DNA from: Caldilineales bacterium
GTDB lineage: Bacteria; Chloroflexota; Anaerolineae; J102
Assembly (NCBI GenBank): GCA_019695115.1
Contig: JAIBAP010000013.1
Location: forward strand, 36,179 to 100,178
Length of the DNA stretch: 64,000 nucleotides
Direction of reading: 5' to 3'
The first letter of the stretch is position 1, and the number at the start of each line of letters is the position of its first letter. Shown in pieces: positions 1 through 64,000 of the stretch. The position numbers were made by a program, and so were the translations under genes. The notes beneath the pieces are model-generated. The model was given only the letters and a program-made list of their open reading frames with translations. It was not told the DNA's origin and did not search any database.

Positions 1-2
1 AG

Positions 3-1349
3 TTGCAGCCTGACGCCGGGCATATTGTCTTCCGGGGCGAGAAGCGCGCCATCCCCAACCCGTTCGTCTCGCAGCAGATGGGCATCAGCGTCGTCTATCA
101 GGAACTGGCGCTGTGCCCCAACCTGAGCATCGCCGAAAACGTCTCGCTGAGCCGGGTGGCCGCGGCCCGCGGCCTGAGCTTCCTCAACCGGCGGGAGTTC
201 AACACCCGCGCCCGCGAGGCCCTGGCCAGCCTGGGCCTGGAGAAGGTCAATCTCGGCCAGCCGGTGGGGCAACTCACGGTGGCGCAACAACAACTGGTCG
301 AGATCGCCAAAGCGATTTCGGGCCAGGCGCGGCTGCTCATCCTCGACGAACCCAACTCGGCCCTGACGCAGGACGAGACCACCCACCTGTTCACCGTTCT
401 CCGGCGGCTGCGGGCGACCGGCGTGGGCATCGTCTACGTCTCGCACCGGCTGGAGGAGGTGCTGAGTCTGGCCGACCGCATCACCGTCCTGCGCGATGGC
501 AAGCTGATCGAGACGATGCCCGCAGCCGGGGCCACGATCGACGGGCTGATCACGCGCATGGTGGGGCGAGAGATCGACAGCCTCTATCATCGCACGACTG
601 CCGCCAGCATGCGCCCCGAGCTGGTCTTCGAGGTCAAGAACCTGTCGAGCGGCGCCGCCCTGCAAGCCGTATCGTTTGGCATCCATGCCGGCGAGATCGT
701 GGGGGTGGCCGGGCTACCCGACGCCGGCAAGGATGAACTGGTGGCTTGCTGCTTCGGCTTGCGACCCCACATCGGCGAGATTCTGGTCAAAGGACGCCCC
801 ATCGCCCTCCGATCACCCGGCGTGGCGATCGCGAACGGTCTGGCTTTCGTCCCCGCCGACCGTCGCACCTCCGGCGCCCTGCTGGTGATGAGTGTGCAGG
901 ACAACGTCTCGGCGTCCAACCTCGAAGCCGTGAGCACGGCCGGATTTCTGAACCGCGCCGCCATGCGCGCCGTCGGGCAGGAGTATGTCGACAAGCTGGA
1001 TGTTCGCATCGCCAGCTTGGGCCAACAAATGGCCACGCTCAGCGGCGGCAATCAGCAGAAAGTCATCGTTGGCCGGGGCATGGCCACCCGACCCTCGGTG
1101 CTGATCCTGCACGAGCCGACGCGCGGTATCGATGTGGGCGCCAAGGCCGAAATTTATGGCATCCTCCAAGACCTGGCCCGGGAGGGCGTGGGCTTGCTGG
1201 TGGTCTCGTCCGAGCTGCCAGAGCTGATCGGTCAGTGCGACCGCATTCTCGTCCTCTACGCCGGGCGCATCACCGGCGAATTCACCCGCGCTGGCGCCTC
1301 GGAGGAGGCGATCCTGGCCTGCGCCATGGGCCAGGCAACACACTTGTGA
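3..1349 (+). CDS. sugar (ribose/monosaccharide-type) ABC transporter ATP-binding protein, tandem-NBD type; 5' end outside window
   Basis: The ORF runs in from the window edge. It has Walker B/D-loops LLILDEPNSAL and VLILHEPTRGID and the ABC signature LSGGNQQKV. It is followed by rbsK and rbsD. Confidence 0.85.
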   Translation: MQPDAGHIVFRGEKRAIPNPFVSQQMGISVVYQELALCPNLSIAENVSLSRVAAARGLSFLNRREFNTRAREALASLGLEKVNLGQPVGQLTVAQQQLVEIAKAISGQARLLILDEPNSALTQDETTHLFTVLRRLRATGVGIVYVSHRLEEVLSLADRITVLRDGKLIETMPAAGATIDGLITRMVGREIDSLYHRTTAASMRPELVFEVKNLSSGAALQAVSFGIHAGEIVGVAGLPDAGKDELVACCFGLRPHIGEILVKGRPIALRSPGVAIANGLAFVPADRRTSGALLVMSVQDNVSASNLEAVSTAGFLNRAAMRAVGQEYVDKLDVRIASLGQQMATLSGGNQQKVIVGRGMATRPSVLILHEPTRGIDVGAKAEIYGILQDLAREGVGLLVVSSELPELIGQCDRILVLYAGRITGEFTRAGASEEAILACAMGQATHL

Positions 1350-1424
1350 TTGCGAAGTGCGGATTGCGAACTACGAATTGGCTATGATCGATGGCTGGTC
1401 GAAGAGATGAAGATCGGTTCTGAA

Positions 1425-1512
1425 ACGTGGTGCGTGTTGCGTGGTGCGTGGTGCGTGAAAATTGCCGACATCTTCTCACGCTTCACGTTTCACGTCTCAC
1501 GTTTCACGTTTT
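1425..1512. repeat. inverted arrays of CACG-core heptamers (GTGCGTG-type left arm, TCACGTT-type right arm) around a ~14-nt spacer, ending in TTTT
   Basis: Read directly: acgtggtgcgtgttgcgtggtgcgtggtgcgtgaaaa ... tctcacgcttcacgtttcacgtctcacgtttcacgtttt. It lies between the ABC ATPase stop and rbsK. Confidence 0.8.
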
Positions 1513-1627
1513 GAAGTCTTCATAGCGAACAATTTTGCGATCAACAGCTCGTATCATGTAGCCAATCTGTATTTGCATGCTACGGAATACGTAACACGAA
1601 ACACGCATTCAAGCGGAGATCGAGACC

Positions 1628-2557
1628 ATGACTCAACCTATCATTACGGTTGTCGGCAGTTTTGCTGTGGGTATGACCCTGCGCACGACGCGTATGCCAC
1701 TGTTCGGTGAGACGCTGATCGGCGCCGATTTTGACATGGGGCCGGGCGGCAAGGGCTCCAATCAGGCCGTGGGGACAGCGCGGCTGGGCGCGCGTTCGTA
1801 CTTCGCCGGCATCATTGGCGACGACAAGCTGGGCGAGATCGCCAGCGATCTGTACGCCGCCGAGGGAGTCGATACGACCTATCTGCACAAGACTACGAAG
1901 ATGGCGACCGGCGTCGGCTTCATCATCCTCAACGAGCGCGGCGAGAACGGCATCATTCTGGATATGGGCGCCAACAAGCTGATGGACGCTGCCTTCGTCG
2001 ATCAGGTCGAGGCGCAGATTGCCCGCAGCGATGTGGTGATGTCGGTGCTCGAATTACCGGCAGCGGCGGCGGCGCGGGCGATGGCCCTGGGCCGGAAGCA
2101 CGGCGTGCGCACCATCCTCAATCCCGCTCCGGCCACCCGCCTCGATGACGCGGTGCTGGCGACGGTCGACTACCTGACCCCCAACGAAACCGAACTGCGT
2201 ATTTTGCTAGGGCTGGACCCTGGCGATCCCACGCCCACCATCGATCTGGCCCAGGAGATGCGCAAGCGCGGCGTGGGCAACCTGATCGTGACCATGGGCG
2301 AGAAAGGCGCCCTGGTGCTGACCGACCACGAGCAATTCACCGTCCCGCGCGTCGATGTCGAAGTCGTGGACACCACCGGCGCCGGCGATGCCTTCAACTC
2401 AGGACTGGCCGTAGCCCTGGCCGAAGGTCGCCCCCTGTTGGAGGCCGTGCGCTTTGCCAACTGCGCTGGCGCCCTGGCCTGCACCAAACTCGGCGTCATC
2501 CCCGGCCTCGCCTCCCGCGCCACCGTCGATGCGCTTCTGGCGCCAGGGCGAGACTGA
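1628..2557 (+). CDS. rbsK: ribokinase (PfkB family)
   Basis: 309 aa with PfkB motifs GPGGKGSNQAVG and VVDTTGAGDAFNSGLAVALAEG. A GGAG Shine-Dalgarno sits about 10 nt upstream. The context includes rbsD and a sugar ABC ATPase. Confidence 0.85.
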   Translation: MTQPIITVVGSFAVGMTLRTTRMPLFGETLIGADFDMGPGGKGSNQAVGTARLGARSYFAGIIGDDKLGEIASDLYAAEGVDTTYLHKTTKMATGVGFIILNERGENGIILDMGANKLMDAAFVDQVEAQIARSDVVMSVLELPAAAAARAMALGRKHGVRTILNPAPATRLDDAVLATVDYLTPNETELRILLGLDPGDPTPTIDLAQEMRKRGVGNLIVTMGEKGALVLTDHEQFTVPRVDVEVVDTTGAGDAFNSGLAVALAEGRPLLEAVRFANCAGALACTKLGVIPGLASRATVDALLAPGRD

Positions 2558-2674
2558 GAGGGAGAGACCGGGAAACCGGGAAACCCATCACCCGCCACCT
2601 GCGATCCTTCGTTTCACTCAGGACAAGCTCTGCCACCTGCGACTTACCACCCTGCCTCTCCCGGAGCCAACACC

Positions 2675-3157
2675 ATGCAACGCGGTAGATTACTAAACAA
2701 CGAACTGAGCTATGCCATCGCCTCGATGGGCCACGGCGACCTGATGATCGTCTGCGACGCCGGCTTTCCTATCCCCAGCAGCGCCTGGCGCATCGACCTG
2801 GCCCTCGTGCCAGACATGCCCGACCTGGAGACCGTGCTGACGGCCGTCGCCGAAGCCTTCATCGCCGAGAAAGTGTCCTACGCGGCGGAAATGGCTGAGA
2901 ACAACCCACCGCTGCTGGCGAAAGTGCAGCGCATCTTCGCCGATAGCAACCACGAACCCATCCCGCACACCCAAATCCTGAACGAGATGGCAGCCAAAGC
3001 CAAAGTGATCGTGCGTACGGGCGCTTTCGACCCCTGGGGCAACATCCTTCTGTATTCGGGCGTGGATGCGCCGGTCTGGTTCGCCAAGCCCGGCCTGAAG
3101 GTGCCGGAGGTGTATCGACTGCGGGTGGAGCAGATGAAGCAGACGAAGGCGGATTGA
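2675..3157 (+). CDS. rbsD: D-ribose pyranase (RbsD/FucU family)
   Basis: The N-terminus LLNNELSYAIASMGHGDLMIVCDAGFPIP matches the RbsD pattern. A GGAG lies upstream. At 160 aa it is somewhat longer than typical RbsD. Confidence 0.75.
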   Translation: MQRGRLLNNELSYAIASMGHGDLMIVCDAGFPIPSSAWRIDLALVPDMPDLETVLTAVAEAFIAEKVSYAAEMAENNPPLLAKVQRIFADSNHEPIPHTQILNEMAAKAKVIVRTGAFDPWGNILLYSGVDAPVWFAKPGLKVPEVYRLRVEQMKQTKAD

Positions 3158-3247
3158 GGACAAAAGTCTGCTCGAAGGCGATGCGCCGGCAAGCGGGTCA
3201 GGCTGGCGCGTGTGCGCGCCCATCGGGCAAAACAGCAGATCCCTCTC

Positions 3248-4471
3248 CTACCCGCACCCCCCGCCGCCGGTGGGGCCTTTCTGCTCGATCTTCACCTTGG
3301 GCGTATACTCCATCTCTTTGCCATGCTCACGCAGGCTTGAGGTGGCATGGTTGCCCCCCAGGGCGGCATCGATCACAAAGCGCAACTCCTCATCGCCGCC
3401 CGGCATCGCCTCGAAAGGCGTCTCGCTGCACAAGGCGATGAAGTTGTTCAGCCCGCCCTCCAGGATGTAGAGATTGGGGACCTCCGCCGCCGCCAGCAGC
3501 TTCCATCCCGCCGTCGCCAGCGTCTCGTCATTGCTCATCAGCACCACCACGGTGCCGTCCGGAGCCGCTTTCAGCTCAGTCGCCAGCGCCGGCAGGTCGG
3601 TCAGCGATGCACGCTCGGCGCCTTTGATGTGAAAGAGATTGTAATCGGCTTCCGGGCGCACATCGAGCATGACCAGATTGACCCGGGTGTTGAAGAAGAC
3701 ATCGCGCAATTCCGCCGGATGAATCTGCACCTGGCGGTTGTCCAGCAGCGGCTGCTTTTCGGCGGCCATGCGTTGCCACAGTTGCGCGGACGTGGGTTGG
3801 CCGATCAGCAGCACCGCCAATCCCCCCGCCACCAGCAGCGCCCAACCCGCCATCGTCTTCCTCCCCACCCCTGCCACGGCCAGCCCATCCTTCCGCCGCA
3901 TCGATTTCTCGAGCTGCTCGGCCCCCCACAGCGCCAGCACGCCGACGACCGTGACCAAAAAGACAGTGACGCCGACCGGCAGCCCCAGCAGATCGGGGAG
4001 GGTGAAGCGGCCCATGTAGGTCGATTCTAGAAAATGATCGTAGTATTTCGAGGTCTCGCCAAACAGGACGACGCCGCCCAGAATGCCGATCAGGAAGAAC
4101 CCGGCATCCTTTTTCAGCGTGGCCAGGGCGGCGATGGAGGTGCCGGGGCAGAAGCCGCCGATGATGAAGCCCACGCCCACCAGCAGCCCGCCCAGCGCGC
4201 CCGGCAGCAGATACGTCGGCGGCACCCAGATGCGGTCGAAATCCAGCCAGCCCAGGCCGGCAAAGCCATACACCAGCACCATGGCCGCCAACACCGCCGT
4301 GAACATGACCTTGAACACGGTCATATCGCGCAGATAGAACTGGGCGGTGAGCTTAGTCGAGCGGCCAAAGCCCACCGTTTCCAGGGCGACGCCAAAGCCC
4401 ATGCCGATCAGCACGTAGAGAAGATAGGTTGCGGTTTTGCCAATCGTGGCATCCAGGGGAAAGGGGCCCAT
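3248..4471 (-). CDS. YeeE/YedE (Sulf_transp) half-transporter fused to an extra TM helix, a rhodanese-like domain and a C-terminal GGGGCG tail
   Basis: It carries the conserved GGFCPGTS motif of YeeE/YedE in a multi-TM N-terminal part. The C-terminal ~160 aa have the rhodanese layout (LVMLDVRPEADYNLFHIKGA ... VVVLMSNDE ... ILEGGLNNF). The protein ends KGPTGGGGCG-stop. The start is placed at the ATG preceded by GGAGGAG; the track ORF starts 12 nt earlier at TTG. Confidence 0.8.
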   Translation of the reverse strand: MGPFPLDATIGKTATYLLYVLIGMGFGVALETVGFGRSTKLTAQFYLRDMTVFKVMFTAVLAAMVLVYGFAGLGWLDFDRIWVPPTYLLPGALGGLLVGVGFIIGGFCPGTSIAALATLKKDAGFFLIGILGGVVLFGETSKYYDHFLESTYMGRFTLPDLLGLPVGVTVFLVTVVGVLALWGAEQLEKSMRRKDGLAVAGVGRKTMAGWALLVAGGLAVLLIGQPTSAQLWQRMAAEKQPLLDNRQVQIHPAELRDVFFNTRVNLVMLDVRPEADYNLFHIKGAERASLTDLPALATELKAAPDGTVVVLMSNDETLATAGWKLLAAAEVPNLYILEGGLNNFIALCSETPFEAMPGGDEELRFVIDAALGGNHATSSLREHGKEMEYTPKVKIEQKGPTGGGGCG

Positions 4472-4507
4472 GTGCTCCTCCAAATCGAATCGAACGGGGT
4501 GAGGGTG

Positions 4508-5098
4508 TCAGTGCGGCGCCTCTGCCGGCTGCCAGAGCTTGCGCAGGACGTAGGCCAGGGCATAGCCGCCGAAGAAAAAGGCCATCAGGAAGGCCCAGCT
4601 CCCCACCGAGAGCGTGGCCCCGCCCGACAGCCCCTGCCCCGATGTGCAGCCCCTGGCCATGCGGGCGCCAAAACCAGCGATCACGCCGCCGAGCAGGGCG
4701 AAGAGCCAGCGCTGACGGTCGCTGATCTGCGGGCCGCGCACCGTCTCCCACTTGATCCGGCGGCCGCGCCAGCCCGACGCCAGGCCGCCCAGAAAGATGC
4801 CCACCGTCAGCAGCACGATCCAGTTGTCGAGCGCGTTCTTATCGCCGCCGGCATATTGCACGAGATAGGAGACGCGGTCGGCATACTGCGGCGCCGCCAG
4901 ATCGATCAGCCAGACGACCATGCGATTGAGGCCGCCGGACGCGCCCAGGCCGTTGCCGGTGAGATAGAAGGCCAGAAAAAGCACCACGCCCAGGAACAGC
5001 CCGCCGAGATAGGGGTTGGTGAAAGGTCGGGGCTGGGCCGCGGGCCTGGCCTTGGCCCGGCTCTTGGAGTCCAGTTTTGCTTGTGTGGCAGTCGTCAT
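4508..5098 (-). CDS. YeeE/YedE (Sulf_transp) family half-transporter
   Basis: A 196-aa polytopic membrane protein with GARMARGCTSGQGLSGG, the conserved Cys-containing motif of YeeE/YedE. It lies 36 nt upstream of the second half-transporter gene. Confidence 0.8.
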   Translation of the reverse strand: MTTATQAKLDSKSRAKARPAAQPRPFTNPYLGGLFLGVVLFLAFYLTGNGLGASGGLNRMVVWLIDLAAPQYADRVSYLVQYAGGDKNALDNWIVLLTVGIFLGGLASGWRGRRIKWETVRGPQISDRQRWLFALLGGVIAGFGARMARGCTSGQGLSGGATLSVGSWAFLMAFFFGGYALAYVLRKLWQPAEAPH

Positions 5099-5123
5099 GT
5101 GCAGATACCTCTCGTGAGCAGGA

Positions 5124-7820
5124 TCAAATCGTCGCCTCGTGCACTTCCACCTGATCCCAGCCGGTGATCATCCCCCGCAGGTCGGCGGTGATGGTGGCGC
5201 CGGTCGTGGTCAGATACATGTGCAAAATCAGGAACGAGACGAAGAACCAGGCGACGAGCGTGTGAATCGGAGCCAGATAGGGCAGATGCGCGGCCAGGTC
5301 GGGCCACAGGCTCACCCCGAACATGAGCAGGCCGGTGAGGATCTGCGCCGGCAGCAGCAGGTTGAGGATGGCGAAGTAGGTGAGCTGTTGCAGGGGGTTG
5401 AGCCTGCGCTTGCGCGTCTTGGCGAAGGGGTGCGGGTCGCCGCGGAAGATGCCGCGCAGATAGTAATCGATCTGCATCAGGCCCTGGCTGAAGAAGCCAT
5501 GCGGCTGCGGCAGATATTGCTTGATCTCGCCGCTGGCGAAGTGGTAGAACAACGAGAAGGCGGCATTGAGGACCAGCAGGATGGCGAGGATGTTGTGCAC
5601 CGGCACCACCAGACCGAAATCGACAGCGCCGAACTGGTCGGGGCGATGGATGACGATGCCGGTGAGGATCAGCAGGATGATGACGATGGCCTGCGTCCAA
5701 TGCCACAGCCGCTCGTAGAAGCCATACATGTACACTTCTTTCAGTTCCGGCGCCGCCGGCGGATGGCTGGCAGAGCTGTACAGGCGGTAGCCGCCGTGGA
5801 CGATGATGCCCAGCAACACCGCCAGCACCGCCCCCCAGCCCACGAAATCGACCCAGGGCAGGCGGTTGTGGCCGGGGAGATAGAGATTTTCGGCCGAGAT
5901 GTTGAGGGCATAGAGCAAGTCCCCCTCCTCGCCGGCGCCAAAATCGCCGCTGAGCGAGACGCCGGAATGACCGGCGAAGGCCGGCGTGGCCCCACCCGGC
6001 GTGTAGGGCGCCAGCGATAGGCCGGCGGCGAGGCGAGACTCGTCGCTGTGGCAGGCGTCGCAGTCGCGCGTGGCCCATTCCCCCGCCACCACATTGTGGC
6101 TGATGTTGTAGGGCGTCACCTCGCCCCGGATCTCCAGGTTCTGCAAGCCCAGAGCCTCCAGGCGGCCCCGGATCAAGGCGATCTTGAAATCGCTGTCCAG
6201 ACGCAGCTCGGTCTCGTCCAACTGCCCATCCTTGTTGGCATCGAAGGCGGCGAGGACATCGGCCTGATAGCCCTCGCCCTGCAGATAGGCCGCTTGCAAA
6301 TCCTCTTGCCGCACCGGCCGTTCCGGATCGCCCTGCACCCAATACCAGGTCGTGATCAAGTTGAAGGGCGCCAGCTTGACGCCGCCGCTCGCCTGCGCCT
6401 GTGGCAGCAGGATGGGGTCATAGCCGACCATCAGGTCGCGCGGGTTGCCGCATTCGCCCTCCACCCCGCGGTGGGTGGTGGGCGCGGTTCCTTCCAGGTT
6501 CAGCACCGTCCAATCCACCGCTGCCAGCGCCGCCGTGTACATCTTGGGAATATGGCACGATTCGCAGGCCAGGGCGTTCATATGCGTCTCGGTGTAGGGC
6601 AGCCAGGCGTGCGTGACCTTGACCTCATGACAATCGGCGCACTGCCGCATCGTGTCAGTCATTTCCGGCGCCAGGGCGTGCTGGGCGGTGTCGCCTTTGG
6701 CAAAATCGTGGCTGGGCCGGTAGAGATAGTCGCCCAGGGGCTGCCGCCGGGGGTCGTAGATCAGATATTCGGGGCGGGTGACCTCCGATTCTTTCCGATA
6801 GGCGGGGTTATTGAGCGAGAAATGGCAGTCGGTGCACTTCAGATTGCGCTCGGCGTGGATGTCCCAAGGCAGCGTCAGCCCCTCTTTCCCGGCCATGTTC
6901 AGGCCCGAATCGGAGAGGCGCTGACCCGAATAGATCTGACCGGTGCGCAGCGAACTCCAGTCGCTGGCCTTGATGTCGGCGCAGATCAGCGGGTCGTTTT
7001 CGAGATGCACGGCGCCATGACACTGCCCGCAGTTGCTCGAAGTCGCGGCCTGCACAGGCATGAACGCCGGCTGCAAGGTCCCATCCTTCTGAAAAGCCTC
7101 GGCCTGCCACACCCAGCCATCGCCCACTTTCTCCACGATCCCGGTCCCCGCCAAAATGGCTGTATTCGCCCAGCCGAATTGCCCGGCCAGCAGCGCCTGG
7201 GTGCGGGCCTCATTATCCGGCGCGGCGATGTGGCAGAGGAAGCAGTTCATTTCCACCACGCCCGAGGCCTGCCAATCCCAGGCGCTGTCGGCGCCGGTGG
7301 CGGGGTCGTGGTGGGTGGTTTCGGGGTCGCCGACGGCCGGGGCCAGCGTGGTCAGGCTGGCTCCATCCTGGCTGACGGCCGCCGGCCCGCCGCCCACGTG
7401 CCGCAGGCCATAGGTCTGGATCCAATCGGGCAGGCCCAGATCGAACAGGGCATCGCCGGCAGGGGTGAGATAGCGGTAGAGCACCGGATCCCACTTGCCG
7501 TACAGCCCCCGGCTCAGGTCCCAGGCCCGGCCATCCGACACCCGCCCGGCGGCGACGGCATGATCCTGGCCGACGGCGGCGTGATAGCTGTGGGCAGTGA
7601 TGTAGGCGGTGTCGTGGCAGCCGCCGCAGCTCTGCTCGGTGGAAACGGGTTTCCCGGAGATAAGGACGTTCACGCCCGCGGCATCGACCAGGGGGAAGGT
7701 GGGGTGCAGGGGCGAAGGGTCAGCCTGGACGCTGCCGGCGAGGGCCAGCAGCAGAGCCAGGGCCAGGCCCAAGCCGGCAAGCGCTGGCCAGCGTCGCGTC
7801 AGACGGTTGCAAGCGATCAT
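5124..7820 (-). CDS. heptaheme cytochrome c fused to a C-terminal membrane cytochrome b domain (PhsC/FdnI/HydC-like, PF01292-type)
   Basis: Signal peptide MIACNRLTRRWPALAGLGLALALLLALAGSVQA. Seven CXXCH motifs (CGGCH, CFLCH, CGQCH, CTDCH, CADCH, CESCH, CDACH). The C-terminal ~200 aa have 4-5 TM helices and conserved His (LWHWTQAIVIILLILTGIVIH, PVHNIL, FYHF, LILHMYL). The start is chosen at the ATG that forms an ATGA overlap with the upstream stop. Confidence 0.85.
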   Translation of the reverse strand: MIACNRLTRRWPALAGLGLALALLLALAGSVQADPSPLHPTFPLVDAAGVNVLISGKPVSTEQSCGGCHDTAYITAHSYHAAVGQDHAVAAGRVSDGRAWDLSRGLYGKWDPVLYRYLTPAGDALFDLGLPDWIQTYGLRHVGGGPAAVSQDGASLTTLAPAVGDPETTHHDPATGADSAWDWQASGVVEMNCFLCHIAAPDNEARTQALLAGQFGWANTAILAGTGIVEKVGDGWVWQAEAFQKDGTLQPAFMPVQAATSSNCGQCHGAVHLENDPLICADIKASDWSSLRTGQIYSGQRLSDSGLNMAGKEGLTLPWDIHAERNLKCTDCHFSLNNPAYRKESEVTRPEYLIYDPRRQPLGDYLYRPSHDFAKGDTAQHALAPEMTDTMRQCADCHEVKVTHAWLPYTETHMNALACESCHIPKMYTAALAAVDWTVLNLEGTAPTTHRGVEGECGNPRDLMVGYDPILLPQAQASGGVKLAPFNLITTWYWVQGDPERPVRQEDLQAAYLQGEGYQADVLAAFDANKDGQLDETELRLDSDFKIALIRGRLEALGLQNLEIRGEVTPYNISHNVVAGEWATRDCDACHSDESRLAAGLSLAPYTPGGATPAFAGHSGVSLSGDFGAGEEGDLLYALNISAENLYLPGHNRLPWVDFVGWGAVLAVLLGIIVHGGYRLYSSASHPPAAPELKEVYMYGFYERLWHWTQAIVIILLILTGIVIHRPDQFGAVDFGLVVPVHNILAILLVLNAAFSLFYHFASGEIKQYLPQPHGFFSQGLMQIDYYLRGIFRGDPHPFAKTRKRRLNPLQQLTYFAILNLLLPAQILTGLLMFGVSLWPDLAAHLPYLAPIHTLVAWFFVSFLILHMYLTTTGATITADLRGMITGWDQVEVHEATI

Positions 7821-9301
7821 TTCGCACCCCCTTCGCCGCCGGCGGCGCTTTGCGTAACCAGCAGGCGCTCGGCCCGGCCGCCGTAGAACATCGGATCGCC
7901 CTCGTAGCCCAACGCCCGCCAATCGAGGATGCCTTCGCCGTTCTCGACATGGCAGGTATCGCATTGCAGGGCCTGCTCTTTGGGGGCGACCATGTGCGTG
8001 ATCGGCCAATACATCTCGGTCGGGGCGAAGTCATAGTGGCCGCTGTAGGCGATGCCGTTGGCCTCTGACCCCAGCCGGGCGGCCTCGTCCCAATCGAAAT
8101 CGGTCCAATAGCCGCCTTCGCCATAGGTTTTGGGCACGAGCAGATAGTTGTACTCGCTGTCGTAAATCTGCTGGGCGTGATGGATTTTGAACGGCCAGAT
8201 GCGGGCGTTGGGGTCGTCGATGTCGCCGGTGGGGCGGTTGATGGCCGTCACCGCCTGCGGGTCGATGACATCGCCGAGAATGTAGCGCTCGGTGCCGCCA
8301 TTGTACCAGGCGTAATCGGGCACGACATTGTCTTCATAGACAAACGCACCCTTGATCTTCAAATACTCGTGCGGATCCTGCGGTAGATCCAGCCCTGCCT
8401 GCGACCAGTCCCACTCCACCTTCGTCGCCAGTTTGCGGGCGAATTCGGGGATGTGGCAGGTCTGGCAGGCCAGGGTGGAGGCATGGATGTTGATGCGGGA
8501 GTCGTCATGCGGCGTGGGCGAATGGCAGTCGGTGCAGGCGATCTGGCGAGCAGCGTCCATGCTGACCGAGATCGAGCGCCCGCCGATCTGATGGTCTGCC
8601 GTGCGGTGGCAGTCGGTGCAGACGAAATCGTGCTTGCCCATGTGTACGTCGAGATCATCGTTGGGGAAGGTAAGCGAGGTGTCCAGGTCGCCATGCTTGA
8701 CGGCATCGCCGCCGCCGCCGTTGAAATGGCAGCTGCCGCAGTTGTTGCGGGTGGGGTTGCCCACGCTCTGCGCCACCGCCGCCAGATCGACGCTCTCGGC
8801 AGGCTGGCCGCCATTCTTCTTGACATAGGTTCCGGTGGTGTCGTGACAAACCAGGCAATCGACATGGGTCATGTCGGTGAAATCGAAGGTCGCATCTTCC
8901 CAGCCGTAGCCGGCATGGCAGGCGGTGCAGGGCGGCCAGTTGGAGGTGATGCCGATGCAGAAATTGTTGAGCACGTATTTCTTGCCCCCCATCACCGGCT
9001 CGTCATGGCCGGGCAGATCATAGGGGCCGTGCTCCCAAGTGAAGTGCGACGATTGCAACATCTGCGCCCCCGCCTGGGGATGGCACTCCAGACAGGCCTG
9101 GGTAACCTCCTGCCCGCTGGCGAAGGGGCCTTGCAGCACGGTCATGGTGTGTTCGGTGTGAACAGGGTGTTTGGGGACATGCGCCCAGGGGTCATCGGCG
9201 GTGGCGGATGGTCTGGGCAGAAACAGGAACAACGCCAAAACAATCAGGGCGGCCGTGATCGCTGCCCCGATGATCCAGGAGCGTCTTTGGTATTTTCTCA
9301 T
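7817..9301 (-). CDS. membrane-anchored octaheme cytochrome c, probably octaheme tetrathionate reductase (OTR) family
   Basis: N-terminal TM anchor and eight CXXCH motifs (CLECH, CTACH, CLVCH, CGSCH, CTDCH x2, CQTCH, CDTCH). The motifs NNFCIG, CTACHAGYGW, CHFNGGGGDAVKHGD and CQTCHIPEF match my recollection of the OTR family. No HMM was run. Confidence 0.65.
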   Translation of the reverse strand: MRKYQRRSWIIGAAITAALIVLALFLFLPRPSATADDPWAHVPKHPVHTEHTMTVLQGPFASGQEVTQACLECHPQAGAQMLQSSHFTWEHGPYDLPGHDEPVMGGKKYVLNNFCIGITSNWPPCTACHAGYGWEDATFDFTDMTHVDCLVCHDTTGTYVKKNGGQPAESVDLAAVAQSVGNPTRNNCGSCHFNGGGGDAVKHGDLDTSLTFPNDDLDVHMGKHDFVCTDCHRTADHQIGGRSISVSMDAARQIACTDCHSPTPHDDSRINIHASTLACQTCHIPEFARKLATKVEWDWSQAGLDLPQDPHEYLKIKGAFVYEDNVVPDYAWYNGGTERYILGDVIDPQAVTAINRPTGDIDDPNARIWPFKIHHAQQIYDSEYNYLLVPKTYGEGGYWTDFDWDEAARLGSEANGIAYSGHYDFAPTEMYWPITHMVAPKEQALQCDTCHVENGEGILDWRALGYEGDPMFYGGRAERLLVTQSAAGGEGGAK

Positions 9302-9323
9302 GACGATCGCTCTCTTGTGGCTC

Positions 9324-9345
9324 GCGGCCTCGGCGCCGAGGCCGC
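9324..9345. promoter_or_regulatory. 22-bp perfect palindrome gcggcctcggc|gccgaggccgc between the regulator gene and the cytochrome operon
   Basis: Read directly. It lies in the 73-bp gap between the stop of the HTH-PocR gene and the start of the octaheme cytochrome gene. It could be an operator or an RNA hairpin, and no T-tract follows it. Confidence 0.5.
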
Positions 9346-9374
9346 CAACCGGGATGGGAGAATGGCTTATGTGC

Positions 9375-10121
9375 TCAGAGATGGCTCATTTCGGCAATGA
9401 CGCGGAAGCGGTTGACGAAATCGGCGCGCTCGCGGCCAATATCCTCGAACGTGTGCGCGACCTTCTCCAACCAGTTGCCGATCTGTCCGCGCATACGCTC
9501 GTCCAAAACCGGCAGACGCCGGGCCGCCTGGCTGAGCGAGTCTTCGTCGATGCCATGTTTGTGCGCCAGCGCCCGGATGCGTGCGGCTTCCTCGGCGGCA
9601 TCAGGTGGCTGGGCATAGAATTGCCCGGCAATCAGCATGGCGGCCAGATCGCGCCCCGCCAGCTCGATGCGGGCGCGGGCATATTGCAGCCCGGCATGGC
9701 AACTGGCAAAGGTGGGGCGCTGTTCGGATTGTCGGGCGAGCCTGGCCCATGATGCCTGGCAGTCTCTCCGCCCCGTCTCGCTGGCCAGGATCAGGTTGCA
9801 GAACGTGCAGGCATTGCTGATCGCGGTCATGGGCGCGCCGTCCGGGTCGGTGGTGACGGCGCCCACCTGGGCGACTTCGGCAAAGACATCCTGCACGCGC
9901 TGCACACAGGGCAGCGGCAATACCTGGGCGTGAGACCCAGGGGCCACCGCAGGCGTCGATTTGTCCCCCGTCAGTAACGCCTCGACCGCTCCGCGCTCGA
10001 AACGCCACTGCTGGCCGATCTTGGCGCCCGCGAGCCGGCCATCCTGCAACATGCGGTAGATGGTGGTACGGTCGACCTGGAGGAATTCCTGCACCTGCCT
10101 GGCATTGAGATAGTCGGTCAT
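9375..10121 (-). CDS. transcriptional regulator: excisionase/MerR-type HTH plus PocR-like sensory domain
   Basis: N-terminus LNARQVQEFLQVDRTTIYRMLQDGRLAGAKIGQQWRF (excisionase-family HTH). The remainder has a PocR-like Cys pattern (CTFCNLILASETGRRDCQASW ... FASCHAGL). Confidence 0.7.
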   Translation of the reverse strand: MTDYLNARQVQEFLQVDRTTIYRMLQDGRLAGAKIGQQWRFERGAVEALLTGDKSTPAVAPGSHAQVLPLPCVQRVQDVFAEVAQVGAVTTDPDGAPMTAISNACTFCNLILASETGRRDCQASWARLARQSEQRPTFASCHAGLQYARARIELAGRDLAAMLIAGQFYAQPPDAAEEAARIRALAHKHGIDEDSLSQAARRLPVLDERMRGQIGNWLEKVAHTFEDIGRERADFVNRFRVIAEMSHL

Positions 10122-10322
10122 GGCGCCTGCTTGCCTCTTTGTGCAATAAAGTACAATAGCATGCCATGATCTTAGCCGGCTCGCGCTTGCCGATCAATGA
10201 TCTAAATCATAGTGCCGCCCCCCCTGCGGCGATGACGATGGGCGTCGGGCGGGTGAATCCGTAGCCAAAACCGGTAAAAAAGAGAGCCAGCCAACCCCGA
10301 CAGGCAGAATCCCCGCTGCGAC

Positions 10323-11051
10323 TCAACTCCGGCCGTTCTGCACCGCCACGATCTCCGCCATGATCGCCAGCGCCGTCTCTTCGGGCCGCCGGCCGCCCAA
10401 CGCCAGGCCGATGGGGTTGTGGATGCGCCTCAAGGCTTCATCGCTCACCCCCAGCTCACGCAGCCGCTCGGCCCGCCTGGCCATGGTCTGGCGCGAACCG
10501 AGGGCGCCGATGTAGCGGGCGGGGCTGCGCACGGCCAGGGCCAGGGCCGGCAGGTCGATCTTGTCGTCGTGGCTGAGGACGGCGACATAGCAGCCCTCGT
10601 CCAGATTCAGGCCGGGGAGCAGGTCATCCGGCCAGCCCGGCAAGAGGTGGTCGGCGTGGCCGAAGCGGTCGGCGGTAGCAAAGGCCGGGCGAGGGTCGAT
10701 GACCGTCGTGCGGAAGCCGAGCACGCGGGCGAAGCTGACCAAGGCGATGGCGACATGGGCGGCGCCGATGATGATGAGTCGCGACGGCGGCGGGAAGACC
10801 TCGATGAAGAGGTCGTACTCCACCCCGCCCGCCACGAAACGCTCGCGGGTCGTTTGCTGATCACCCAGAAGCGCCTGCATCCGGCCGGCAACCTGCCGAT
10901 CGAGGTCGGGCTGACCCAGGCTGCCGGCGGTGCGGCCATCGGGCCAGGCCAGCATTCTGGCGCCCGGATTGGGGCCGGCCAGGACGGTGGCCGCAGCCAC
11001 CAGCCGGCCGGCTTCCAGGTCTTGCTTGAGTTGAGCGAAGATACTCGTCAT
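10323..11051 (-). CDS. XdhC/CoxI family accessory protein
   Basis: 242 aa with an N-terminal XdhC-type region and a Rossmann-like part LIIIGAAHVAIALVSFARVLGFRTTVIDPRPAF. Confidence 0.7.
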   Translation of the reverse strand: MTSIFAQLKQDLEAGRLVAAATVLAGPNPGARMLAWPDGRTAGSLGQPDLDRQVAGRMQALLGDQQTTRERFVAGGVEYDLFIEVFPPPSRLIIIGAAHVAIALVSFARVLGFRTTVIDPRPAFATADRFGHADHLLPGWPDDLLPGLNLDEGCYVAVLSHDDKIDLPALALAVRSPARYIGALGSRQTMARRAERLRELGVSDEALRRIHNPIGLALGGRRPEETALAIMAEIVAVQNGRS

Positions 11052-11069
11052 CGGGAATCGGGTAGGAGT

Positions 11070-11933
11070 CTAGCGCCGCACCTCGCCCAACAGCCAGCGG
11101 TGGTGCGCCCAGACCGCCTTGACCTGCCACGGCAGGCGGGCGTGATCCAGCCAGGCATAGTTGAGCACGCGCTGGCGCAGATCAGGCTGCTGGCCCAGGT
11201 AATAGGCCATGGTGCTCCATGTCCATGACTCGCCCGTAAACTGCCGCTCCAGCTTGCGGCTGCGGATGCCCAACCGTTTGAGCACTTCGTTGGCGGGCAT
11301 CACCGTGTCGGGCCAGGGCGGGACATCCAGCACACCCGTGGCGATGATCCTCACCCCGGCCTGCGCCAATGTCCGGCGCACCAGGCCGATGTTCACCCAA
11401 CGCTCGTCCACCGTGGGGAAGAAGTCGCGGTCGAGCAGCCATTTGCGCAGCCAGTAGCCCACCTGCAGGTTGTTGGGCATGGCCACGAAGACCAGGCCGC
11501 GGCTTAGGCGGGCCAGCTCATGCAACAACCCGGCCGCATCCGGCAGATACCACAGCGCCGCCCAGTTCCAGGTCAGGTCGAAGCTGGCGTCGGCGAAGGG
11601 CAAGGAGGGCCAGCGGTCGGGCGAGACGAGCGTCATCGCCGGCGACAGCCCCAACTCGCCCCAGATGCGTTGCACCTGCGCCGCCCGGTCTGCGGTGTCA
11701 TCCACCAACGTCACCCGGCAGCCGGCCTGGGCCAGGGGGACGCTGTTGATGCCGCTGACGCCGGCCATGCCGTAGATCGGCGCTTCCAGGGCCGTCTCCA
11801 GGCCGAAGCGCCGCCGGAGGCCCTCCAGGAAGTCGTTGAGGACAAAACGCTCGTAGACCAGACCCAGGCCTTCGTTGTAGTCGGTCAGGTATTTCTCCCA
11901 GATGGGGCGTTGGGCGTGTCCGGTGGGGGGCAT
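11070..11933 (-). CDS. class I SAM-dependent methyltransferase
   Basis: Methyltransferase core APIYGMAGVSGINSVPLAQAGCRVTLVDD. The start is placed at ATG 11933 (MPPTGHAQRPIWEKY...). The longer track ORF to 12362 reads through a DNA tandem repeat. Confidence 0.6.
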   Translation of the reverse strand: MPPTGHAQRPIWEKYLTDYNEGLGLVYERFVLNDFLEGLRRRFGLETALEAPIYGMAGVSGINSVPLAQAGCRVTLVDDTADRAAQVQRIWGELGLSPAMTLVSPDRWPSLPFADASFDLTWNWAALWYLPDAAGLLHELARLSRGLVFVAMPNNLQVGYWLRKWLLDRDFFPTVDERWVNIGLVRRTLAQAGVRIIATGVLDVPPWPDTVMPANEVLKRLGIRSRKLERQFTGESWTWSTMAYYLGQQPDLRQRVLNYAWLDHARLPWQVKAVWAHHRWLLGEVRR

Positions 11934-11946
11934 GGCGGTGGGGCGG

Positions 11947-12272
11947 GTAGGGGCGAGGTCGCCTCGCCCCGGTGGGGGGCATGGCGGGTGGGACGTGTAG
12001 GGGCGAGGTCGCCTCGCCCCGTCGGGGTGCATGGCGGTGGGACGTGTAGGGGCGAGGTCGCCTCGCCCCGGCGGGGGACATGGCGGTGGGACGTGTAGGG
12101 GCGAGGTCGCCTCGCCCCGTCGGGGGGCACGGCGGTGGGACGTGTAGGGGCGAGGTCCCCTCGCCCCGGCGAGTGCATGGCCGATGGGTCGTGTAGGGGC
12201 GAGGTCCCCTCGCCCCGGCGGTGCATGGCGGATGGGTCGTGTAGCGGGGCGAGGTCGCCTCGCCCCGCCCCG
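11947..12272. repeat. tandem repeat, 7 copies, period 49-50 bp, each with hairpin GGGGCGAGG-TC-(G/C)CCTCGCCCC
   Basis: GTAG anchors at 11947, 11997, 12046, 12095, 12144, 12193 and 12241. Inter-hairpin segments are also conserved (gcatggcggtgggacgt). It lies in the divergent intergenic region. Confidence 0.9.
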
Positions 12273-12381
12273 GCAATCATCCAATGTCAGGTCGCATCCT
12301 AGCACAAAGCCGGGCGGCGGGTATAATGGGAAGCGTCGCTTACGCTTGCGGTTCCGATTCACGTTTTACGCCTCACCCCCC

Positions 12382-13206
12382 ATGTCAATCTACCCCCTCA
12401 TCCTGCACAACGGCCAGCTGCTGCCCCAGGCCGATTGCCACATCCCCATCACCACCCCGGCCCTGGTCGGCGCCCTGGGCGTCTACGAGACCATCCTCGC
12501 CCGTCGCGGCAAAATCATCGCCCTGAATGAGCACCTGGCCCGCCTGCAAGCATCGGCCAGCGGCGCCCAACTGCACCTGGCCGCCGATCTGGCAACGCTT
12601 TGCCGTTGGTGCCGCCAGGTGTTGGCGGCCAGCGCGCCGGATGGGCTGGTGCGCGTCCTGGCGATGGACCTGGGCCGGCCGGAAGCGGACGTCTACATCT
12701 ATCAGATGTCCTACACGGCGCCGGCGGCGGCGGACTATGAGACCGGCGTGCCGGTGGTGGTTTATCACGGTGAAAGGGCGTTGCCGCTGGTGAAATCTTT
12801 CAATACCCTGGTGCCCGGCCTGGCCCGCAAGGCGGCCGTGGCCGCGGGCGCGCACGACGCCCTGCTGGTCGATCGCGATGGCTATGTGACCGAAGGCTCG
12901 AACTGCAATGTCTTCGTCGTGCAAGCGGGCGTCCTCCTGGCCCCGCCCCTGGGGGTGGTGCTCGAGGGCACGGTCATGGAACGCGTGATCCGGCTGGCCG
13001 CGGAACTGGCGATCCCCTGCCAACGCCGTCCGCTGCCGTTGGCCCAGCTTCCCCGCTGGGATGAAGCCTTCCTGACCTCGACCCGGCGCGGCGTCCTACC
13101 GATCAACCGGGTGGGCGATCATGTCCTGGGTGGGATCGGGCCGGTAACTGCGCGCTTGTGGGCGGCGTATCAAGCCTGGGAAGAGCTGCAATTGGTGAGC
13201 GATTGA
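12382..13206 (+). CDS. class IV aminotransferase (branched-chain aminotransferase / aminodeoxychorismate lyase family)
   Basis: MSIYPLILHNGQLL start and the fold-type IV motif VTEGSNCNVFVV. TATAAT at 12322-12327 lies about 55 nt upstream. Confidence 0.75.
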   Translation: MSIYPLILHNGQLLPQADCHIPITTPALVGALGVYETILARRGKIIALNEHLARLQASASGAQLHLAADLATLCRWCRQVLAASAPDGLVRVLAMDLGRPEADVYIYQMSYTAPAAADYETGVPVVVYHGERALPLVKSFNTLVPGLARKAAVAAGAHDALLVDRDGYVTEGSNCNVFVVQAGVLLAPPLGVVLEGTVMERVIRLAAELAIPCQRRPLPLAQLPRWDEAFLTSTRRGVLPINRVGDHVLGGIGPVTARLWAAYQAWEELQLVSD

Positions 13207-13288
13207 ACATCGTCGCCCATTGCGATGATTGACGTCTAGATTCTGCCATGTTACCCTCAAGCAGCGTCAACCACCCGGAGCAGAACTA

Positions 13289-13666
13289 ATGCCAGCAGCA
13301 AGCACGCCAGACCCATCGCTCGACCGCCATGAACGCTCACAGGCGCCAATCTCGCGCCTCGATTCGGCCCTCGCCGAGGTCGTGCAACGAATTGTCGATG
13401 TCGCTCAGCCTGAACGGATCATCTTGTTCGGGTCGATGGCGCGCCAACAAACGCTCGAGGACAGCGACATCGACCTTCTGGTGGTCAAAACTGGGGTGCA
13501 TCGCCGCCAACTGGCGCAGACCATCTATCAGCGGTTGGTGGGTGTGGGCGTGCCTGTGGATGTGGTAGTGGCTACACCGGATGACATTGCCCGATATGGC
13601 AAAGCCGATGCGTTGATCCTCAAATCGGCGCTTCAAGATGGCAGGTTGCTGTATGAACGGCAATAG
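13289..13666 (+). CDS. nucleotidyltransferase-domain protein (minimal NTase/MNT-like), no adjacent HEPN partner
   Basis: Pol-beta-type NTase motif ILFGSMARQQTLEDSDIDLLVV. The start is uncertain (ATG 13289 or the upstream start codon at 13229). Confidence 0.7.
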   Translation: MPAASTPDPSLDRHERSQAPISRLDSALAEVVQRIVDVAQPERIILFGSMARQQTLEDSDIDLLVVKTGVHRRQLAQTIYQRLVGVGVPVDVVVATPDDIARYGKADALILKSALQDGRLLYERQ

Positions 13667-13677
13667 TCGTTGGCCCC

Positions 13678-14865
<1,188 letters not shown>

Positions 14866-15023
14866 GGGAAGGAGATGGGAGATAGGTTATGGGAGATTGG
14901 CCAGTGGCGCGCGGGGTGAAGCAGAGCGCACTTTGGGGAGTATAAGCGGAAGGGGGGATGGCGGAGAAATGGTATACTGTCGCTGAGGCAGAGTCGTCCT
15001 CCATCCCGTTCAGGAAATTACCC

Positions 15024-15860
15024 ATGAGCTACGCCGAAACTACCCTCACGGCCAGTGATGGCCTTTCCCTTTTCGTCCGCGTCTGGATGCCGGACCAGCC
15101 CCCGCGCGCGGTTCTCGTCATCGTCCACGGCCTGGGCGAGCACGCCGAGCGCTACCCGCATGTGATCTCGGCCTTCCTGCCGCGCGGCTATGTCATCTAC
15201 GGCCACGACCATCGCGGCTACGGGCGCTCTGGCGGCAAGCGGGGCGATTTTCCTTCTTTCGAGCAAGTTCAGGCCGACCTCGACCAGGTGGTGGAGTCGG
15301 CGCGGCGGGCCTATCCCGGCCTGCCAGTCTTCCTCTATGCTCACAGCCTGGGCGGGATGTACGCCACCCACTATCTGGCCCGGCACGAACGCAAGATCAC
15401 AGCCGCCCTGCTCTCGGCCCCCGGCTACGGCCCCGGCCCCGACTTTAGCCCCAACCGCATCCGCCTGGCCCGCATCCTCGCGCGGCTGACCCCCAACCTG
15501 ACGCTCAAGAGCAGTTCCGAAGCGGTCTACAACCTCAGCCAGGAACCCGAGTCCAAAAAGGCATGGGAAGCCGACGCGCTGCGCCATGATTTCGTCACCG
15601 TGCGTTTTGCCTGGACGAATCTGCAAAAGGCAACGGAGGCGCAAGGGCTGCTGGCCACGCTGACCCTGCCCATCCTGCTCATCCTGGGCGATCTGGATAC
15701 GACCATCAACCGTCAGGCCATCCTCGATGCCGCCGCCATGGCCGGCCCAAATGTCACCTTCCGCCGCTACCCCTGCCTGCACGAGTTGCACAACGAGTTG
15801 CCAGAACTGCGCCAGGTGGTGCTGGCCGAGGCAGGGGAGTGGTTCGAGCGCATGGTCTGA
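15024..15860 (+). CDS. alpha/beta hydrolase (lysophospholipase / monoacylglycerol lipase-like)
   Basis: HGLGEH oxyanion region and nucleophile elbow AHSLGG. TGGTATACT (extended -10-like) at 14970-14978. Confidence 0.75.
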   Translation: MSYAETTLTASDGLSLFVRVWMPDQPPRAVLVIVHGLGEHAERYPHVISAFLPRGYVIYGHDHRGYGRSGGKRGDFPSFEQVQADLDQVVESARRAYPGLPVFLYAHSLGGMYATHYLARHERKITAALLSAPGYGPGPDFSPNRIRLARILARLTPNLTLKSSSEAVYNLSQEPESKKAWEADALRHDFVTVRFAWTNLQKATEAQGLLATLTLPILLILGDLDTTINRQAILDAAAMAGPNVTFRRYPCLHELHNELPELRQVVLAEAGEWFERMV

Positions 15861-15875
15861 GCGTGGCTGGCGCTG

Positions 15876-16727
15876 CTAACGGCAGGCCAGCCGCCAGGCC
15901 CGCAGGTCGAGCCGTTTGATGAGCGTGTCGAAGTTGCGCCGGTTGGCCTCGGCGCAGATCTGGTCTGGTTTGCCCTTGTATTCGATGCCAAACACGGCTT
16001 TGTTGGCGTCGATGAAAGGCAGGAGCAGGTCGCATTCACGGTATTGCAGGCACTGCTCGTTGACGGCAAAATCGAAATAGGCGACCAGCGTGGAAACCTG
16101 GGCCAGATCGTTTTTCAGACCGACCGCCAGACCGCGTGCATGCGCCTCCCTTGCCAGCCATTTGTTATAGGTCGCTTGCTGAGCTGCACGAATGGCAAAA
16201 CCGGTGTCGTTCGTGTATCCATCGACGTTATCCGGGTCAACGCCGTCGCAGCGCTTCGTCCGGGCCAGATCCAGGCGCGCTCGCATGATCGGCGCCAACA
16301 GGTCCAGGCGGCGAACATCCAACCAGCGCTCTCCCGGCCAATCGTCCAGGGGATTGCCCAACACCGCCGATGGGAACGAAGCCGCATCCTGACGCCATGC
16401 TTCGAAAGCGCCGGCATTGAAGTAGCAGATGACTTTGCTTCCGCGCTTGTGTAATTTGTCAATCGTTGCTGGCGGGGTGTCGAACAGGTCGATATCGTAA
16501 ACACTGACGGCCAGGGATGTGTCCAGCGCCCCTTGCAGTTGTATCTGCCAGCTGGCGCCAGGCGCCGGTCTCCACCAGCTGATGGCAGTGGCCGTCCGCA
16601 ATGGCAGCACGGCCAGGAGGAGGAGCAGAAGCAGGGGAAGGGAGTGGGGTTTCACAAGGCGAGGAAGGGAGGGTGGGTTCCGACGGAACGATGGCCAGAG
16701 CTTATCAGAGATAGCGGACAGGCACAA
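15876..16727 (-). CDS. secreted glycoside hydrolase, GH114-like (endo-alpha-1,4-polygalactosaminidase family)
   Basis: Signal-like LPLLLLLLLAVLPLRTATA, then WQIQLQG, VICYFNAGAFEAWRQDA, WLDVRR and DGVDPDNVDGY, which I recognise as the GH114 pattern. An alternative GTG start lies at 16655. Confidence 0.6.
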   Translation of the reverse strand: MCLSAISDKLWPSFRRNPPSLPRLVKPHSLPLLLLLLLAVLPLRTATAISWWRPAPGASWQIQLQGALDTSLAVSVYDIDLFDTPPATIDKLHKRGSKVICYFNAGAFEAWRQDAASFPSAVLGNPLDDWPGERWLDVRRLDLLAPIMRARLDLARTKRCDGVDPDNVDGYTNDTGFAIRAAQQATYNKWLAREAHARGLAVGLKNDLAQVSTLVAYFDFAVNEQCLQYRECDLLLPFIDANKAVFGIEYKGKPDQICAEANRRNFDTLIKRLDLRAWRLACR

Positions 16728-16780
16728 GGCCGGCGTGATGCCACGTCGCCGTCGCTGCCTCCCAGTCCGGCTTCAGACCG

Positions 16781-16819
16781 ATGAGAGTTGCCAACTTTGC
16801 GAAAGTTGGCAACTCTCAT
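16781..16819. promoter_or_regulatory. perfect 18-bp inverted repeat with 3-nt centre (atgagagttgccaacttt gcg aaagttggcaactctcat)
   Basis: Read directly. It lies in the divergent region between the GH114 gene and secA. Confidence 0.6.
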
Positions 16820-16960
16820 TGGCCCGTGTGACAGCTCGTTCATGATTGTTCTGTCGATTTTGCGATCGCCCAGGCGAGCGCCCGGCGCCGCTAGATGAGC
16901 GCGCACAACGCATCCTGATATGATTCCCGCTGCCAACCCCATAACCCGCCTTTGCGACTG

Positions 16961-16969
16961 TGCTATAAT
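16961..16969 (+). promoter_or_regulatory. extended -10 promoter element TGCTATAAT upstream of secA
   Basis: An exact TGnTATAAT about 50 nt upstream of the secA ATG. The same 9-mer recurs upstream of three other genes in the window. Confidence 0.6.
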
Positions 16970-17019
16970 GCAGGCTCATTGCCAAACAGCATCTCCCTTC
17001 CTTCCCACTCTCATCCACC

Positions 17020-20102
<3,083 letters not shown>

Positions 20103-20106
<4 letters not shown>

Positions 20107-20321
20107 CGCCGCCATCCGCCTGGCTGGAGCGTCTGCACCTGCAAGCGCCCGCCGCCATCTTCATCGACGCTTTCCGGCCGTTGGGCTGGTTTGCGAGCGA
20201 GATGCTGGCGGCGGCGGCGCCCCTGCTGCCGGTGGAACGCGACCGGGTGGAACGATTGGCCCGGCGCCTGGGCGATGAAGGGAAGCCGGAGCAACCCGCC
20301 CGGCCAGGAGAGGAGCCATGA
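20103..20321 (+). CDS. hypothetical small protein (72 aa), translationally coupled to secA
   Basis: Its ATG overlaps the secA stop (ATGA) and its stop overlaps the next ATG (ATGA). I recognise no motif. Confidence 0.35.
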
Positions 20322-20764
20322 GCGGCGATCTCAGTGCAACCGACAGCGCCAGCCTGGCCCTGCTCGTGGCCCTGGCCCTGCTCGTCCTCTCGTTCCGACG
20401 TCGTTCGGCGCCATCGTCGCAGCCGGACGACTGGCTGCTGAAAACCAGGGCCGAGCGTGAGGCCTCGGAATCCGGCCAACCGGCCCTCTCGCTCAGCCTG
20501 CTGGAACCGGCGGCTGGCGATGGCGACCCGCCCGCCTCCCTCCCCGGCGACCTGGCCTTGCTCGGTCGCCCTCCCCTCTCGCCCCGCCGCCTCTCTTCCA
20601 CCGACGCGGCTGCCGCGCCCGTGCTGATACTGCTCGACCCCGACGCCGCCATCGGCGAGCAGGCGGTCGAGGGCCGCATCGACCCGGTGGTGGGCCGTTG
20701 GGCGCGGCTGTTGGTGGTGGCCTTGCTGCTGGCTGTGTTGGTGCTGCGATTTATGTTCGGGTGA
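20318..20764 (+). CDS. hypothetical membrane protein (N- and C-terminal TM helices)
   Basis: ATGA overlap with the preceding ORF. Hydrophobic segments LALLVALALLVLSF and LLVVALLLAVLVLRFMF. Confidence 0.4.
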   Translation: MSGDLSATDSASLALLVALALLVLSFRRRSAPSSQPDDWLLKTRAEREASESGQPALSLSLLEPAAGDGDPPASLPGDLALLGRPPLSPRRLSSTDAAAAPVLILLDPDAAIGEQAVEGRIDPVVGRWARLLVVALLLAVLVLRFMFG

Positions 20765-20827
20765 ACAGTATCGCGGGCGACAGCCTCGTGTTCTCGTTCG
20801 TCGCTATCCTCGTCAAGGAGTACCATC

Positions 20828-21241
20828 ATGACCGTGAAAGACATCGTACTACCTTTGCCAGAAGATTTGTATATTCGGCTGGAACAAACAGCCCGTGCGA
20901 CCAAACAATCCTTCACCGACATGCTGGTGCGCGCCGTACGCACGGGCAGCCCGCCCGATTGGTCACAAGCACCGGCGGCATTCCAGACCGACCTGGCCGC
21001 GCTCGACCGGCTCGACGACGATTCCCTGTGGCGCATTGCCCGCACCCGGCGCAGTCAAGCCGACGCCGCACGCCTGGAATCACTGTTGGAAAAGAACGCC
21101 GACGGCACGATCAGCGCCGCCGAGCGCCTGGAGATGGAAGGCCAAATTGCCGAGGCTGACCGGCTGATGCTGCGCAAGGCCCACGCCGCCGCCTTGCTGC
21201 AATGGCGCGGGCACGCTGTACCGCCATTCGAAAGGCTATGA
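20828..21241 (+). CDS. hypothetical protein; its C-terminal helical module is paralogous to ORF 36578-36943
   Basis: 137 aa. C-terminus ...AARLESLLEKNADGTISAAERLEMEGQIAEADRLMLRKAHAAALL. It sits 4 nt upstream of the HNH gene. Confidence 0.55.
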   Translation: MTVKDIVLPLPEDLYIRLEQTARATKQSFTDMLVRAVRTGSPPDWSQAPAAFQTDLAALDRLDDDSLWRIARTRRSQADAARLESLLEKNADGTISAAERLEMEGQIAEADRLMLRKAHAAALLQWRGHAVPPFERL

Positions 21242-21245
21242 CCCG

Positions 21246-21671
21246 GTGGCGATCCATCTGCCGACGCACGTGCGTCAACGTCTGATCCAGGCGGATGACC
21301 ATCGCTGCGCCTATTGCCATACGCCCCAGGCCAACAGCGGCAGCCCAATGGCGGTCGACCACCTGATCCCGCGCAGCAAAGGCGGCGCCACCGTTTTCGA
21401 AAATCTGTGCTTTGCCTGCTATCGCTGCAACCTGTACAAAGGCTCTCTGGTGGAAGCCATCGATCCGCTTGGCGGCGAGGTAGCATCTCTTTTCCATCCC
21501 CGAAGCGACCGATGGGATGAGTATTTTGCCTGGGATGAGGCCGGTCTTCGCATTCACGGCCTGACACCCACTGGCCGGGCGACGGTCACAGCCCTCAATA
21601 TGAACAACGCCATCATCATCGAGGCGCGCCGCAACTGGGTTCGGCTGGGCTGGCGTCCTACGACTGGCTGA
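21246..21671 (+). CDS. HNH endonuclease
   Basis: HRCAYCH ... AVDHLIPRSKGG ... NLCFACYRCNLYKG (HNH/His-Me finger with Cys pairs). GTG start. Confidence 0.85.
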   Translation: MAIHLPTHVRQRLIQADDHRCAYCHTPQANSGSPMAVDHLIPRSKGGATVFENLCFACYRCNLYKGSLVEAIDPLGGEVASLFHPRSDRWDEYFAWDEAGLRIHGLTPTGRATVTALNMNNAIIIEARRNWVRLGWRPTTG

Positions 21672-21692
21672 TTGGCGCACCAGGTGTCCTCC

Positions 21693-24875
<3,183 letters not shown>

Positions 24876-24892
24876 CGCCCGCCGCCCTGATC

Positions 24893-24901
24893 TGCTATAA
24901 T
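24893..24901 (+). promoter_or_regulatory. extended -10 promoter element TGCTATAAT
   Basis: An exact 9-mer about 30 nt upstream of ATG 24931. Confidence 0.55.
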
Positions 24902-24930
24902 GGCAATAGTCATCCCACGCCGATGCCAGT

Positions 24931-25470
24931 ATGAAAGAGTCAACAGCGGCCCGCCAGGGCGCCAGAGTCAAGAAGTCTGAATTGGTCTCACCCTATGATC
25001 GCATGATTGCATCACAGGAACGAACTGCAGCCCAAATCGACAAACTGGAGCGGGCTGTGAAACGAATACGCAGGGATCTGGGGGACGTAACACAATATAT
25101 GAGGTACGATCTCCAAAATGAAGCCTATCGCATGTTGCCGCCTTTGCTGGCAAATGAGTATGGCATCCACCTCAGCGAGCGCCTCATCCGCACCGAAATC
25201 GACGGTATGGAAATCGATTTCTTCGCCCGTGGAGAACGCGAGGGGCAAGCAGTCTGTGTGATCGGAAAAGCGGATCAGCGCATGCACGAACGCGACGAAG
25301 CACGATTAGAGATGATTTTCGATCAACTGGATCGACAGGCAAAGGCCGTTCAACAGCAATACCCTGATTGCGAGATCGTGCAACTGGTCGTCACCCACTT
25401 CGCGCAGCCGGAGATGCTGCAGAGGGTGCGCGAGCACGGGCTGCTGGTGGTGCAGAGTTTCGAGTGGTAG
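24931..25470 (+). CDS. hypothetical protein, coiled-coil N-terminus plus possible PD-(D/E)XK-like (DUF3782-style) C-terminal domain
   Basis: 179 aa in a locally lower-GC stretch. The architecture (helical N-terminus, then EIDGMEIDFFARGEREGQAVCVIGKAD ... IVQLVVTHF) resembles DUF3782-type restriction-endonuclease-like proteins, but the catalytic motif is not clean. Confidence 0.45.
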   Translation: MKESTAARQGARVKKSELVSPYDRMIASQERTAAQIDKLERAVKRIRRDLGDVTQYMRYDLQNEAYRMLPPLLANEYGIHLSERLIRTEIDGMEIDFFARGEREGQAVCVIGKADQRMHERDEARLEMIFDQLDRQAKAVQQQYPDCEIVQLVVTHFAQPEMLQRVREHGLLVVQSFEW

Positions 25471-25612
25471 CCTGATAGGGCGGGGAAAGGGGTGTGGGGA
25501 TAGAAATGAACAGCAAATGAGCAGGGTTTGGTCTGGAAAGTAGATGGCGGGCGGCATAGACTGGAACCATCCATCGTTCCGCCCCTCCTATCTTTCTTTC
25601 CGGAGCCTTGTC

Positions 25613-26236
25613 ATGACAACTCAGTACGAACGTTTCGCCGGTCTTGCCGCCATCCTGGCCGGGCTGGTCGGCCTGCTCTATTCGGTCTCATTCGTCGTGC
25701 TACAGAACAACCTGCTCAGCGCCGTCTTTCTGCTGGCGGGCGGACTGCTCTCGCTCGTCGCTTTGGTCGCCCTCTTCAACCGGCTGGCCGAAGCCGACGC
25801 CGGCTTTGCCCTGCTGGGCCTGATGCTGGCCGGGGTTAGCGCGCTGGGCGCGGCCATCCACGGCGCCTACGATCTGGCCAACGCCATCCATCCGCCCGTC
25901 GAGGCCGCCGGGGCGGCCGGGCTGCCCAATGCCATCGACCCACGCGGCTTCCTCACCTTCGGACTCGCCGGGCTGGCCGTCCTGGTCGCCGCCGTCTTGA
26001 TGGGACGCGGCGGGCGCTTCCCGAACCTCCTGCGCCTCCTCACTTTCGTCCTCGGCCTGCTGCTGCTCATCATCTACCTGGGCCGGCTGATCGTCCTCGA
26101 CCCCACCAGCCCGCTCATCCTGGCGCCGGCTGCGCTGACCGGTTTCATCCTCAACCCGGTCTGGTACATCTGGCTGGGGCTGGAACTGCGCAAGGGCTGG
26201 AGCAAGTCGGCTGTGCGCATGGGCGCCGCCGCCTGA
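25613..26236 (+). CDS. polytopic membrane protein (DUF4386-like, ~6 TM)
   Basis: MTTQYERFAGLAAILAGLVGLLY... with hydrophobic helices throughout. The start is chosen at the ATG where the hydrophobic region begins. Confidence 0.55.
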   Translation: MTTQYERFAGLAAILAGLVGLLYSVSFVVLQNNLLSAVFLLAGGLLSLVALVALFNRLAEADAGFALLGLMLAGVSALGAAIHGAYDLANAIHPPVEAAGAAGLPNAIDPRGFLTFGLAGLAVLVAAVLMGRGGRFPNLLRLLTFVLGLLLLIIYLGRLIVLDPTSPLILAPAALTGFILNPVWYIWLGLELRKGWSKSAVRMGAAA

Positions 26237-26249
26237 GATGGAGGTGCAC

Positions 26250-26828
26250 ATGCCTGCTGCTTTGCGCTTCGACGCCGACAAAGTCGCCTATTTCGAGAAG
26301 GCCGGCTGGGAGGCCTATTACGACCACAACTGGCTGCGAGCCTTCTGGTTGATGGTGCAACTCAACCGCGAGGAGTTCGCCATGCCCTTGCCCCTGGCCC
26401 TGGCCGCAGCCCTGGATGTGGTGCGGGCCTCGATCGCCTTCGCCCCGCTCGACAACGATGTGCCCAAAGCGCAGCACTTTATCGGCCGCTATTATGAGAA
26501 AGCCGCCCGGCGGGTCAAATTCCAGGCCGGGGCCAGGACCGTGGCCGAATTGGAGATGGACTACTGGCTCGTCCACCGCCGCCTGGCGCTGGCGCGGATC
26601 AAGGACCCCGCCGCCGACAACCTCGAACCGTTGGTCGCGTCCATCGCCAACCTGCACACCGCCCTGTTCGCTGCCCCCGCTGCCGCCATTCGCACCTCGG
26701 CTGAAGAAAGGGCGCGTGCAGCCGAGGCCGTTGACCGCATCACTGGCAAACGTTCGACCGACATCGCCGCCGATTGGCGCCTGGTCGAGGAGCATTTGCA
26801 GCGAGCCTATGGCGCCATTCAGATGTAA
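26250..26828 (+). CDS. hypothetical protein
   Basis: GGAGGT lies 4-5 nt upstream of ATG 26250. It abuts the preceding membrane-protein gene. I recognise no motif. Confidence 0.5.
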   Translation: MPAALRFDADKVAYFEKAGWEAYYDHNWLRAFWLMVQLNREEFAMPLPLALAAALDVVRASIAFAPLDNDVPKAQHFIGRYYEKAARRVKFQAGARTVAELEMDYWLVHRRLALARIKDPAADNLEPLVASIANLHTALFAAPAAAIRTSAEERARAAEAVDRITGKRSTDIAADWRLVEEHLQRAYGAIQM

Positions 26829-26862
26829 CACGGAATGTGAGGCGCGGTGGGGGATCTCCTCA

Positions 26863-27157
26863 CACCCCGTTCGCACGTGGGCGTGCTCACCCCGCAATTC
26901 ACGTTTCACGGAACACGCAACACGCAACACCACCCGTTCGCACGTGGGCGTGCTCACTCCGCAATTCAGGTTTCACGCCCCGCACCCCGTTCGCATGTGG
27001 GCGTGCCCACCCCGCAATTCACGTTTCACGCACCACGCAACACGCAACACGCAACACCACCCGTTCGCACGTAGGCGTGCTCACCCCGCAATTCACGTTT
27101 CACGCAACACCACCCGTTCGCACGTGGGCGTACTCACCCCGCAATTCACGTTTCACG
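26863..27157 (+). repeat. five direct copies of a 47-48-bp element (CACCC(C)GTTCGCACGTGGGCGTGCTCACCCCGCAATTCACGTTTCACG) separated by 5-26 nt of CACG heptamers
   Basis: Copies at 26863-26910, 26931-26977, 26983-27030, 27058-27104 and 27111-27157. Each contains GCACG-tggg-CGTGC. The array ends 32 nt before ATG 27189. Confidence 0.9.
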
Positions 27158-27188
27158 CCTCACGTTTCACCCCTCAGGAGACCCCGAC

Positions 27189-27584
27189 ATGGCTGGCGAA
27201 ACCCCCAACCTCTACGAACTTGGCAACACCACCGTCCAAATCACCTACACCCCCGCCGGATTGGCCGGGCTGCCCCGGCTGACCTACAAGGACAAGAAGC
27301 AGAACCTGGTCTTCCAGGGCGCCGAAATCCGCTCCTCGCCCTCGGACCTCGGCGTTCAGATCACGGTCGGCATCGAAACCGTGTTCGATTTCAAGGACGT
27401 CCTCCTCACCGTGCTGATCCCCCGCGTCCGCCTGAGCGAAGGCGCCAGCGAGGAGGCCATCCAGAGCGTCGCTATCGAAACCACCCTGCGCAGCAGCATC
27501 GGCGGCCCCGGCCTGCTCACCGGCCAGATCCAAACCTACCGGGCGCTCAACCTCAAGGGCATGGCCCGATTGGTCGACTTCTGA
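27189..27584 (+). CDS. hypothetical small protein (131 aa, beta-rich composition)
   Basis: AGGAG lies 9 nt upstream of the ATG. I recognise no motif. Confidence 0.5.
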   Translation: MAGETPNLYELGNTTVQITYTPAGLAGLPRLTYKDKKQNLVFQGAEIRSSPSDLGVQITVGIETVFDFKDVLLTVLIPRVRLSEGASEEAIQSVAIETTLRSSIGGPGLLTGQIQTYRALNLKGMARLVDF

Positions 27585-28442
27585 TCAGACGAACAGCGGC
27601 TGCATCCCCCGGCGAGCGGCCAACTTGGCCAGGTCGGGCAGGGGGGCCGAGGCAGAGAAACGCCCGGCAGCCGAGAGGATGCGCGGGAGGAGATCGACGT
27701 CGCCGGCCGTGTTCAGAAACAACTGCGGGCGGTGCAGTGCCCAATGCACGGCCTGGTCGATGTCCGCCTGATCCTCCAGCGGCTGGTACCAGGTAGTGCG
27801 CGTCTGCCGATGGCCATCCCACGGCCCACGCGTGATCGCCTTGATCGCCTGTACGGCCACATTCCGCTCCTGGCAAATGTTCACCAGCATCTCGAAATCG
27901 GCTGCGTACTGCCGGTTCTGCATCATCGGATAGTTGTAGGGAAGCAGCACCGAGTCGAAATCAACCCGTGCCAGGGCGCGCAGGTGCAAGGCGGCTGCCT
28001 GCGCCCCATGCCCGGTGATGCCGATGAAGCGCGTCAGACCCTGCCGCTGCGCCTCCAGCACGGCCTCCAGCGCCCCATCCTGGCCCATCACTGTCTCCCA
28101 GATCTCGGCGCTGCTGACATTGTGCAGTTGCAACAAATCCACTTGCTCGACCCGCAGCAGCGCCAATGAGCGGCGGATGGACTCCCACGCCCGTGCTTTG
28201 CTGCGCTCCTCGACCTTGGTGCCCAGAAAAAAGTCCTGCCGGTGGCGCGCCATCCAGGGGCCGAGGCGCAGCTCCGAATCGCCATACGAAGCGGCCGTAT
28301 CGATATGGTTGACGCCAAATTCGAGCAGGACGGCCAGGGTGCGGTCTGCCACGACTTGATCGACGCTCCAAAGGGCGGCGGCGCCGAAGATGGCGCGGGT
28401 GCTGAGATGGCCGGTGCGGCCGAACATCGCTTGGGGAATCAT
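27585..28442 (-). CDS. aldo/keto reductase
   Basis: [14 protein letters not shown] and the overall AKR layout. ATGA overlap with the upstream aminotransferase gene. Confidence 0.75.
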
Positions 28443-29695
28443 GAGGCGTTTCTCTCGGAACGGGCTGCAAGCCGGCTGAGCCGCTGCGCGGCGGCGTCCA
28501 GCGTCTCATCGGTCTTGCAGAAACAGAAGCGGGCCAGGCCGTGGGCCAGGTGTTTGTGGGCGGAGCTGTAAAAAGCGCCCGGTGGGATGGCCGCCACCCC
28601 GATCTCGGCCGTCAGCCAGCGGCAGAAGGCGTCGTCGGTGGCAAAGCCGAAGCCGGAGACATCGGCGACAATGAAATAGGAGCCTTCGGGCAAGAGGGGC
28701 GAGAGACCGGCGGCATCGAGGATGGCAGCCAGGCGGTCGCGCTTGGCCTGGTACATCGCCGCCAAGCTTTCGTAATAGCCAACCGCCGGAGCCAGACGCA
28801 CGGCCTCGGCCAGAGCGACCTGCAAGGGCGTGGCCACGCAGAATGTCATCCATTGATAGACATTACGCAGGGCCGAGATCAGCGGGCCGGGGCCAATCGT
28901 CCAGCCGACCTTCCAGCCTGTGACCGAGAACGTCTTGCCGGCCGAGCCGATGCTGAGCGTGCGTTCCCACATCCCCGGCAGCGCAGCCATTCGGCGCATG
29001 GCAACACCGTCATAGGTCATGCGCTCGTACACCTCGTCGGCGACGACGATGACATCGTGCTCCTGGCAGAGAGCGGCGATCTGGGCCAGTTCGTCGGCGT
29101 CGAAGACCTTACCGGTAGGGTTGTGGGGGGTGTTCAGGAAAAGTAGTTTGGTGCGTTCGTTGAACTGCGCCCGCAATTCGTCAGGGTCGAAGCGCCAACG
29201 GCCATCGGGCTGAGGATAGAGCGGGACGAAACGCACGACGCCGCCCGCCAGCGATACATCGGCCGGGTAGGAGTCATAGAACGGCTCGAAGAGGATGACC
29301 TCATCGCCCGGATCGACCAGCGCCTGGCAGATGCCGAAGAGGCTGGCCGTGGCCCCGGCCGTGATCTGGATCTCGGCGAGGGGATCGACCTGCCGCCCCA
29401 AATCGACCTCCGCCTGCCCGGCCAGCGCCTCGACCAGGCCCAGATGGCCGCCATAGCGGGTGTATTGGTTGTGCTCGGCGGCAATGGCCCGCTGCGCCGC
29501 CTCCTTGACGAAATCAGGGGCCGGAAAATTGGGGAAACCCTGGCCCAGATTGACGGCGGCGTGCCGGTCGGCTAGGGCGGTGAATTCGGCAAACACCGAA
29601 GCGGCGAAGTCGCGGGCGCGCTTCGCCACAGGAGCGGGGCCGGAAGAAGGGATGGGTGGGTTCAAGGCGACGACGCGGGGGTAGGATGCCGCCAT
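28439..29695 (-). CDS. class I/II pyridoxal-phosphate aminotransferase (YbdL / kynurenine aminotransferase-like)
   Basis: [23 protein letters not shown] and PLP-lysine region [18 protein letters not shown]. The start is set at ATG 29695 (MAASYPRV...). The track ORF extends to 30340 across an opposite-strand gene. Confidence 0.8.
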
Positions 29696-29748
29696 TGTAT
29701 CATCTGGCCCGACCCAGACCAAGCCTCGTTCGCAATTCCAGCGCCGCG

Positions 29749-29757
29749 TGCTATAAT
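29749..29757 (+). promoter_or_regulatory. extended -10 promoter element TGCTATAAT (with TTCGCA 17 nt upstream)
   Basis: An exact 9-mer about 53 nt upstream of ATG 29810. The 15 nt GTGCTATAATCCGCC are identical to the nuoA-upstream copy. Confidence 0.6.
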
Positions 29758-29809
29758 CCGCCTTGCACGGTCGTGATCCTCCTCGGCCTGTCTCCATCCC
29801 GATCAAACC

Positions 29810-30259
29810 ATGGACATCGAAGACATCTTTACCACCGTTGCCGCCGAATACCATCTGGACAAACACCAGTTGGCCGAGCAGGGCTGGCGCGAGAGCCGGT
29901 GGGATCCGCTGGCGGTGGGGCAGGCCAGCGACATGGGCATCATGCAGATCGCACCTGCCACCTGGGACGAGTGGGCGCCCAAAGTGGGCGTGTACGACCC
30001 CTTCGACCCCAACAGCAATATCCGTGTGGCGGCGGCCTATCTGGTCTATTTGCGCACCTTCCTGGCCGAACGCTTGCGGCTGCGGGGCGACCACTGGCTC
30101 CTGGCGACGTACAGCTGGGGGCCGGACAATGTTCAACGCCTGGTGCAGGCCGGAAAGGGGTGGGATCAGACGCCCGCCATCCACCAGGAATACGCACTGA
30201 GCATCCTCTTGGGGGCCGAGACACGGGCGCTGGCCGCCGCCGAACAATACATTCACTGA
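29810..30259 (+). CDS. lytic transglycosylase (SLT) domain protein, no obvious signal peptide
   Basis: [10 protein letters not shown]...[12 protein letters not shown]...AAAYLVYL (SLT catalytic Glu-Ser region). Confidence 0.75.
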
Positions 30260-30275
30260 TTTCCGAGTCACGTTC

Positions 30276-30719
30276 ATGCCATCTTCCCTTTCCAAACGCG
30301 CTCCTTTGTTCGTCGCCCTCCTGGCAGCCTGGGTCGCCATGCTCGGCAGCCTCTACTTCAGCGAGGTGGCGGGTTTCGTCCCCTGCAAGCTGTGCTGGAT
30401 TCAGCGCATCCTCATGTATCCGCTGACCGCCATCCTGCTGGTGGCCGTGCTACGCCGCGATGATGGCGTCCCCGCCTATGTGCTGCCGTTCTCGCTTATC
30501 GGCATGGGTGTTTCCACCTATCACTACCTGCTACAGAAGACCGACATCTTCCCCGAAAGCACGGTCTGTGCTGGCGGCGTGCCGTGCAGCATCGCCTACA
30601 TCAACTGGCTGGGTTTCATCACCATCCCCTTCCTGGCGCTGACGGCTTTCGTCATCATCAGCATCTCGATGGCCTTCTTCCTGGCCAACCGCCCGCTGGC
30701 CGAGGTGGAGGAGGCTTGA
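30276..30719 (+). CDS. disulfide bond formation protein (DsbB/BdbC family)
   Basis: 4-TM protein with [14 protein letters not shown] (CxxC) and a second Cys pair CAGGVPCS. Confidence 0.8.
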
Positions 30720-30752
30720 GATCCGCTTTGCGCTGTTTGGAGGCAGCCCGCT

Positions 30753-31787
30753 ATGACCGAACCGACTGCGCCTTCGACCGAAACCACCCCTGCCGCCCGG
30801 CCGGCTGAACCTGCCCCGGCGCCCCTCCCGCCCCCCGCCGCGACCCGCACCGGCATGAGCGCCGCCGGCTGCCTGCGCGATGCCATCCTGGTCATCCTGG
30901 GGGCGCTGACCGGCGTCGCCCTGACCCTGGGCCTGCTGTTCTACATCAACGGCGCCCTCGATTTCGGTCGCCACGAGCGAGTGACGGCGCTGGCCAGCAA
31001 CCTGGAGACCCTGGCCGGCCAACAGCAGCAGACGGCCGCACAGGTGGGGCAACAACAAACCGCTTTGGGCCAACTCAGCGAGGCCGCTCAGTCACGGTTC
31101 GGCCAGATGGATGCCATGGCAGGACAGGTGGCAGCCCTGGAAACAGAGGCCGCCGGCTTTGCCCAACAGGTTGACCAAACCGAAACGGAACTGGCCGCCC
31201 TCGACGCCGCCCTGCAAACGGTGGCAGGGGATAACGAAGCCATTCGGGCGCAGACCGACGCCCTCGCCGCCCAGGTCGCCACCCTCAGCGTCGGCGCCGA
31301 ACGATTCCGGGTCTTCGTCGCCGGCCTGCGCGACCTGACCACCGCCCTGGCTGGACAGCCGGCCAGCGCCGAGCCAGTGACAGAGGTCGAGCCGGCGGAG
31401 AGCCAGACCGAGGCCGCCCAACTCCCCGCCACCCCAGCCCTCGTCTTCTTCCCGCCCCTCGAACCCATCCCGCAGCCCGCACCCGGCCAGAGCCTGATCT
31501 ACGGGCTGGCCTGGGCCGACGCCAACGCCGATGGCCAGCCTTCGGCCGATGAGACGGCGCTGGCAAGCTGGCAGGTCAACCTGCGCGACGCCCGCGGCCG
31601 GGAACTGGCCGCTGCCATCACCGACGCGGCCGGGCGTTTCATCTTTGCCGACCTCGTCCCCGGCTCCTACACACTCATTCTCGTCGCCCCAGACGACGCC
31701 GACGCCGGCGCGCAGCCCCCGACCCTCTCCGTCGCCACCGGCCCCGACCTCCTTACCGAAGCCAACCTGGGCCTGCTCAGACCCTGA
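30753..31787 (+). CDS. membrane-anchored protein: Pro/Ala-rich N-terminus, TM, coiled coil, C-terminal SdrD-B/carboxypeptidase-regulatory-like beta domain
   Basis: TM AILVILGALTGVALTLGLLFYI, a Q/A/E-rich heptad region, and C-terminus DANADGQPSADE...GRFIFADLVPGSYTLILV. Confidence 0.55.
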   Translation: MTEPTAPSTETTPAARPAEPAPAPLPPPAATRTGMSAAGCLRDAILVILGALTGVALTLGLLFYINGALDFGRHERVTALASNLETLAGQQQQTAAQVGQQQTALGQLSEAAQSRFGQMDAMAGQVAALETEAAGFAQQVDQTETELAALDAALQTVAGDNEAIRAQTDALAAQVATLSVGAERFRVFVAGLRDLTTALAGQPASAEPVTEVEPAESQTEAAQLPATPALVFFPPLEPIPQPAPGQSLIYGLAWADANADGQPSADETALASWQVNLRDARGRELAAAITDAAGRFIFADLVPGSYTLILVAPDDADAGAQPPTLSVATGPDLLTEANLGLLRP

Positions 31788-31807
31788 CGCTCGCGGTCGC
31801 CCGCACG

Positions 31808-32362
31808 TCAGTCATCGCTGCGGTTGTAGAAATCGAGTTGCACACTGCCATAGCGCCGCCTGTCGATGCGTTGCAGATGTGCCAAGACCGGCTCCGAGAA
31901 CTCCTTCGGGTGAATCTGAACGATGACCTCGCCAGGCGGCGTCAGTAACTCTGGCCGGGCGTCGATCATCAGCAACGCCTTGAGCCACAAGCCCTGATAT
32001 TGCGGCGGCGCCACGAAAATGTAATCATAGGGCGTGGCTACAGGCTGCGCTAGAATCTGAAAAGCATCGCCGCGCACCACCACCGCCAACTCGGACAGGC
32101 GCGTGTTCTGCAGATTGTGGCCGATGGTCTTCAGCGCCGCTGGCGAACGCTCGACGAAAACCGCCGCATCTGCTCCCCGGCTCAGGGCCTCGATCCCCAC
32201 GGACCCCGTGCCCCCGAACAAATCCAGCACCCGCGCCCCCAGGATACGCGTGCCCAGGATGCTGAACAACGCCTCTTTGGCCTTGTCGGTGATCGGGCGC
32301 GTGGCATCGCCCGGCACCGATTCCAGGCGCCTGCCTTTGGCCGAACCTGCGATCACGCGCAT
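31808..32362 (-). CDS. rsmD: 16S rRNA (guanine966-N2)-methyltransferase
   Basis: MRVIAGSAKGRRL..., TRPITDKAKEALFSIL, LDLFGGTGSVGIEALSRGA, FVAPPQY (RsmD pattern). Confidence 0.85.
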   Translation of the reverse strand: MRVIAGSAKGRRLESVPGDATRPITDKAKEALFSILGTRILGARVLDLFGGTGSVGIEALSRGADAAVFVERSPAALKTIGHNLQNTRLSELAVVVRGDAFQILAQPVATPYDYIFVAPPQYQGLWLKALLMIDARPELLTPPGEVIVQIHPKEFSEPVLAHLQRIDRRRYGSVQLDFYNRSDD

Positions 32363-32420
32363 GATGGTTTCCTCAACATGGTCTCGTTAGTCTCCTTGCC
32401 GCTGGTGGGTGATCAGGGAC

Positions 32421-32520
32421 GAGGAGACCTCATCCCAGGGTGAGGAGACCTCATCCCAGGGTGAAGAGATCTCATCCCAGGGTGAGGAGACCTCATCCCA
32501 GGGTGAGGAGACCTCACCCC
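32421..32520 (+). repeat. 21-bp tandem repeat x ~5 (GAGGAGACCTCATCCCAGGGT)
   Basis: Copies start at 32421, 32442, 32463, 32484 and 32505. It lies in the divergent region between rsmD and the S8 peptidase gene, and TATACT follows at 32531-32536. Confidence 0.9.
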
Positions 32521-32556
32521 TACCGCCCATTATACTCGACCCAACCCCACCTTCCC

Positions 32557-34497
32557 ATGCGATCCGCCCCTCTCGTTGCCCTCCTCATCGGCTGCTTGCT
32601 CCTCGCCGCCGGCAGTCGCGCCGCCGGACGCCCTACACCCGGCCCGGTCGCCGCCCCCGACGTTGCCGCCTGGCGTCAGGCGCTGCGGCCACCCCACGCC
32701 GCCGGGGAAATCCTGGTGGGCTTCGATCCGCTGCCTGTCAGAGGCCAGGCCGTAACTCGCCCCACCCTCCTGGCTGCGGCCACACACATCGAAACCATCC
32801 CCGGCCTGAACATCGAGCGCTACCGACTACGCGACGCTGGCGCCGATGAGATGGCGGCGGCGCTTGCCGAACTCAACGCCACGCCCGGCGTCGCCTTCGC
32901 CGAGCCAAACTATCTGCTAACCCCGGACTTCGACCCCAACGACCCCTTCTATGTCAGCTACGCCGGCAACCCCGCCACACCCAACGGCGGCTACCTGACC
33001 CTCATGCACCTGCCAGAGACCTGGGACATCGCCCGCGGCAACCCGGATGTCGTCGTCGCCATCATCGACACCGGCGTCGACCTCGATCACGAAGACCTGA
33101 CCGGCGCGCTCTGGCAGAACCCGGGCGAGATCGCTGCCAACGGCGTGGACGACGACGGCAACGGCTTCGTCGATGACTTCTACGGCTGGGATTTCGCCGC
33201 CGAGACGCCCAACGTCAACGACTGGTATGGCCACGGCAGCCATGTGGCAGGCATCGTCGGCGCCCGTTTCAACAATGGCGTCGGCATCGCCGGCATGGCC
33301 CCCAAAGCGCGGCTGATGGCGGTTGGCGTCTTCGCCCCGCCCGGCTACGGCACCTACGCCGACGAGATCGAAGCCATCACCTATGCCACCGACGAGGGCG
33401 CCAAAGTCATCAACCTGAGCCTGGGCGGCACAGCCTACAGCCGGGGCGAGCAAGTAGCCGTCGAGTACGCCACCCGGCACGGCGTCGTCGTCGTGGCTGC
33501 GGCAGGGAACGACGGGCGCGAGGTCTATCACTGGCCGTCGGCGCACGAGGCCGCCATCGCCGTCGCCTCCACCACTGCCAGCGACACCCGCTCCTCCTTC
33601 TCCAACCTGGGCGATTTCGTGGATGTGGCTGCGCCCGGCTCCTCGATCATCTCGGTGCGGATGAACGGCGGCTATGTGAACATGAGCGGCACCAGCATGG
33701 CTACGCCGCACGTGGCCGGTCTGGCGGCGCTGGTCTTGGGGCGCAACCCCAGCCTGTCGCCGGTCGAAGTCCGGGGCATCATCGAAAACACGGCCGTCGA
33801 TCTGGGCGCGCCCGGTCGCGACAAAGCCTTCGGGCATGGCCGCATCGACGCCTTCGCCGCCATCCAGGCCACCGAACCCTACACCGGCCCGCTCCCGCCC
33901 ACCACCCCCGACTGGCTGCGCGCCCAGATCTGGCCGCCCCTGTGCAACGAAATCATGGCCGAAGGGACGTTCGAGTCAGCGGTACAGACGTCGTGGGTGC
34001 TCACCGGCACAGCGGCCATCACCGACACAGTGGCGATGACCGGCTCGCACTCGCTCTACCTCACGGGCCTGCCGGGGCAGAGCGGCGCCGCCTCCCAGAG
34101 TTTCACCCTGCCCCCCGACCTGCACGCCGCCACCCTCTTCTTTGGCATCCGCATCGAGAACGACGACCGCAACCTGGGCACCGACCCCACCTGGCCGGGC
34201 CGCGACCGGCTGAGCGTCTGGCTGCGGACGGCGGATGGCGACCCGCTGCTGGAGCTGATGCGCGCCGGCAATGCCGATTACAACCTGGCCTCCGGCCTGC
34301 CCTGGGATCGCTATCTGCATGTCCTTGCCGCCGACGAACTGGCTTTGCTGCGCCAGGCGGTGGCCGCAACCGGCGGGCTGGAGCTTTGGTTCCAGGCCGA
34401 GAATGCCGCCGATCCTTTGCCCACCCGTTTCTACATCGACAACGTCCGCCTCTGCGCCAGCCACGCCCCCCTCTACCTGCCGTGGCTTCGCCCCTGA
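32557..34497 (+). CDS. secreted S8 (subtilisin-family) serine peptidase with a ~200-aa C-terminal extension
   Basis: Signal peptide MRSAPLVALLIGCLLLAAGSRA. Catalytic triad contexts VAIIDTGVDLDHEDL, HGSHVAGIVGA and GTSMATPHVAGLAALV. Confidence 0.9.
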   Translation: MRSAPLVALLIGCLLLAAGSRAAGRPTPGPVAAPDVAAWRQALRPPHAAGEILVGFDPLPVRGQAVTRPTLLAAATHIETIPGLNIERYRLRDAGADEMAAALAELNATPGVAFAEPNYLLTPDFDPNDPFYVSYAGNPATPNGGYLTLMHLPETWDIARGNPDVVVAIIDTGVDLDHEDLTGALWQNPGEIAANGVDDDGNGFVDDFYGWDFAAETPNVNDWYGHGSHVAGIVGARFNNGVGIAGMAPKARLMAVGVFAPPGYGTYADEIEAITYATDEGAKVINLSLGGTAYSRGEQVAVEYATRHGVVVVAAAGNDGREVYHWPSAHEAAIAVASTTASDTRSSFSNLGDFVDVAAPGSSIISVRMNGGYVNMSGTSMATPHVAGLAALVLGRNPSLSPVEVRGIIENTAVDLGAPGRDKAFGHGRIDAFAAIQATEPYTGPLPPTTPDWLRAQIWPPLCNEIMAEGTFESAVQTSWVLTGTAAITDTVAMTGSHSLYLTGLPGQSGAASQSFTLPPDLHAATLFFGIRIENDDRNLGTDPTWPGRDRLSVWLRTADGDPLLELMRAGNADYNLASGLPWDRYLHVLAADELALLRQAVAATGGLELWFQAENAADPLPTRFYIDNVRLCASHAPLYLPWLRP

Positions 34498-34543
34498 ACC
34501 GCAAGCGTCAGCGAGCGGCACACGCACCCGTCATCCGCCGCCC

Positions 34544-35026
34544 ATGTCACCGCGCATTGCCAGTTCGATCAGCCTTCTCGTTGCCCTGCTGGCCGGGGCC
34601 GGGCTGGCCGCGCTCGTAAACTACACGAAACCAAGTTCGCCCGGCATCCTGCTGGCGGCGCCGCTGGTGGTCCTGGCCGCTGGCGGGCTGAGTATGCCGC
34701 TCTGGCTGCTGGCGCAACGCCGGCTGACGCCCACGCTCCCGGCCCGGCTGCTCGTCCGCACGGCCGGGCGCGAGGGGTTGTGGAGCGGGTTGTATGCAGC
34801 TCTCCTGGTAGGGCTACGGGTCTTCGGTTCTCTGGACTGGGTGATGGTGGTGGTGCTGGCGGCGCTTTTCATCATGCTGGAGCTGTTCCTGCAACAGCGC
34901 CAGCAGCCTCAGCCTGCCCCCAAGCAGGCTGCCCCGGCCCCCAAACCCTCCCCAGCTGCCTCCTTTGGCCGCACCAAGCCCGCACCCAAGCGCAAACGCC
35001 GACATGGGGACGATGGCATCACGTAG
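34544..35026 (+). CDS. hypothetical membrane protein with Pro/Lys-rich tail
   Basis: 4 predicted TM helices. The start is set at ATG 34544 downstream of the peptidase stop. Confidence 0.5.
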   Translation: MSPRIASSISLLVALLAGAGLAALVNYTKPSSPGILLAAPLVVLAAGGLSMPLWLLAQRRLTPTLPARLLVRTAGREGLWSGLYAALLVGLRVFGSLDWVMVVVLAALFIMLELFLQQRQQPQPAPKQAAPAPKPSPAASFGRTKPAPKRKRRHGDDGIT

Positions 35027-35035
35027 GCGCGGCGG

Positions 35036-36571
35036 TCAGGCGCGATAGGTGGGCAAAACCAACGGCGGCGGGTCGCTGGCCTGGTTCAGATGCACATCCA
35101 GGGCGTGACGCAGGGCGACGCGGTCATCCCAGGGGTGCTCGGTCGTCCCGAAACACATCGACTGCTCGTGGCCTTTGCCGCAAACGATGACCAGGTCGCC
35201 GGCGCGGGCCTGGCGCAAGGCCAGTTGGATGGCGCGATAGCGGTCGGGTTCGCCCATGGCCCGGCCCCCGGCTTCCTCACAGGCCCGCAGGCTGGCGGCG
35301 ATGATGGCCTCCAGGTCTTCGGTGCGCGGGTCTTCGGCAGTGACCACGGTCAGATCGGCCAGCCGGCCGGCCACCTCGCCCATCATCCGGCGCTTGGCCA
35401 CGTCGCGCAGCCCGGCCGAGCCAAAGACGGCGATCACCCGCCCTGCCGTCAGTTCGCGGGCGGTGGTCAGCGCCGCAGCCAGGGCGAAGGGCGTGTGGGC
35501 AAAATCGACGATGGCGGTGAAATCCTGACCGCGGTCGATTCGCTCCATGCGTCCGGGGATGCCGGCCAGCGCCCGCACACCGGCGGCGATGGCGGCGTCG
35601 TCCAACTCGAGCAGGAAGGCAGTCGAGACGGCAGCGAGGATGTTGTAAACATTGAACAGACCCACCAGCGGTGTCTGCACCACCACCGCCCGGCGCTCGC
35701 CCCAGCGCACGATCAGGCCCATCCCGGATGGAGACTGCTGGATTTCTGTGGCCCGCACCTCACCGGCCTGGATGCCATAGCTCAGCCGCAGCGGCGCCGG
35801 ATAGGCGGACAGGGGCGCGAACGAACGGTCATCGGCGTTGAGCACTGCCCCGCGGGGGAGGCCGGGCTTGGGGCTGGTGGCGGCCATCATCTCGACCAGG
35901 CGAGCTTTGGCCGCCAGATAGCCGTCGTAGTCGCCGTGCTCGTCCATGTGCTCGTGGGTCACATTGGTGACGACGGCGATGTCGTAGTCCACCCCGGCCA
36001 CTCGCCATTGGCTGAGACCGTGCGAGGTGGTTTCGAGCACGGCCCAACGGCTGCCGGCGTCGGCCATCAGTCGGAGATAGCGATGGAGATCGGGGGCGTC
36101 GGGCGTGGTGGTATGCAGCCCGGTGTCCAGGGTCTGGTCGCCGATGCGGGCATTGACCGTGGTCAATAATCCGGCTTCGACCCCGGCGGCGGTCAGGATG
36201 CTGTGGATGAGATTGCTGGTGGTGGTCTTGCCGTCGGTGCCGGTGACGCCGATCACGCCCAGGCGGCGGCTGGGGAAGCCCTCCCAGGCGGCGCAGAGCA
36301 GGCCCAAGGCCCGGCGGCCGTTCTCGACCCGTAGGTAGGGCGCTCCCAGGCTGAGGTCTTGTTCCCCCACCACCGCCGCGGCCCCGGCGGCGATGGCCTG
36401 CGGGATGAAGCGGTGGCCGTCGCTGTTCACCCCGCGATAGGCGACGAAGATGGCGCCCGGCCGCACCTGCCGCGAGTCGGAGGTGATCTGGGTGATGGCG
36501 AGATCGGGTTGGTGGGCGGGCAGGCCGAGGGCAGCGGCGAGAGAGGAGAGGGATAGAATCGAGATGCCCAT
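35036..36571 (-). CDS. murE: UDP-N-acetylmuramoyl-L-alanyl-D-glutamate--2,6-diaminopimelate ligase
   Basis: 511 aa Mur ligase with GVTGTDGKTTT and a MurE-type layout. Confidence 0.9.
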   Translation of the reverse strand: MGISILSLSSLAAALGLPAHQPDLAITQITSDSRQVRPGAIFVAYRGVNSDGHRFIPQAIAAGAAAVVGEQDLSLGAPYLRVENGRRALGLLCAAWEGFPSRRLGVIGVTGTDGKTTTSNLIHSILTAAGVEAGLLTTVNARIGDQTLDTGLHTTTPDAPDLHRYLRLMADAGSRWAVLETTSHGLSQWRVAGVDYDIAVVTNVTHEHMDEHGDYDGYLAAKARLVEMMAATSPKPGLPRGAVLNADDRSFAPLSAYPAPLRLSYGIQAGEVRATEIQQSPSGMGLIVRWGERRAVVVQTPLVGLFNVYNILAAVSTAFLLELDDAAIAAGVRALAGIPGRMERIDRGQDFTAIVDFAHTPFALAAALTTARELTAGRVIAVFGSAGLRDVAKRRMMGEVAGRLADLTVVTAEDPRTEDLEAIIAASLRACEEAGGRAMGEPDRYRAIQLALRQARAGDLVIVCGKGHEQSMCFGTTEHPWDDRVALRHALDVHLNQASDPPPLVLPTYRA

Positions 36572-36577
36572 CTGTCA

Positions 36578-36943
36578 CTAGTTGCTGAGCTTCAAAGTGT
36601 ACATTGCTCGCGCCTTGAGCAAAGCCACTTGATCGGCGGCATCCAGAAGCTCATCCAGGGTCTTCGCTTCCTCCTGCGATAGCATCCCGGCTTTACTCTT
36701 GTCAAGTAGCTCACCAAGCCGCTCCTGCTGTGCCGGCGAAACGACGGCATTAGCAAGAACCAGCAGTTCGGTTGTACTCATGCCGCTAAGGGGTCGAAGC
36801 GAACTATCTTCGGATGACGGTGGCCCGCTTTGCTGCCAGGCAGAACGCACGTTGCGCAACAAGGCTTCGGCAAGTCCAACCTGTTCGACGGGTGGCCACT
36901 GTTTTGCCGCCTCGAAGACTTCGGCATAGGTGGATAGAGTCAT
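36578..36943 (-). CDS. hypothetical protein, paralog of the C-terminal module of ORF 20828-21241; addiction-module-component-like N-terminus
   Basis: MTLSTYAEVFEAAKQWPPVEQVGLAEALLRNV..., then ...QQERLGELLDKSKAGMLSQEEAKTLDELLDAADQVALLKARAMYTL. It lies in a lower-GC islet. Confidence 0.5.
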   Translation of the reverse strand: MTLSTYAEVFEAAKQWPPVEQVGLAEALLRNVRSAWQQSGPPSSEDSSLRPLSGMSTTELLVLANAVVSPAQQERLGELLDKSKAGMLSQEEAKTLDELLDAADQVALLKARAMYTLKLSN

Positions 36944-36982
36944 TCTGAAGCTCCATGAAGGGTGCGTTGCTCGCCGCATTCT

Positions 36983-37189
36983 TCAGAATCCAAACCGAAA
37001 CCAATCGGTGTTGAACAGAATGCCGCAAGCAAGGACAAGGAAGATGCAAAGGAAGATGAAACCGCAGCCGCAGCCGCTGATCGAGCAGCCGCGACCGAAG
37101 CCGAAGTTGTCTTGCAGCCAGTCGAACAGCCAGGTCAGGGCGGCAATCTCGAGCAGCCCGGCCAGGCAACCTTGATCTCTGTCGTTCAT
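36983..37189 (-). CDS. small Cys-rich hydrophobic protein (68 aa)
   Basis: MNDRDQGCLAGLLEIAALTWLFDWLQDNFGFGRGCSISGCGCGFIFLCIFLVLACGILFNTDWFRFGF. A minus-strand TATAAT lies at 37249-37254 upstream. Coding status is unproven. Confidence 0.35.
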   Translation of the reverse strand: MNDRDQGCLAGLLEIAALTWLFDWLQDNFGFGRGCSISGCGCGFIFLCIFLVLACGILFNTDWFRFGF

Positions 37190-37248
37190 GATCGCCTCAA
37201 CGGTGAACGGTGCGGAACAAAAGGGGGCACAAAAAATGCGAAGTCGCA

Positions 37249-37254
37249 GCACAT
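37249..37254 (-). promoter_or_regulatory. -10 hexamer TATAAT (minus strand) upstream of the small Cys-rich ORF
   Basis: The plus strand reads attata. It sits directly after the nuoN terminator, about 60 nt upstream of ATG 37189. Confidence 0.4.
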
Positions 37255-37260
37255 TATAAA

Positions 37261-37294
37261 CGAAAAGCCCGCCAGGTCTGCACCCGGCGGGCTT
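37261..37294 (-). terminator. intrinsic terminator after nuoN
   Basis: The minus strand reads AAGCCCGCC-(11 nt loop)-GGCGGGCTT followed by TTTCGTTTAT. The 9-bp GC-rich stem lies 22 nt after the nuoN stop. Confidence 0.7.
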
Positions 37295-37315
37295 GGGAAC
37301 GGCAAGAAGCGGGGT

Positions 37316-38782
37316 TCAGAACCCGGATGCGATCGCCATCGTCACCGAATTCGCCGCCCAGGTGAGGATGGGCTGGGCGAGGATGCCGATCAGCAGCACC
37401 ATGATGGCGCTGACCACCAGCGTCAGGCGCAGGCCGCCGCTGGTCTTGAAGGTCGCCGCTTCGGGGGCCTCGACGAAGAACATGTAGCGGACGACGTTCA
37501 AATAGTAGAAGGCGGCAATGACGGCGTTGATGGCGCCGACCGCGGCCAACGCCAGCATCTCCCGGCGGACGGCGGCGCCGAAGACCAGGAACTTGCCCAG
37601 GAAGCCGCCGGTGGGCGGGATGCCGGCCAGCGAAAGCAGGAACAGCGTCATCAGCAGGGCCAGCCCCGGCGCCCGACGGATCAGCCCGCCGAAGGCGGCA
37701 TAGTCGGTGGAGCCGGTCTGCTTCTCCACCGCCATCACCGTCACGAAGGCGCCGACATTGGTAAAGAGATAGGCGAAGAGGTAGATCAACAGCCCGCTGA
37801 CCCCATCGAACGGCCTGGGGCCGCCGCTGGCGGCCAGACCCATGAGGATGTAGCCGGCCTGGGCGATGGACGAGTAGGCCAACATGCGTTTGACGCTCGT
37901 CTGCTTCAGGGCCACCAGGTTGCCGAGGGTCATGCTCATCATCGAGAGGGCGGCCAGGATCAGCATCCATTGGCCGCTCCAGTCGGGCAGGGCGGCCAAG
38001 AAGACGCGGCCGGCCACAGCGAAACCGGCGGCTTTGGAGGCGGTGGAGAGGAAGGTCGTGACCGGGGTGGGGGCGCCGTCGTAGGTGTCGGGCGCCCACT
38101 GATGGAAGGGGACGAGGCTGGCCTTGAAGCCGAAGCCGCCCAACAGCAGGATGATGGCGGCCAGACCCAGGTACAGATTGGCAGAACTGGCCCCGAACAG
38201 TTGCCCGACTGCGGCCAGGTCGGTGCTGCCGGTGGCGCCATAGAGCAGCGAGATGCCATAGAGCAAGATCGCACCCGAGGTGGCGCCGTAGAGGAAGTAC
38301 TTCATGGCCGCCTCTTGCGAGCGCATGTCGTGGCGCAAGAAGCCGGCCAGGATGTAGGACGTGATCGAGAGGAACTCGATGCCCAGGTAGATGAGCAGGA
38401 AATTGGTGGCGCTGACCGCGACGCTGATGGCCAGAGCAGCAAACACCAACAGGGCGTAGAACTCGCCCAGGTAGCGGCTGCGCCCGGCCATGAAGTTGAT
38501 CGAGGCGAAGATGACCAGGCCCACGCCGATGATGGCGATCGCCTTGAAGAACAAGGCGTAAGGGTCGATCACCATCGTCGTTGCCACCACGGTGGCCGGG
38601 GCAGAGAGAATCAGATAGACTGTGGCTGCCAACGCCGCGGCCAGACCGACCAGGGCGACGATGGCGGCGCTGCGACCATCATCGCGACGGCGGCGGATGA
38701 GGTCCACTGCCATCACCAGAAAGCCCGTCAGGGCCAGGATCAGGTCGGGCAAGAGCAGGCGCAGGGTGTCGAGTGTGTTCAA
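37316..38782 (-). CDS. nuoN: NADH-quinone oxidoreductase subunit N
   Basis: A 488-aa antiporter-like subunit with LGIEFLSITSYILAGF, last in the nuo cluster. Confidence 0.9.
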   Translation of the reverse strand: MNTLDTLRLLLPDLILALTGFLVMAVDLIRRRRDDGRSAAIVALVGLAAALAATVYLILSAPATVVATTMVIDPYALFFKAIAIIGVGLVIFASINFMAGRSRYLGEFYALLVFAALAISVAVSATNFLLIYLGIEFLSITSYILAGFLRHDMRSQEAAMKYFLYGATSGAILLYGISLLYGATGSTDLAAVGQLFGASSANLYLGLAAIILLLGGFGFKASLVPFHQWAPDTYDGAPTPVTTFLSTASKAAGFAVAGRVFLAALPDWSGQWMLILAALSMMSMTLGNLVALKQTSVKRMLAYSSIAQAGYILMGLAASGGPRPFDGVSGLLIYLFAYLFTNVGAFVTVMAVEKQTGSTDYAAFGGLIRRAPGLALLMTLFLLSLAGIPPTGGFLGKFLVFGAAVRREMLALAAVGAINAVIAAFYYLNVVRYMFFVEAPEAATFKTSGGLRLTLVVSAIMVLLIGILAQPILTWAANSVTMAIASGF

Positions 38783-38798
38783 CGGAATCCCTCCCGGG

Positions 38799-40379
38799 TT
38801 AGAAGAGGCTGTTGAGTAGGGTGACGGATGCGCCGTTGAAGTAGATGAGGACGAGGGTGGGGAAGATGCCGAGGAGGATCATCAGCGCCACCAGCGGCCA
38901 GAGGGTCACTTTCTCGAAACGGGCCATGTCGGTCGGCCCCTCGGTTTCCTGGCCGGCCACCTCCGTCCAGTGATGGAGTTTATGGGCGTCGTACTTACCC
39001 AGGAAGATGCTCTGGATGATGCGGTAGAGGATGTAGGCGGCGGTGATGACGATGCCGATGACGCCGATGAGGGCGAGGACGGGCACGATGGCGAAGGCGC
39101 CGCGGAAGGTGAAGAACTCGGCCCAGAAGCCGGCCAGACCGGGCAAGCCCAACGAGGCGAAACCGGCGAACATCATCGTGGCGTAGAAGACCGGCGTCAC
39201 GGCGCTGAGACCGCCGAATTTGTCCAGGTCGCGGGTGTGCGCCCGTTCGTAGATCACACCGACAAGGAAAAACAAGGCGCCGGTGATGATGCCGTGCATG
39301 AACATTTGCAGGCTGGCGCCGTTCAGGGCCATGGCGGCGCTGTCGATCAGGGCATCGCTCTTGGGCTGGTTCAAGGCCCAGGCGGCGGCGCCGATGCCGA
39401 GCATCACGTAGCCCATATGGCTGACCGATGAGTAGGCGATCAGCCGCTTGAGGTCGGTTTGGGCCAGCGAAACAAAGGCGCCGTAGACGATGCCGATGAC
39501 GCCGAGGAGGGCGATGATGAAGCCGTAATCAGCGGCGGGGCCGGGGAAGAGCGGCAGCAGGATGCGTAGCATACCGTAGGCGCCGAGCTTGAGCAGGACG
39601 CCGGCCAGGATGACCGAGCCGGCCGTGGGGGCGGCGGTGTGGGCGTCGGGCAGCCAGGTGTGGAAGGGGAAGCTGGGCACCTTGATGGCGAAGGCGACGA
39701 AAAAGGCCCAGAACGAGAGCGAGGCATAGAGCGGCACGCCGGCCCACACGCCTTTCTGGGCCGCCTCCAGGATGTCGAAGGTGCCTGTGCTGAGGTAAAC
39801 GCCGATGATGGCCAACAGCATGAAGACCGACCCGGCCAGAGTGTAGAGGAAGAACTTGATGGCGGCGTACTGCGGCCGATCTTTTTCCTGGCCCCAGATG
39901 CCGATCATGAAATACATGGGCACCAGGCCGATCTCCCAGAACACGTAGAACAGCACCAGGTCCAGCGAGATGAAGACGCCGAACATGCCGGTAGCCAGGA
40001 AGAGGAAGAGGGCGAAGAACTCCTTGACCCGGCGGGTGATGGTGCGGGCCGAGTAGTAGAGGCCCAGAGTCGTCAGCAGCGCCGTCAGGAAGATGAGCGG
40101 TACGCTGAAGCCATCGACGCCAACGTGATAGTTCACACCCAGGGCCGGGATCCAGGCCGCCTTGACCTCGTAGGCCATCGGCGCCGAAGTGGATGTCACA
40201 TGGCCCGACCAGTAGTCGAAGGCCAACCAGACGGACAACACCAACGGGATCAAGCTCCAGAGGATGGCGAAGCGTTTGATCAGGTTCGTGCTCCCGCCTG
40301 GCATCAGCATGACGATGATGCTGCCGATCAAAGGCAGGAAGGCGATGAGTGTCAGCACCCAGTTGTTGAGAAAATTCAT
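38799..40379 (-). CDS. nuoM: NADH-quinone oxidoreductase subunit M
   Basis: 526 aa with FYVFWEIGLVPMYFMIGIWG and TWLPDAHTAAPTAGSVILAG. Confidence 0.9.
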   Translation of the reverse strand: MNFLNNWVLTLIAFLPLIGSIIVMLMPGGSTNLIKRFAILWSLIPLVLSVWLAFDYWSGHVTSTSAPMAYEVKAAWIPALGVNYHVGVDGFSVPLIFLTALLTTLGLYYSARTITRRVKEFFALFLFLATGMFGVFISLDLVLFYVFWEIGLVPMYFMIGIWGQEKDRPQYAAIKFFLYTLAGSVFMLLAIIGVYLSTGTFDILEAAQKGVWAGVPLYASLSFWAFFVAFAIKVPSFPFHTWLPDAHTAAPTAGSVILAGVLLKLGAYGMLRILLPLFPGPAADYGFIIALLGVIGIVYGAFVSLAQTDLKRLIAYSSVSHMGYVMLGIGAAAWALNQPKSDALIDSAAMALNGASLQMFMHGIITGALFFLVGVIYERAHTRDLDKFGGLSAVTPVFYATMMFAGFASLGLPGLAGFWAEFFTFRGAFAIVPVLALIGVIGIVITAAYILYRIIQSIFLGKYDAHKLHHWTEVAGQETEGPTDMARFEKVTLWPLVALMILLGIFPTLVLIYFNGASVTLLNSLF

Positions 40380-40436
40380 TGAGATCTCCTTCTCAGAATG
40401 GTCTTGGAGATAAATTACCGGGAAGATCGGTGTGGA

Positions 40437-42686
40437 TCATCGAATTGCCAGTTGCGCCAACGCCAACAGCATCAGCACGGCAACCAGAAGCACGAGCAAG
40501 TAGAACTGCGCCTGACCGGTCTGCACCAGGCGCAGCACCGAGCCGGCCACCTGGGCGACGAAGCCGACGCCGTTGACGGCGCCATCGACAAACAGCTCGT
40601 CGAAGGACTGCCGCAACGAGCGCGAGAACCAGCGGCCAAAGCGCCCGACGGCATTGACGATGCCATCGATGACGGCCTGATCGAAGGCTCGCGCCAGCCG
40701 CGTCAGCCACATGGCAAAGCCGACGATGATGGCAGGGCGCACGCCGGGCAGGCTGCCGTACAACTCATCGAAGAAGTACTTTTTGCGCAGCACCGGGTGG
40801 AGCGGCCCCAGCCAACGCTCGAGCGGGTCCTGTTGCCCGGCCCGCAGCGGCTTGCGACCATATACCAGCCAGGCCAGGAAGATGCCGCCCAACGAGACGA
40901 TGATCGAGACGACGATAGGGACCGCCCGGAAGGGCAGGGCCTCGGCATGGAGGTCGTAGGCCAGCGCCTGTTCTTCCATCATCGTGCCGAAGGGATTGCC
41001 TAACATCTCGCCTACCACCGGGAACCAACGGGGAATGCCAATCCAACCGGCGGCGATGGCAAAGACCGCCAACAGAATGAGCGGCGTCGTCATCGATCTG
41101 ACGTTCTCGGAGGCATGGGCGGCGGCCTCGGTGCGAGGCTGGCCGAAGAAGGTCATGAACACCTGGCGGAAGGTGTAGAAGGCCGTGAGCAGGGCCGAGA
41201 TGGCCAGCACCCAGAAGACGGCACTGTGCCCGTTATACCAGGCATCGGAGAGGATCTCGTCCTTCGACCAGAAGCCGGCGGTGAGGAAGGGGAAGCCCGA
41301 AAGCGCAGCGGCGCCGATGATGAACGTCCAGCCGGTGGCGGGCATGCGTTTGAGCAGGCCGCCCATATTGCGCATATCCTGGGCGTCGAAGTCCTCGCCA
41401 TGCGCCTCGTCTTCGTGGCCGTGTTCCTCGTGACTGCCGTGTGCGTCGCCGTGTTCGGCATGGGCGTGGGCATGATGATGGCCGTGCTCGACGCCGTGGA
41501 TGACGGAGCCGGAGCCGAGGAACAAGAGCGCCTTGAAGAAGGCGTGCATGATCAGATGGAAAACCGCCGCCACCCAGGCGCCGATGCCCAGGGCGGCGAA
41601 CATGTAGCCGAGCTGCGAAATGGTGGAATAGGCCAGGACTTTCTTGATGTCGTTCTGGGCCAGGGCGATGGTGGCGGCAAAGAGGGCGGTGAAGGCGCCG
41701 ATGAAGGCGACGAAGAGCAGGGCGCCGTTCTGGCCATGATGGGCGGCCCAGAAGATCGGCAACATGCGCACGATCAGGTAGACGCCGGCCGAGACCATGG
41801 TGGCGGCATGGATGAGGGCGCTGACCGGGGTGGGGCCTTCCATGGCATCCGGCAACCACACGTGCAACGGGAATTGGGCCGACTTGCCGATGGCGCCCCA
41901 GAAGATGAAGATGGAGATCACCACCGCCGCCGAAAATGTCCCCAGGATCGGCGCCGACAAATGCGCCTCGGCCAGGCGTTCCAGCACATCAGGCTGGAAG
42001 ATGGCCTGGAAGTTCAGCTCGCGGGTGAGGATGAAGAGGAAGATCAGGCCGATCATCAGCAGCACATCGCCGATGCGGGTGGTGAGGAAGGCCTTGAGAC
42101 CGGCCTGCCTGGGGGTGATCTGGTTGGGGTCGCGATATTTCTTGTCGAACCAGAACCCGATAAGCAGATAGGAGCACAGGCCCATGATCTCCCAGAAGAT
42201 GAAAAGCATGAGCAGGTTGTCGGCCACCACCAACCCCAGCATCCCCGTGGCGAAGAGCGAGATATAAGCGAAGAAACGGCTGTAGCGCGGGTCGAGGCCA
42301 TCCTTGTTCAGGGCCGCATTCTGGTAGCCGGGGAAGGTCATGTAGCCGGAGCTGTAGATGAAGATCATGGTCAGGACGAAGCCAACCATGAACAACATCA
42401 CAGCTGTCACGGCATCGACGGCCACACCCATTCTGAACGTGGTCGCGCCGGTGGGGATGCTCAGCCAGCTCAAGGACATCTGGAATGGTTCTTCGACCCG
42501 ATGGCGCCAGTCAGAGAAGAAGGCAAAGGCCACCAGCCAGGACAAGACCCACGAGATTACCACCGCCCCGATAGCAATCGTCGAGCTGAGCCGTTTGCGC
42601 GGGTTGGCAAACAAGATGATGGCAAAAAAGGCCAGCAGGGGCGGGATGGGGATGAGCCAGGTGAGATTGAGGAAAGTCTCGGCCAT
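40437..42686 (-). CDS. nuoL: NADH-quinone oxidoreductase subunit L (with His-rich insertion)
   Basis: 749 aa with FWEIMGLCSYLLIGFWF and VWLPDAMEGPTPVSALIHAATMV, the insert HGHHHAHAHAEHGDAHGSHEEHGHEDEAHGE, and a long C-terminal lateral-helix region. Confidence 0.9.
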   Translation of the reverse strand: MAETFLNLTWLIPIPPLLAFFAIILFANPRKRLSSTIAIGAVVISWVLSWLVAFAFFSDWRHRVEEPFQMSLSWLSIPTGATTFRMGVAVDAVTAVMLFMVGFVLTMIFIYSSGYMTFPGYQNAALNKDGLDPRYSRFFAYISLFATGMLGLVVADNLLMLFIFWEIMGLCSYLLIGFWFDKKYRDPNQITPRQAGLKAFLTTRIGDVLLMIGLIFLFILTRELNFQAIFQPDVLERLAEAHLSAPILGTFSAAVVISIFIFWGAIGKSAQFPLHVWLPDAMEGPTPVSALIHAATMVSAGVYLIVRMLPIFWAAHHGQNGALLFVAFIGAFTALFAATIALAQNDIKKVLAYSTISQLGYMFAALGIGAWVAAVFHLIMHAFFKALLFLGSGSVIHGVEHGHHHAHAHAEHGDAHGSHEEHGHEDEAHGEDFDAQDMRNMGGLLKRMPATGWTFIIGAAALSGFPFLTAGFWSKDEILSDAWYNGHSAVFWVLAISALLTAFYTFRQVFMTFFGQPRTEAAAHASENVRSMTTPLILLAVFAIAAGWIGIPRWFPVVGEMLGNPFGTMMEEQALAYDLHAEALPFRAVPIVVSIIVSLGGIFLAWLVYGRKPLRAGQQDPLERWLGPLHPVLRKKYFFDELYGSLPGVRPAIIVGFAMWLTRLARAFDQAVIDGIVNAVGRFGRWFSRSLRQSFDELFVDGAVNGVGFVAQVAGSVLRLVQTGQAQFYLLVLLVAVLMLLALAQLAIR

Positions 42687-42824
42687 GAAGGACCTCAGGG
42701 TAGTGCGTATTGCGTGTCAGGTATTGCGCTTGACGAATGGAACTTCAATAGCGGTGTGCTTCGAGAACAGCCCAGGCCGGTGAAACGTTTCCCATTCGCA
42801 TGGGGGATTCAGAGGCCGTGGATG

Positions 42825-43181
42825 CTATGGACGCGAACGGCGGACGAAGACGATGATGGCAAGCAGATAACCAAGCAGAAGGCCGAGAAAACCGGCGAGC
42901 AGCATTTGCCAGTCCTTGTCGAAACCGGCGGCGCTGGCAATGGCGACGCCGAGGATGGCGACCAGCAGACTGGCGACCAGGGTCAGGGTCTGCTGGCGCC
43001 GGGCTTGCCGGGCCTGTTGAAAGACATGCTGGATATCGCGATAGTTCGGATCGACCTTGATGATTTCTTGGGCGTAATGGACGGCGCCGCTGTACTTGCC
43101 TTCGGCCATCCGTTGCTCGACGATCTCGTAGACGGTCGCCAGTTGTTCTGCCAGCGTACCGGTCAATTGCTGCTTGGGCAT
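42825..43181 (-). CDS. hypothetical protein inserted between nuoK and nuoL (soluble TPR-like N-terminus plus 2 TM helices)
   Basis: MPKQQLTGTLAEQLATVYEIVEQRMAEGKYSGAVHYAQEIIKVDPNYRD... then LVASLLVAILGVAIASAAGF and LLAGFLGLLLGYLLAIIVFV. It is flanked by repeat blocks. Confidence 0.5.
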   Translation of the reverse strand: MPKQQLTGTLAEQLATVYEIVEQRMAEGKYSGAVHYAQEIIKVDPNYRDIQHVFQQARQARRQQTLTLVASLLVAILGVAIASAAGFDKDWQMLLAGFLGLLLGYLLAIIVFVRRSRP

Positions 43182-43187
43182 TGGCGA

Positions 43188-43331
43188 TCGTGGTGCGTGG
43201 TACGTGTTGCGTGTTCCGCGGTGCGTGGTGATTGTCGCCTGATCGGGTGTACGCAACACGCACCACGCAATAGTCAACTTCGAATCAATTCAATCTCATC
43301 ACGTTTCACGTTTCACGTTTCACGCCTCACG
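43188..43331. repeat. CACG-core heptamer arrays in inverted orientation (GTGCGTG-type arm, ACGCAACACGCACCACGC arm, then TCACGTT x3-4)
   Basis: Read directly. It fills the gap between nuoK and the inserted ORF. Confidence 0.85.
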
Positions 43332-43334
43332 ATC

Positions 43335-43646
43335 CTATCCTTTCAACATATCGATCTGATCGACATTGATCGTGCTGCGGGTGCGGTAGATCGAGATGAT
43401 CAGGGCCAGGCCGACGGCCGCTTCGGCGGCGGCGACGGCGAGAACGAAGATGGCGAAAATCTGGCCCGTCGGATCGCCAGGGCGCACATAGCGCCAGAAG
43501 GCCAGCAGGTTGATATTGACGGCATTGAGCATCAACTCGACGCCCATCAGGGCGGCGACGGCGTTGCGCCGCGACAAGACGCCAAAGAAACCGACGCAAA
43601 ACAAGGCTGCCGCCAAAATCAGATACCATGACAGCGGGATGACCAC
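43335..43646 (-). CDS. nuoK: NADH-quinone oxidoreductase subunit K
   Basis: GTG start at 43646 with GAAGGAG upstream. The product (M)VIPLSWYLILAAALFCVGFFGVLSRRNAVAALMGVELMLNAVNINLLAF is typical NuoK. The track ORF extends upstream through repeats. Confidence 0.85.
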   Translation of the reverse strand: MVIPLSWYLILAAALFCVGFFGVLSRRNAVAALMGVELMLNAVNINLLAFWRYVRPGDPTGQIFAIFVLAVAAAEAAVGLALIISIYRTRSTINVDQIDMLKG

Positions 43647-43696
43647 GGTGAATCTTTCTCCTTCGCTAAAAAGACCTGAGGTGCTTGTGGAAGAAA

Positions 43697-43808
43697 TGTG
43701 TTTCGTGAAGCGTGAAACGTGTTCCGTGTTCCGTGAAACGTGTTCCGTGAGGCGCTGGCGACGGGTCTTTACGCAACACGCAACACGCATCACGCATCAC
43801 GCATCACG
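43697..43808. repeat. CACG-core heptamer arrays in inverted orientation (CGTGAAA/CGTGTTC arm; ACGCAAC/ACGCATC arm)
   Basis: Read directly. It lies between nuoJ and nuoK, and the right arm touches the nuoJ stop codon. Confidence 0.85.
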
Positions 43809-44295
43809 ATCGATGCCGCTCACGGGCCAGCATCACCGCCCCTACCAGGGCGACGACGAGCAGGATCGAAGCCACCTCGAACGGAATGACATAGGGGCCG
43901 ACGAAGCCAAGGCCAATCTGGGTGATAGCGTCGGTCGGAACGGGCTGCCGGTCGATGCTGAACTGGGCGGTGTAGCCCAACCAGCCCAGCAAAACGAACA
44001 ACAGCAACGCGCCCAATCCGGCGAAAAGCCACTGCCGGTTGTAAGCTCCGCCCTCGCGGCCCATCATGCTGCGGCTGAGCATGATGGCAAAGATGATGAG
44101 AGTAGAGATGGCGCCGATGTAGATGACGACCTGGGCGATAGCCAGGAACTCGGCTTCGAGCGTGACATAGAGGGTGGCGACGCCGAAAAAGGCGCCCACC
44201 AGAAACAAGGCGGCGTGGAAGATGTTGCGCGCCGTCACCGTGCCCACAGCCATGGCCAGGGTGAACAACGAGAGCAGGATGAAAATGACGGGCAT
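43804..44295 (-). CDS. nuoJ: NADH-quinone oxidoreductase subunit J
   Basis: MPVIFILLSLFTLAMAVGTVTARNIFHAALFLV...VVIYIGAISTLIIFAIML (NuoJ pattern). Confidence 0.85.
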   Translation of the reverse strand: MPVIFILLSLFTLAMAVGTVTARNIFHAALFLVGAFFGVATLYVTLEAEFLAIAQVVIYIGAISTLIIFAIMLSRSMMGREGGAYNRQWLFAGLGALLLFVLLGWLGYTAQFSIDRQPVPTDAITQIGLGFVGPYVIPFEVASILLVVALVGAVMLARERHRS

Positions 44296-44344
44296 GAAGA
44301 CTTCTCCTTCGATCACACAGGTGCGACGCACACCTGCTTTCCGA

Positions 44345-45544
44345 TCAGATGCGTGGGAGTTCCGGCGTGAAGGCTCGCTTCGAGGCGTAGACCTGCTGGC
44401 GCTGCGCCCGGCCCAACAGCCAGAAGCCGCCGATCAACAGCACCAGATTCCAGACCAACAAGACGACGCCCTCGAACGGCTGCCCCAACTCCAACTTGAG
44501 GATGATGGCGGTGCCCAGGAACAAGACCAGGGCCAGAGGCACCAGGAATTTCCAGCAGAAACCCATCATCTGGTCGATCCGCAACCGCGGGAAAGTGGCC
44601 CGGATCCAGGCCAGGATCCAGAAGACGACCAACGTCTTGGCGAAGAAATAGATGACGCCCAGGGCCGGGACTTGGTCAACAAAGGGGCCTTGCCAGCCAC
44701 CCAGAAAAATGGTGGTGGCAATGGCCGACAACACCCAGCTATTGAGGAAGAAGGCCAGGTAGAACCAGGCGAACTTCATGCCCGAATACTCGATGTTGAA
44801 CCCGGCCACGATCTCGCTCTCGGCCTCGAGCAAGTCGAAGGGGGCGCGCTCACCTTCGGCCAACGACGCCGTGAGGAAGATAAAGAAGGCGCACGGCATC
44901 ACCCACACGAACCACCCCAGGCCCAGGAACTGACCCTGAGCTTCGGCCAGCCCATTCATCCGCATTGTCCCCGCCACCAGCACCGGTAAAAGCATGGCAA
45001 AGACAAGCGGAATCTCGTAGCTAAGGAGTTGCGCCACCACCCGAAAACCGCCGATCATGGCGTACTTGTTGTTGGACGCCCACCCCGCCATCAGCGCCGC
45101 CATCGAACCAAGCGAACCAAAAGCCATGATGTAGAGCACACCGACGTTGACATCGGCGCCGATGACGCCATTGGCAAAAGGAATGACGGCCAGAGCCATG
45201 AGGACATGGAACACCGACAGGGCCGGCGCCAAGTTGTAGGCGATGCGGTCGGCCTGCAAGGGGGTGATGTCTTCTTTGGTCAACAACTTCATGGCATCAG
45301 CCGCCGTCTGCAACAGACCCCACGGCCCGGCCCGGTTCGGCCCCAGCCGATCCTGGATGCGGGCGGCAAACTTCCGCTCCAGCCAGATCAGACCAAGCAC
45401 CATGGTGAGGGCGATGACCAGGAGCAACACCGAACCCACCACCCAATTGATGGGGTTGACCAGGTTTTCGGGCACGCCCAGATTGACGAGCAAGTTCTGG
45501 AACCAGACGCCGATGTTTTTTAGATCAAGTTGCGATAAGTCCAT
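44345..45544 (-). CDS. nuoH: NADH-quinone oxidoreductase subunit H
   Basis: LERKFAARIQDRLGPNRAGPWGLLQTAADAMKLLTKEDI and AEGERAPFDLLEAESEIVAGFNIEYSG (NuoH/ND1 signatures). Confidence 0.92.
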   Translation of the reverse strand: MDLSQLDLKNIGVWFQNLLVNLGVPENLVNPINWVVGSVLLLVIALTMVLGLIWLERKFAARIQDRLGPNRAGPWGLLQTAADAMKLLTKEDITPLQADRIAYNLAPALSVFHVLMALAVIPFANGVIGADVNVGVLYIMAFGSLGSMAALMAGWASNNKYAMIGGFRVVAQLLSYEIPLVFAMLLPVLVAGTMRMNGLAEAQGQFLGLGWFVWVMPCAFFIFLTASLAEGERAPFDLLEAESEIVAGFNIEYSGMKFAWFYLAFFLNSWVLSAIATTIFLGGWQGPFVDQVPALGVIYFFAKTLVVFWILAWIRATFPRLRIDQMMGFCWKFLVPLALVLFLGTAIILKLELGQPFEGVVLLVWNLVLLIGGFWLLGRAQRQQVYASKRAFTPELPRI

Positions 45545-45572
45545 GCACTTCCTCCAAAGTCCTGACTCGTAT

Positions 45573-45836
45573 CTAGTACGTTTCTCGTAGTAGCGACTTT
45601 AGCCGCTAAACCACGAACGACTGAAGTCGTTACTACGGATGGTGTTCGCTAGTACGTTTCTCGTAGTAGCGACTTTAGTCGCTAAATCATGAACGACTGA
45701 AGTCGTTACTACGGATAGTGACCGCTAGTACATTTCTCGTAGTAGCGACTTTAGTCGCTAAATCATGAACGACTGAAGTCGTTACTACGGATAGTGACCG
45801 CTAGTACGTTTCTCGTAGTAGCGACTTTAGTCGCTA
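45573..45836. repeat. 76-bp tandem repeat x3.5, AT-richer than its surroundings, each unit able to form a three-way junction
   Basis: Units start at 45573, 45649, 45725 and 45801. Within each unit CGTAGTA...TACTACG encloses the hairpins TAGCGAC-ttta-GTCGCTA and AACGAC-tgaa-GTCGTT. It lies between nuoA and nuoH. Confidence 0.9.
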
Positions 45837-46190
45837 TTGCCACTCCAGCGCACCCTTGCGCCAGGCATAGATCAGGCCGGCGGCCAGGATGACGACGAAA
45901 AGGATCGCCTCGACCACGGCGAACAAACCGACCTGATCGAAGGCGACCGCAAAGGGGAACAGGAACATCGCCTCGATGTCGAAGATGACAAAGATCAGCG
46001 CAAACAGATAGTATTGCGCCCGGAACTGCACCCAGGTGTCGCCGATCGTCTCGACGCCGCATTCATAGACCGAGTTCTTGATCGGATCAGGGCGTCGTGG
46101 CCGCAACAGCCAGGCCACCCCCAACCCAACAAAAGGAAAACCCAGGGCGATGACCGCCATCACGCCAATAAACCCATAATGATCGAGCAT
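45834..46190 (-). CDS. nuoA: NADH-quinone oxidoreductase subunit A
   Basis: 118 aa with VYECGVE and FVIFDIEAMFLFP (NuoA/ND3 signatures). Confidence 0.9.
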   Translation of the reverse strand: MLDHYGFIGVMAVIALGFPFVGLGVAWLLRPRRPDPIKNSVYECGVETIGDTWVQFRAQYYLFALIFVIFDIEAMFLFPFAVAFDQVGLFAVVEAILFVVILAAGLIYAWRKGALEWQ

Positions 46191-46306
46191 GCGGTTTCTC
46201 CTTTGGAAGCGCAGATGTGGCCGGCAACAGCCTTCCTCGAATAAGAACGTGGAAAGATGAGGCGACGATGAGAATGTCGCCGATGGATGAAAATTGAAGT
46301 TGGCGG

Positions 46307-46315
46307 ATTATAGCA
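46307..46315 (-). promoter_or_regulatory. extended -10 promoter element TGCTATAAT (minus strand) upstream of nuoA
   Basis: The plus strand reads attatagca. It lies about 117 nt upstream of the nuoA ATG. Confidence 0.55.
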
Positions 46316-46396
46316 CAGCCATTTCTGGCAAGGGAAGTTTTTCACATGCGTAAGATTAAGCAGCCAACCTAAGTTCGGTGGGACGAAGGCCGGCCC

Positions 46397-47167
46397 TCAT
46401 GGTGACTGCGCCCTGCCGGCGGCCCCGGCGCTGGCCGCCGCCTCAACCGCGCCTGCCTGCCTCCTTGCCCGCCTGCGCCCGCGCACCAGAACGCCGCCGA
46501 CCACGACCGCTGCCGCCGCCAGAACGAGAACCCATCTCATGCCTGACCAGGGCCTGACAAGGGGCGAAACAGCGACCGGCTCTGGTGGCGAGGAGGGGGC
46601 GGCAGCCGGCGCCGCCAGCTTGACGGTAGCGGCGTTGGCCGGGGCCAGGCTGAGATCGCCGTAGCCGTTGGCCCGCATCAGAAAGGCTGTCAGTTGCCAG
46701 TATTCTTCGTCGGTCAGGCTGCCGGGCTGCTGCCAGGGCATGCTTGCAGCGATGAAGGCATGAACGTCCGCCGCGGTCGGGAACTTCGCCAGCGCGCCCG
46801 GCCCGATGATGGCCGGCGCCGTGCGCGGGAGGACAAAGCCATCGGGCGGGTGGTTGGCGGCGTGGCATTTGGATTGCCAGCAGTTGCGGTCGGATGGCGC
46901 CCACGAGGCGCGCCACTCGTCGGTCAGGCCCTGCCCCCGGCCGCCGTGACAGGCGCTGCAAACCAGCCGATAGACCTCGCCGCCGCGATCGGCCTGGCTG
47001 GCGCTGGCAGGGAGGGTGGGAACCAGGAGCCAGCCTTCGGGCGTGGGCATCGTCACCATGCCGGTAGGCGCAGGGGGCGTGGCGCCGGCTACCGCTCCCC
47101 CCACCATCATCCCGGCCGCCAATGCCAAAAAGCAGACGAGAATGCGAAAACGGGTCTGAGAAAACAT
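46397..47167 (-). CDS. membrane-anchored c-type cytochrome (class I-like, monoheme CSACH plus a CX4CH-like CWQSKCH)
   Basis: N-terminal signal/anchor, CSACHGGRG, Met-ligand-like IAASMPWQ, and a C-terminal TM WVLVLAAAAVVVGGVLV with an Arg-rich tail. The start is uncertain (ATG 47167 or GTG 47218). Confidence 0.7.
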   Translation of the reverse strand: MFSQTRFRILVCFLALAAGMMVGGAVAGATPPAPTGMVTMPTPEGWLLVPTLPASASQADRGGEVYRLVCSACHGGRGQGLTDEWRASWAPSDRNCWQSKCHAANHPPDGFVLPRTAPAIIGPGALAKFPTAADVHAFIAASMPWQQPGSLTDEEYWQLTAFLMRANGYGDLSLAPANAATVKLAAPAAAPSSPPEPVAVSPLVRPWSGMRWVLVLAAAAVVVGGVLVRGRRRARRQAGAVEAAASAGAAGRAQSP

Positions 47168-47263
47168 GAGCAATGAAAAGCGTGAAACCACAAGGCCGAC
47201 AGCCCTCTGTGATTTCACGCTCTTTGCAGACAGGTGCTGACCGCAGGCGAGGGTGCGAACGGC

Positions 47264-48286
47264 TCAGCGCGTCCCGCGCATGCGAGGATCGAGGGCGTCG
47301 CGCAGACCGTCGCCCAGGAAGTTGAAGGCGAACATGGTGAGGGCCAGGGCGATGGCCGGGAAGAGCACGATGTGCGGGTAGGAGCGGATGCTGCGGGCGC
47401 CATCGGCAATCATGATGCCCCAGGAAGGCGTAGGGGGATTGACGCCCAGGCCGATGAAGCTGAGGAAGGCTTCGTACGAGATGTAGGCAGGGATGGCCAG
47501 GGTTTCGGCGACGATGAGGGGGCCCAGGATGTTGGGTAGGATGTGCCGCCACATGATCTGGCGGTCGTTGCTGCCGATGGAGCGGGCTGCCTCGATGAAC
47601 TCTTTCTCTCGCACCGACAGCACCTGCCCGCGCGTCAGCCGCGCTGCCCCCATCCACGAGGTGAGGCTGATACCGATGAAGATGAAGAGCAGCCCGCCCA
47701 TCTTGGCATCCAACGCATTCATGGTGTAGCGCAGGGTGCCGGGTTCGGCCAGGCCGGCGAAGGAGGAACGGAAGAAGGCCATCAGCAGGATGATGAGCAG
47801 CAAGGTCGGGAAGGCGTACATGATATCGACGATGCGCATCATGATCTCGTCGACGCGTCCGCCAAAATAGCCGGAAACGCCGCCGTAGACGGTGCCGATG
47901 ATCATGGCCAGCAAGGGGCCGAGGAAGGCAATGGATAGCGAAACGCGCGTGCCATAGACCACACGACTGAAGAGGTCGCGGCCCAGGTCATCGGTGCCCA
48001 ACGGGTAGAGGGTGCTGACCTTGGCGTAACCCTTTGTAAAGGGGAACAGGGAGATCATCCATTGCGGCACCTTGTTGGCATCGCGCGAGACTTGAGTGGC
48101 AAAGGAATAAGGGGCGATGACGTCCGCCAGGATGTAGATCACGATCATGATGGCGATGATCGCCAGACCCACAACCGCTGCCTTGTTGTGGAACAGGCGC
48201 CGCACGGCATCCGCCCACAGGCTCGTCTCTTTACCCTTGAACGTGCCGCCGACGGCTCGGGATTGAGCTGCTTCTGCGCTTGCCAT
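47264..48286 (-). CDS. peptide (Opp/Dpp-type) ABC transporter permease
   Basis: 6-TM binding-protein-dependent permease with an OppC/DppC-like N-terminal extension. It sits in an operon with oppB-, oppA-, oppF- and oppD-like genes. Confidence 0.8.
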   Translation of the reverse strand: MASAEAAQSRAVGGTFKGKETSLWADAVRRLFHNKAAVVGLAIIAIMIVIYILADVIAPYSFATQVSRDANKVPQWMISLFPFTKGYAKVSTLYPLGTDDLGRDLFSRVVYGTRVSLSIAFLGPLLAMIIGTVYGGVSGYFGGRVDEIMMRIVDIMYAFPTLLLIILLMAFFRSSFAGLAEPGTLRYTMNALDAKMGGLLFIFIGISLTSWMGAARLTRGQVLSVREKEFIEAARSIGSNDRQIMWRHILPNILGPLIVAETLAIPAYISYEAFLSFIGLGVNPPTPSWGIMIADGARSIRSYPHIVLFPAIALALTMFAFNFLGDGLRDALDPRMRGTR

Positions 48287-48299
48287 ACTTTATCTCTCC

Positions 48300-49355
48300 T
48301 TATTGAATGCGGATGCGCGGGTCCAAGAAAGCGTAAACGATGTCCACAAAGGTATTGGCGATGACGAGGATGAGTGCGTACAACAGGATTGTGCCCATGA
48401 TCACCGGGTAGTCACGGTTGGACACGCTGTTGACGAAATACTTACCCAGGCCGGGGATGCCAAAGACCAGCTCGATGACGAAAGTGCCTGTCACCACGGC
48501 GGCGAAATAAGGCCCCAGGATGGTGACAACCGGGACGAGTGAGTTGCGCAGGGCGTGCTTGGTGATGACCGCGCGTTCGGGCAAGCCCTTGGCGCGTGCG
48601 GTGCGGATATAGTCTTCACGGATGACCTGGAGCAGACTGGCGCGCGTCAGCCGGGCGATGAGGGCCGAACCAGCCATGCCCAACGCCACCACCGGCAGGA
48701 TGGCGTAACGAAAATAGTCGGCGTTGAGGGTGCGGGGCAGAAAACCAAACACGAACGGCGGCTTGGCGCCCCAGCCCGAAGGCGGCAGCCACTTGAGGAT
48801 GACGGCAAAAATCATGACCAGGATCGGCCCCAGGACGATGGCCGGCACCGAGACGCCGAAGATGGCAACACCCATGCCAGCGTAATCCCAGATCGTGTTC
48901 TGCCGCAGGGCGGCCAGGATGCCGAGTGGGATGCCCAAAACCACGGCCAGGAGCACCGCCATGATGCCCAGCTGCATCGAGACGGGAAACTGGTCGCGCA
49001 GAATGTCACTGACCGAACGGCTCTTGCTGCTGAACGATGGGCCGAAATTCATCCACCGGAAGTAGACGCTGCCGACTTTAAAATCGATCAGGGTCGAGTT
49101 CAGCACCGAGATCTTCGGTTTTTCGGTCGTGATCTGCGGCACGGCCACATCGACTACATAGCTGCCATACTGTTTCCAGAGGGGATCATCGAGGTGGAAT
49201 TTGGCCCGCAAGTTCTCCATGATCTCCGGCGGCAGCGCCTTCTCGGTGTCGAAGGGCCCGCCGGGCACGGCATGCATCATCACGAAGGTCAACAGGGAAA
49301 CGACAAAAAGCACCAGCACCATCCATAACAGCCGTCGAATGATGAAACGCGCCAT
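48300..49355 (-). CDS. peptide (Opp/Dpp-type) ABC transporter permease
   Basis: MARFIIRRLLWMVLVLFVVSLLTFVMMHAVPGGPF is a typical OppB/DppB N-terminus. Confidence 0.85.
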   Translation of the reverse strand: MARFIIRRLLWMVLVLFVVSLLTFVMMHAVPGGPFDTEKALPPEIMENLRAKFHLDDPLWKQYGSYVVDVAVPQITTEKPKISVLNSTLIDFKVGSVYFRWMNFGPSFSSKSRSVSDILRDQFPVSMQLGIMAVLLAVVLGIPLGILAALRQNTIWDYAGMGVAIFGVSVPAIVLGPILVMIFAVILKWLPPSGWGAKPPFVFGFLPRTLNADYFRYAILPVVALGMAGSALIARLTRASLLQVIREDYIRTARAKGLPERAVITKHALRNSLVPVVTILGPYFAAVVTGTFVIELVFGIPGLGKYFVNSVSNRDYPVIMGTILLYALILVIANTFVDIVYAFLDPRIRIQ

Positions 49356-49483
49356 TTTCGACCTCCTTCAGAAGAAAAATAGCTGAAAGTTCGAGATTGC
49401 GGCCTTCGCCGCAATCTCGAACTTCGATCAGGGCGAGACGACGGCCTTGCGGCGAGCCGTCTCACCCTTCGGGATGCTACCGG

Positions 49484-51331
49484 TTACTGCTTCACCGACC
49501 AGTTGTAGTAGAGCTCGTGGCCGCCGGTCGAGAAGGTGCGCTCGATCCACGGCTGGGTGAGGGTGTTGCGGGCGTACCAGTAGATGGGGATGATGGCGGC
49601 GTCGGTCTTGTTCAGGATATCTTCGGCCTGAGCATAGAGATCGGTGCGCGTCGCCAGGTCCTTCTCGGTCGCGGCCTGCTTGACCAACTCCTCGAACTGA
49701 TCGTTCTTCCACATCAGACCGCCAGCCGGGTTGCCATCGGCATCGGTCGGGTTGGACGAACCATTGACGGCGAACACTTCGCGGGTGAAGTTGTTGGCAT
49801 CGGGGTAGTCCAAGCACCAGCCCAGGCGCCAGATCTGCGGCGTGTCCAGGCCCTTGATCGTGGCCAGGTAGACCTTCCATTCCTGATTGGTCAGGTTGAC
49901 ATCGAGGCCCAGGTTGGTCTTCCACTGCTGCTGCGCCCATTCGGCGATCTTCTGGTGGCCAGACGAGGTGTTGAACATCAGGGTGATGTCGAGCTGATCC
50001 ATGGTCTGGCCCGTTTCCGCCAGATAGGCGTCCAACTCAGCCTTGGCGGCGGCGGCGTCGAACTTGATCCCCAGGTCGGGGTGATCGGCCATCGTCGGCG
50101 CTGCGGTCAGGCCGGGGCGAGCGAACCACTGGGCCGGCTCTTGGCCGCCCTTGAGCACGTTGTCCACCAGGTCCTGGCGGTCGAGGGACATGGAAAGGGC
50201 GCGACGCACGCGGGCATCGTTCACGAACGGGGCTGTGGTGTTGAAGCCGTAGTAGTAGGTGCACAGGTTGGGCGCCACGACGTACAACGCCGACAGATTC
50301 GGGTCGGACTTGACGCGGTCGATGTCGGCCAGCGGCACGGCGGTGGCATCCAGGTTGCCCACCTCGAATTCGGCCATGGCGGCGGTCTCGTCGAGCATGC
50401 TGAACTGAACCTCATCCACCTTGGCTTGCGCCACCGAGTCGGTTCCAGGCCAGAAGGGATTCTTGACGATGGTCAACGACGAGTCGTGGACCCATTCCTT
50501 CAGGGTGAAGGGGCCGTAGGACTGGAAGAAACCAGGTTCGATCCAACGTTCGGCGCGGGCCTCGGTGCAGTCGTCGCCTTCGATCAGCCACTTCGGGGTG
50601 GCATAGGCCGTCCACAGACCGTGGATCATCGGGTTATAGGCGACATCGTCGACAGTCTTGATCTCGAGGGTGGCATCATCGATGGCCTTGACGCCAACGG
50701 TGGCGGTGTCGGTGACCACGCCATTGTTGTAGTCGGCGGCGCCTTGGATGGCGAAGGCCAACACATAGGCGTAGGGCGAGGCGGTGGCGGGAGTGAGGGC
50801 GCGCAGGATGCCGTATTCGAAGTCCTTGGCTGTCACCATGCGATCCGTGGTGGCGCCGCTGTCATCAGGACAGCTCTGCACTTTGGCCACCTGCTCGCCA
50901 TCCCACCTGACCCAGGGCACGTCGGTGCGCAGCTTGTAGGTGTAGGTCTTGCCGTCATCCGAGACCGACCATTCGGTGGCCATGCCGGGCATGAGCTCGC
51001 TGGTGACTTCGTTCAAGCGGGTGAGGCCGACGAACGAGTTGTCGATGACGGTGATCGAAGAGGTGTCTTCGGCCACGTTGGGGTCGAGCGAGGGGACGTC
51101 GCCGGGGCCAAAGTTGGCGCGAACCACGTTGGGCCGCATTTCGGGGCCGGGCGTGGGTGTCACCTCGACCTGCACTTCCTTCACGACTTCCTTGGTCACT
51201 TCGACTTGCACTTCTTTCGTCACTTCAACGACCTTCTCGATGACCTGAGGCGTGGCCTGGGCGCAAGCCGAAAGCGCCACTACGGCCAGAAGAAGGACGC
51301 TGAGGACGAACAACGATTTGTTGCGAAACAT
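49484..51331 (-). CDS. peptide ABC transporter substrate-binding lipoprotein (SBP family 5)
   Basis: Start at ATG 51331 with GGAGGAG upstream. Lipobox LSAC in MFRNKSLFVLSVLLLAVVALSAC. A Val/Glu/Lys/Thr repeat linker precedes the family-5 SBP body. Confidence 0.85.
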   Translation of the reverse strand: MFRNKSLFVLSVLLLAVVALSACAQATPQVIEKVVEVTKEVQVEVTKEVVKEVQVEVTPTPGPEMRPNVVRANFGPGDVPSLDPNVAEDTSSITVIDNSFVGLTRLNEVTSELMPGMATEWSVSDDGKTYTYKLRTDVPWVRWDGEQVAKVQSCPDDSGATTDRMVTAKDFEYGILRALTPATASPYAYVLAFAIQGAADYNNGVVTDTATVGVKAIDDATLEIKTVDDVAYNPMIHGLWTAYATPKWLIEGDDCTEARAERWIEPGFFQSYGPFTLKEWVHDSSLTIVKNPFWPGTDSVAQAKVDEVQFSMLDETAAMAEFEVGNLDATAVPLADIDRVKSDPNLSALYVVAPNLCTYYYGFNTTAPFVNDARVRRALSMSLDRQDLVDNVLKGGQEPAQWFARPGLTAAPTMADHPDLGIKFDAAAAKAELDAYLAETGQTMDQLDITLMFNTSSGHQKIAEWAQQQWKTNLGLDVNLTNQEWKVYLATIKGLDTPQIWRLGWCLDYPDANNFTREVFAVNGSSNPTDADGNPAGGLMWKNDQFEELVKQAATEKDLATRTDLYAQAEDILNKTDAAIIPIYWYARNTLTQPWIERTFSTGGHELYYNWSVKQ

Positions 51332-51495
51332 GTGAGTTTCTCCTCCGAAAGGTTGATTGGGAAAGGTTACATCCCCGCGCTGGGGATGTCGACGAGGGTA
51401 TGACGATCGGCGAGCGAGCCAGGCCCGTTGTTCGTCACGATGTTCGATCAAGAGGCTGAACCTCACCTCCTTTGCAGATGGGATTGTCTTGTGAG

Positions 51496-51540
51496 TCTCG
51501 TAGCAGGAGTCTCGTAGTAACGACTTTAGTCGTTCGTTCG
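51496..51540. repeat. short relative of the 76-bp nuo repeat (CTCGTAGTA-ACGACTTTAGTCGT)
   Basis: gtctcgtagcaggagtctcgtagtaacgactttagtcgttcg, read directly. It lies between the oppF-like and SBP genes. Confidence 0.7.
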
Positions 51541-51669
51541 TTGCCTCCGAGCGTCTCAAGGAGCGAAGCGGTCGAACCCGCTCCGGCGACATCGATTGTT
51601 CTTTACGCTAAGCAGCCTGTACAGGTCTGTAATCCGATTTACGATCAAAGGGCAATGACGGCATTCCTT

Positions 51670-52662
51670 TCAATCGTAAAGATGACAGGCCACCCAATGC
51701 TCCTTGCCGGCGCCGCCGATGTCCTTCCATTCGGGATCGACTTGACGGCAGACATCCATCACCCGCGGGCAGCGGGTGTGGAAATGGCAGCCTTTGGGCG
51801 GGTTCAGAGGGCTGGGGACATCGCCTTGCAGGATGATGCGCTGACGCTTTTCCTCCACCGTCGGGTCGGGGATGGGTACGGCCGAGAGCAGCGCCTGCGT
51901 GTAGGGGTGTTTGGGGTCGGCGTAGAGCGAGGCGTAATCGGTGAGTTCGACGATCTTGCCCAGATACATGACGGCGACGCGGTCGGAAATGTGCCGCACC
52001 ATCGAGAGATCGTGGGCAATGAAGAGGTAGGTCAGGCCCAGTTCGCGCTGTAAATCCTGCAAGAGGTTGACGATCTGCGCCTGGATGGAGACATCAAGGG
52101 CCGAGATCGGCTCGTCGCAGATGATGAAATCAGGGTTGACGGCCAGGGCGCGGGCCACGCCGATGCGCTGGCGCTGGCCGCCCGAAAACTCGTGCGGATA
52201 GCGGTTGACAAAATAGGGGTTCAGCCCCACCAACCGCAGCAACTCCTGCACCCTTTCTTGCCGCGCTTTGCCCTTGGCCAGGCCGTGGATGTCGAGCGGT
52301 TCGCCGATGATGCTGCCCACCGTCATGCGGGGGTTGAGCGAAGCGTAGGGGTCCTGGAAGATCATCTGCATGCGCCGGCGCTGGCGCCGCAGCGTCTCAC
52401 CCTTCATGGTCGTCAGTTCCTGGTTGTCGAACTTGACGCTGCCGGCCGTGGGGTGATAGAGCTGCAAAATCGCACGGCCGGTGGTGGATTTGCCACAGCC
52501 GGATTCGCCCACCAGACCCAACGTCTCACCGGCCTTGATGTCAAAGGAAATACCATCCACCGCCTTCACATCGGCGACATGGCGCTGAATCAGGATCCCC
52601 TTGCGGATGGGGAAATACATCTTCAAATCACGGACTTCGAGCAGTTTGCCGTCTTCAGCCAC
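51670..52662 (-). CDS. peptide ABC transporter ATP-binding protein (OppF/DppF-like)
   Basis: Walker [10 protein letters not shown], signature FSGGQRQR, and a C-terminal Cys/His oligopeptide-ATPase tail. GTG start at 52662 with GGAGG 5 nt upstream. It overlaps the oppD-like stop by 8 nt. Confidence 0.85.
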
Positions 52663-53662
52663 GTTCGCCTCCGTTCTCGTTTGCACTGATAACGTCTTCC
52701 CACCGCCAACAGGCCACACGACGGGTCGATGTCACAAATTCCAGGACCGGCGTTTCCGTCTCGCAGCGATCGACCCGGAAGGTGCAGCGCGGGGCAAAAG
52801 AGCAGCCCGGCGGCGGATCGATCAGATCGGGGGGGAAGCCGTCGATGGGGATAAGCCGTTCCTGATGGGCAGCGTCCAGGCGCGGCACAGAGTTCAACAG
52901 ACCCAACGTATAGGGATGGTGCGGTTTGCCGTACAGGTCATTCACCCGCGCTTCTTCGACGATTCGGCCTCCGTACATCACGATCACCCGGTCGGCCATC
53001 CCTGCCACCACCCCCAGGTCGTGCGTGATCCAGATGATGGCCATGCCGATCTTGTCTTTCAGTTCCCGCACCAGGTCCACGATCTGCGCCTGAATGGTCA
53101 CATCCAGGGCGGTAGTCGGCTCGTCGGCGATGAGAAGCTGGGGGTTGCAGGAAAGCCCCATGGCAATCATCACACGCTGGCGCATACCGCCCGAAAACTG
53201 ATGGGGATAGTCGTCAAGGCGGCTGCCGGCGCTGGGGATGCCCACCAATTCCAGCAGTTCGGTGGCCCGCTTGCGCGATTGCTCTTTGTCCATGCCCAGG
53301 TGCAGTTCCAGCGCCTCGGTGATCTGCCGGCCAACGGTGAGCACCGGGTTGAGCGAGGTCATCGGGTCCTGGAAGATCATGGCGATGCGGTTGCCGCGCA
53401 CCTGTCTGATCTCATCGTCGCTCAGTTTTGTCAGGTCCCTACCATCGAACCAGACCTCGCCCGCCGTTATCTTCCCCGGTGGCTGCGGGATCAGGCGAAT
53501 GAGCGTCATCACCCCCACGCTCTTGCCGCTGCCGCTCTCGCCCACAATCGCCAACGTCTCGCCTTCCTCGAGCTTATACGACAACCCATTGACCGCGTGG
53601 ACAACGCCTTCTTGCGTGAAGAATTTGGTTTCGAGTCCTTTTACCTCGAGCAGTGTGGTCAT
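52655..53662 (-). CDS. peptide ABC transporter ATP-binding protein (OppD/DppD-like)
   Basis: Walker [10 protein letters not shown] and signature [11 protein letters not shown] 53662 is preceded by AAGGAG. Confidence 0.85.
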
Positions 53663-53886
53663 TCCAACTCCTTGATCATGAGGTACCACAACCACCAGGC
53701 GGCTGCGACAAAGCCGCCGGTCTTATGAGGGCCGAAGCGAGCAACGTGGACGACGCACAGGCGACGCGGCCAACGCCTCACAAAATAACCTACGGGACTT
53801 CTAAGTGGGCAGGCAGTCTAGCATAACGCCGAAAGTTCTGTCAAACAACTTTGTGAGCGCAGGAGGGCCAAAAAAGCCGACCATAT

Positions 53887-56397
53887 CTACGCTACAATCA
53901 GGCCGTGCAGCCAGGAAAGGTGGCTGCGGAGCAAAGCCTGCGCTTCGGCATCGGTGGGCGCCTCCACCACCACATGCAACAGCGCCCGGTCGGGGTCGGG
54001 CCGAATGTGCACCCAGCGGCGGTTGTCCAGATGGAACTTGACGCCATCGATGGCGGTGGAGACGTAGCTTTCGGCTCGCTCGTTCACCAGACGCATCACC
54101 CGGCCTTTTGCCTCCCACGGGCAGGGCGCCGTCTCGTGCAGCCAGACGAAAGAAGGCAGGCCGCGCACGACCTCGCCCAGTGTCGTGCGTCCCCGGGCTA
54201 GATGCTGCAACAGACAGGCGAGCGCAAACATGCCATCGGGGACAGGGTGGAGGATGGGAAAGATGAAGTGGCCGTTGCCATCGACGGCCAGGGTCACGGC
54301 CTTCTCGTCGGCGGCCGTCATCAACGCCTGGATATCGACCTTGGTGCGCAACACATGCCCGCCGTGTTTGGCCGCCATCTGCTCGAAGAGGGACGGCATA
54401 TCGACGGGTACGGCCAACGTTGCCTCGGGTCGCTCGCGCCACACCAGTTCGGCCATCGCCGCCGCCGCCACTTTGTCGTCGATCGGCGCCCCGTTTTCGT
54501 CCACAAAGAAAATCTGGCTGCCGCTCACATCCAGCCGCGCCCCCAAAGGCAGACCCATCGCCTGGACGATCTTGCCCAGCATGACCATCGCCCGCTCCCA
54601 GTCAGGCTGGCTGAGCGACAGCAGATGCGGATCGACCCGTTCGTTCAGGCCCACGCCTTCGACCCCCAATTCGGCCAACAGTGGCTCCATCAGATCGACG
54701 GTGGTGGCATGAGCATAATCGACGGCGATGGTGAAGTCTCCCTGGCGGATGGCCTCGCCATCGAGCGCCTGCAAAAAGGCGCGACTGTATCGTTGCTCGA
54801 CATCCACCGCATAGTCGATCGCGCCGATGTCATCGACCTGGGCGCGGCGAAAATCCTCGCGGAAGAACAGCCTCTCGATCTCGCGCTCCTTGGCTCGGCT
54901 CAGATTGAGGCCATTGCCGTCGAAGAAACGGATATCGACCACGCGCCGGTCGAATGGCGAGATGCGCACGTGGACGCCAGCGGCGGCATCGGTGACGCGG
55001 GTGAGATAGCGAACCACCGGCGCCGGTTGCGTGCGCAGATCCCACACCCCCACCCCTGCTGCCGGCAGACCGGAGATGATGGCACGTTTGAGCATACGGG
55101 CGCTGGGATGCGTGTCGCGGTTGATGACGACCGAACTGCCCTTGGGCAGGCTGGCGCCAAACGCCACACCCAACTTGGCCGCAAACTCCGGCGTCAGATC
55201 GACGTTGACAACGCCGGTGACGCCGAAACGACCGAACAGCGTGCGCCGCCCGCGCGACCCCCAGATGATGCTCTCGCGCACGAGCGCGCCCGAATCCACC
55301 TCCTTGCCCGGCCACAACTTGACGTTAGTAAAGATGATGCCGTCTTCACCGACCACGCAGCGGTCGCCGATCACGGCTCCTTCCTGCACCGACGAGCGCG
55401 CCTTGAACACACACTGGCGGCTGACCAGGGCGCCGTGGATCTGGGCGTCCTCGCCCACATAGCATCCACGCCAGATCACCGAACGCGAGATGGCGGCCCG
55501 CTGGTCGACCACGGTGTCATCCCGGATCACGGCCGGCCCCTGGATGATCGCGCCCGGCTTGATGTGCACGTTATGACCCAGATAGATCGGCCCATAGAGT
55601 TGCGCATCGGGGGCGATGGTCACATTCTCGCCCACCCAGATGTCGCCGGCCAGGTGCTTGCCGATGGACTCGTGCTGCATGCGATTGTGGAGAAGGTCGG
55701 CGTTGGCCTGCAGATAGGCGGCAGGAGCGCCGATATCGCACCAGTAGCCAGAGATGGGCAGGCCGAAGATCGGGCGGCCATGCGCCAACATGGACGGAAA
55801 CAAGTCGTTGCTAAAATCGGCGGCGCCGCCGCCTGGAATCAGGTCGAGCACATCGGCTTCGATCACATAGATGCCGGTATTGACCAGATCGCTGACGACC
55901 TCCGCCCAATTCGGTTTCTCCACGAACTGGGTGACGCGGCCATCAGCCTCGGTGATCACCATGCCGTATTCCAGGGGGGTGGGGTTGCGATAGAGGGCGA
56001 CGGTGACATCAGCCTGGCGTTGGCGATGAAAGGCCAGCAGGGGCATCAGTTCGATATCGGCAGCCGCATCGCCACTGACGACCAGCACCGTCTCGTCAGC
56101 ATGGATGAGGCCGGTGGCTTTGGCCTGCGCCACCGCGCCGGCCGTGCCCAGCGGCATATCTTCGACCTGATATTCGATCGTCAGGCCGGCGCCAGTCGCG
56201 CCCGCCAGATAGCTTTGGAACCAATCGAGCTGATGTTGCAGGGTGATGACGATCTCATCGACGCCGTTACGCCGCAGCCAATCGACGATGTGGGCGATGA
56301 TCGGTTTGTTGACCAGAGGCAGCAAGGGTTTGGGCCGGTTGACCGTGAGCGGACGCAGCCGCGAGCCTTGCCCGCCTGCCATGACGATTGCCTTCAT
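53887..56397 (-). CDS. fusion protein: sugar-1-phosphate nucleotidyltransferase (with LbH domain) plus phosphomannomutase/phosphoglucomutase-like domain with degenerate catalytic loops
   Basis: N-terminus MKAIVMAGGQGSRLRPLTVNRPKPLLPLVNKPI. Hexapeptide-repeat region in the middle. The C-terminal PGM/PMM-like fold has GVHVRISPFD and LDVSGSQ where the neighbouring PGM has GVMITASHNP and TDGDADR. Confidence 0.8.
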   Translation of the reverse strand: MKAIVMAGGQGSRLRPLTVNRPKPLLPLVNKPIIAHIVDWLRRNGVDEIVITLQHQLDWFQSYLAGATGAGLTIEYQVEDMPLGTAGAVAQAKATGLIHADETVLVVSGDAAADIELMPLLAFHRQRQADVTVALYRNPTPLEYGMVITEADGRVTQFVEKPNWAEVVSDLVNTGIYVIEADVLDLIPGGGAADFSNDLFPSMLAHGRPIFGLPISGYWCDIGAPAAYLQANADLLHNRMQHESIGKHLAGDIWVGENVTIAPDAQLYGPIYLGHNVHIKPGAIIQGPAVIRDDTVVDQRAAISRSVIWRGCYVGEDAQIHGALVSRQCVFKARSSVQEGAVIGDRCVVGEDGIIFTNVKLWPGKEVDSGALVRESIIWGSRGRRTLFGRFGVTGVVNVDLTPEFAAKLGVAFGASLPKGSSVVINRDTHPSARMLKRAIISGLPAAGVGVWDLRTQPAPVVRYLTRVTDAAAGVHVRISPFDRRVVDIRFFDGNGLNLSRAKEREIERLFFREDFRRAQVDDIGAIDYAVDVEQRYSRAFLQALDGEAIRQGDFTIAVDYAHATTVDLMEPLLAELGVEGVGLNERVDPHLLSLSQPDWERAMVMLGKIVQAMGLPLGARLDVSGSQIFFVDENGAPIDDKVAAAAMAELVWRERPEATLAVPVDMPSLFEQMAAKHGGHVLRTKVDIQALMTAADEKAVTLAVDGNGHFIFPILHPVPDGMFALACLLQHLARGRTTLGEVVRGLPSFVWLHETAPCPWEAKGRVMRLVNERAESYVSTAIDGVKFHLDNRRWVHIRPDPDRALLHVVVEAPTDAEAQALLRSHLSWLHGLIVA

Positions 56398-56620
56398 TGC
56401 TTGAGCGCCTCGATGGATTTCGCCGGGATGCTGTCAGGGGAGAAACAGGGTAGACGATGGACGGTCAGGGTTGCCAGATGGATGCGTTGCGACCACAGCA
56501 TAGCATAACACACGTCCGGCTTGGCGGCGGCTGGCGGGCTATGGTACAAACAGGGCAACAGGCTTCGAGCGGTCAAGCAGCCGCTCGGAGCCGATCTGCT
56601 TCTGAGCGAGGAACCCTTTC

Positions 56621-58057
56621 ATGGCAATTCAATTTGGCACCGACGGCTGGCGGGCCGTGATCAGCGACGAGTTCACCTTTGCCAATGTGCGCCAGGTGGC
56701 CCAGGCCATCGCCGATTGGACGCTGGCCCGATCGGAACCGGCGCCATCGCTGGTCGTCGGCTACGACACCCGTTTTCTCTCCGACCGCTACGCCGAGACC
56801 GTGGCCACCGTCCTGGCGGCCAACGGTATCCGCGTCCTGCTGAGCGAACGTTTCGCCCCCACCCCGGCCGTTTCCTACGCCATCGTCAGCCACCAGGCCA
56901 GCGGCGGGGTGATGATCACGGCCAGCCACAACCCGCCGCGCTACAACGGCATCAAGCTCAAGGCCAACTACGGCGGCTCGGCCAGTTCCGCCGACTCACG
57001 CCAGGTGGAGCGGCTGTTGGCGGCCAACCTGCAAGCCGGGCGCCAGCCGGCCGCCTGCGACCTCGTCACCGCCAGCCGCGACGGCCGCATCACCCGCTTC
57101 GACCCCTATCCGGCCTATGCCGCCCACATCCGCCGTCTGGTCGACCTGGAAACGATCGCCGCTTCGGGGCTACGCCTGGCCGTGGATGCCATGTATGGGG
57201 CGGGGATGAATTACACCGACCGGCTGCTGGCCGAAGCCGGGATTGCGGCCACGCGCCTCCATCATGAACTCAACCCGGGCTTCGGCGGGCTGCACCCCGA
57301 ACCCATCGGCCGGCATCTGCAAGCCCTCTGCCAGACCATGGCCGACGGCCAACTCGACCTGGGGCTGGCCACCGATGGCGACGCCGACCGCATCGGCGCC
57401 GTCGGCCCCACCGGCTGTTTCATCGACCCGCATCGCATCATGGCCGTGGTGCTGGACCATTTCTTGCAGGCGGGCCGGCGCGGGGACGTGGTGAAGACCG
57501 TGAGCACCACGCAGATGCTCAACCGCCTGGCCGCCGAGCACGGCCTCGCCGTCCACGAGACGCCGGTGGGGTTCAATTACATTGCCGATCTGATGCTGAA
57601 CGGCGATGTGCTCATGGGCGGCGAAGAATCCGGCGGCATCTCGATCCACGGCCACATCCCCGAGGGCGATGGTGTGCTCATGGGCCTGCTGCTGGCCGAG
57701 GTGGTGGCGCGGCAGGGCGGCAATGCCGACGCCGTGATCGACCGGCTGATGGCCCGTATCGGCTATTTCGTCTACGACCGTCGCGATTTCCATACCCAGC
57801 CGTTCTCGAAGCCGGAACTGGTGCGGCGGCTGGTGGACAATGCTCCCGGCCACCTGGCCGGACGGCAGGTGGCGGGCCTGAACACGCGCGATGGGGTGAA
57901 GTATCTGCTGGCCGACGACAGCTGGCTGTTGATCCGCCCGTCGGGCACCGAGCCGGTGTTGCGCGTCTATGCCGAAGGCCGCGAGGCGGGGGCCGTGCAA
58001 TCGCTGCTGGACGAAGGCGCCCGTCTGGCCCAGGCGGCGGAGGTGCAACTGGCCTGA
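56621..58057 (+). CDS. phosphoglucomutase/phosphomannomutase (alpha-D-phosphohexomutase family)
   Basis: GGVMITASHNPPRYNGIKLK (phosphoserine loop), LATDGDADRIG (Mg loop) and GGEESGG (sugar loop). Confidence 0.9.
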   Translation: MAIQFGTDGWRAVISDEFTFANVRQVAQAIADWTLARSEPAPSLVVGYDTRFLSDRYAETVATVLAANGIRVLLSERFAPTPAVSYAIVSHQASGGVMITASHNPPRYNGIKLKANYGGSASSADSRQVERLLAANLQAGRQPAACDLVTASRDGRITRFDPYPAYAAHIRRLVDLETIAASGLRLAVDAMYGAGMNYTDRLLAEAGIAATRLHHELNPGFGGLHPEPIGRHLQALCQTMADGQLDLGLATDGDADRIGAVGPTGCFIDPHRIMAVVLDHFLQAGRRGDVVKTVSTTQMLNRLAAEHGLAVHETPVGFNYIADLMLNGDVLMGGEESGGISIHGHIPEGDGVLMGLLLAEVVARQGGNADAVIDRLMARIGYFVYDRRDFHTQPFSKPELVRRLVDNAPGHLAGRQVAGLNTRDGVKYLLADDSWLLIRPSGTEPVLRVYAEGREAGAVQSLLDEGARLAQAAEVQLA

Positions 58058-58256
58058 AATCCCCAAATCGCATTAGAAAGTTGGGGATTGCTTACTTCGC
58101 TTCACTCAGTACCCTACGGCCTCGCAATGACAGACAAAGTGAAGACTGGCCGAAAAGGGTTGTAACGAAATATTGACAAATAGAGAAAAAGGCAGATAAT
58201 AAGCGGCAGATGCCTCTCTACCAACCCGATTCTTTCGTTGCAATGGAGGAAGCAAC

Positions 58257-58532
58257 ATGCCCACATTCGAGAAACTCACAAAAGATGACGTGAACGACAT
58301 TCTAGAAGCAAAGCGGCGAGGCCGCAGCAAGTCACAGCGCCAGCGTGTTCTTGATCGCTACAAAGAACAACTGATGCATCTTGAGCCTGGCGAAGGCGTT
58401 GCCGTCAAGCTGGAAGACAGCGACAATCGCCAAACCGTCAAGAATCGACTCAAGCGCGCTGCCAACGACCTGGGCTTCGATGTCGATTTCATCCGCTCGC
58501 GTGGCGTCATTCGCGTGGTGCGCCAGGGCTAA
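58257..58532 (+). CDS. hypothetical small basic protein (91 aa) in a low-GC islet
   Basis: GGAGGAAG lies upstream of the ATG. No motif recognised. A strong hairpin terminator follows. Confidence 0.45.
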   Translation: MPTFEKLTKDDVNDILEAKRRGRSKSQRQRVLDRYKEQLMHLEPGEGVAVKLEDSDNRQTVKNRLKRAANDLGFDVDFIRSRGVIRVVRQG

Positions 58533-58569
58533 GCGCCAGCAAGCCACGTCTCGCTTTTCTCGCCACACA

Positions 58570-58598
58570 AACAGCTCTCTGGTTCACAGAGAGCTGTT
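58570..58598. terminator. 12-bp-stem hairpin (AACAGCTCTCTG-gttca-CAGAGAGCTGTT), probable bidirectional terminator
   Basis: Read directly. It lies between the convergent genes 58257-58532 (+) and malQ (-). The downstream sequence cgtgtttctc is moderately T-rich. Confidence 0.65.
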
Positions 58599-58621
58599 CG
58601 TGTTTCTCCCCCGGTTTTCGT

Positions 58622-60145
58622 TCAGTTGCGGGCGTGCGGCGACACAGCCCGCAACTCGGGCGGGATGTCGTCACGGCCAAACAGACGGCACAGCTCGGCC
58701 AGGCCGGCCTGGATGCCCCTGGTCAGTTGGTGGGGGCCAAAGCGCCACGTCCAATTGCCGCTGGCGGCGCCGGGCGTGTTCATGCGCGCCTCGCCCCCCA
58801 GGCTCATACAGTCCTGCAGCGGGGCGATGGCGATGGTGGCAGGCGACATCATCGCCAGCCGCATCAGGTCCCAGCTGATGTCGCTGCCATCGATGCGCAG
58901 ATACCGGCGGACATAGTCCCGCTCGCGCTCCGGCGCTTTCTCATACCAGCCGCGCGTGGTGTCGTTGTCATGGGTGCCGGTATAGACAACGCAGTTCCGG
59001 TCGTAATTCTGCGGCAAGAAGGGGTCGCGGCCATCGCTGGCCCAGGCGAACTGCAAGACCCTCATGCCGGGAAAGCCATAGTGGTCGCGCAGGGCGTAGA
59101 CGCCGGGATTCGGCTCGCCCAGATCTTCGGCAATCAGCGGCAACTCGCCCAATTCGGCCAGGACGGTGTCGAAGAAATGGGTGCGGGGGCCGTCCACCCA
59201 GCGCCCGTTCTCGGCCGTCGTCGCCTCGCCGGGAACCTCCCAATAGTTGTAGAACCCGCGAAAATGGTCGATGCGGATGAAGTCGTACAGCCGCAGGTTG
59301 GCGCGGAAGCGGTCGATCCACCAGGCATAGCTGGCGGCGGCCATCTTCGCCCAATCGTACAAGGGGTTGCCCCAGAGCTGGCCGGTGGGTGAGAAGTAAT
59401 CGGGCGGCACCCCGGCCACGCCGGTGGGCCGGGCTTCGGCGTCGAAGAAGAAGAGATCCCGCTGGCTCCAGGCATCGGCGCTATCCATGGCCACATAGAT
59501 GGGGATGTCGCCGATGATCTTGATCCGCTTTTCATTGGCATAGGCCTTCAGCGCCAGCCACTGCTCGAAAAAGAGCCATTGTCGGAAGTAGTGGGATTGG
59601 ATGCTGCCGGCAAGTCGCTTGCGGATGGACGCCAGGGGGCGCGGTTGGCGGTCGCGTAGCTCTGGCGCCCACTCGACCCATGACTTGCCGCCGTGCTCGT
59701 CTTTCAGGGTCATGAAGAGGGCGAAGTCCTCCAGCCACCAGCTCTGCTCGGCGACGAAGGCGGTGAAGGCGGGCGGCGGCGGCGCTGCCTGAAAGCGTGC
59801 GAATGCCAGGCGCAGCAGGTCGTTTTTCCAGGGGATGACGCGACCGTAATCGACCGCGTGGGATGGAAAGACCGGAACGGCGAGGTCGTCGAGGGTCAGG
59901 TAGCCGCGTTCGACCAGGTCGAGCGGGTCGATGAGCAAGGGGTTGCCGGCAAAAGCAGAGAAGCACTGGTAGGGCGAGTCGCCGTAGCCGGTGGGGCCGA
60001 GCGGCAGCACTTGCCACAGGCGCTGTTCGGCCTCGGCCAGCCAGTCGACGAAATGATAGGCTGCCTTGCCCAGGTCGCCGATGCCAAAGGGGCCGGGAAA
60101 AGAGGTGGGATGAGCGAGGATGCCGCTGGTGCGTTCGGTGAGCAT
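58622..60145 (-). CDS. malQ: 4-alpha-glucanotransferase (amylomaltase, GH77)
   Basis: RTSGILAHPTSFPGPFGIGDLG...WQVLPLGPTGYGDSPYQCFSAFAGNPLLI is the classic MalQ N-terminus. 507 aa. Confidence 0.92.
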   Translation of the reverse strand: MLTERTSGILAHPTSFPGPFGIGDLGKAAYHFVDWLAEAEQRLWQVLPLGPTGYGDSPYQCFSAFAGNPLLIDPLDLVERGYLTLDDLAVPVFPSHAVDYGRVIPWKNDLLRLAFARFQAAPPPPAFTAFVAEQSWWLEDFALFMTLKDEHGGKSWVEWAPELRDRQPRPLASIRKRLAGSIQSHYFRQWLFFEQWLALKAYANEKRIKIIGDIPIYVAMDSADAWSQRDLFFFDAEARPTGVAGVPPDYFSPTGQLWGNPLYDWAKMAAASYAWWIDRFRANLRLYDFIRIDHFRGFYNYWEVPGEATTAENGRWVDGPRTHFFDTVLAELGELPLIAEDLGEPNPGVYALRDHYGFPGMRVLQFAWASDGRDPFLPQNYDRNCVVYTGTHDNDTTRGWYEKAPERERDYVRRYLRIDGSDISWDLMRLAMMSPATIAIAPLQDCMSLGGEARMNTPGAASGNWTWRFGPHQLTRGIQAGLAELCRLFGRDDIPPELRAVSPHARN

Positions 60146-60157
60146 GGGGGGGGTCGG

Positions 60158-61192
60158 TTAGTGGAGGCTGTGGAGAGAGCCAATCTCGGCCAGGAGAGGG
60201 TCTACAGGGCGTTCGGGGGTGGGTGAGGGGCCGAAGGGGTCGGAGATGGGGGGAGGCGTGGCGGATTCGAGGACGCGCAGGGTGTCGAGCACGGCATGGG
60301 CGAGGACTTCGAGGTCGTAACCGCCTTCGAGGGCGACCACCAGCCGCCCCTGGCACAGTTCAGCGGCCAGGCCCTTGACCAGGGTCGCCAGACGGGCATA
60401 GCCCGCCAGGCTGAGGTTCTCCATGGCCAGAGGGTCGCGCCAGTGGGCGTCGTAGCCGGCCGAGACCAGGATGAGGTCGGGCTGGAAGCGCCGCGCCCAT
60501 GGGATCAGAAGCTGCTCGAAGGCCTGGGCATAGCCATTGTCGCCCACACCGGCGGGAAAGGGCACGTTCATGGTCAGGCCGCGACCGGGGCCGCGACCGG
60601 TGTCGGAGGCGGCGCCGGTGCCGGGATAGAAGGGATATTGGTGGGTGGAGAAGAAGGCGACAGTGGGGTCGTCGTAGAAGATGGCCTCGGTGCCGTTGCC
60701 GTGGTGCACATCCCAATCGACGATGAGCACCCGTTCGGCGCCAAACTCGACCTGGGCGGCGCGGGCGGCGATGGCGACGTTGGCGAAGAGGCAAAATCCC
60801 ATGCCGCGAGCAGCGAGGGCGTGATGCCCCGGCGGCCGCATCAGCGACATGCCGTTCTGCGCCCGCCCGCCCATGACCTGCTCGACGACGCCCACCAGAG
60901 CGCCGGCCGACGCCAGGGCGGCCTGGTAGGAGCCGCCAACCACATAGGTGTCGGGGTCGAGCTGGCCGCCGCCCTGTTCCGCCATCTGCCGTAGGCGCTC
61001 GATGTAGGGCCGGGGATGGACTCGCTGCAAACGGTCGAGGCTGGCGGGGAGGACGGGCGTGGCCTGTAATCTGCCCAGGATGCCATCTGCCTGGAGCAGG
61101 CGCATGGTGGTGGCAAGGCGGCCCCGATTTTCGGGGTGGCCGCCCAGGGTGTGCTCCTGTTCGATGCGGTCGTAGGCGTAGCAGGTGGTCAT
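60158..61192 (-). CDS. histone deacetylase-family (AcuC/acetylpolyamine amidohydrolase-like) protein
   Basis: RPPGHHA and LIVDWDVHHGNGTEAIF motifs. The start is uncertain (ATG 61192 or GTG 61249). Confidence 0.85.
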   Translation of the reverse strand: MTTCYAYDRIEQEHTLGGHPENRGRLATTMRLLQADGILGRLQATPVLPASLDRLQRVHPRPYIERLRQMAEQGGGQLDPDTYVVGGSYQAALASAGALVGVVEQVMGGRAQNGMSLMRPPGHHALAARGMGFCLFANVAIAARAAQVEFGAERVLIVDWDVHHGNGTEAIFYDDPTVAFFSTHQYPFYPGTGAASDTGRGPGRGLTMNVPFPAGVGDNGYAQAFEQLLIPWARRFQPDLILVSAGYDAHWRDPLAMENLSLAGYARLATLVKGLAAELCQGRLVVALEGGYDLEVLAHAVLDTLRVLESATPPPISDPFGPSPTPERPVDPLLAEIGSLHSLH

Positions 61193-61264
61193 CGTGGCCG
61201 AATCATACCGTGATGGGTGTTTGCTGGCAAGAAGGGGAAGTGAGTTCACAGTCGAACGGACTTT

Positions 61265-61276
61265 CTGCTATCATAA
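61265..61276 (+). promoter_or_regulatory. -10 region TGCTATCATAAT (TGCTATCAT / TCATAAT)
   Basis: It resembles the TGCTATAAT consensus seen four times elsewhere. It sits at the 5' edge of the long leader of the ABC operon. Confidence 0.45.
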
Positions 61277-61282
61277 TCAAGA

Positions 61283-61595
61283 AGCAGCATCAAAGCTGAA
61301 GATCCTACTCGAAGACCTTCAGGGCAGGGTGCGCAGCGCCGGTGCAAACCAGCGTTGCTATTCCCGACCGGCGGTAAGGTTGGCGCAGCGGCCCCAGGCC
61401 ACAAGCGCTGGCCAAGCCCGCGAGCGGCCTCGTGGCCTGTCCCCTCCCAGGACATGGCCCGGCCCGGCAAGCCATTGCCAGAGCCAGCGAGGTGACAGCA
61501 GATCTGGTGCGAAGCCAGGGCCGACGGTGACAGTCCGGATGGGAGAAGGTCGTGACCTCAGGCGTCTCGCGACGAGACGCTTCTTCGCGCATCCG
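61283..61595 (+). promoter_or_regulatory. GC-rich structured 5' leader, riboswitch candidate (cobalamin-like core segments, unverified)
   Basis: No credible ORF. GCCGGTGCAAACCAGCG...CCCGACCGGCGGTAAGG, CCAAGCCCGCGAGCGGCC and CTGGTGCGAAGCCAGGGCCGACGG resemble cobalamin-aptamer core and B12-box segments as I remember them from E. coli btuB and S. thermophilum. Hairpin GCGTCTCG-cga-CGAGACGC at 61561-61579. Confidence 0.35.
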
Positions 61596-61630
61596 CGGCG
61601 ATCAGGCACGACTTGATCGCCGTTTTTGTT
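61596..61630 (+). terminator. intrinsic terminator inside the leader (attenuator candidate)
   Basis: GGCGATCA-(9 nt)-TGATCGCC followed by GTTTTTGTTT. It lies 228 nt upstream of the permease ATG. Confidence 0.7.
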
Positions 61631-61714
61631 TGCCTGGCAGAGAAGTAGACAAGGAAACAGGTAGACAAGTAGAGAGGTCGCAGAACTTGTCCCTTCACTC
61701 CGTTCAGGGCAGGC

Positions 61715-61850
61715 TCTGAGTGAAACGAAGGATCGCAAGTGGCAGGTCGCAGGTGGCAGGTCGCAAGTGGCAGGTCACACTTCTTACTCCTTACTCCTTA
61801 CTTCTTACTCCTTACTCCTTACTTCTTACTCCTTACTTCGCAATCCGCAC
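61715..61850 (+). repeat. composite repeat: 21-nt dispersed element CTGAGTGAAACGAAGGATCGC, 14-nt x3 (AGTGGCAGGTCGCA-type), then TTACTCC/TTACTTC heptamer array
   Basis: Read directly. The 21-mer and flanking GCAGGTGGC motifs recur in reverse orientation at 2590-2650. Confidence 0.85.
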
Positions 61851-61857
61851 TTCCCCC

Positions 61858-62727
61858 ATGATCGAAGACGCCAAACTCCTCGTTCCCTCCCCCCGTATCG
61901 ACGCCCCCGATGTGGCGCAGCAGGCCACAGTCGATAGCCTGTTGGCGCGGCTGCGCGCCAACCGCCTGCGGCTGCAAGTGGGACGCCTCCTCCTGGCGTT
62001 GGCCACCATCGCCTTGTTCGTCCTCGCCTGGGAAGGGATCGTGGTTTGGCGGAACTACCCCAGCTTCATTCTGCCCCGGCCGGTGGAGGTAGTGAACAAG
62101 TTGGTGCAGATGGCCGGGGACGGCAGCCTGTGGCGTCATGCCGGCATCACCCTGACCGAGATCCTGTTGGGGCTGGCCCTGGGCCTCAGCAGCGCCATGA
62201 CCCTCGGCTATTTCCTGGCCAAATCGGTGGCGCTGGAGCGGCTGCTATCACCTTACATCGTCGCCTTGCAGTCCTTCCCCATCATCGCCATCGCGCCCCT
62301 GTTGGTCATCTGGGTGCGGGATAGCGGCGTGCGCACGGTGCTGATCTGCGCCCTGACCCTGTTCTTCCCCGCCCTGGTCAACACCATCGTTGGTTTGCGT
62401 TCAGTCGAGCCGGAATTACAGGCCCTGATGCGCTCGTTGCGGGCCAGCCGCTGGCAGGTCTTCGCCAAGCTGGAGGTTCCCGCCGCCATGCCGGTGCTGT
62501 TGGGTGGGCTGAAGGTTGGCGCCACCCTGGCCGTGATCGGCGCCGTCATCGGCGAATTCGTGGGCGCCGACCGCGGGCTGGGCTTCCTCATCAACCTGGC
62601 CCGCGGCCTGTTGGATACGCCGATGCTGTTCGTGGCCATGTTCACGCTTGTCGCCATCGCCCTGGGCCTCTACAGCCTCATCAGCATCATCGAGCATCGC
62701 CTCCTGGCCTGGAAAAGAGTGAAATAG
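61858..62727 (+). CDS. ABC transporter permease (NitT/TauT/SsuC family)
   Basis: 6-TM permease layout. The start is set at ATG 61858 after the repeats. NMT1/SsuA-type SBP downstream. Confidence 0.8.
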   Translation: MIEDAKLLVPSPRIDAPDVAQQATVDSLLARLRANRLRLQVGRLLLALATIALFVLAWEGIVVWRNYPSFILPRPVEVVNKLVQMAGDGSLWRHAGITLTEILLGLALGLSSAMTLGYFLAKSVALERLLSPYIVALQSFPIIAIAPLLVIWVRDSGVRTVLICALTLFFPALVNTIVGLRSVEPELQALMRSLRASRWQVFAKLEVPAAMPVLLGGLKVGATLAVIGAVIGEFVGADRGLGFLINLARGLLDTPMLFVAMFTLVAIALGLYSLISIIEHRLLAWKRVK

Positions 62728-62749
62728 GACCTTCGGTCCATCCCCCTTC

Positions 62750-62915
62750 ACACGTAACCGCCCCCACCCCCCACGCCCCACCCCCCACGTTTCACGCCTC
62801 ACGCCCCACCCCCCACGTTTCACGCCTCACGTTTCACGCCTCACGTTTCACGCCTCACGTTTCACGCCTCACGCCTCACTCACCACTCATCACGCAACAC
62901 GCAACACGCAACACC
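62750..62915 (+). repeat. heptamer arrays (TTTCACG/CCTCACG alternating x ~5, then CAACACG x3) within the ABC operon
   Basis: Read directly between the permease stop and the SBP start. Preceded by GGACC-ttcg-GGTCC hairpin at 62728-62741. Confidence 0.9.
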
Positions 62916-62926
62916 CCCCCACCACC

Positions 62927-63961
62927 ATGAAAACCTCCACCCTCCTCTCCGTCCTCTTGATCTTCGCCTTCCTCGTTGCCGGCTGCACGCCGCCGACCCC
63001 GGCGACGCCAACGGGCGAGAATGCGCCAATGGCAAAACCAACGGCCTTCAAGCCTGCTTATGTCAAACTCAGTCTGGGCTATATCCCCAGCGTCCAGTTT
63101 GCTCCCTTCTACGTCGCCATCGACCAGGGTTATTTTGCCGCTGAGGACATCACCATCGAGCTTGAGAACGGCATCGAGACTGATTTTCTCAAACTCTTGG
63201 GCGCCAACGAACGCCAGTTCATCGTCGCCAGCGGAGACCAGGTCATCCTCGGCCGCAGCCGGGGTCTGCCCATCACCTATGTCGCCGCCTGGTATCGCCA
63301 ATTCCCGGTTGTCGTCTTTGCCCAGGCCGAGAAGAACCTGAACCGGCCGGCTGACCTGGTAGGCAAAAAGGTGGGGATTCCCGGTCTGTTCGGGGCCAGC
63401 TACGTGGCCTGGAAGGCGCTGGTGGCGGCCGCCGATCTGCCCGAGGAGCAGATCACGCTCGAAAGCATCGGCTTCACCCAGGGGACGGCCGTGAGCGATG
63501 GACTGGTGGACGCCGCCCTGGATTACAGCGTCAATGGGCCGGTGCAGTTGCGGCTGGCCGGCGACGAAGTGAGCGAAATCGTGGTCGATGACTACGCCCG
63601 CATCCCTTCCAACGGCCTGCTGACCAACGAGGCCACTCTCGAACAGCAGCCCGAGTTGGTGGAGCGCATGGTCAGGGCGATGCTGCGCGGGGTCCAGTAC
63701 ACACTCGATCATCCTGACGAAGCCTTCGACACCGCCGTGCGCTTCGTGCCCGAGGCCGCCCAGCAATTGGAGACCAACCGCGCCATCTTCGATGCTTCGT
63801 TGGCGCTCTGGCAGCCGGCTGCGGGCGAACGGTTGGGCTTCACCGACCCCGCCATCTGGCCGGCGACGGCCGAGATGATGGCCCAGGCCGGGCTGGTGGA
63901 TAAAGTCGTCGCTACGGATGGCATCTGGACGAACCAGTTCGTCGAGGCCGCCGCACCGTGA
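62927..63961 (+). CDS. ABC transporter substrate-binding lipoprotein (NMT1/THI5 / SsuA-TauA-like)
   Basis: Lipobox LVAGC in MKTSTLLSVLLIFAFLVAGC. Body resembles NMT1/SsuA-type SBPs (IPSVQFAPFYVAIDQGYF). Confidence 0.8.
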   Translation: MKTSTLLSVLLIFAFLVAGCTPPTPATPTGENAPMAKPTAFKPAYVKLSLGYIPSVQFAPFYVAIDQGYFAAEDITIELENGIETDFLKLLGANERQFIVASGDQVILGRSRGLPITYVAAWYRQFPVVVFAQAEKNLNRPADLVGKKVGIPGLFGASYVAWKALVAAADLPEEQITLESIGFTQGTAVSDGLVDAALDYSVNGPVQLRLAGDEVSEIVVDDYARIPSNGLLTNEATLEQQPELVERMVRAMLRGVQYTLDHPDEAFDTAVRFVPEAAQQLETNRAIFDASLALWQPAAGERLGFTDPAIWPATAEMMAQAGLVDKVVATDGIWTNQFVEAAAP

Positions 63962-63969
63962 CCGGCGCC

Positions 63970-64000
63970 ATGCCTGCCCTGCTCGAGCTGCGCCGCGTCT
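63970..64000 (+). CDS. start of probable ABC transporter ATP-binding protein (3' end outside window)
   Basis: MPALLELRRV... immediately after the SBP stop, in the position expected for the ATPase gene. Only ~10 codons are visible. Confidence 0.35.
   Translation, partial: MPALLELRRV

Follow-up and report, generated by a model that had tools for sequence, protein, structure and literature searches.

Organisation of the locus

Four minus-strand open reading frames, here called genes A to D, lie together in the window, which is a 64,000-nucleotide stretch of a Caldilineales genome (Table 1). All four are present as an earlier note on this DNA had described them, and their packing is as tight as it had stated. 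The ATG of gene B shares bases with the TGA of gene A to give ATGA at 7817-7820; genes B and C are separated by 25 nt (5099-5123, with GAGAGG inside) and genes C and D by 36 nt (4472-4507, with GGAGGAG inside). The four genes are presumably co-transcribed. Gene calls made separately on this sequence in three public assemblies are 494, 898, 196 and 407 aa for genes A, B, C and D. Longer TTG starts from the open reading frame list (8009 for gene B and 4483 for gene D) were rejected because they disagree with the lengths of the homologues, which are 893-920 aa for gene B and 407-409 aa for gene D.

Table 1. Positions in the window of the four genes, their principal features and the adjoining regulator candidate.
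Feature	Position	Strand	Remark
Gene A	7817..9301	-	494 aa, 8 CxxCH
Gene A TM anchor or signal, N-terminal	residues 8-29 (9215-9280)	-	
Gene A haem motifs 1-4	9080-9094, 8915-8929, 8843-8857, 8726-8740	-	
Gene A haem motifs 5-8	8606-8620, 8522-8536, 8453-8467, 7949-7963	-	
Gene A Lys107	8981-8983	-	equivalent of 1SP3 Lys56 haem ligand
Gene A Cys115	8957-8959	-	equivalent of 1SP3 Cys64
Gene B	5124..7820	-	898 aa counted from ATG at 7820, 7 CxxCH
Gene B signal peptide	residues 1-33 (7722-7820)	-	
Gene B extracytoplasmic 7-haem c domain	residues 34-655 (5856-7721)	-	
Gene B CxxCH 1-4	7614-7628, 7230-7244, 7017-7031, 6822-6836	-	
Gene B CxxCH 5-7	6627-6641, 6552-6566, 6048-6062	-	
Gene B EF-hand-like loop	6201-6260	-	
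Gene B extra TM helix, then FdnI/PhsC-type dihaem cytochrome b	residues 656-898 (5127-5855)	-	
Gene C, PmpA-like, YeeE/TsuA C-terminal-half homologue	4508..5098	-	196 aa; PF04143, TsuA alignment
Gene C Cys151, in RGCTSG	4646-4648	-	equivalent of TsuA Cys293, periplasmic-mouth Cys
Gene D	3248..4471	-	407 aa
Gene D membrane part, PmpB-like YeeE/TsuA N-terminal half	3890..4438	-	H1-H6 plus H7-like helix
Gene D Cys108, in GGFCPGTS	4148-4150	-	equivalent of TsuA Cys91
Gene D extra TM helix	residues 204-223 (3803..3862)	-	AF2 helix
Gene D rhodanese-like domain	3425..3736	-	PF00581
Gene D flexible C-terminal arm	3248..3268	-	GGGGCG then stop
Gene D Cys406, codon TGC	3254-3256	-	proposed carrier or redox residue
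Regulator candidate, HTH_17 plus PocR sensory domain	9375..10121	-	248 aa; 73 nt upstream of gene A
Perfect 18-bp palindrome	9326-9343		between PocR-domain gene and gene A

The cytochromes

Gene A is, with strong support, a membrane-anchored octahaem cytochrome c of the OTR family, and is the putative catalytic subunit. In HMM searches it matched TIGR04315 at 574.5 bits (cut-off 375) and also PF11783, and it gave a full-length alignment with Shewanella OTR 1SP3 (E 9e-160, residues 54-471). Each of the eight CxxCH motifs is retained in 87-88 of 88 sequences, while K107 and C115 are retained in 77/77 orthologues. Thus, the family named in the earlier note is the one with which gene A scores, and not the nitrite or hydroxylamine enzymes. 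The Shewanella oneidensis protein (SO_4144, 1SP3) likewise has eight CxxCH motifs, Lys56 as the haem-2 ligand and the neighbouring Cys64. However, it is soluble and periplasmic with a cleavable signal, whereas gene A carries a hydrophobic anchor at its N terminus and comes with dedicated partners. Within 7 kb of the Shewanella gene, cytochrome b, YeeE and rhodanese genes are absent; CymA is the suggested source of electrons there (PMC12949373).

Gene B joins a secreted seven-haem c domain to a membrane FdnI/PhsC-type dihaem cytochrome b in one polypeptide. This assignment, a fusion that had been claimed before, is strongly supported. Gene B matches PF01292 (74.4 bits, cut-off 30.1), and its best NCBIfam match is NF011582 (PhsC), which at 128.6 bits is under the cut-off of 204. 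An AF2 model has a pLDDT of 75.8, and Foldseek matched the b domain to FdnI (1kqf_C, TMt 0.66) and HyaC (6g94). Across 58 sequences, the seven CxxCH motifs, nine further periplasmic histidines and H707, H725, H742, H853 and H867 are all invariant. Besides its seven haems, the c domain contains beta-rich, non-haem parts, and residues 325-437 of gene B show weak homology to OTR 185-297 (E 5e-6).

A PF01292-type cytochrome b also directly follows OTR in the Otr plus cytochrome b561 pairs, such as the Ignavibacteriae Ch128a cluster that has been read as a quinol-linked reductase (PMC7509429). We found such pairs in Bacteroidales (L159) and Desulfatibacillum (L160). In these pairs, however, the cytochrome b has no haem c domain, and the YeeE pair and the rhodanese-GGCG protein are absent.

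The split channel

Gene C and the first half of gene D can, on strong support, be read as the two inverted halves of a PmpAB-type YeeE channel. PF04143 (cut-off 27) matches gene C at 83.4 bits over profile positions 176-309 of 310 and gene D at 39.9 bits over positions 10-192. Gene C aligned to TsuA 233-329 (8J4C/6LEO), and gene D 20-131 aligned to TsuA 6-118 in a profile alignment. Both essential TsuA cysteines are retained, as Cys151 of gene C in 153/153 loci and as C108 of gene D in all of 56 sequences. The YeeE/YedE pair described earlier as split is made up of C-terminal and N-terminal halves. As in PmpA/PmpB, the channel halves are separate genes (PMC11582611).

Like TsuA-TsuB (YeeE-YeeD), the pair has a sulfurtransferase-type partner physically associated with the channel. 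The differences are that an equivalent of TsuA Cys22 is missing from genes C and D; that gene D has in addition an H7-like helix, a further TM helix and an external domain; and that the partner domain is rhodanese-like and predicted to lie outside, whereas that of TsuA-TsuB is TusA-like and cytoplasmic. The TsuA and YedE equivalog cut-offs were missed by a wide margin.

Gene C has a K/R-rich N-terminal tail and a predicted N-in/C-in topology. In TsuA, which is N-out, the topology is reversed at helix H7 (PMC7449682, which also gives the roles of the cysteines). The membrane part of gene D, whose helices were taken from the AF2 model, is predicted to be N-out as well, and its loop charges alternate in an N-out pattern. 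A K/R-rich loop, predicted to be cytoplasmic, precedes helix 204-223 (mean 3.4 K+R in 56 homologues), and this helix is predicted to return the chain to the outside. Standalone relatives of about 210 aa start with the same element as an N-terminal signal anchor. Based on the TsuA topology, the loop charges and this signal anchor, we infer by homology and the positive-inside rule that the rhodanese-like domain and the arm of gene D lie outside the membrane, tethered to the channel.

A rhodanese-like domain with a Cys/Sec arm

The domain matches PF00581 (42.5 bits, cut-off 22.2), so that all four profiles put forward in the earlier note (TIGR04315, PF01292, PF04143 and PF00581) match above their cut-offs. 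Foldseek gave a probability of 1.0 to single-domain rhodaneses, for example 3fnj and 6mxv. In an alignment to 6MXV the catalytic cysteine is replaced by Met312, and only Asn314 and Glu316 are strictly invariant in the loop motif M-S-N-D-E. Without a catalytic cysteine, the domain might merely have a docking or structural role instead.

The C-terminal arm appears to be flexible because residues 404-407 have a pLDDT below 50 in the AF2 model. The tail ends in GGCG in about 68/70 complete D genes, and the arm cysteine is retained in 73/78 further loci and in the standalone relatives that we read. In six species (L028, L077, L199, L200, L201 and L237) the codon at this position is TGA, followed by one more codon and then a stop. 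A 7-bp hairpin is conserved after the TGA in these six loci, with a compensatory C-G to A-U change; it could be a terminator stem and not a SECIS element. Comparison of these sequences strongly supports a Cys/Sec pair at the arm position, with selenocysteine in some species. This near-invariant arm is probably the mechanistic key. The lost catalytic cysteine, the predicted outward facing and the Cys/Sec arm were absent from the earlier note.

The GGCG end resembles the GGCGG arm of SoxY and, more loosely, the GCUG arm of thioredoxin reductase. In SoxYZ, too, a glycine-rich flexible C-terminal arm bears a single cysteine that is proposed to carry sulfur adducts from one active site to another outside the cytoplasm. 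However, the proteins are not homologous; gene D has a rhodanese fold and not that of SoxY, lacks a SoxZ partner and is attached to a membrane channel. We regard the likeness as a functional analogy only.

Could the arm instead handle selenium (or tellurium)? Selenite or another chalcogen oxyanion would be reduced outside the membrane, and the reduced selenium would be caught on the Cys/Sec arm and imported via a YedE-like channel. Gene C does match the selenium-linked YedE/FdhT model (E 1.9e-11) slightly better than the TsuA models (E 2.9e-9 and 2.8e-8), although all are far under their cut-offs. The sole NCBIfam match of gene D is a rhodanese-related (seleno)protein model, and the second-best match of the ArsR-type regulator described below is TsoR, from a selenoprotein operon. 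These matches are all weak, however, that to TsoR being below its cut-off. Moreover, the presence of selenocysteine does not reveal what a protein acts on, most members have cysteine, and a respiratory-scale haem wire is large for the uptake of a trace element. We consider this explanation very improbable.

Conservation and neighbourhood of the cassette

The synteny test that the earlier note had suggested was run in both directions, and the YeeE genes proved to be syntenic with the cytochromes. Starting from gene B, the order A-B-C-D was found in 80/80 related loci (50-82% identity), wherever the contig reached. A reverse search from the tail domain of gene D recovered gene A, both parts of gene B, gene C and the membrane half of gene D in 55/55 loci, counting those whose sequence extends 6.5 kb or more upstream of the rhodanese-GGCG gene. 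As the order is identical in every related locus that is long enough, the arrangement is far beyond chance. The cassette is spread over at least eight phyla: the reverse-search loci include Desulfobacterota, Myxococcales, Planctomycetia, Cytophagia, Calditrichia and Glassbacteria, those found with gene B include Chloroflexota, and the cassette also occurs in a Planctomycetota bin. No cassette partners were found beside Shewanella and Ferrimonas OTR genes. Thus, the partnership does not extend to the OTR family as a whole.

At the position of a regulator, an ArsR-type gene lies upstream in 62-63 of 80 loci. Its best match is the generic ArsR/SmtB model, and its nearest named families include BigR. 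The PocR-type candidate in the window (PF10114, 110.5 bits; PF12728, 47.2 bits) is lineage-specific; homologues of it adjoin the cassette only at L002, L028 and a small number of further loci.

These data bear on whether the cassette is a quinol-dependent nitrite or hydroxylamine reductase for ammonification or detoxification. Gene A would then be the enzyme and gene B the quinol dehydrogenase, and the YeeE pair and the rhodanese-like arm would be just accessory, for instance in maturation or protection of an active-site cysteine. Nitrite and hydroxylamine reduction are the most prevalent activities of OTRs in vitro (PMC12949373, PMC10949509), OTR is structurally related to NrfA and HAO (PMC12949373), and otr is routinely scored as a possible nitrite reductase in metagenome surveys (PMC8359478, PMC7887784). 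Nevertheless, we find this improbable. A sulfur-type channel and a Cys/Sec arm accompany the cytochromes without exception in both searches across phyla, nitrogen-metabolism genes were not found among the recurrent neighbours of the cassette, and the regulators are of ArsR or PocR type, not of nitrite-responsive types. We know of no nitrite reductase that needs such partners.

The same linkage argues against a CbcL-type conduit for general extracellular electron transfer to minerals or partner cells, in which OTR would be an extra haem wire. Gene B shares with CbcL of Geobacter sulfurreducens a membrane dihaem cytochrome b joined to a periplasmic multihaem c domain, the architecture of a quinone-pool oxidoreductase (PMC9129911), and its nine further invariant histidines suggest that its haems may all be bis-His. 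However, CbcL packs nine haems into a domain of some 29 kDa and supplies PpcA in the reduction of minerals, whereas gene B has seven in about 620 residues, a sparse wire, and is always paired with OTR. A search of HMM families gave no CbcL-type match for gene B. Additionally, the catalytic Lys-ligated haem environment of gene A is retained in all orthologues, and mineral reduction offers no role for the YeeE channel and the Cys/Sec arm, both of which are obligatory. A conduit is, in our judgement, extremely improbable.

A model for the cassette

The earlier note knew of no characterised system of this composition, and our search of the literature found no paper describing the four genes together. 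Each element of that note which we could check agreed with our results. We believe that the cassette is probably a widely conserved, uncharacterised membrane machine that wires the quinone pool to an external inorganic sulfur compound. It thus offers a testable clue to the function of the long-enigmatic octahaem 'tetrathionate reductase', whose physiological role was still called unestablished in 2026. With moderate confidence, we propose that the module trades electrons between an inorganic sulfur species, at the outer surface of the cytoplasmic membrane, and the (mena)quinone pool, with a reductive lean. We infer both the substrate and the direction of electron flow; the reductive direction is favoured because the closest relative of the cytochrome b is PhsC.

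In our model, the arm thiolate (or selenolate) would bind the substrate covalently. With S0 or polysulfide the adduct would be a persulfide or polysulfide, and with tetrathionate it would be an S-thiosulfonate. The arm may then swing this adduct into the haem-2 pocket of OTR, where two electrons passing from quinol through gene B to OTR would reduce it. Either the product, which would be thiosulfate or sulfide, or the sulfane sulfur would go through the C/D channel, whose outward-facing Cys151 may be within reach of the arm. Thus, a SoxY-like arm would shuttle substrate between OTR and the channel mouth.

The nearest system in logic is PhsABC/PsrABC with Sud, which also has a quinol-linked membrane subunit, an outward sulfur reductase and a periplasmic rhodanese-type carrier. 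There, however, the catalytic subunit is a molybdopterin enzyme and not a haem c enzyme, and the carrier cysteine of Sud is in the rhodanese active-site loop, where gene D has methionine, rather than on a C-terminal arm. Sud (1QXN) matches the gene D domain weakly (E 0.01). A role in feeding Psr and YeeE has been suggested for periplasmic rhodaneses (PMC12142623), and CbcL is a precedent for a cytochrome b and multihaem fusion that acts as a quinol oxidase (PMC9129911). The surroundings of the cassette also speak for sulfur: BigR is among the nearest named families of the ArsR-type regulator, and SQR-like, DsrE and DsrC genes are close by in about 8 loci. In sediment microcosms, otr transcripts rose 36-fold with tetrathionate (10.1101/2020.10.01.322446). 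Purified OTRs, on the other hand, reduced nitrite and hydroxylamine much better than tetrathionate, and an otr deletion in Shewanella had no tetrathionate phenotype (PMC12949373).

The same architecture could run in reverse, as a sulfide, persulfide or thiosulfate oxidase. The arm would take up reduced sulfur and OTR would oxidise the carrier-bound sulfur, as SoxAX does with SoxY. Electrons would pass via gene B to menaquinone on the cytoplasmic side, a proton-motive redox loop like that of formate dehydrogenase-N, and the C/D channel would import sulfane sulfur for cytoplasmic processing, as in the SoxT1A proposal. The b domain is best matched in structure by FdnI and HyaC, which run in this direction, the GGCG arm resembles the SoxY carrier arm, and the SQR-like, DsrE and DsrC genes in the neighbourhood of about 8 loci would fit too. 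We nevertheless hold an oxidase to be unlikely. In sequence, the b domain best matches PhsC, a quinol-oxidising subunit. We estimate on thermodynamic grounds that the potential of the thiosulfate/tetrathionate couple is too positive for menaquinone reduction, which would require a low-potential donor such as sulfide. Descriptions of many hosts speak of fermentation or anaerobic respiration, not of sulfur oxidation. The thiosulfate oxidase activity reported for OTR is also very low (PMC12949373).

Whether electrons flow out, as we favour, or in, the many fusions and anchors of the cassette fit hosts that probably have no enclosed periplasm. Chloroflexota are monoderm.

The cassette and its distribution

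The four minus-strand genes A, B, C and D are tightly packed. The stop codon of A and the ATG of B share an ATGA, and gaps of 25 nt and 36 nt separate B from C and C from D, so that the coordinates agree with the packing described in the earlier note. Both gaps contain a purine-rich, Shine-Dalgarno-like stretch. An identical sequence is present in three public metagenome assemblies, where the gene calls are 494, 898, 196 and 407 aa. As these calls agree with the lengths of homologues (893-920 aa for B, 407-409 aa for D), we place the start of B at 7820 and that of D at 4471; longer TTG starts (8009 for B, 4483 for D) were discarded. Scans of window positions 2900-10400 returned one promoter-like site against 1.4 expected and eight terminator-like sites against 4.3 ± 2.2 expected, and none was convincing at the operon ends.

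Coordinates of the cassette genes and associated features. Positions are those of the window or, where an L number is given, of a related locus from another genome.
Feature	Position	Strand	Remark
Gene A	7817..9301	-	494 aa, eight CxxCH motifs
Gene B	5124..7820	-	898 aa, seven CxxCH motifs
EF-hand-like loop of B	6201-6260	-	B residues 521-540
Gene C	4508..5098	-	196 aa
Gene D	3248..4471	-	407 aa
Palindrome	9326-9343		perfect, 18 bp
HTH_17 and PocR-sensory-domain protein	9375-10121	-	
Ribose ABC-transporter ATPase, PfkB-family sugar kinase (ribokinase-like), RbsD	1-3157	+	convergent to gene D
XdhC, methyltransferase, class IV aminotransferase	10323-13206		
49-bp tandem repeat	11920-12267		7.1 copies, 90% matches
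TGA codon in D orthologues	L028 13677; L077 12426; L199 980; L200 8467; L201 9649; L237 9583		
B as two overlapping ORFs	L150 8047-11026		Ca. Anammoximicrobium bin
ArsR/SmtB-type regulator, examples	L013 6099-6440; L150 6413-6763	+ (L013)	ca. 140 nt upstream of otr in L001-L080
SQR-like/DsrE_2/DsrC-like gene set, examples	L050 2716-3948; L053 3447-4133; L019 5330-5836; L002 16182-16496		

A search with B found relatives in 537 species genomes. The A-B-C-D order and strand were the same in all 80 retrieved B loci, wherever the contig reaches, at B identities of 50-82%. In the reverse direction, the rhodanese-like tail domain of D alone found 276 species; for the loci, a narrower alignment of rhodanese-GGCG proteins served as the query, and A, C, the two parts of B and the membrane half of D were present in each of the 55 retrieved loci that extended 6.5 kb or more upstream.

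The majority of the loci belong to Chloroflexota (Anaerolineales, Caldilineales, Ardenticatenaceae, Promineifilaceae). Complete cassettes are also found in Desulfobacterota, Myxococcales, Planctomycetota, Cytophagia, Calditrichia and Glassbacteria bins, and truncated loci with parts of the cassette in KSB1 and Zixibacteriota bins. The cassette-bearing loci examined come from metagenome bins (MAGs) or Candidatus genomes, with no cultured isolate noticed among them, so labels that rest on a single bin (such as Planctomycetota or Cytophagia) may include binning errors.

The genes differ among genomes in how they are fused. Of 67 loci, 11 have a B that is split or frame-shifted; in one of the bins (L150), the seven-haem domain and the cytochrome b are apparently separate genes, in two overlapping ORFs. 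Seven loci contain a PmpB-like gene and a separate gene for an anchored rhodanese-GGCG protein of about 210 aa in place of D, and this two-gene state is seen in the Desulfobacterota and Myxococcales bins (L166-L172). Varying fusion states are the pattern expected for subunits of one complex, and we suggest that the four proteins form one. A partnership general to all OTRs was considered and rejected, as the otr genes of Shewanella and Ferrimonas stand alone. Loci of Bacteroidales and Desulfatibacillum contain otr with a plain cytochrome b and nothing more, a combination noted earlier in an Ignavibacteriae genome (PMC7509429).

The two cytochromes

The earlier note had pointed to an octahaem protein resembling the OTR family, a PhsC/FdnI-type cytochrome b fused to a seven-haem domain, and two YeeE/YedE halves; the profiles that it listed for checking these assignments all gave matches. 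A matches the OTR model TIGR04315 at 574.5 bits (curated cut-off 375) over model positions 2-440 of 440, and its residues 54-471 align with the Shewanella oneidensis OTR (PDB 1SP3, E 9e-160). All eight of its CxxCH motifs are conserved, each in 87-88 of the 88 sequences aligned. Residues K107 and C115 align to Lys56 and Cys64 of 1SP3 and are both kept in 77 of 77 cassette orthologues; Mowat and colleagues are said to have identified Lys56, in 2004, as the axial ligand of catalytic haem 2. Judged by these alignments, A is a true OTR-family member. Its N terminus is a hydrophobic, anchor-like segment, in contrast to the typical cleavable signal of the Shewanella OTR, a protein whose physiological activity is unsettled (PMC12949373).

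B consists of a signal peptide, a haem c domain of about 620 residues, one extra transmembrane helix and a PF01292 cytochrome b domain (74.4 bits, gathering cut-off 30.1). The seven CxxCH motifs of the haem c domain and nine further His are all invariant in 58 sequences. The same is true of five His in the membrane helices (H707, H725, H742, H853 and H867), four of which probably ligate two b haems. When modelled with AlphaFold, the b domain superposes on FdnI, a subunit of formate dehydrogenase-N (Foldseek match 1kqf_C, TMt 0.66), and it also matches HyaC (6g94_A). The nearest named relative of B is PhsC, yet B is not a PhsC member: it scores 128.6 bits against the PhsC equivalog NF011582, below the cut-off of 204. 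The cassette contains no gene for a molybdopterin or FeS subunit. Neither a sequence search nor Foldseek found a PDB counterpart of the haem c domain, which shares just a three-haem stretch with OTR (E 5e-6) and whose AF2 model, built without haems, is of poor quality over residues 323-423.

B resembles CbcL in that both join a dihaem b membrane domain to a periplasmic multihaem c domain (PMC9129911). However, CbcL carries nine haems in a domain of about 29 kDa, whereas B carries seven in about 620 residues, and the NCBIfam search gave no CbcL-type family match for B. B is neither PhsC nor CbcL. The catalytic site conserved in A contradicts a CbcL-like conduit to minerals, which this likeness might bring to mind, and so do the sulfur-type partners; we regard such a conduit as extremely unlikely.

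The extracytoplasmic part of B also contains an EF-hand-like loop, FDANKDGQLDETELR, in which D527 and E538 are invariant (consensus FDANGDGxLDxxELRID). The loop suggests a structural Ca2+ site; its match to Pfam EF-hand_5 is weak (E 0.0028).

A split YeeE channel and its predicted topology

C and D match opposite halves of PF04143 (83.4 and 39.9 bits, gathering cut-off 27). C corresponds to profile positions 176-309 (TsuA residues 233-329) and D to positions 10-192 (TsuA residues 6-118). Cys151 of C, in the motif RGCTSG, aligns with TsuA Cys293 and is conserved in all 153 loci; Cys108 of D (GGFCPGTS) is invariant and aligns with TsuA Cys91. These are the two essential residues on which TsuA function depends (PMC7449682). 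By their scores of 33-37 bits against the TsuA equivalogs NF041049 and NF052577 (cut-offs 400-645), C and D are not TsuA. TsuA is a single chain of about 330-350 aa with nine membrane-spanning helices, and with three conserved Cys, whereas here there are two genes, which keep the equivalents of Cys91 and Cys293 and lack that of Cys22. Adjacent genes for the C- and N-terminal halves, with one conserved Cys each, accord with the definition of the split YeeE pairs known as PmpA/PmpB (PMC11582611). C and D are longer than PmpA and PmpB, which have about 130 aa, and D carries additional modules: an H7-like helix, a K/R-rich loop, a further transmembrane helix and a rhodanese-fold domain. No specific named NCBIfam model is matched above its cut-off by B, C or D.

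The domains that bind c-type haem mature outside the cytoplasm, and therefore A faces outwards, as does the haem part of B. For D, we used TsuA as a guide, in which the N terminus is outside and helix H7 inverts the topology of the two halves (PMC7449682). Mapped in this way, helices H1-H6 of D would be N-out, the H7-like helix would run inward and helix 204-223 outward. The charge distribution fits this mapping: loop 195-203, which it makes cytoplasmic, has a mean of 3.4 K+R in 56 homologues, and the presumed outer loops are K+R-poor in the same set. Because this helix order leaves helix 204-223 running outwards, the rhodanese-like domain and the arm that follows it probably lie outside the membrane. 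The standalone relatives of about 210 aa, which begin with a short positive stretch and one hydrophobic helix in a signal-anchor arrangement, are consistent with such an orientation.

A C-terminal arm with Cys or a candidate Sec

The domain of D matches PF00581 at 42.5 bits (cut-off 22.2) and many single-domain rhodaneses with a Foldseek probability of 1.0. The catalytic Cys of 6MXV falls on Met312 of D, and the Cys of the canonical Cx4-5R loop is missing. In this loop, M-S-N-D-E, Asn314 and Glu316 are the only residues that are strictly invariant. As Met312 replaces the catalytic Cys, D contains a rhodanese-homology domain and not a canonical sulfurtransferase.

The only conserved Cys of this domain lies instead at its end, on a Gly-rich tail. 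In a first set of 70 complete D genes, this tail ends in GGCG-COOH in about 68. The tail Cys is kept in 73 of 78 loci of a second set and in the standalone relatives inspected. The arm appears to be flexible, as it is disordered or of low confidence in the AF2 model. A Cys on a Gly-rich C-terminal swinging arm, known in D from sequence and model, recalls SoxY. However, the fold of D is that of a rhodanese, and neither a SoxY fold, a SoxZ partner nor a sox context is present, so we would call the arm only analogous to that of SoxY.

D orthologues in six loci have a TGA in place of the tail Cys codon, which is TGC in the window. All six read GGG-TGA-(GGx/AGC)-stop, that is, one Gly or Ser codon follows before the true stop. 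A conserved 7-bp SECIS-like hairpin with a G/U-containing triloop starts 14 nt downstream, and two of the sequences show a compensatory change from C-G to A-U. A Cys/Sec pair at one position is a classical signature of a redox-active or nucleophilic residue. We propose the TGA-bearing orthologues as candidates for a new form of selenoprotein, in which Sec would sit on a C-terminal arm. A 2026 review of prokaryotic selenoproteins covers several rhodanese forms and a YeeE form (PMC13188914); a C-terminal form was not found among the entries consulted. Selenium handling as the function of the cassette is suggested by weak, below-threshold YedE, rhodanese-selenoprotein and TsoR matches and by nothing beyond them, and we consider it very unlikely.

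Regulators, neighbouring genes and substrate class

An ArsR/SmtB-type regulator of about 113 aa is encoded upstream of the cassette, on the same strand, in 62-63 of 80 loci. Its one invariant Cys lies in the motif LHAxICSALADPxR, and it scores 78.3 bits against the generic model NF033788 (cut-off 55). Among the other named NCBIfam models, TsoR, CmtR and BigR come nearest, without reaching their cut-offs. No ArsR-type gene is present in the window; the HTH_17 and PocR-sensory-domain protein stands in its place. This PocR regulator was rejected as a conserved part of the cassette, since it adjoins it in few loci only. The perfect palindrome GGCCTCGGCGCCGAGGCC between the PocR regulator and the start of the OTR gene could serve as an operator or form an RNA hairpin.

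In about 8 of 80 loci, genes for an SQR-like flavoprotein (Pyr_redox_2), an unassigned protein of 228 aa, and DsrE_2 and DsrC-like proteins lie within 5 kb of the cassette. There were no sox genes among the recurrent neighbours of the cassette loci.

These surroundings bear on the class of substrate. A nitrite or hydroxylamine reductase would agree with the in-vitro preferences of OTR (PMC12949373), but it would leave C, D and the arm without explanation, and we think it improbable. We favour sulfur over nitrogen for four reasons. The channel and the arm are obligatory partners; the regulators are ArsR-type, with BigR among the nearest named models; SQR-like, DsrE and DsrC genes adjoin the cassette in several loci; and otr was induced by tetrathionate in sediment microcosms (10.1101/2020.10.01.322446).

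A model for the cassette

We have drawn these observations together in a model of a redox relay on the outer face of the membrane. Electrons would pass in either direction between the quinone pool, the dihaem b and seven c haems of B, and the OTR (A). From there, the relay would continue through the Cys or Sec of the D arm to Cys151 of C and Cys108 of D at the channel mouth, and to the cytoplasm. The sulfur substrate may be bound covalently to the arm; the adduct would be a persulfide, a polysulfide or, where the arm attacks tetrathionate, an S-thiosulfonate. The arm would bring it to the pocket of the OTR, where a two-electron step would follow, and the C/D channel would pass the product or sulfane sulfur.

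On a tentative reading, which we think less likely than not, the physiological substrate of this large OTR branch would be a sulfur adduct rather than a free anion. The adduct would sit on the C-terminal Cys or Sec of the catalytically "dead" rhodanese-like domain, which is tethered to the membrane, and the arm would shuttle between the OTR and the channel mouth. If this is true, the cassette would encode a respiratory sulfur reductase (or oxidase) that works through a carrier, as a haem-based equivalent of Sox and Psr-Sud chemistry, and would define a new selenoprotein family as well.

The direction of the relay may be considered separately. The same machine could work oxidatively, with sulfide or persulfide reducing quinone and sulfur being imported as proposed for SoxT1A. 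This agrees with the FdnI/HyaC fold of the b domain and with the SoxY-like arm, and we judge it unlikely. We slightly favour the reductive direction, because the b domain is most closely related to PhsC and because CbcL, the one characterised fusion of B's architecture, is a quinol oxidase (PMC9129911).

Relation to known systems

Every domain of the cassette belongs to a known superfamily, and therefore the assembly is not categorically new. To our knowledge, an assembly that joins an OTR and a haem c/cytochrome b fusion to a split YeeE channel and a tethered arm with Cys or Sec is new as a whole. Our search of the literature on OTR with YeeE/YedE, rhodanese or Chloroflexi/Anaerolineae found no description of the cassette, in line with the earlier note, whose author knew of no characterised system with such a composition.

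OTR was crystallised in 2004. According to a 2026 study, its physiological function was never established (PMC12949373). The cassette bears directly on this question and makes it testable. It provides the strongest argument from genomic context so far for sulfur handling by this OTR branch, because relatives of B occur in 537 species and those of the arm domain in 276, and every sufficiently long locus that was examined is complete. Its wide distribution adds to its interest. Anaerolineae and related Chloroflexota, which are the main carriers, are abundant in activated sludge, digesters and sediments; thus, the module could be an unrecognised and widespread route of sulfur-intermediate cycling. 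The cassette also adds a candidate selenoprotein family and a convergent SoxY-like carrier arm, and exemplifies how bacteria presumed to be monoderm anchor respiratory chemistry of the periplasmic type at the membrane.

Flanking sequence

The genes that flank the cassette on both sides in the window look unrelated to it. Between the methyltransferase and aminotransferase genes lies the 49-bp tandem repeat, whose G+C-rich units each contain a short inverted repeat and which gives rise to spurious long Pro/Arg-rich ORFs in several frames.

Follow-up and report, generated by a model that had tools for sequence, protein, structure and literature searches.

The carrier protein SoxY ends in the motif GGCGG. 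Sud of Wolinella succinogenes is a periplasmic polysulfide-sulfur transferase with a rhodanese fold, in which one Cys carries sulfur to a respiratory reductase. DsrC ends in ..PTGCV, and mammalian thioredoxin reductase ends in ..GCUG-COOH. The physiological role of the octahaem tetrathionate reductase (OTR) has reportedly been unclear since 2004. The arm cysteine of SoxY has been described, and tetrathionate turns it into an S-thiosulfonate (PMC5336275). Import from SoxYZ through SoxT, a YeeE-like protein, is a published proposal (PMC11582611). The split channel YedE1E2 imports zero-valent sulfur, with Cys persulfides as proposed intermediates (PMC10812762). In lucinid symbionts, a divergent soxY-soxZ pair adjoins otr; according to work cited in the same paper, OTR also reduces nitrite and hydroxylamine in vitro, and its physiological substrate is unsettled (PMC11237559).

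Here, we describe a gene that looks like a membrane-tethered sulfur-carrier module, undescribed in the literature searched. It lies in a 64,000-nt stretch of Caldilineales DNA (the window), at 3248–4483 on the minus strand, as are all features given below. The ORF list, Pfam and 2120 homologues together define its layout: a YeeE/YedE N-half-like membrane domain, two extra membrane helices, an inactive rhodanese domain and a GGCG tail. By analogy with the systems above, we read its product as a carrier that bears a swinging arm like that of SoxY on a rhodanese body and that is fused to one half of a split YeeE sulfur channel of the two-gene (PmpAB/YedE1E2) type, and we put the probability of this reading as a whole at roughly 60%. 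The ORF encodes 411 aa; translation probably begins at the ATG at 4471, since homologues are 407 aa long and begin MAPFPL. The initial annotation had considered positions 3248–3736, which correspond to aa 250–411. Pfam matches the protein to Sulf_transp (PF04143, aa 45–225), as it does the partner gene upstream, and to Rhodanese (PF00581, aa 269–349; E = 9.6e-11, 42.5 bits against a cutoff of 22.2).

The membrane domain (aa 1–232; 3788–4483) contains six hydrophobic helices, placed by hydropathy at aa 21–39, 59–77, 92–110, 127–145, 165–183 and 210–228. Hydropathy, K+R counts per loop in 70 homologues, AlphaFold helices and the orientation of YeeE together predict an N-out/C-out arrangement. 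Cys112 (codon 4148–4150) lies in the loop GGFCPGTS. The corresponding Cys of the split N-half PmpB has been equated with YeeE Cys91 (PMC11582611), which is on the cytoplasmic side. The sixth helix (3800–3856) follows a K/R-rich loop, is predicted to return the chain to the outside, and is followed by a conserved GQPT motif; this helix and motif also form the N-terminus of the stand-alone relatives described below. A phmmer search of the membrane half against the PDB gave no match, and we therefore argue orientation from the partner half and the loop charges. The partner (4508–5098), assigned by Pfam and by alignment to residues 233–329 of 6LEO/8J4C, corresponds to the YeeE C-terminal half, whose two ends both face inward (N-in/C-in). 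The target must therefore be the N-out half, with two further helices added.

It is also possible to imagine the rhodanese domain and tail inside the cell, in the role of YeeD or TusA, taking thiosulfate or sulfane sulfur from the channel. YeeE needs the cytoplasmic, Cys-bearing YeeD, and natural YeeE-YeeD fusions exist (PDB 8J4C; PMC11073785). However, six helices from an N-out start lead to a C-out end. The K+R counts of the 70 homologues, which follow the positive-inside rule, sum to 8.0 in the predicted inside loops versus 2.4 in the outside loops. In 38 of 40 stand-alone forms, moreover, a positive N-flank precedes the single helix, as in a signal anchor. We consider a cytoplasmic location highly improbable. 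The initial annotation had pointed to a strongly positive loop before the last membrane helix and had inferred that the domain and tail face outward. The loop, EKSMRRKDGLAVAGVGRK, is indeed strongly positive, and its equivalents are K/R-rich across the family (mean 4.4 K+R). YeeE homology, loop charges and signal-anchored relatives are three independent lines of computation, and all agree in placing the rhodanese domain and the arm, by prediction, outside the cytoplasm. This is the membrane face on which c-type cytochromes mature.

The rhodanese-fold domain (aa 250–352; 3428–3736) is identified by Pfam, AlphaFold and Foldseek. In the AlphaFold model, a step suggested in the initial annotation, its pLDDT is mostly 84–97, and that of the C-terminal arm is low. 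The top Foldseek matches of the full model are all rhodanese domains, and the search returned rhodanese matches only, without a direct superposition on YeeE. The loop at the pseudo-active site, M316-S-N-D-E320 (3524–3538), is acidic and near-invariant. The absence of the catalytic Cys, noted in the initial annotation from a hand alignment, is borne out. A pairwise BLASTP comparison of the domain with GlpE gave nothing usable, and a profile alignment settled the question: Met316 stands opposite catalytic Cys65 of E. coli GlpE, at a position where the family consensus is Val or Met. A phmmer alignment likewise sets Met316 opposite the Cys of the CAGRTR loop in 1YT8, and no column of this loop holds a Cys among the 70 homologues. 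The protein thus lacks the Cys that begins the active-site loop of catalytically active rhodanese sulfurtransferases. Because the loop is acidic (NDE), it is unlikely to bind sulfur anions, and for that reason the role assigned below to the rhodanese body is a guess.

The protein ends in ...PKVKIEQKGPTGGGGCG-stop; the DNA of the tail reads GGC CCC ACC GGC GGC GGG GGG TGC GGG TAG, which translates to G P T G G G G C G followed by a stop. The last ten residues, KGPTGGGGCG (aa 402–411; 3251–3280), form a flexible arm in which Cys410 is encoded at 3254–3256. In the AlphaFold model, pLDDT falls from 88 in the preceding EYTPKVKIEQ block to 48 and then 31 in the arm. Only two cysteines are conserved among the 70 homologues, C112 (70/70) and C410 (68/70), and under the predicted topology Cys410 is the sole conserved Cys outside the membrane. 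The arm's four terminal residues are almost unchanged across these proteins while the preceding six differ, a pattern that points to more than chance. Whether orthologues keep this tail had been one of the points on which the initial annotation could fail, and they do: among the best 120 of 2120 homologues, the ending is GCG in 115, GCGG in one and GGG (the Sec type discussed below) in two, and two are truncated. The arm persists down to about 43–48% identity, also in unfused relatives, among them stand-alone proteins of 200–215 aa with an N-terminal signal anchor. By record title, arm-bearing orthologues span at least seven phyla. A GGCGG ending occurs in one homologue (P0082), at one further locus (L037) and in many stand-alone forms. 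The protein differs from carriers of the MoaD/ThiS type in that its fold is that of a rhodanese and its C-terminus is Cys-Gly rather than Gly-Gly.

Two other explanations of the tail were considered and set aside. One is that it serves as a sorting or lipidation signal; no C-terminal sorting motif is known to end in GGCG, and the Sec substitution described next argues for chemistry at that residue. The other is that the tail is modified by an ICMT/PEMT-like methyltransferase, encoded just downstream in one locus (L001); this gene is present in four closely related loci only.

Pairs of Sec and Cys at the same position mark redox-active residues. In four independent relatives (L012, L015, L089, L091), the codon of the tail Cys is replaced by UGA, such that the tail reads GGG-UGA-GGC-stop. 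Each of these loci has a GC-rich hairpin of 6–7 bp that begins 15–17 nt 3′ of the UGA, with compensatory changes in three of six stem pairs. Comparable hairpins are found at 4/4 Sec-type loci versus 4/79 Cys-type loci, which served as the control. No SECIS model in Rfam matched, and the hairpins were judged by covariation and by this control. An in-frame UGA at the Cys position with a downstream hairpin, the signature of a bacterial selenoprotein, is thus seen in these four relatives and not in the window gene. On this comparison of sequences, the exchange marks the tail residue as one that is presumably chemically active. The only tRNA found in the roughly 19 kb covered per genome, near the Sec-type gene of L012, was considered as a possible tRNA-Sec and proved to be tRNA-Glu. 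The Sec variants, ending in GGUG-COOH, would add a new selenoprotein form, one missing from the table of a 2026 review (PMC13188914).

The initial annotation had placed the protein next to c-type cytochromes, and the association is stronger than was claimed. A cassette in the order OTR octahaem cytochrome, multihaem cytochrome, PhsC-like cytochrome b, other YeeE half and target gene is colinear in all 64 loci with at least 5.2 kb of upstream DNA, and it is retained where the rhodanese domain with its tail is a separate gene. At one locus, from a Caldilinea aerophila MAG (L058), the 3.2 kb that precede the YeeE pair lack cytochrome genes, which counts against the carrier reading. The partner half lies immediately upstream of the target in 82/82 loci. 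Its single conserved cysteine, Cys151 (codon 4646–4648; Cys in 83 of 85 sequences), is the counterpart of Cys293, a residue of the outer vestibule of YeeE. As in split YeeE/YedE proteins of the PmpAB type, a Sulf_transp half with a pore-loop Cys is adjacent to its complementary half. Next comes a multihaem cytochrome c with seven CXXCH motifs, fused to a PhsC-like dihaem cytochrome b (5124–8009; Pfam Ni_hydr_CYTB and haem motifs); it matches the NCBIfam model for the thiosulfate reductase cytochrome b subunit (E = 3e-37, below the curated cutoff). This gene probably starts at M64 (7820): the product then has a signal peptide, and the start codon overlaps the stop codon of OTR (ATGA). The OTR homologue itself (7817–9301) has an N-terminal signal anchor and eight CXXCH motifs, and is a clear member of its family (1SP3, E = 9e-160; TIGR04315, 574.5 bits against a cutoff of 375). 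It shares about 58% identity with its Shewanella counterpart and retains the Lys56 and Cys64 positions, with its GGKK aligned to the RGKK (chain residue Lys56) of 1SP3. Lys56 is a haem ligand.

The cassette is found mostly in Anaerolineae-type anaerobes or facultative heterotrophs, including abundant Anaerolineae of wastewater and sediment, and also in the cultured strain Vibrio hangzhouensis CGMCC 1.7062 (L086). A literature search on the Shewanella locus tag did not reveal whether SO_4144 is flanked by similar genes. Conserved cassette genes include no cytoplasmic acceptor of the TusA, DsrE or active rhodanese kind, a point against the carrier reading, and TusA and YeeD domains are absent from both the target protein and the conserved cassette, which sets the locus apart from YeeE-YeeD (TsuAB) systems. 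Directly upstream of the cassette in the window is an HTH_17-PocR regulator (9375–10121; Pfam), and PocR is also near the cassette in four other loci (L009, L012, L015, L069). In most other genomes this position is held by an ArsR-type regulator, matches to which were found in 52 of 92 sequences searched.

The ArsR-type regulator carries one conserved Cys, which would suit a sensor of metalloids no less than one of sulfane sulfur. Its presence upstream in most loci is one reason to consider that the cassette handles Se, Te or As. In that case, As(III) or species derived from selenite or tellurite would attach to the arm Cys or Sec, OTR would be the reductase, the YedE-like channel would move selenium, and an ArsR metalloid sensor would exert control. 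YedE-like proteins have been linked to selenium transport (PMC11582611), and a tie to metalloid resistance is frequent among Sec-bearing proteins associated with transporters (PMC13188914). The model against which the partner half scores best is the YedE/FdhT selenium model, at 44 bits, far under its cutoff of 350. However, ArsR-family repressors such as SoxR and sHdrR sense sulfane sulfur too, and none of the genes conserved in the cassette is an ars, ter or sel gene. Furthermore, the Shewanella enzyme to which the OTR is so similar has tetrathionate, nitrite and hydroxylamine as its known substrates. On balance, we regard metalloid handling as unlikely.

If the arm is instead a sulfur carrier, the following sequence of events can be envisaged. 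The two added membrane helices would position the inactive rhodanese domain on the external side of the membrane, where its last ~10 residues would form a flexible arm ending in Gly-Gly-Cys-Gly-COOH. Like the SoxY arm, this one would hold its cargo covalently, on the Cys or, in some species, Sec, which would attack an extracellular S-S compound, most likely tetrathionate or a polysulfane, to give a Cys-S-S-SO3- or Cys-S-Sn- adduct. The neighbouring OTR would reduce the tethered adduct, with electrons passing from (mena)quinol through cytochrome b and the multihaem cytochrome. The thiosulfate or sulfane sulfur so freed would be handed to the channel directly below, and would enter the cytoplasm by a pore relay from partner Cys151 (outside) to Cys112 (inside). 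The rhodanese body may be a scaffold and docking module, comparable to SoxZ for SoxY, rather than a sulfurtransferase. Of all this, our computations bear out the layout of the protein, its outward topology, the conserved arm, the exchange of Sec for Cys and the invariant cassette; that adducts form, what the substrate is, that the chemistry is reductive and that sulfur reaches the channel are inferred.

The reductive direction of this scheme is suggested by thermodynamic reasoning only (menaquinol to the tetrathionate/thiosulfate couple). The chemistry could also run oxidatively, with OTR joining thiosulfate to the arm Cys, much as SoxXA loads SoxY, and electrons flowing to the quinone pool. 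The anatomy, a haem enzyme with a Cys-arm carrier, is that of SoxXA and SoxY, and cytochromes b of this family run either way (HyaC of hydrogenase as against PhsC). Yet the tetrathionate/thiosulfate couple is more positive than menaquinone, which by the same kind of reasoning would make quinone reduction uphill, and the hosts are mostly of the anaerobic or facultatively heterotrophic kind described above. We think an oxidative role very unlikely.

The arm may also have no substrate at all. It could act as a redox gate or sensor, opening or closing the channel through a reversible mixed disulfide with partner Cys151 or through oxidation by tetrathionate. The pair has exactly three conserved cysteines, one of them in the outer vestibule and within plausible reach of a ten-residue arm, and the rhodanese loop is ill-suited to anion binding. 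On the other hand, an invariantly coupled electron-transfer chain of three components seems excessive for a gate. In the stand-alone versions the arm is a separate polypeptide, as expected of a carrier protein, and in other bacteria genuine SoxY carriers take its place next to otr. A gating function therefore seems rather improbable to us.

Returning to the arm as a sulfur carrier, a broader generalization can be offered tentatively, at a little less than even odds: that OTR-family octahaem cytochromes normally act on a protein-tethered sulfur substrate held on a swinging Cys/Sec arm, and that in hundreds of species this arm belongs to an unrecognised carrier with a rhodanese scaffold, which is either fused to a split YeeE channel or lies next to one, the channel importing the product via a three-cysteine relay. 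If so, the cassette would be a new and widespread module for respiration and import, the gene fusion would be physical evidence for hand-off from carrier to YeeE, and the GGUG-COOH proteins would form a new selenoprotein family. OTRs are widely used metagenomic markers with an uncertain role in vivo, and the cassette gives them a concrete physiological context. Fusion to a YeeE half also lends genomic support to the proposed transfer of carrier-bound sulfur from outside the cytoplasm to YeeE-like channels. The way in which the cycling of sulfur intermediates by Anaerolineae is read from genomes could change. We searched the literature for OTR together with YeeE or rhodanese, and for SoxY together with YeeE, and did not find the cassette described.

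How far does the likeness to known systems extend? The initial annotation had compared the tail to SoxY, and the comparison holds for the Gly-rich C-terminal arm with its invariant Cys, but not for the fold, which is that of a rhodanese; Pfam gave no SoxY match in the target protein at E ≤ 0.01. The likeness is therefore one of analogy, not homology, and a swinging arm of the SoxY type has apparently evolved on the rhodanese fold in its own right. Like SoxY, the protein is extracytoplasmic (by prediction), is encoded with a c-type haem enzyme beside which it would work, and has a flexible arm with one invariant Cys, ending in GGCG here and in GGCGG, as in SoxY, in some relatives. Unlike SoxY, which is a beta-sandwich, it has a rhodanese alpha/beta fold, lacks a SoxZ partner, is membrane-tethered and fused to a channel half, and carries an arm of ~10 residues after a conserved PKVK motif.

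With PmpAB/YedE1E2 and YeeE (TsuA)-YeeD, the locus shares two adjacent genes corresponding to four-helix halves with one pore Cys each (YeeE Cys91 and Cys293), and, with YeeE-YeeD, the presence of a Cys-bearing module beside the channel, such as YeeE needs. It differs from PmpAB/YedE1E2 in the two extra helices, the predicted extracytoplasmic domain and the obligate link to OTR and cytochromes, and from YeeE-YeeD in that its Cys-bearing module is predicted to lie outside the cell, whereas TusA-like YeeD is cytoplasmic. Sud similarly has a rhodanese fold outside the cytoplasm and binds sulfur covalently on one Cys, as the target may do. However, Sud uses the canonical loop Cys, is soluble and serves the molybdoenzyme Psr, whereas the target has lost that Cys, bears its putative reactive residue on the C-terminal arm and would serve an octahaem cytochrome. 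DsrC and thioredoxin reductase resemble it in having a flexible tail with a penultimate shuttling Cys or Sec, most closely the relatives ending in GGUG-COOH, but they are cytoplasmic, have other folds and use two-chalcogen chemistry, in contrast to the single Cys or Sec predicted outside the cell here. Finally, the cassette OTR is a clear orthologue of the Shewanella oneidensis enzyme (1SP3), with all eight haem motifs. That enzyme was studied as a soluble protein, alone and with free substrates, whereas the cassette OTR is encoded together with a putative carrier arm, a channel and a quinol-linked chain.

The target gene (window 3248..4483, minus strand) is called as 411 aa; its homologues are 407 aa long and start MAPFPL, so the true start is probably the ATG at 4471. 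Pfam places a Sulf_transp (YeeE/YedE) half at residues 45–225 and a Rhodanese domain at 269–349. As the initial annotation held, this domain lacks the catalytic Cys. Met316 pairs with the catalytic Cys65 of E. coli GlpE in a profile-profile alignment of the domain family, and phmmer sets it opposite the loop Cys of 1YT8 as well. The family consensus at this position is Val or Met, and the M-S-N-D-E that replaces the active-site loop is near-invariant among 70 aligned homologues. Just two cysteines are conserved across this set: Cys112 (70/70), which sits in the membrane loop GGFCPGTS, and the tail residue Cys410 (68/70). The target genuinely belongs to the YeeE/YedE split family and to the inactive class within the rhodanese homology superfamily. 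Its rhodanese body, whose conserved loop is acidic, more probably serves as a scaffold or docking surface than for anion binding. No NCBIfam model covers the target, and database labels for such proteins read only "YeeE/YedE family protein" or "rhodanese-related sulfurtransferase".

The gene ends GGC GGC GGG GGG TGC GGG TAG, encoding GGGGCG-stop, and this Gly-rich Cys tail is kept in orthologues. The nearest 120 database proteins, at 48–97% identity, comprise 115 with a GCG end, one with GCGG, two that terminate at GGG, and two fragments. Across the 70-homologue alignment, the last four residues (GGCG) are fixed and the preceding six vary; judged from these sequences, conservation of the tail is far above chance. 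AlphaFold pLDDT is mostly 84–97 across the rhodanese body, 88 in the EYTPKVKIEQ block, and 48 and then 31 over the final eleven residues, a modelled pattern that fits a folded domain bearing a flexible arm of ~10 residues.

Some relatives appear to carry selenocysteine in place of the tail Cys. In three genome loci (L012, L015, L089) and a metagenome contig (L091), the apparent end is ...GGG, and the DNA continues TGA GGC to the true stop. This puts UGA at the Cys position, giving GGG-U-G-stop (L012 ~10237–10280; L091 1710–1745). In all four, a GC-rich hairpin of 6–7 bp starts 15–17 nt past the UGA, with three-base loops (GGC, GTT, GGT, GGT); three of six stem pairs in the four-sequence alignment are changed on both sides yet still paired. 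Of 79 Cys-type loci, only 4 have a comparable hairpin at this position. Further downstream, the Sec-type loci each carry a distinct terminator-like hairpin with a T run, and Rfam has no family matching the Sec-type hairpins. The Sec forms catalogued in a 2026 review of prokaryotic selenoproteins (PMC13188914) include one of YeeE (GUxSG) and five that are rhodanese-like, and a C-terminal GGUG appears in none of these. The UGA-type relatives are candidates for a new selenoprotein form ending GGUG-COOH. Three database proteins ending in GGG (P0107, P0115, P0124) look like products of the same miscalled stop, as perhaps does P0205, which ends in GG. When Cys and Sec replace each other at a given position, this strongly indicates redox or chalcogen chemistry at that residue.

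On which side of the membrane does the arm lie? In the YeeE crystal structure (PMC7449682), the N-terminus is outside and the C-terminus inside, H1–H6 is inverted in topology relative to H8–H13, both Cys22 and Cys91 are on the cytoplasmic side, and a periplasmic indentation contains Cys293. Alignment with YeeE residues 233–329, including Cys293, identifies the partner half (196 aa) as N-in/C-in; the target's match to the N-terminal part of the Sulf_transp model makes it the N-out half. Hydropathy gives the target six hydrophobic helices: four are predicted to form the core, the fifth to correspond to YeeE H7, and the sixth to bring the chain back outside. Mean K+R over the 70 homologues is 0.6 for the N-terminus and 2.4, 0.6, 1.2, 1.3 and 4.4 for loops L1-2 to L5-6, the last being the positive loop already remarked ahead of the final helix. 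The alternation fits an N-out/C-out arrangement under the positive-inside rule. An exhaustive search with residues 233–411 returned 413 cluster representatives, comprising fused (~400–445 aa) and stand-alone (~200–215 aa) architectures. The stand-alone form has one N-terminal hydrophobic helix, a conserved GQPT, the Cys-less rhodanese domain and a tail KVK...GGCG or GGCGG; positive charge precedes its helix in 38/40, as would be expected of a signal anchor. YeeE homology, loop charges and stand-alone relatives all agree with the extracytoplasmic placement first predicted for domain and tail. All three contradict a cytoplasmic, YeeD-like role for the domain, which the need of YeeE for a Cys-bearing partner might favor and which is the least probable reading we weighed.

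The proximity to c-type cytochromes proved to be systematic. Upstream of the target, on the same strand, lie the partner (4508-5098), a fusion of seven-haem cytochrome c and PhsC-like cytochrome b (5124-8009), and an orthologue of Shewanella octahaem tetrathionate reductase, OTR (7817-9301; 1SP3 E 9e-160; TIGR04315 574 bits against a cutoff of 375), with eight CXXCH motifs and the Lys56 and Cys64 positions conserved. As listed, the multihaem/cytochrome b ORF (961 aa) has ~63 Arg-rich N-terminal residues over the end of the OTR gene (7817-8009). Its real start is probably M64 at 7820 (MIACNRL..., signal peptide ending VQA-DP), creating an ATGA overlap with the OTR stop that suggests translational coupling. 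The adjoining c-type cytochromes bear signal peptides or anchors, and such cytochromes mature outside the cytoplasm. Scanning GTDB with one genome per species yielded at least 592 relatives, and context was read in the 80 best loci and the earlier ones. In all 64 loci with at least 5.2 kb upstream, a single strand carries, colinearly, OTR, multihaem cytochrome, cytochrome b, YeeE half and target; the partner directly precedes the target in 82/82. The order persists where cytochrome b, the multihaem protein or the rhodanese-tail part is a separate gene (L006, L008). The only apparent exception is a Caldilinea aerophila MAG (L058) whose upstream 3.2 kb is free of cytochrome genes; in another (L022), the upstream DNA is too short to show their presence or absence. 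Most hosts belong to the Chloroflexota (Anaerolineae, Caldilineaceae, Ardenticatenaceae, Promineifilaceae); database record names add Lysobacterales, Chromatiaceae, Acidobacteriota, Actinomycetota, Gemmatimonadota, Planctomycetaceae and Neomarinimicrobiota MAGs and the cultured Vibrio hangzhouensis CGMCC 1.7062.

In relatives, OTR is usually preceded by an ArsR-type regulator whose one conserved Cys lies in LHAxxCxAL; here the gene directly upstream of the cassette instead encodes an HTH_17-PocR regulator (9375-10121, minus strand). The ArsR gene, known YedE-selenium links and the Sec forms could point to handling of Se, Te or As, a reading we regard as unlikely given OTR orthology and the lack of conserved metalloid genes in the cassette. 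PocR-type genes also lie close to the cassette in L009 (two copies), L012, L015 and L069. The L009 cassette is followed downstream (13852-16708) by genes for a pyridine-nucleotide disulfide oxidoreductase, a DsrC-family protein and a DsrE-like protein, which might accept imported sulfur in the cytoplasm; the trio is not conserved in other loci. A PEMT/ICMT-family membrane methyltransferase directly follows the tail gene in L001/L002 (11300-11785), L014 and L055, and its confinement to four closely related loci makes it probably unrelated to the tail. In the window, an XdhC-like maturation factor (10323-11051, minus) and an ArsA/Get3-type ATPase (13678-14865, minus) lie a few kb upstream, with no evidence tying either to the cassette. 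Two putative ORFs of ~1030 aa each overlap on opposite strands at 17020-20115, the minus-strand one having no Pfam match.

We favor, at a probability of about 0.6, a model in which the tail is a carrier arm. The complex has three conserved cysteines, predicted to lie outside (arm Cys410), in the outer vestibule (partner Cys151, at the YeeE Cys293 position) and on the inner side (target Cys112, at the Cys91 position). Beyond architecture, topology, conservation and linkage, we infer the following steps. Outside the cell, the arm thiolate or selenolate would attack tetrathionate or a polysulfane and become covalently loaded; OTR would reduce the tethered adduct with electrons passed from quinol via cytochrome b and the multihaem cytochrome; and the product would enter the channel beneath. 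That tetrathionate is the specific substrate is only a tentative proposal. The SoxY arm does form an S-thiosulfonate with tetrathionate (PMC5336275), zero-valent sulfur is taken up by split YedE1E2, for which Cys persulfide intermediates have been proposed (PMC10812762), and a hand-off from SoxYZ to the YeeE-like SoxT has been proposed (PMC11582611). The geometry of the three cysteines would also suit a redox gate on the channel, but this leaves the dedicated electron-transfer chain and the stand-alone carrier form unexplained, and we consider it quite unlikely. An oxidative, SoxXA-like direction would share the same anatomy of haem enzyme plus carrier; by our reasoning it is thermodynamically unfavorable with menaquinone, making it highly improbable.

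The carrier-arm model invites comparison with two known systems. The target would present sulfur on a Cys, as do the swinging-arm carrier SoxY and the periplasmic protein Sud, which has a rhodanese fold and carries sulfur for a respiratory reductase. The SoxY likeness initially drawn thus survives as a probable mode of action and fails as a matter of fold, the body being a rhodanese; lacking both the SoxY fold and the rhodanese catalytic Cys, the target belongs to neither group. In lucinid symbionts, genuine, divergent soxY and soxZ directly adjoin otr (PMC11237559), which suggests that OTR enzymes generally use a Cys-arm carrier and that the Rhd-GGCG protein stands in for SoxYZ beside OTR as a non-homologous substitute. 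No account of the fusion, tail, cassette or Sec form turned up in our literature searches, in keeping with the initial impression of an undescribed arrangement. The component parts and the carrier-arm principle are already known; the novelty lies in the scaffold, the channel fusion, the obligate OTR cassette and the selenoprotein form.
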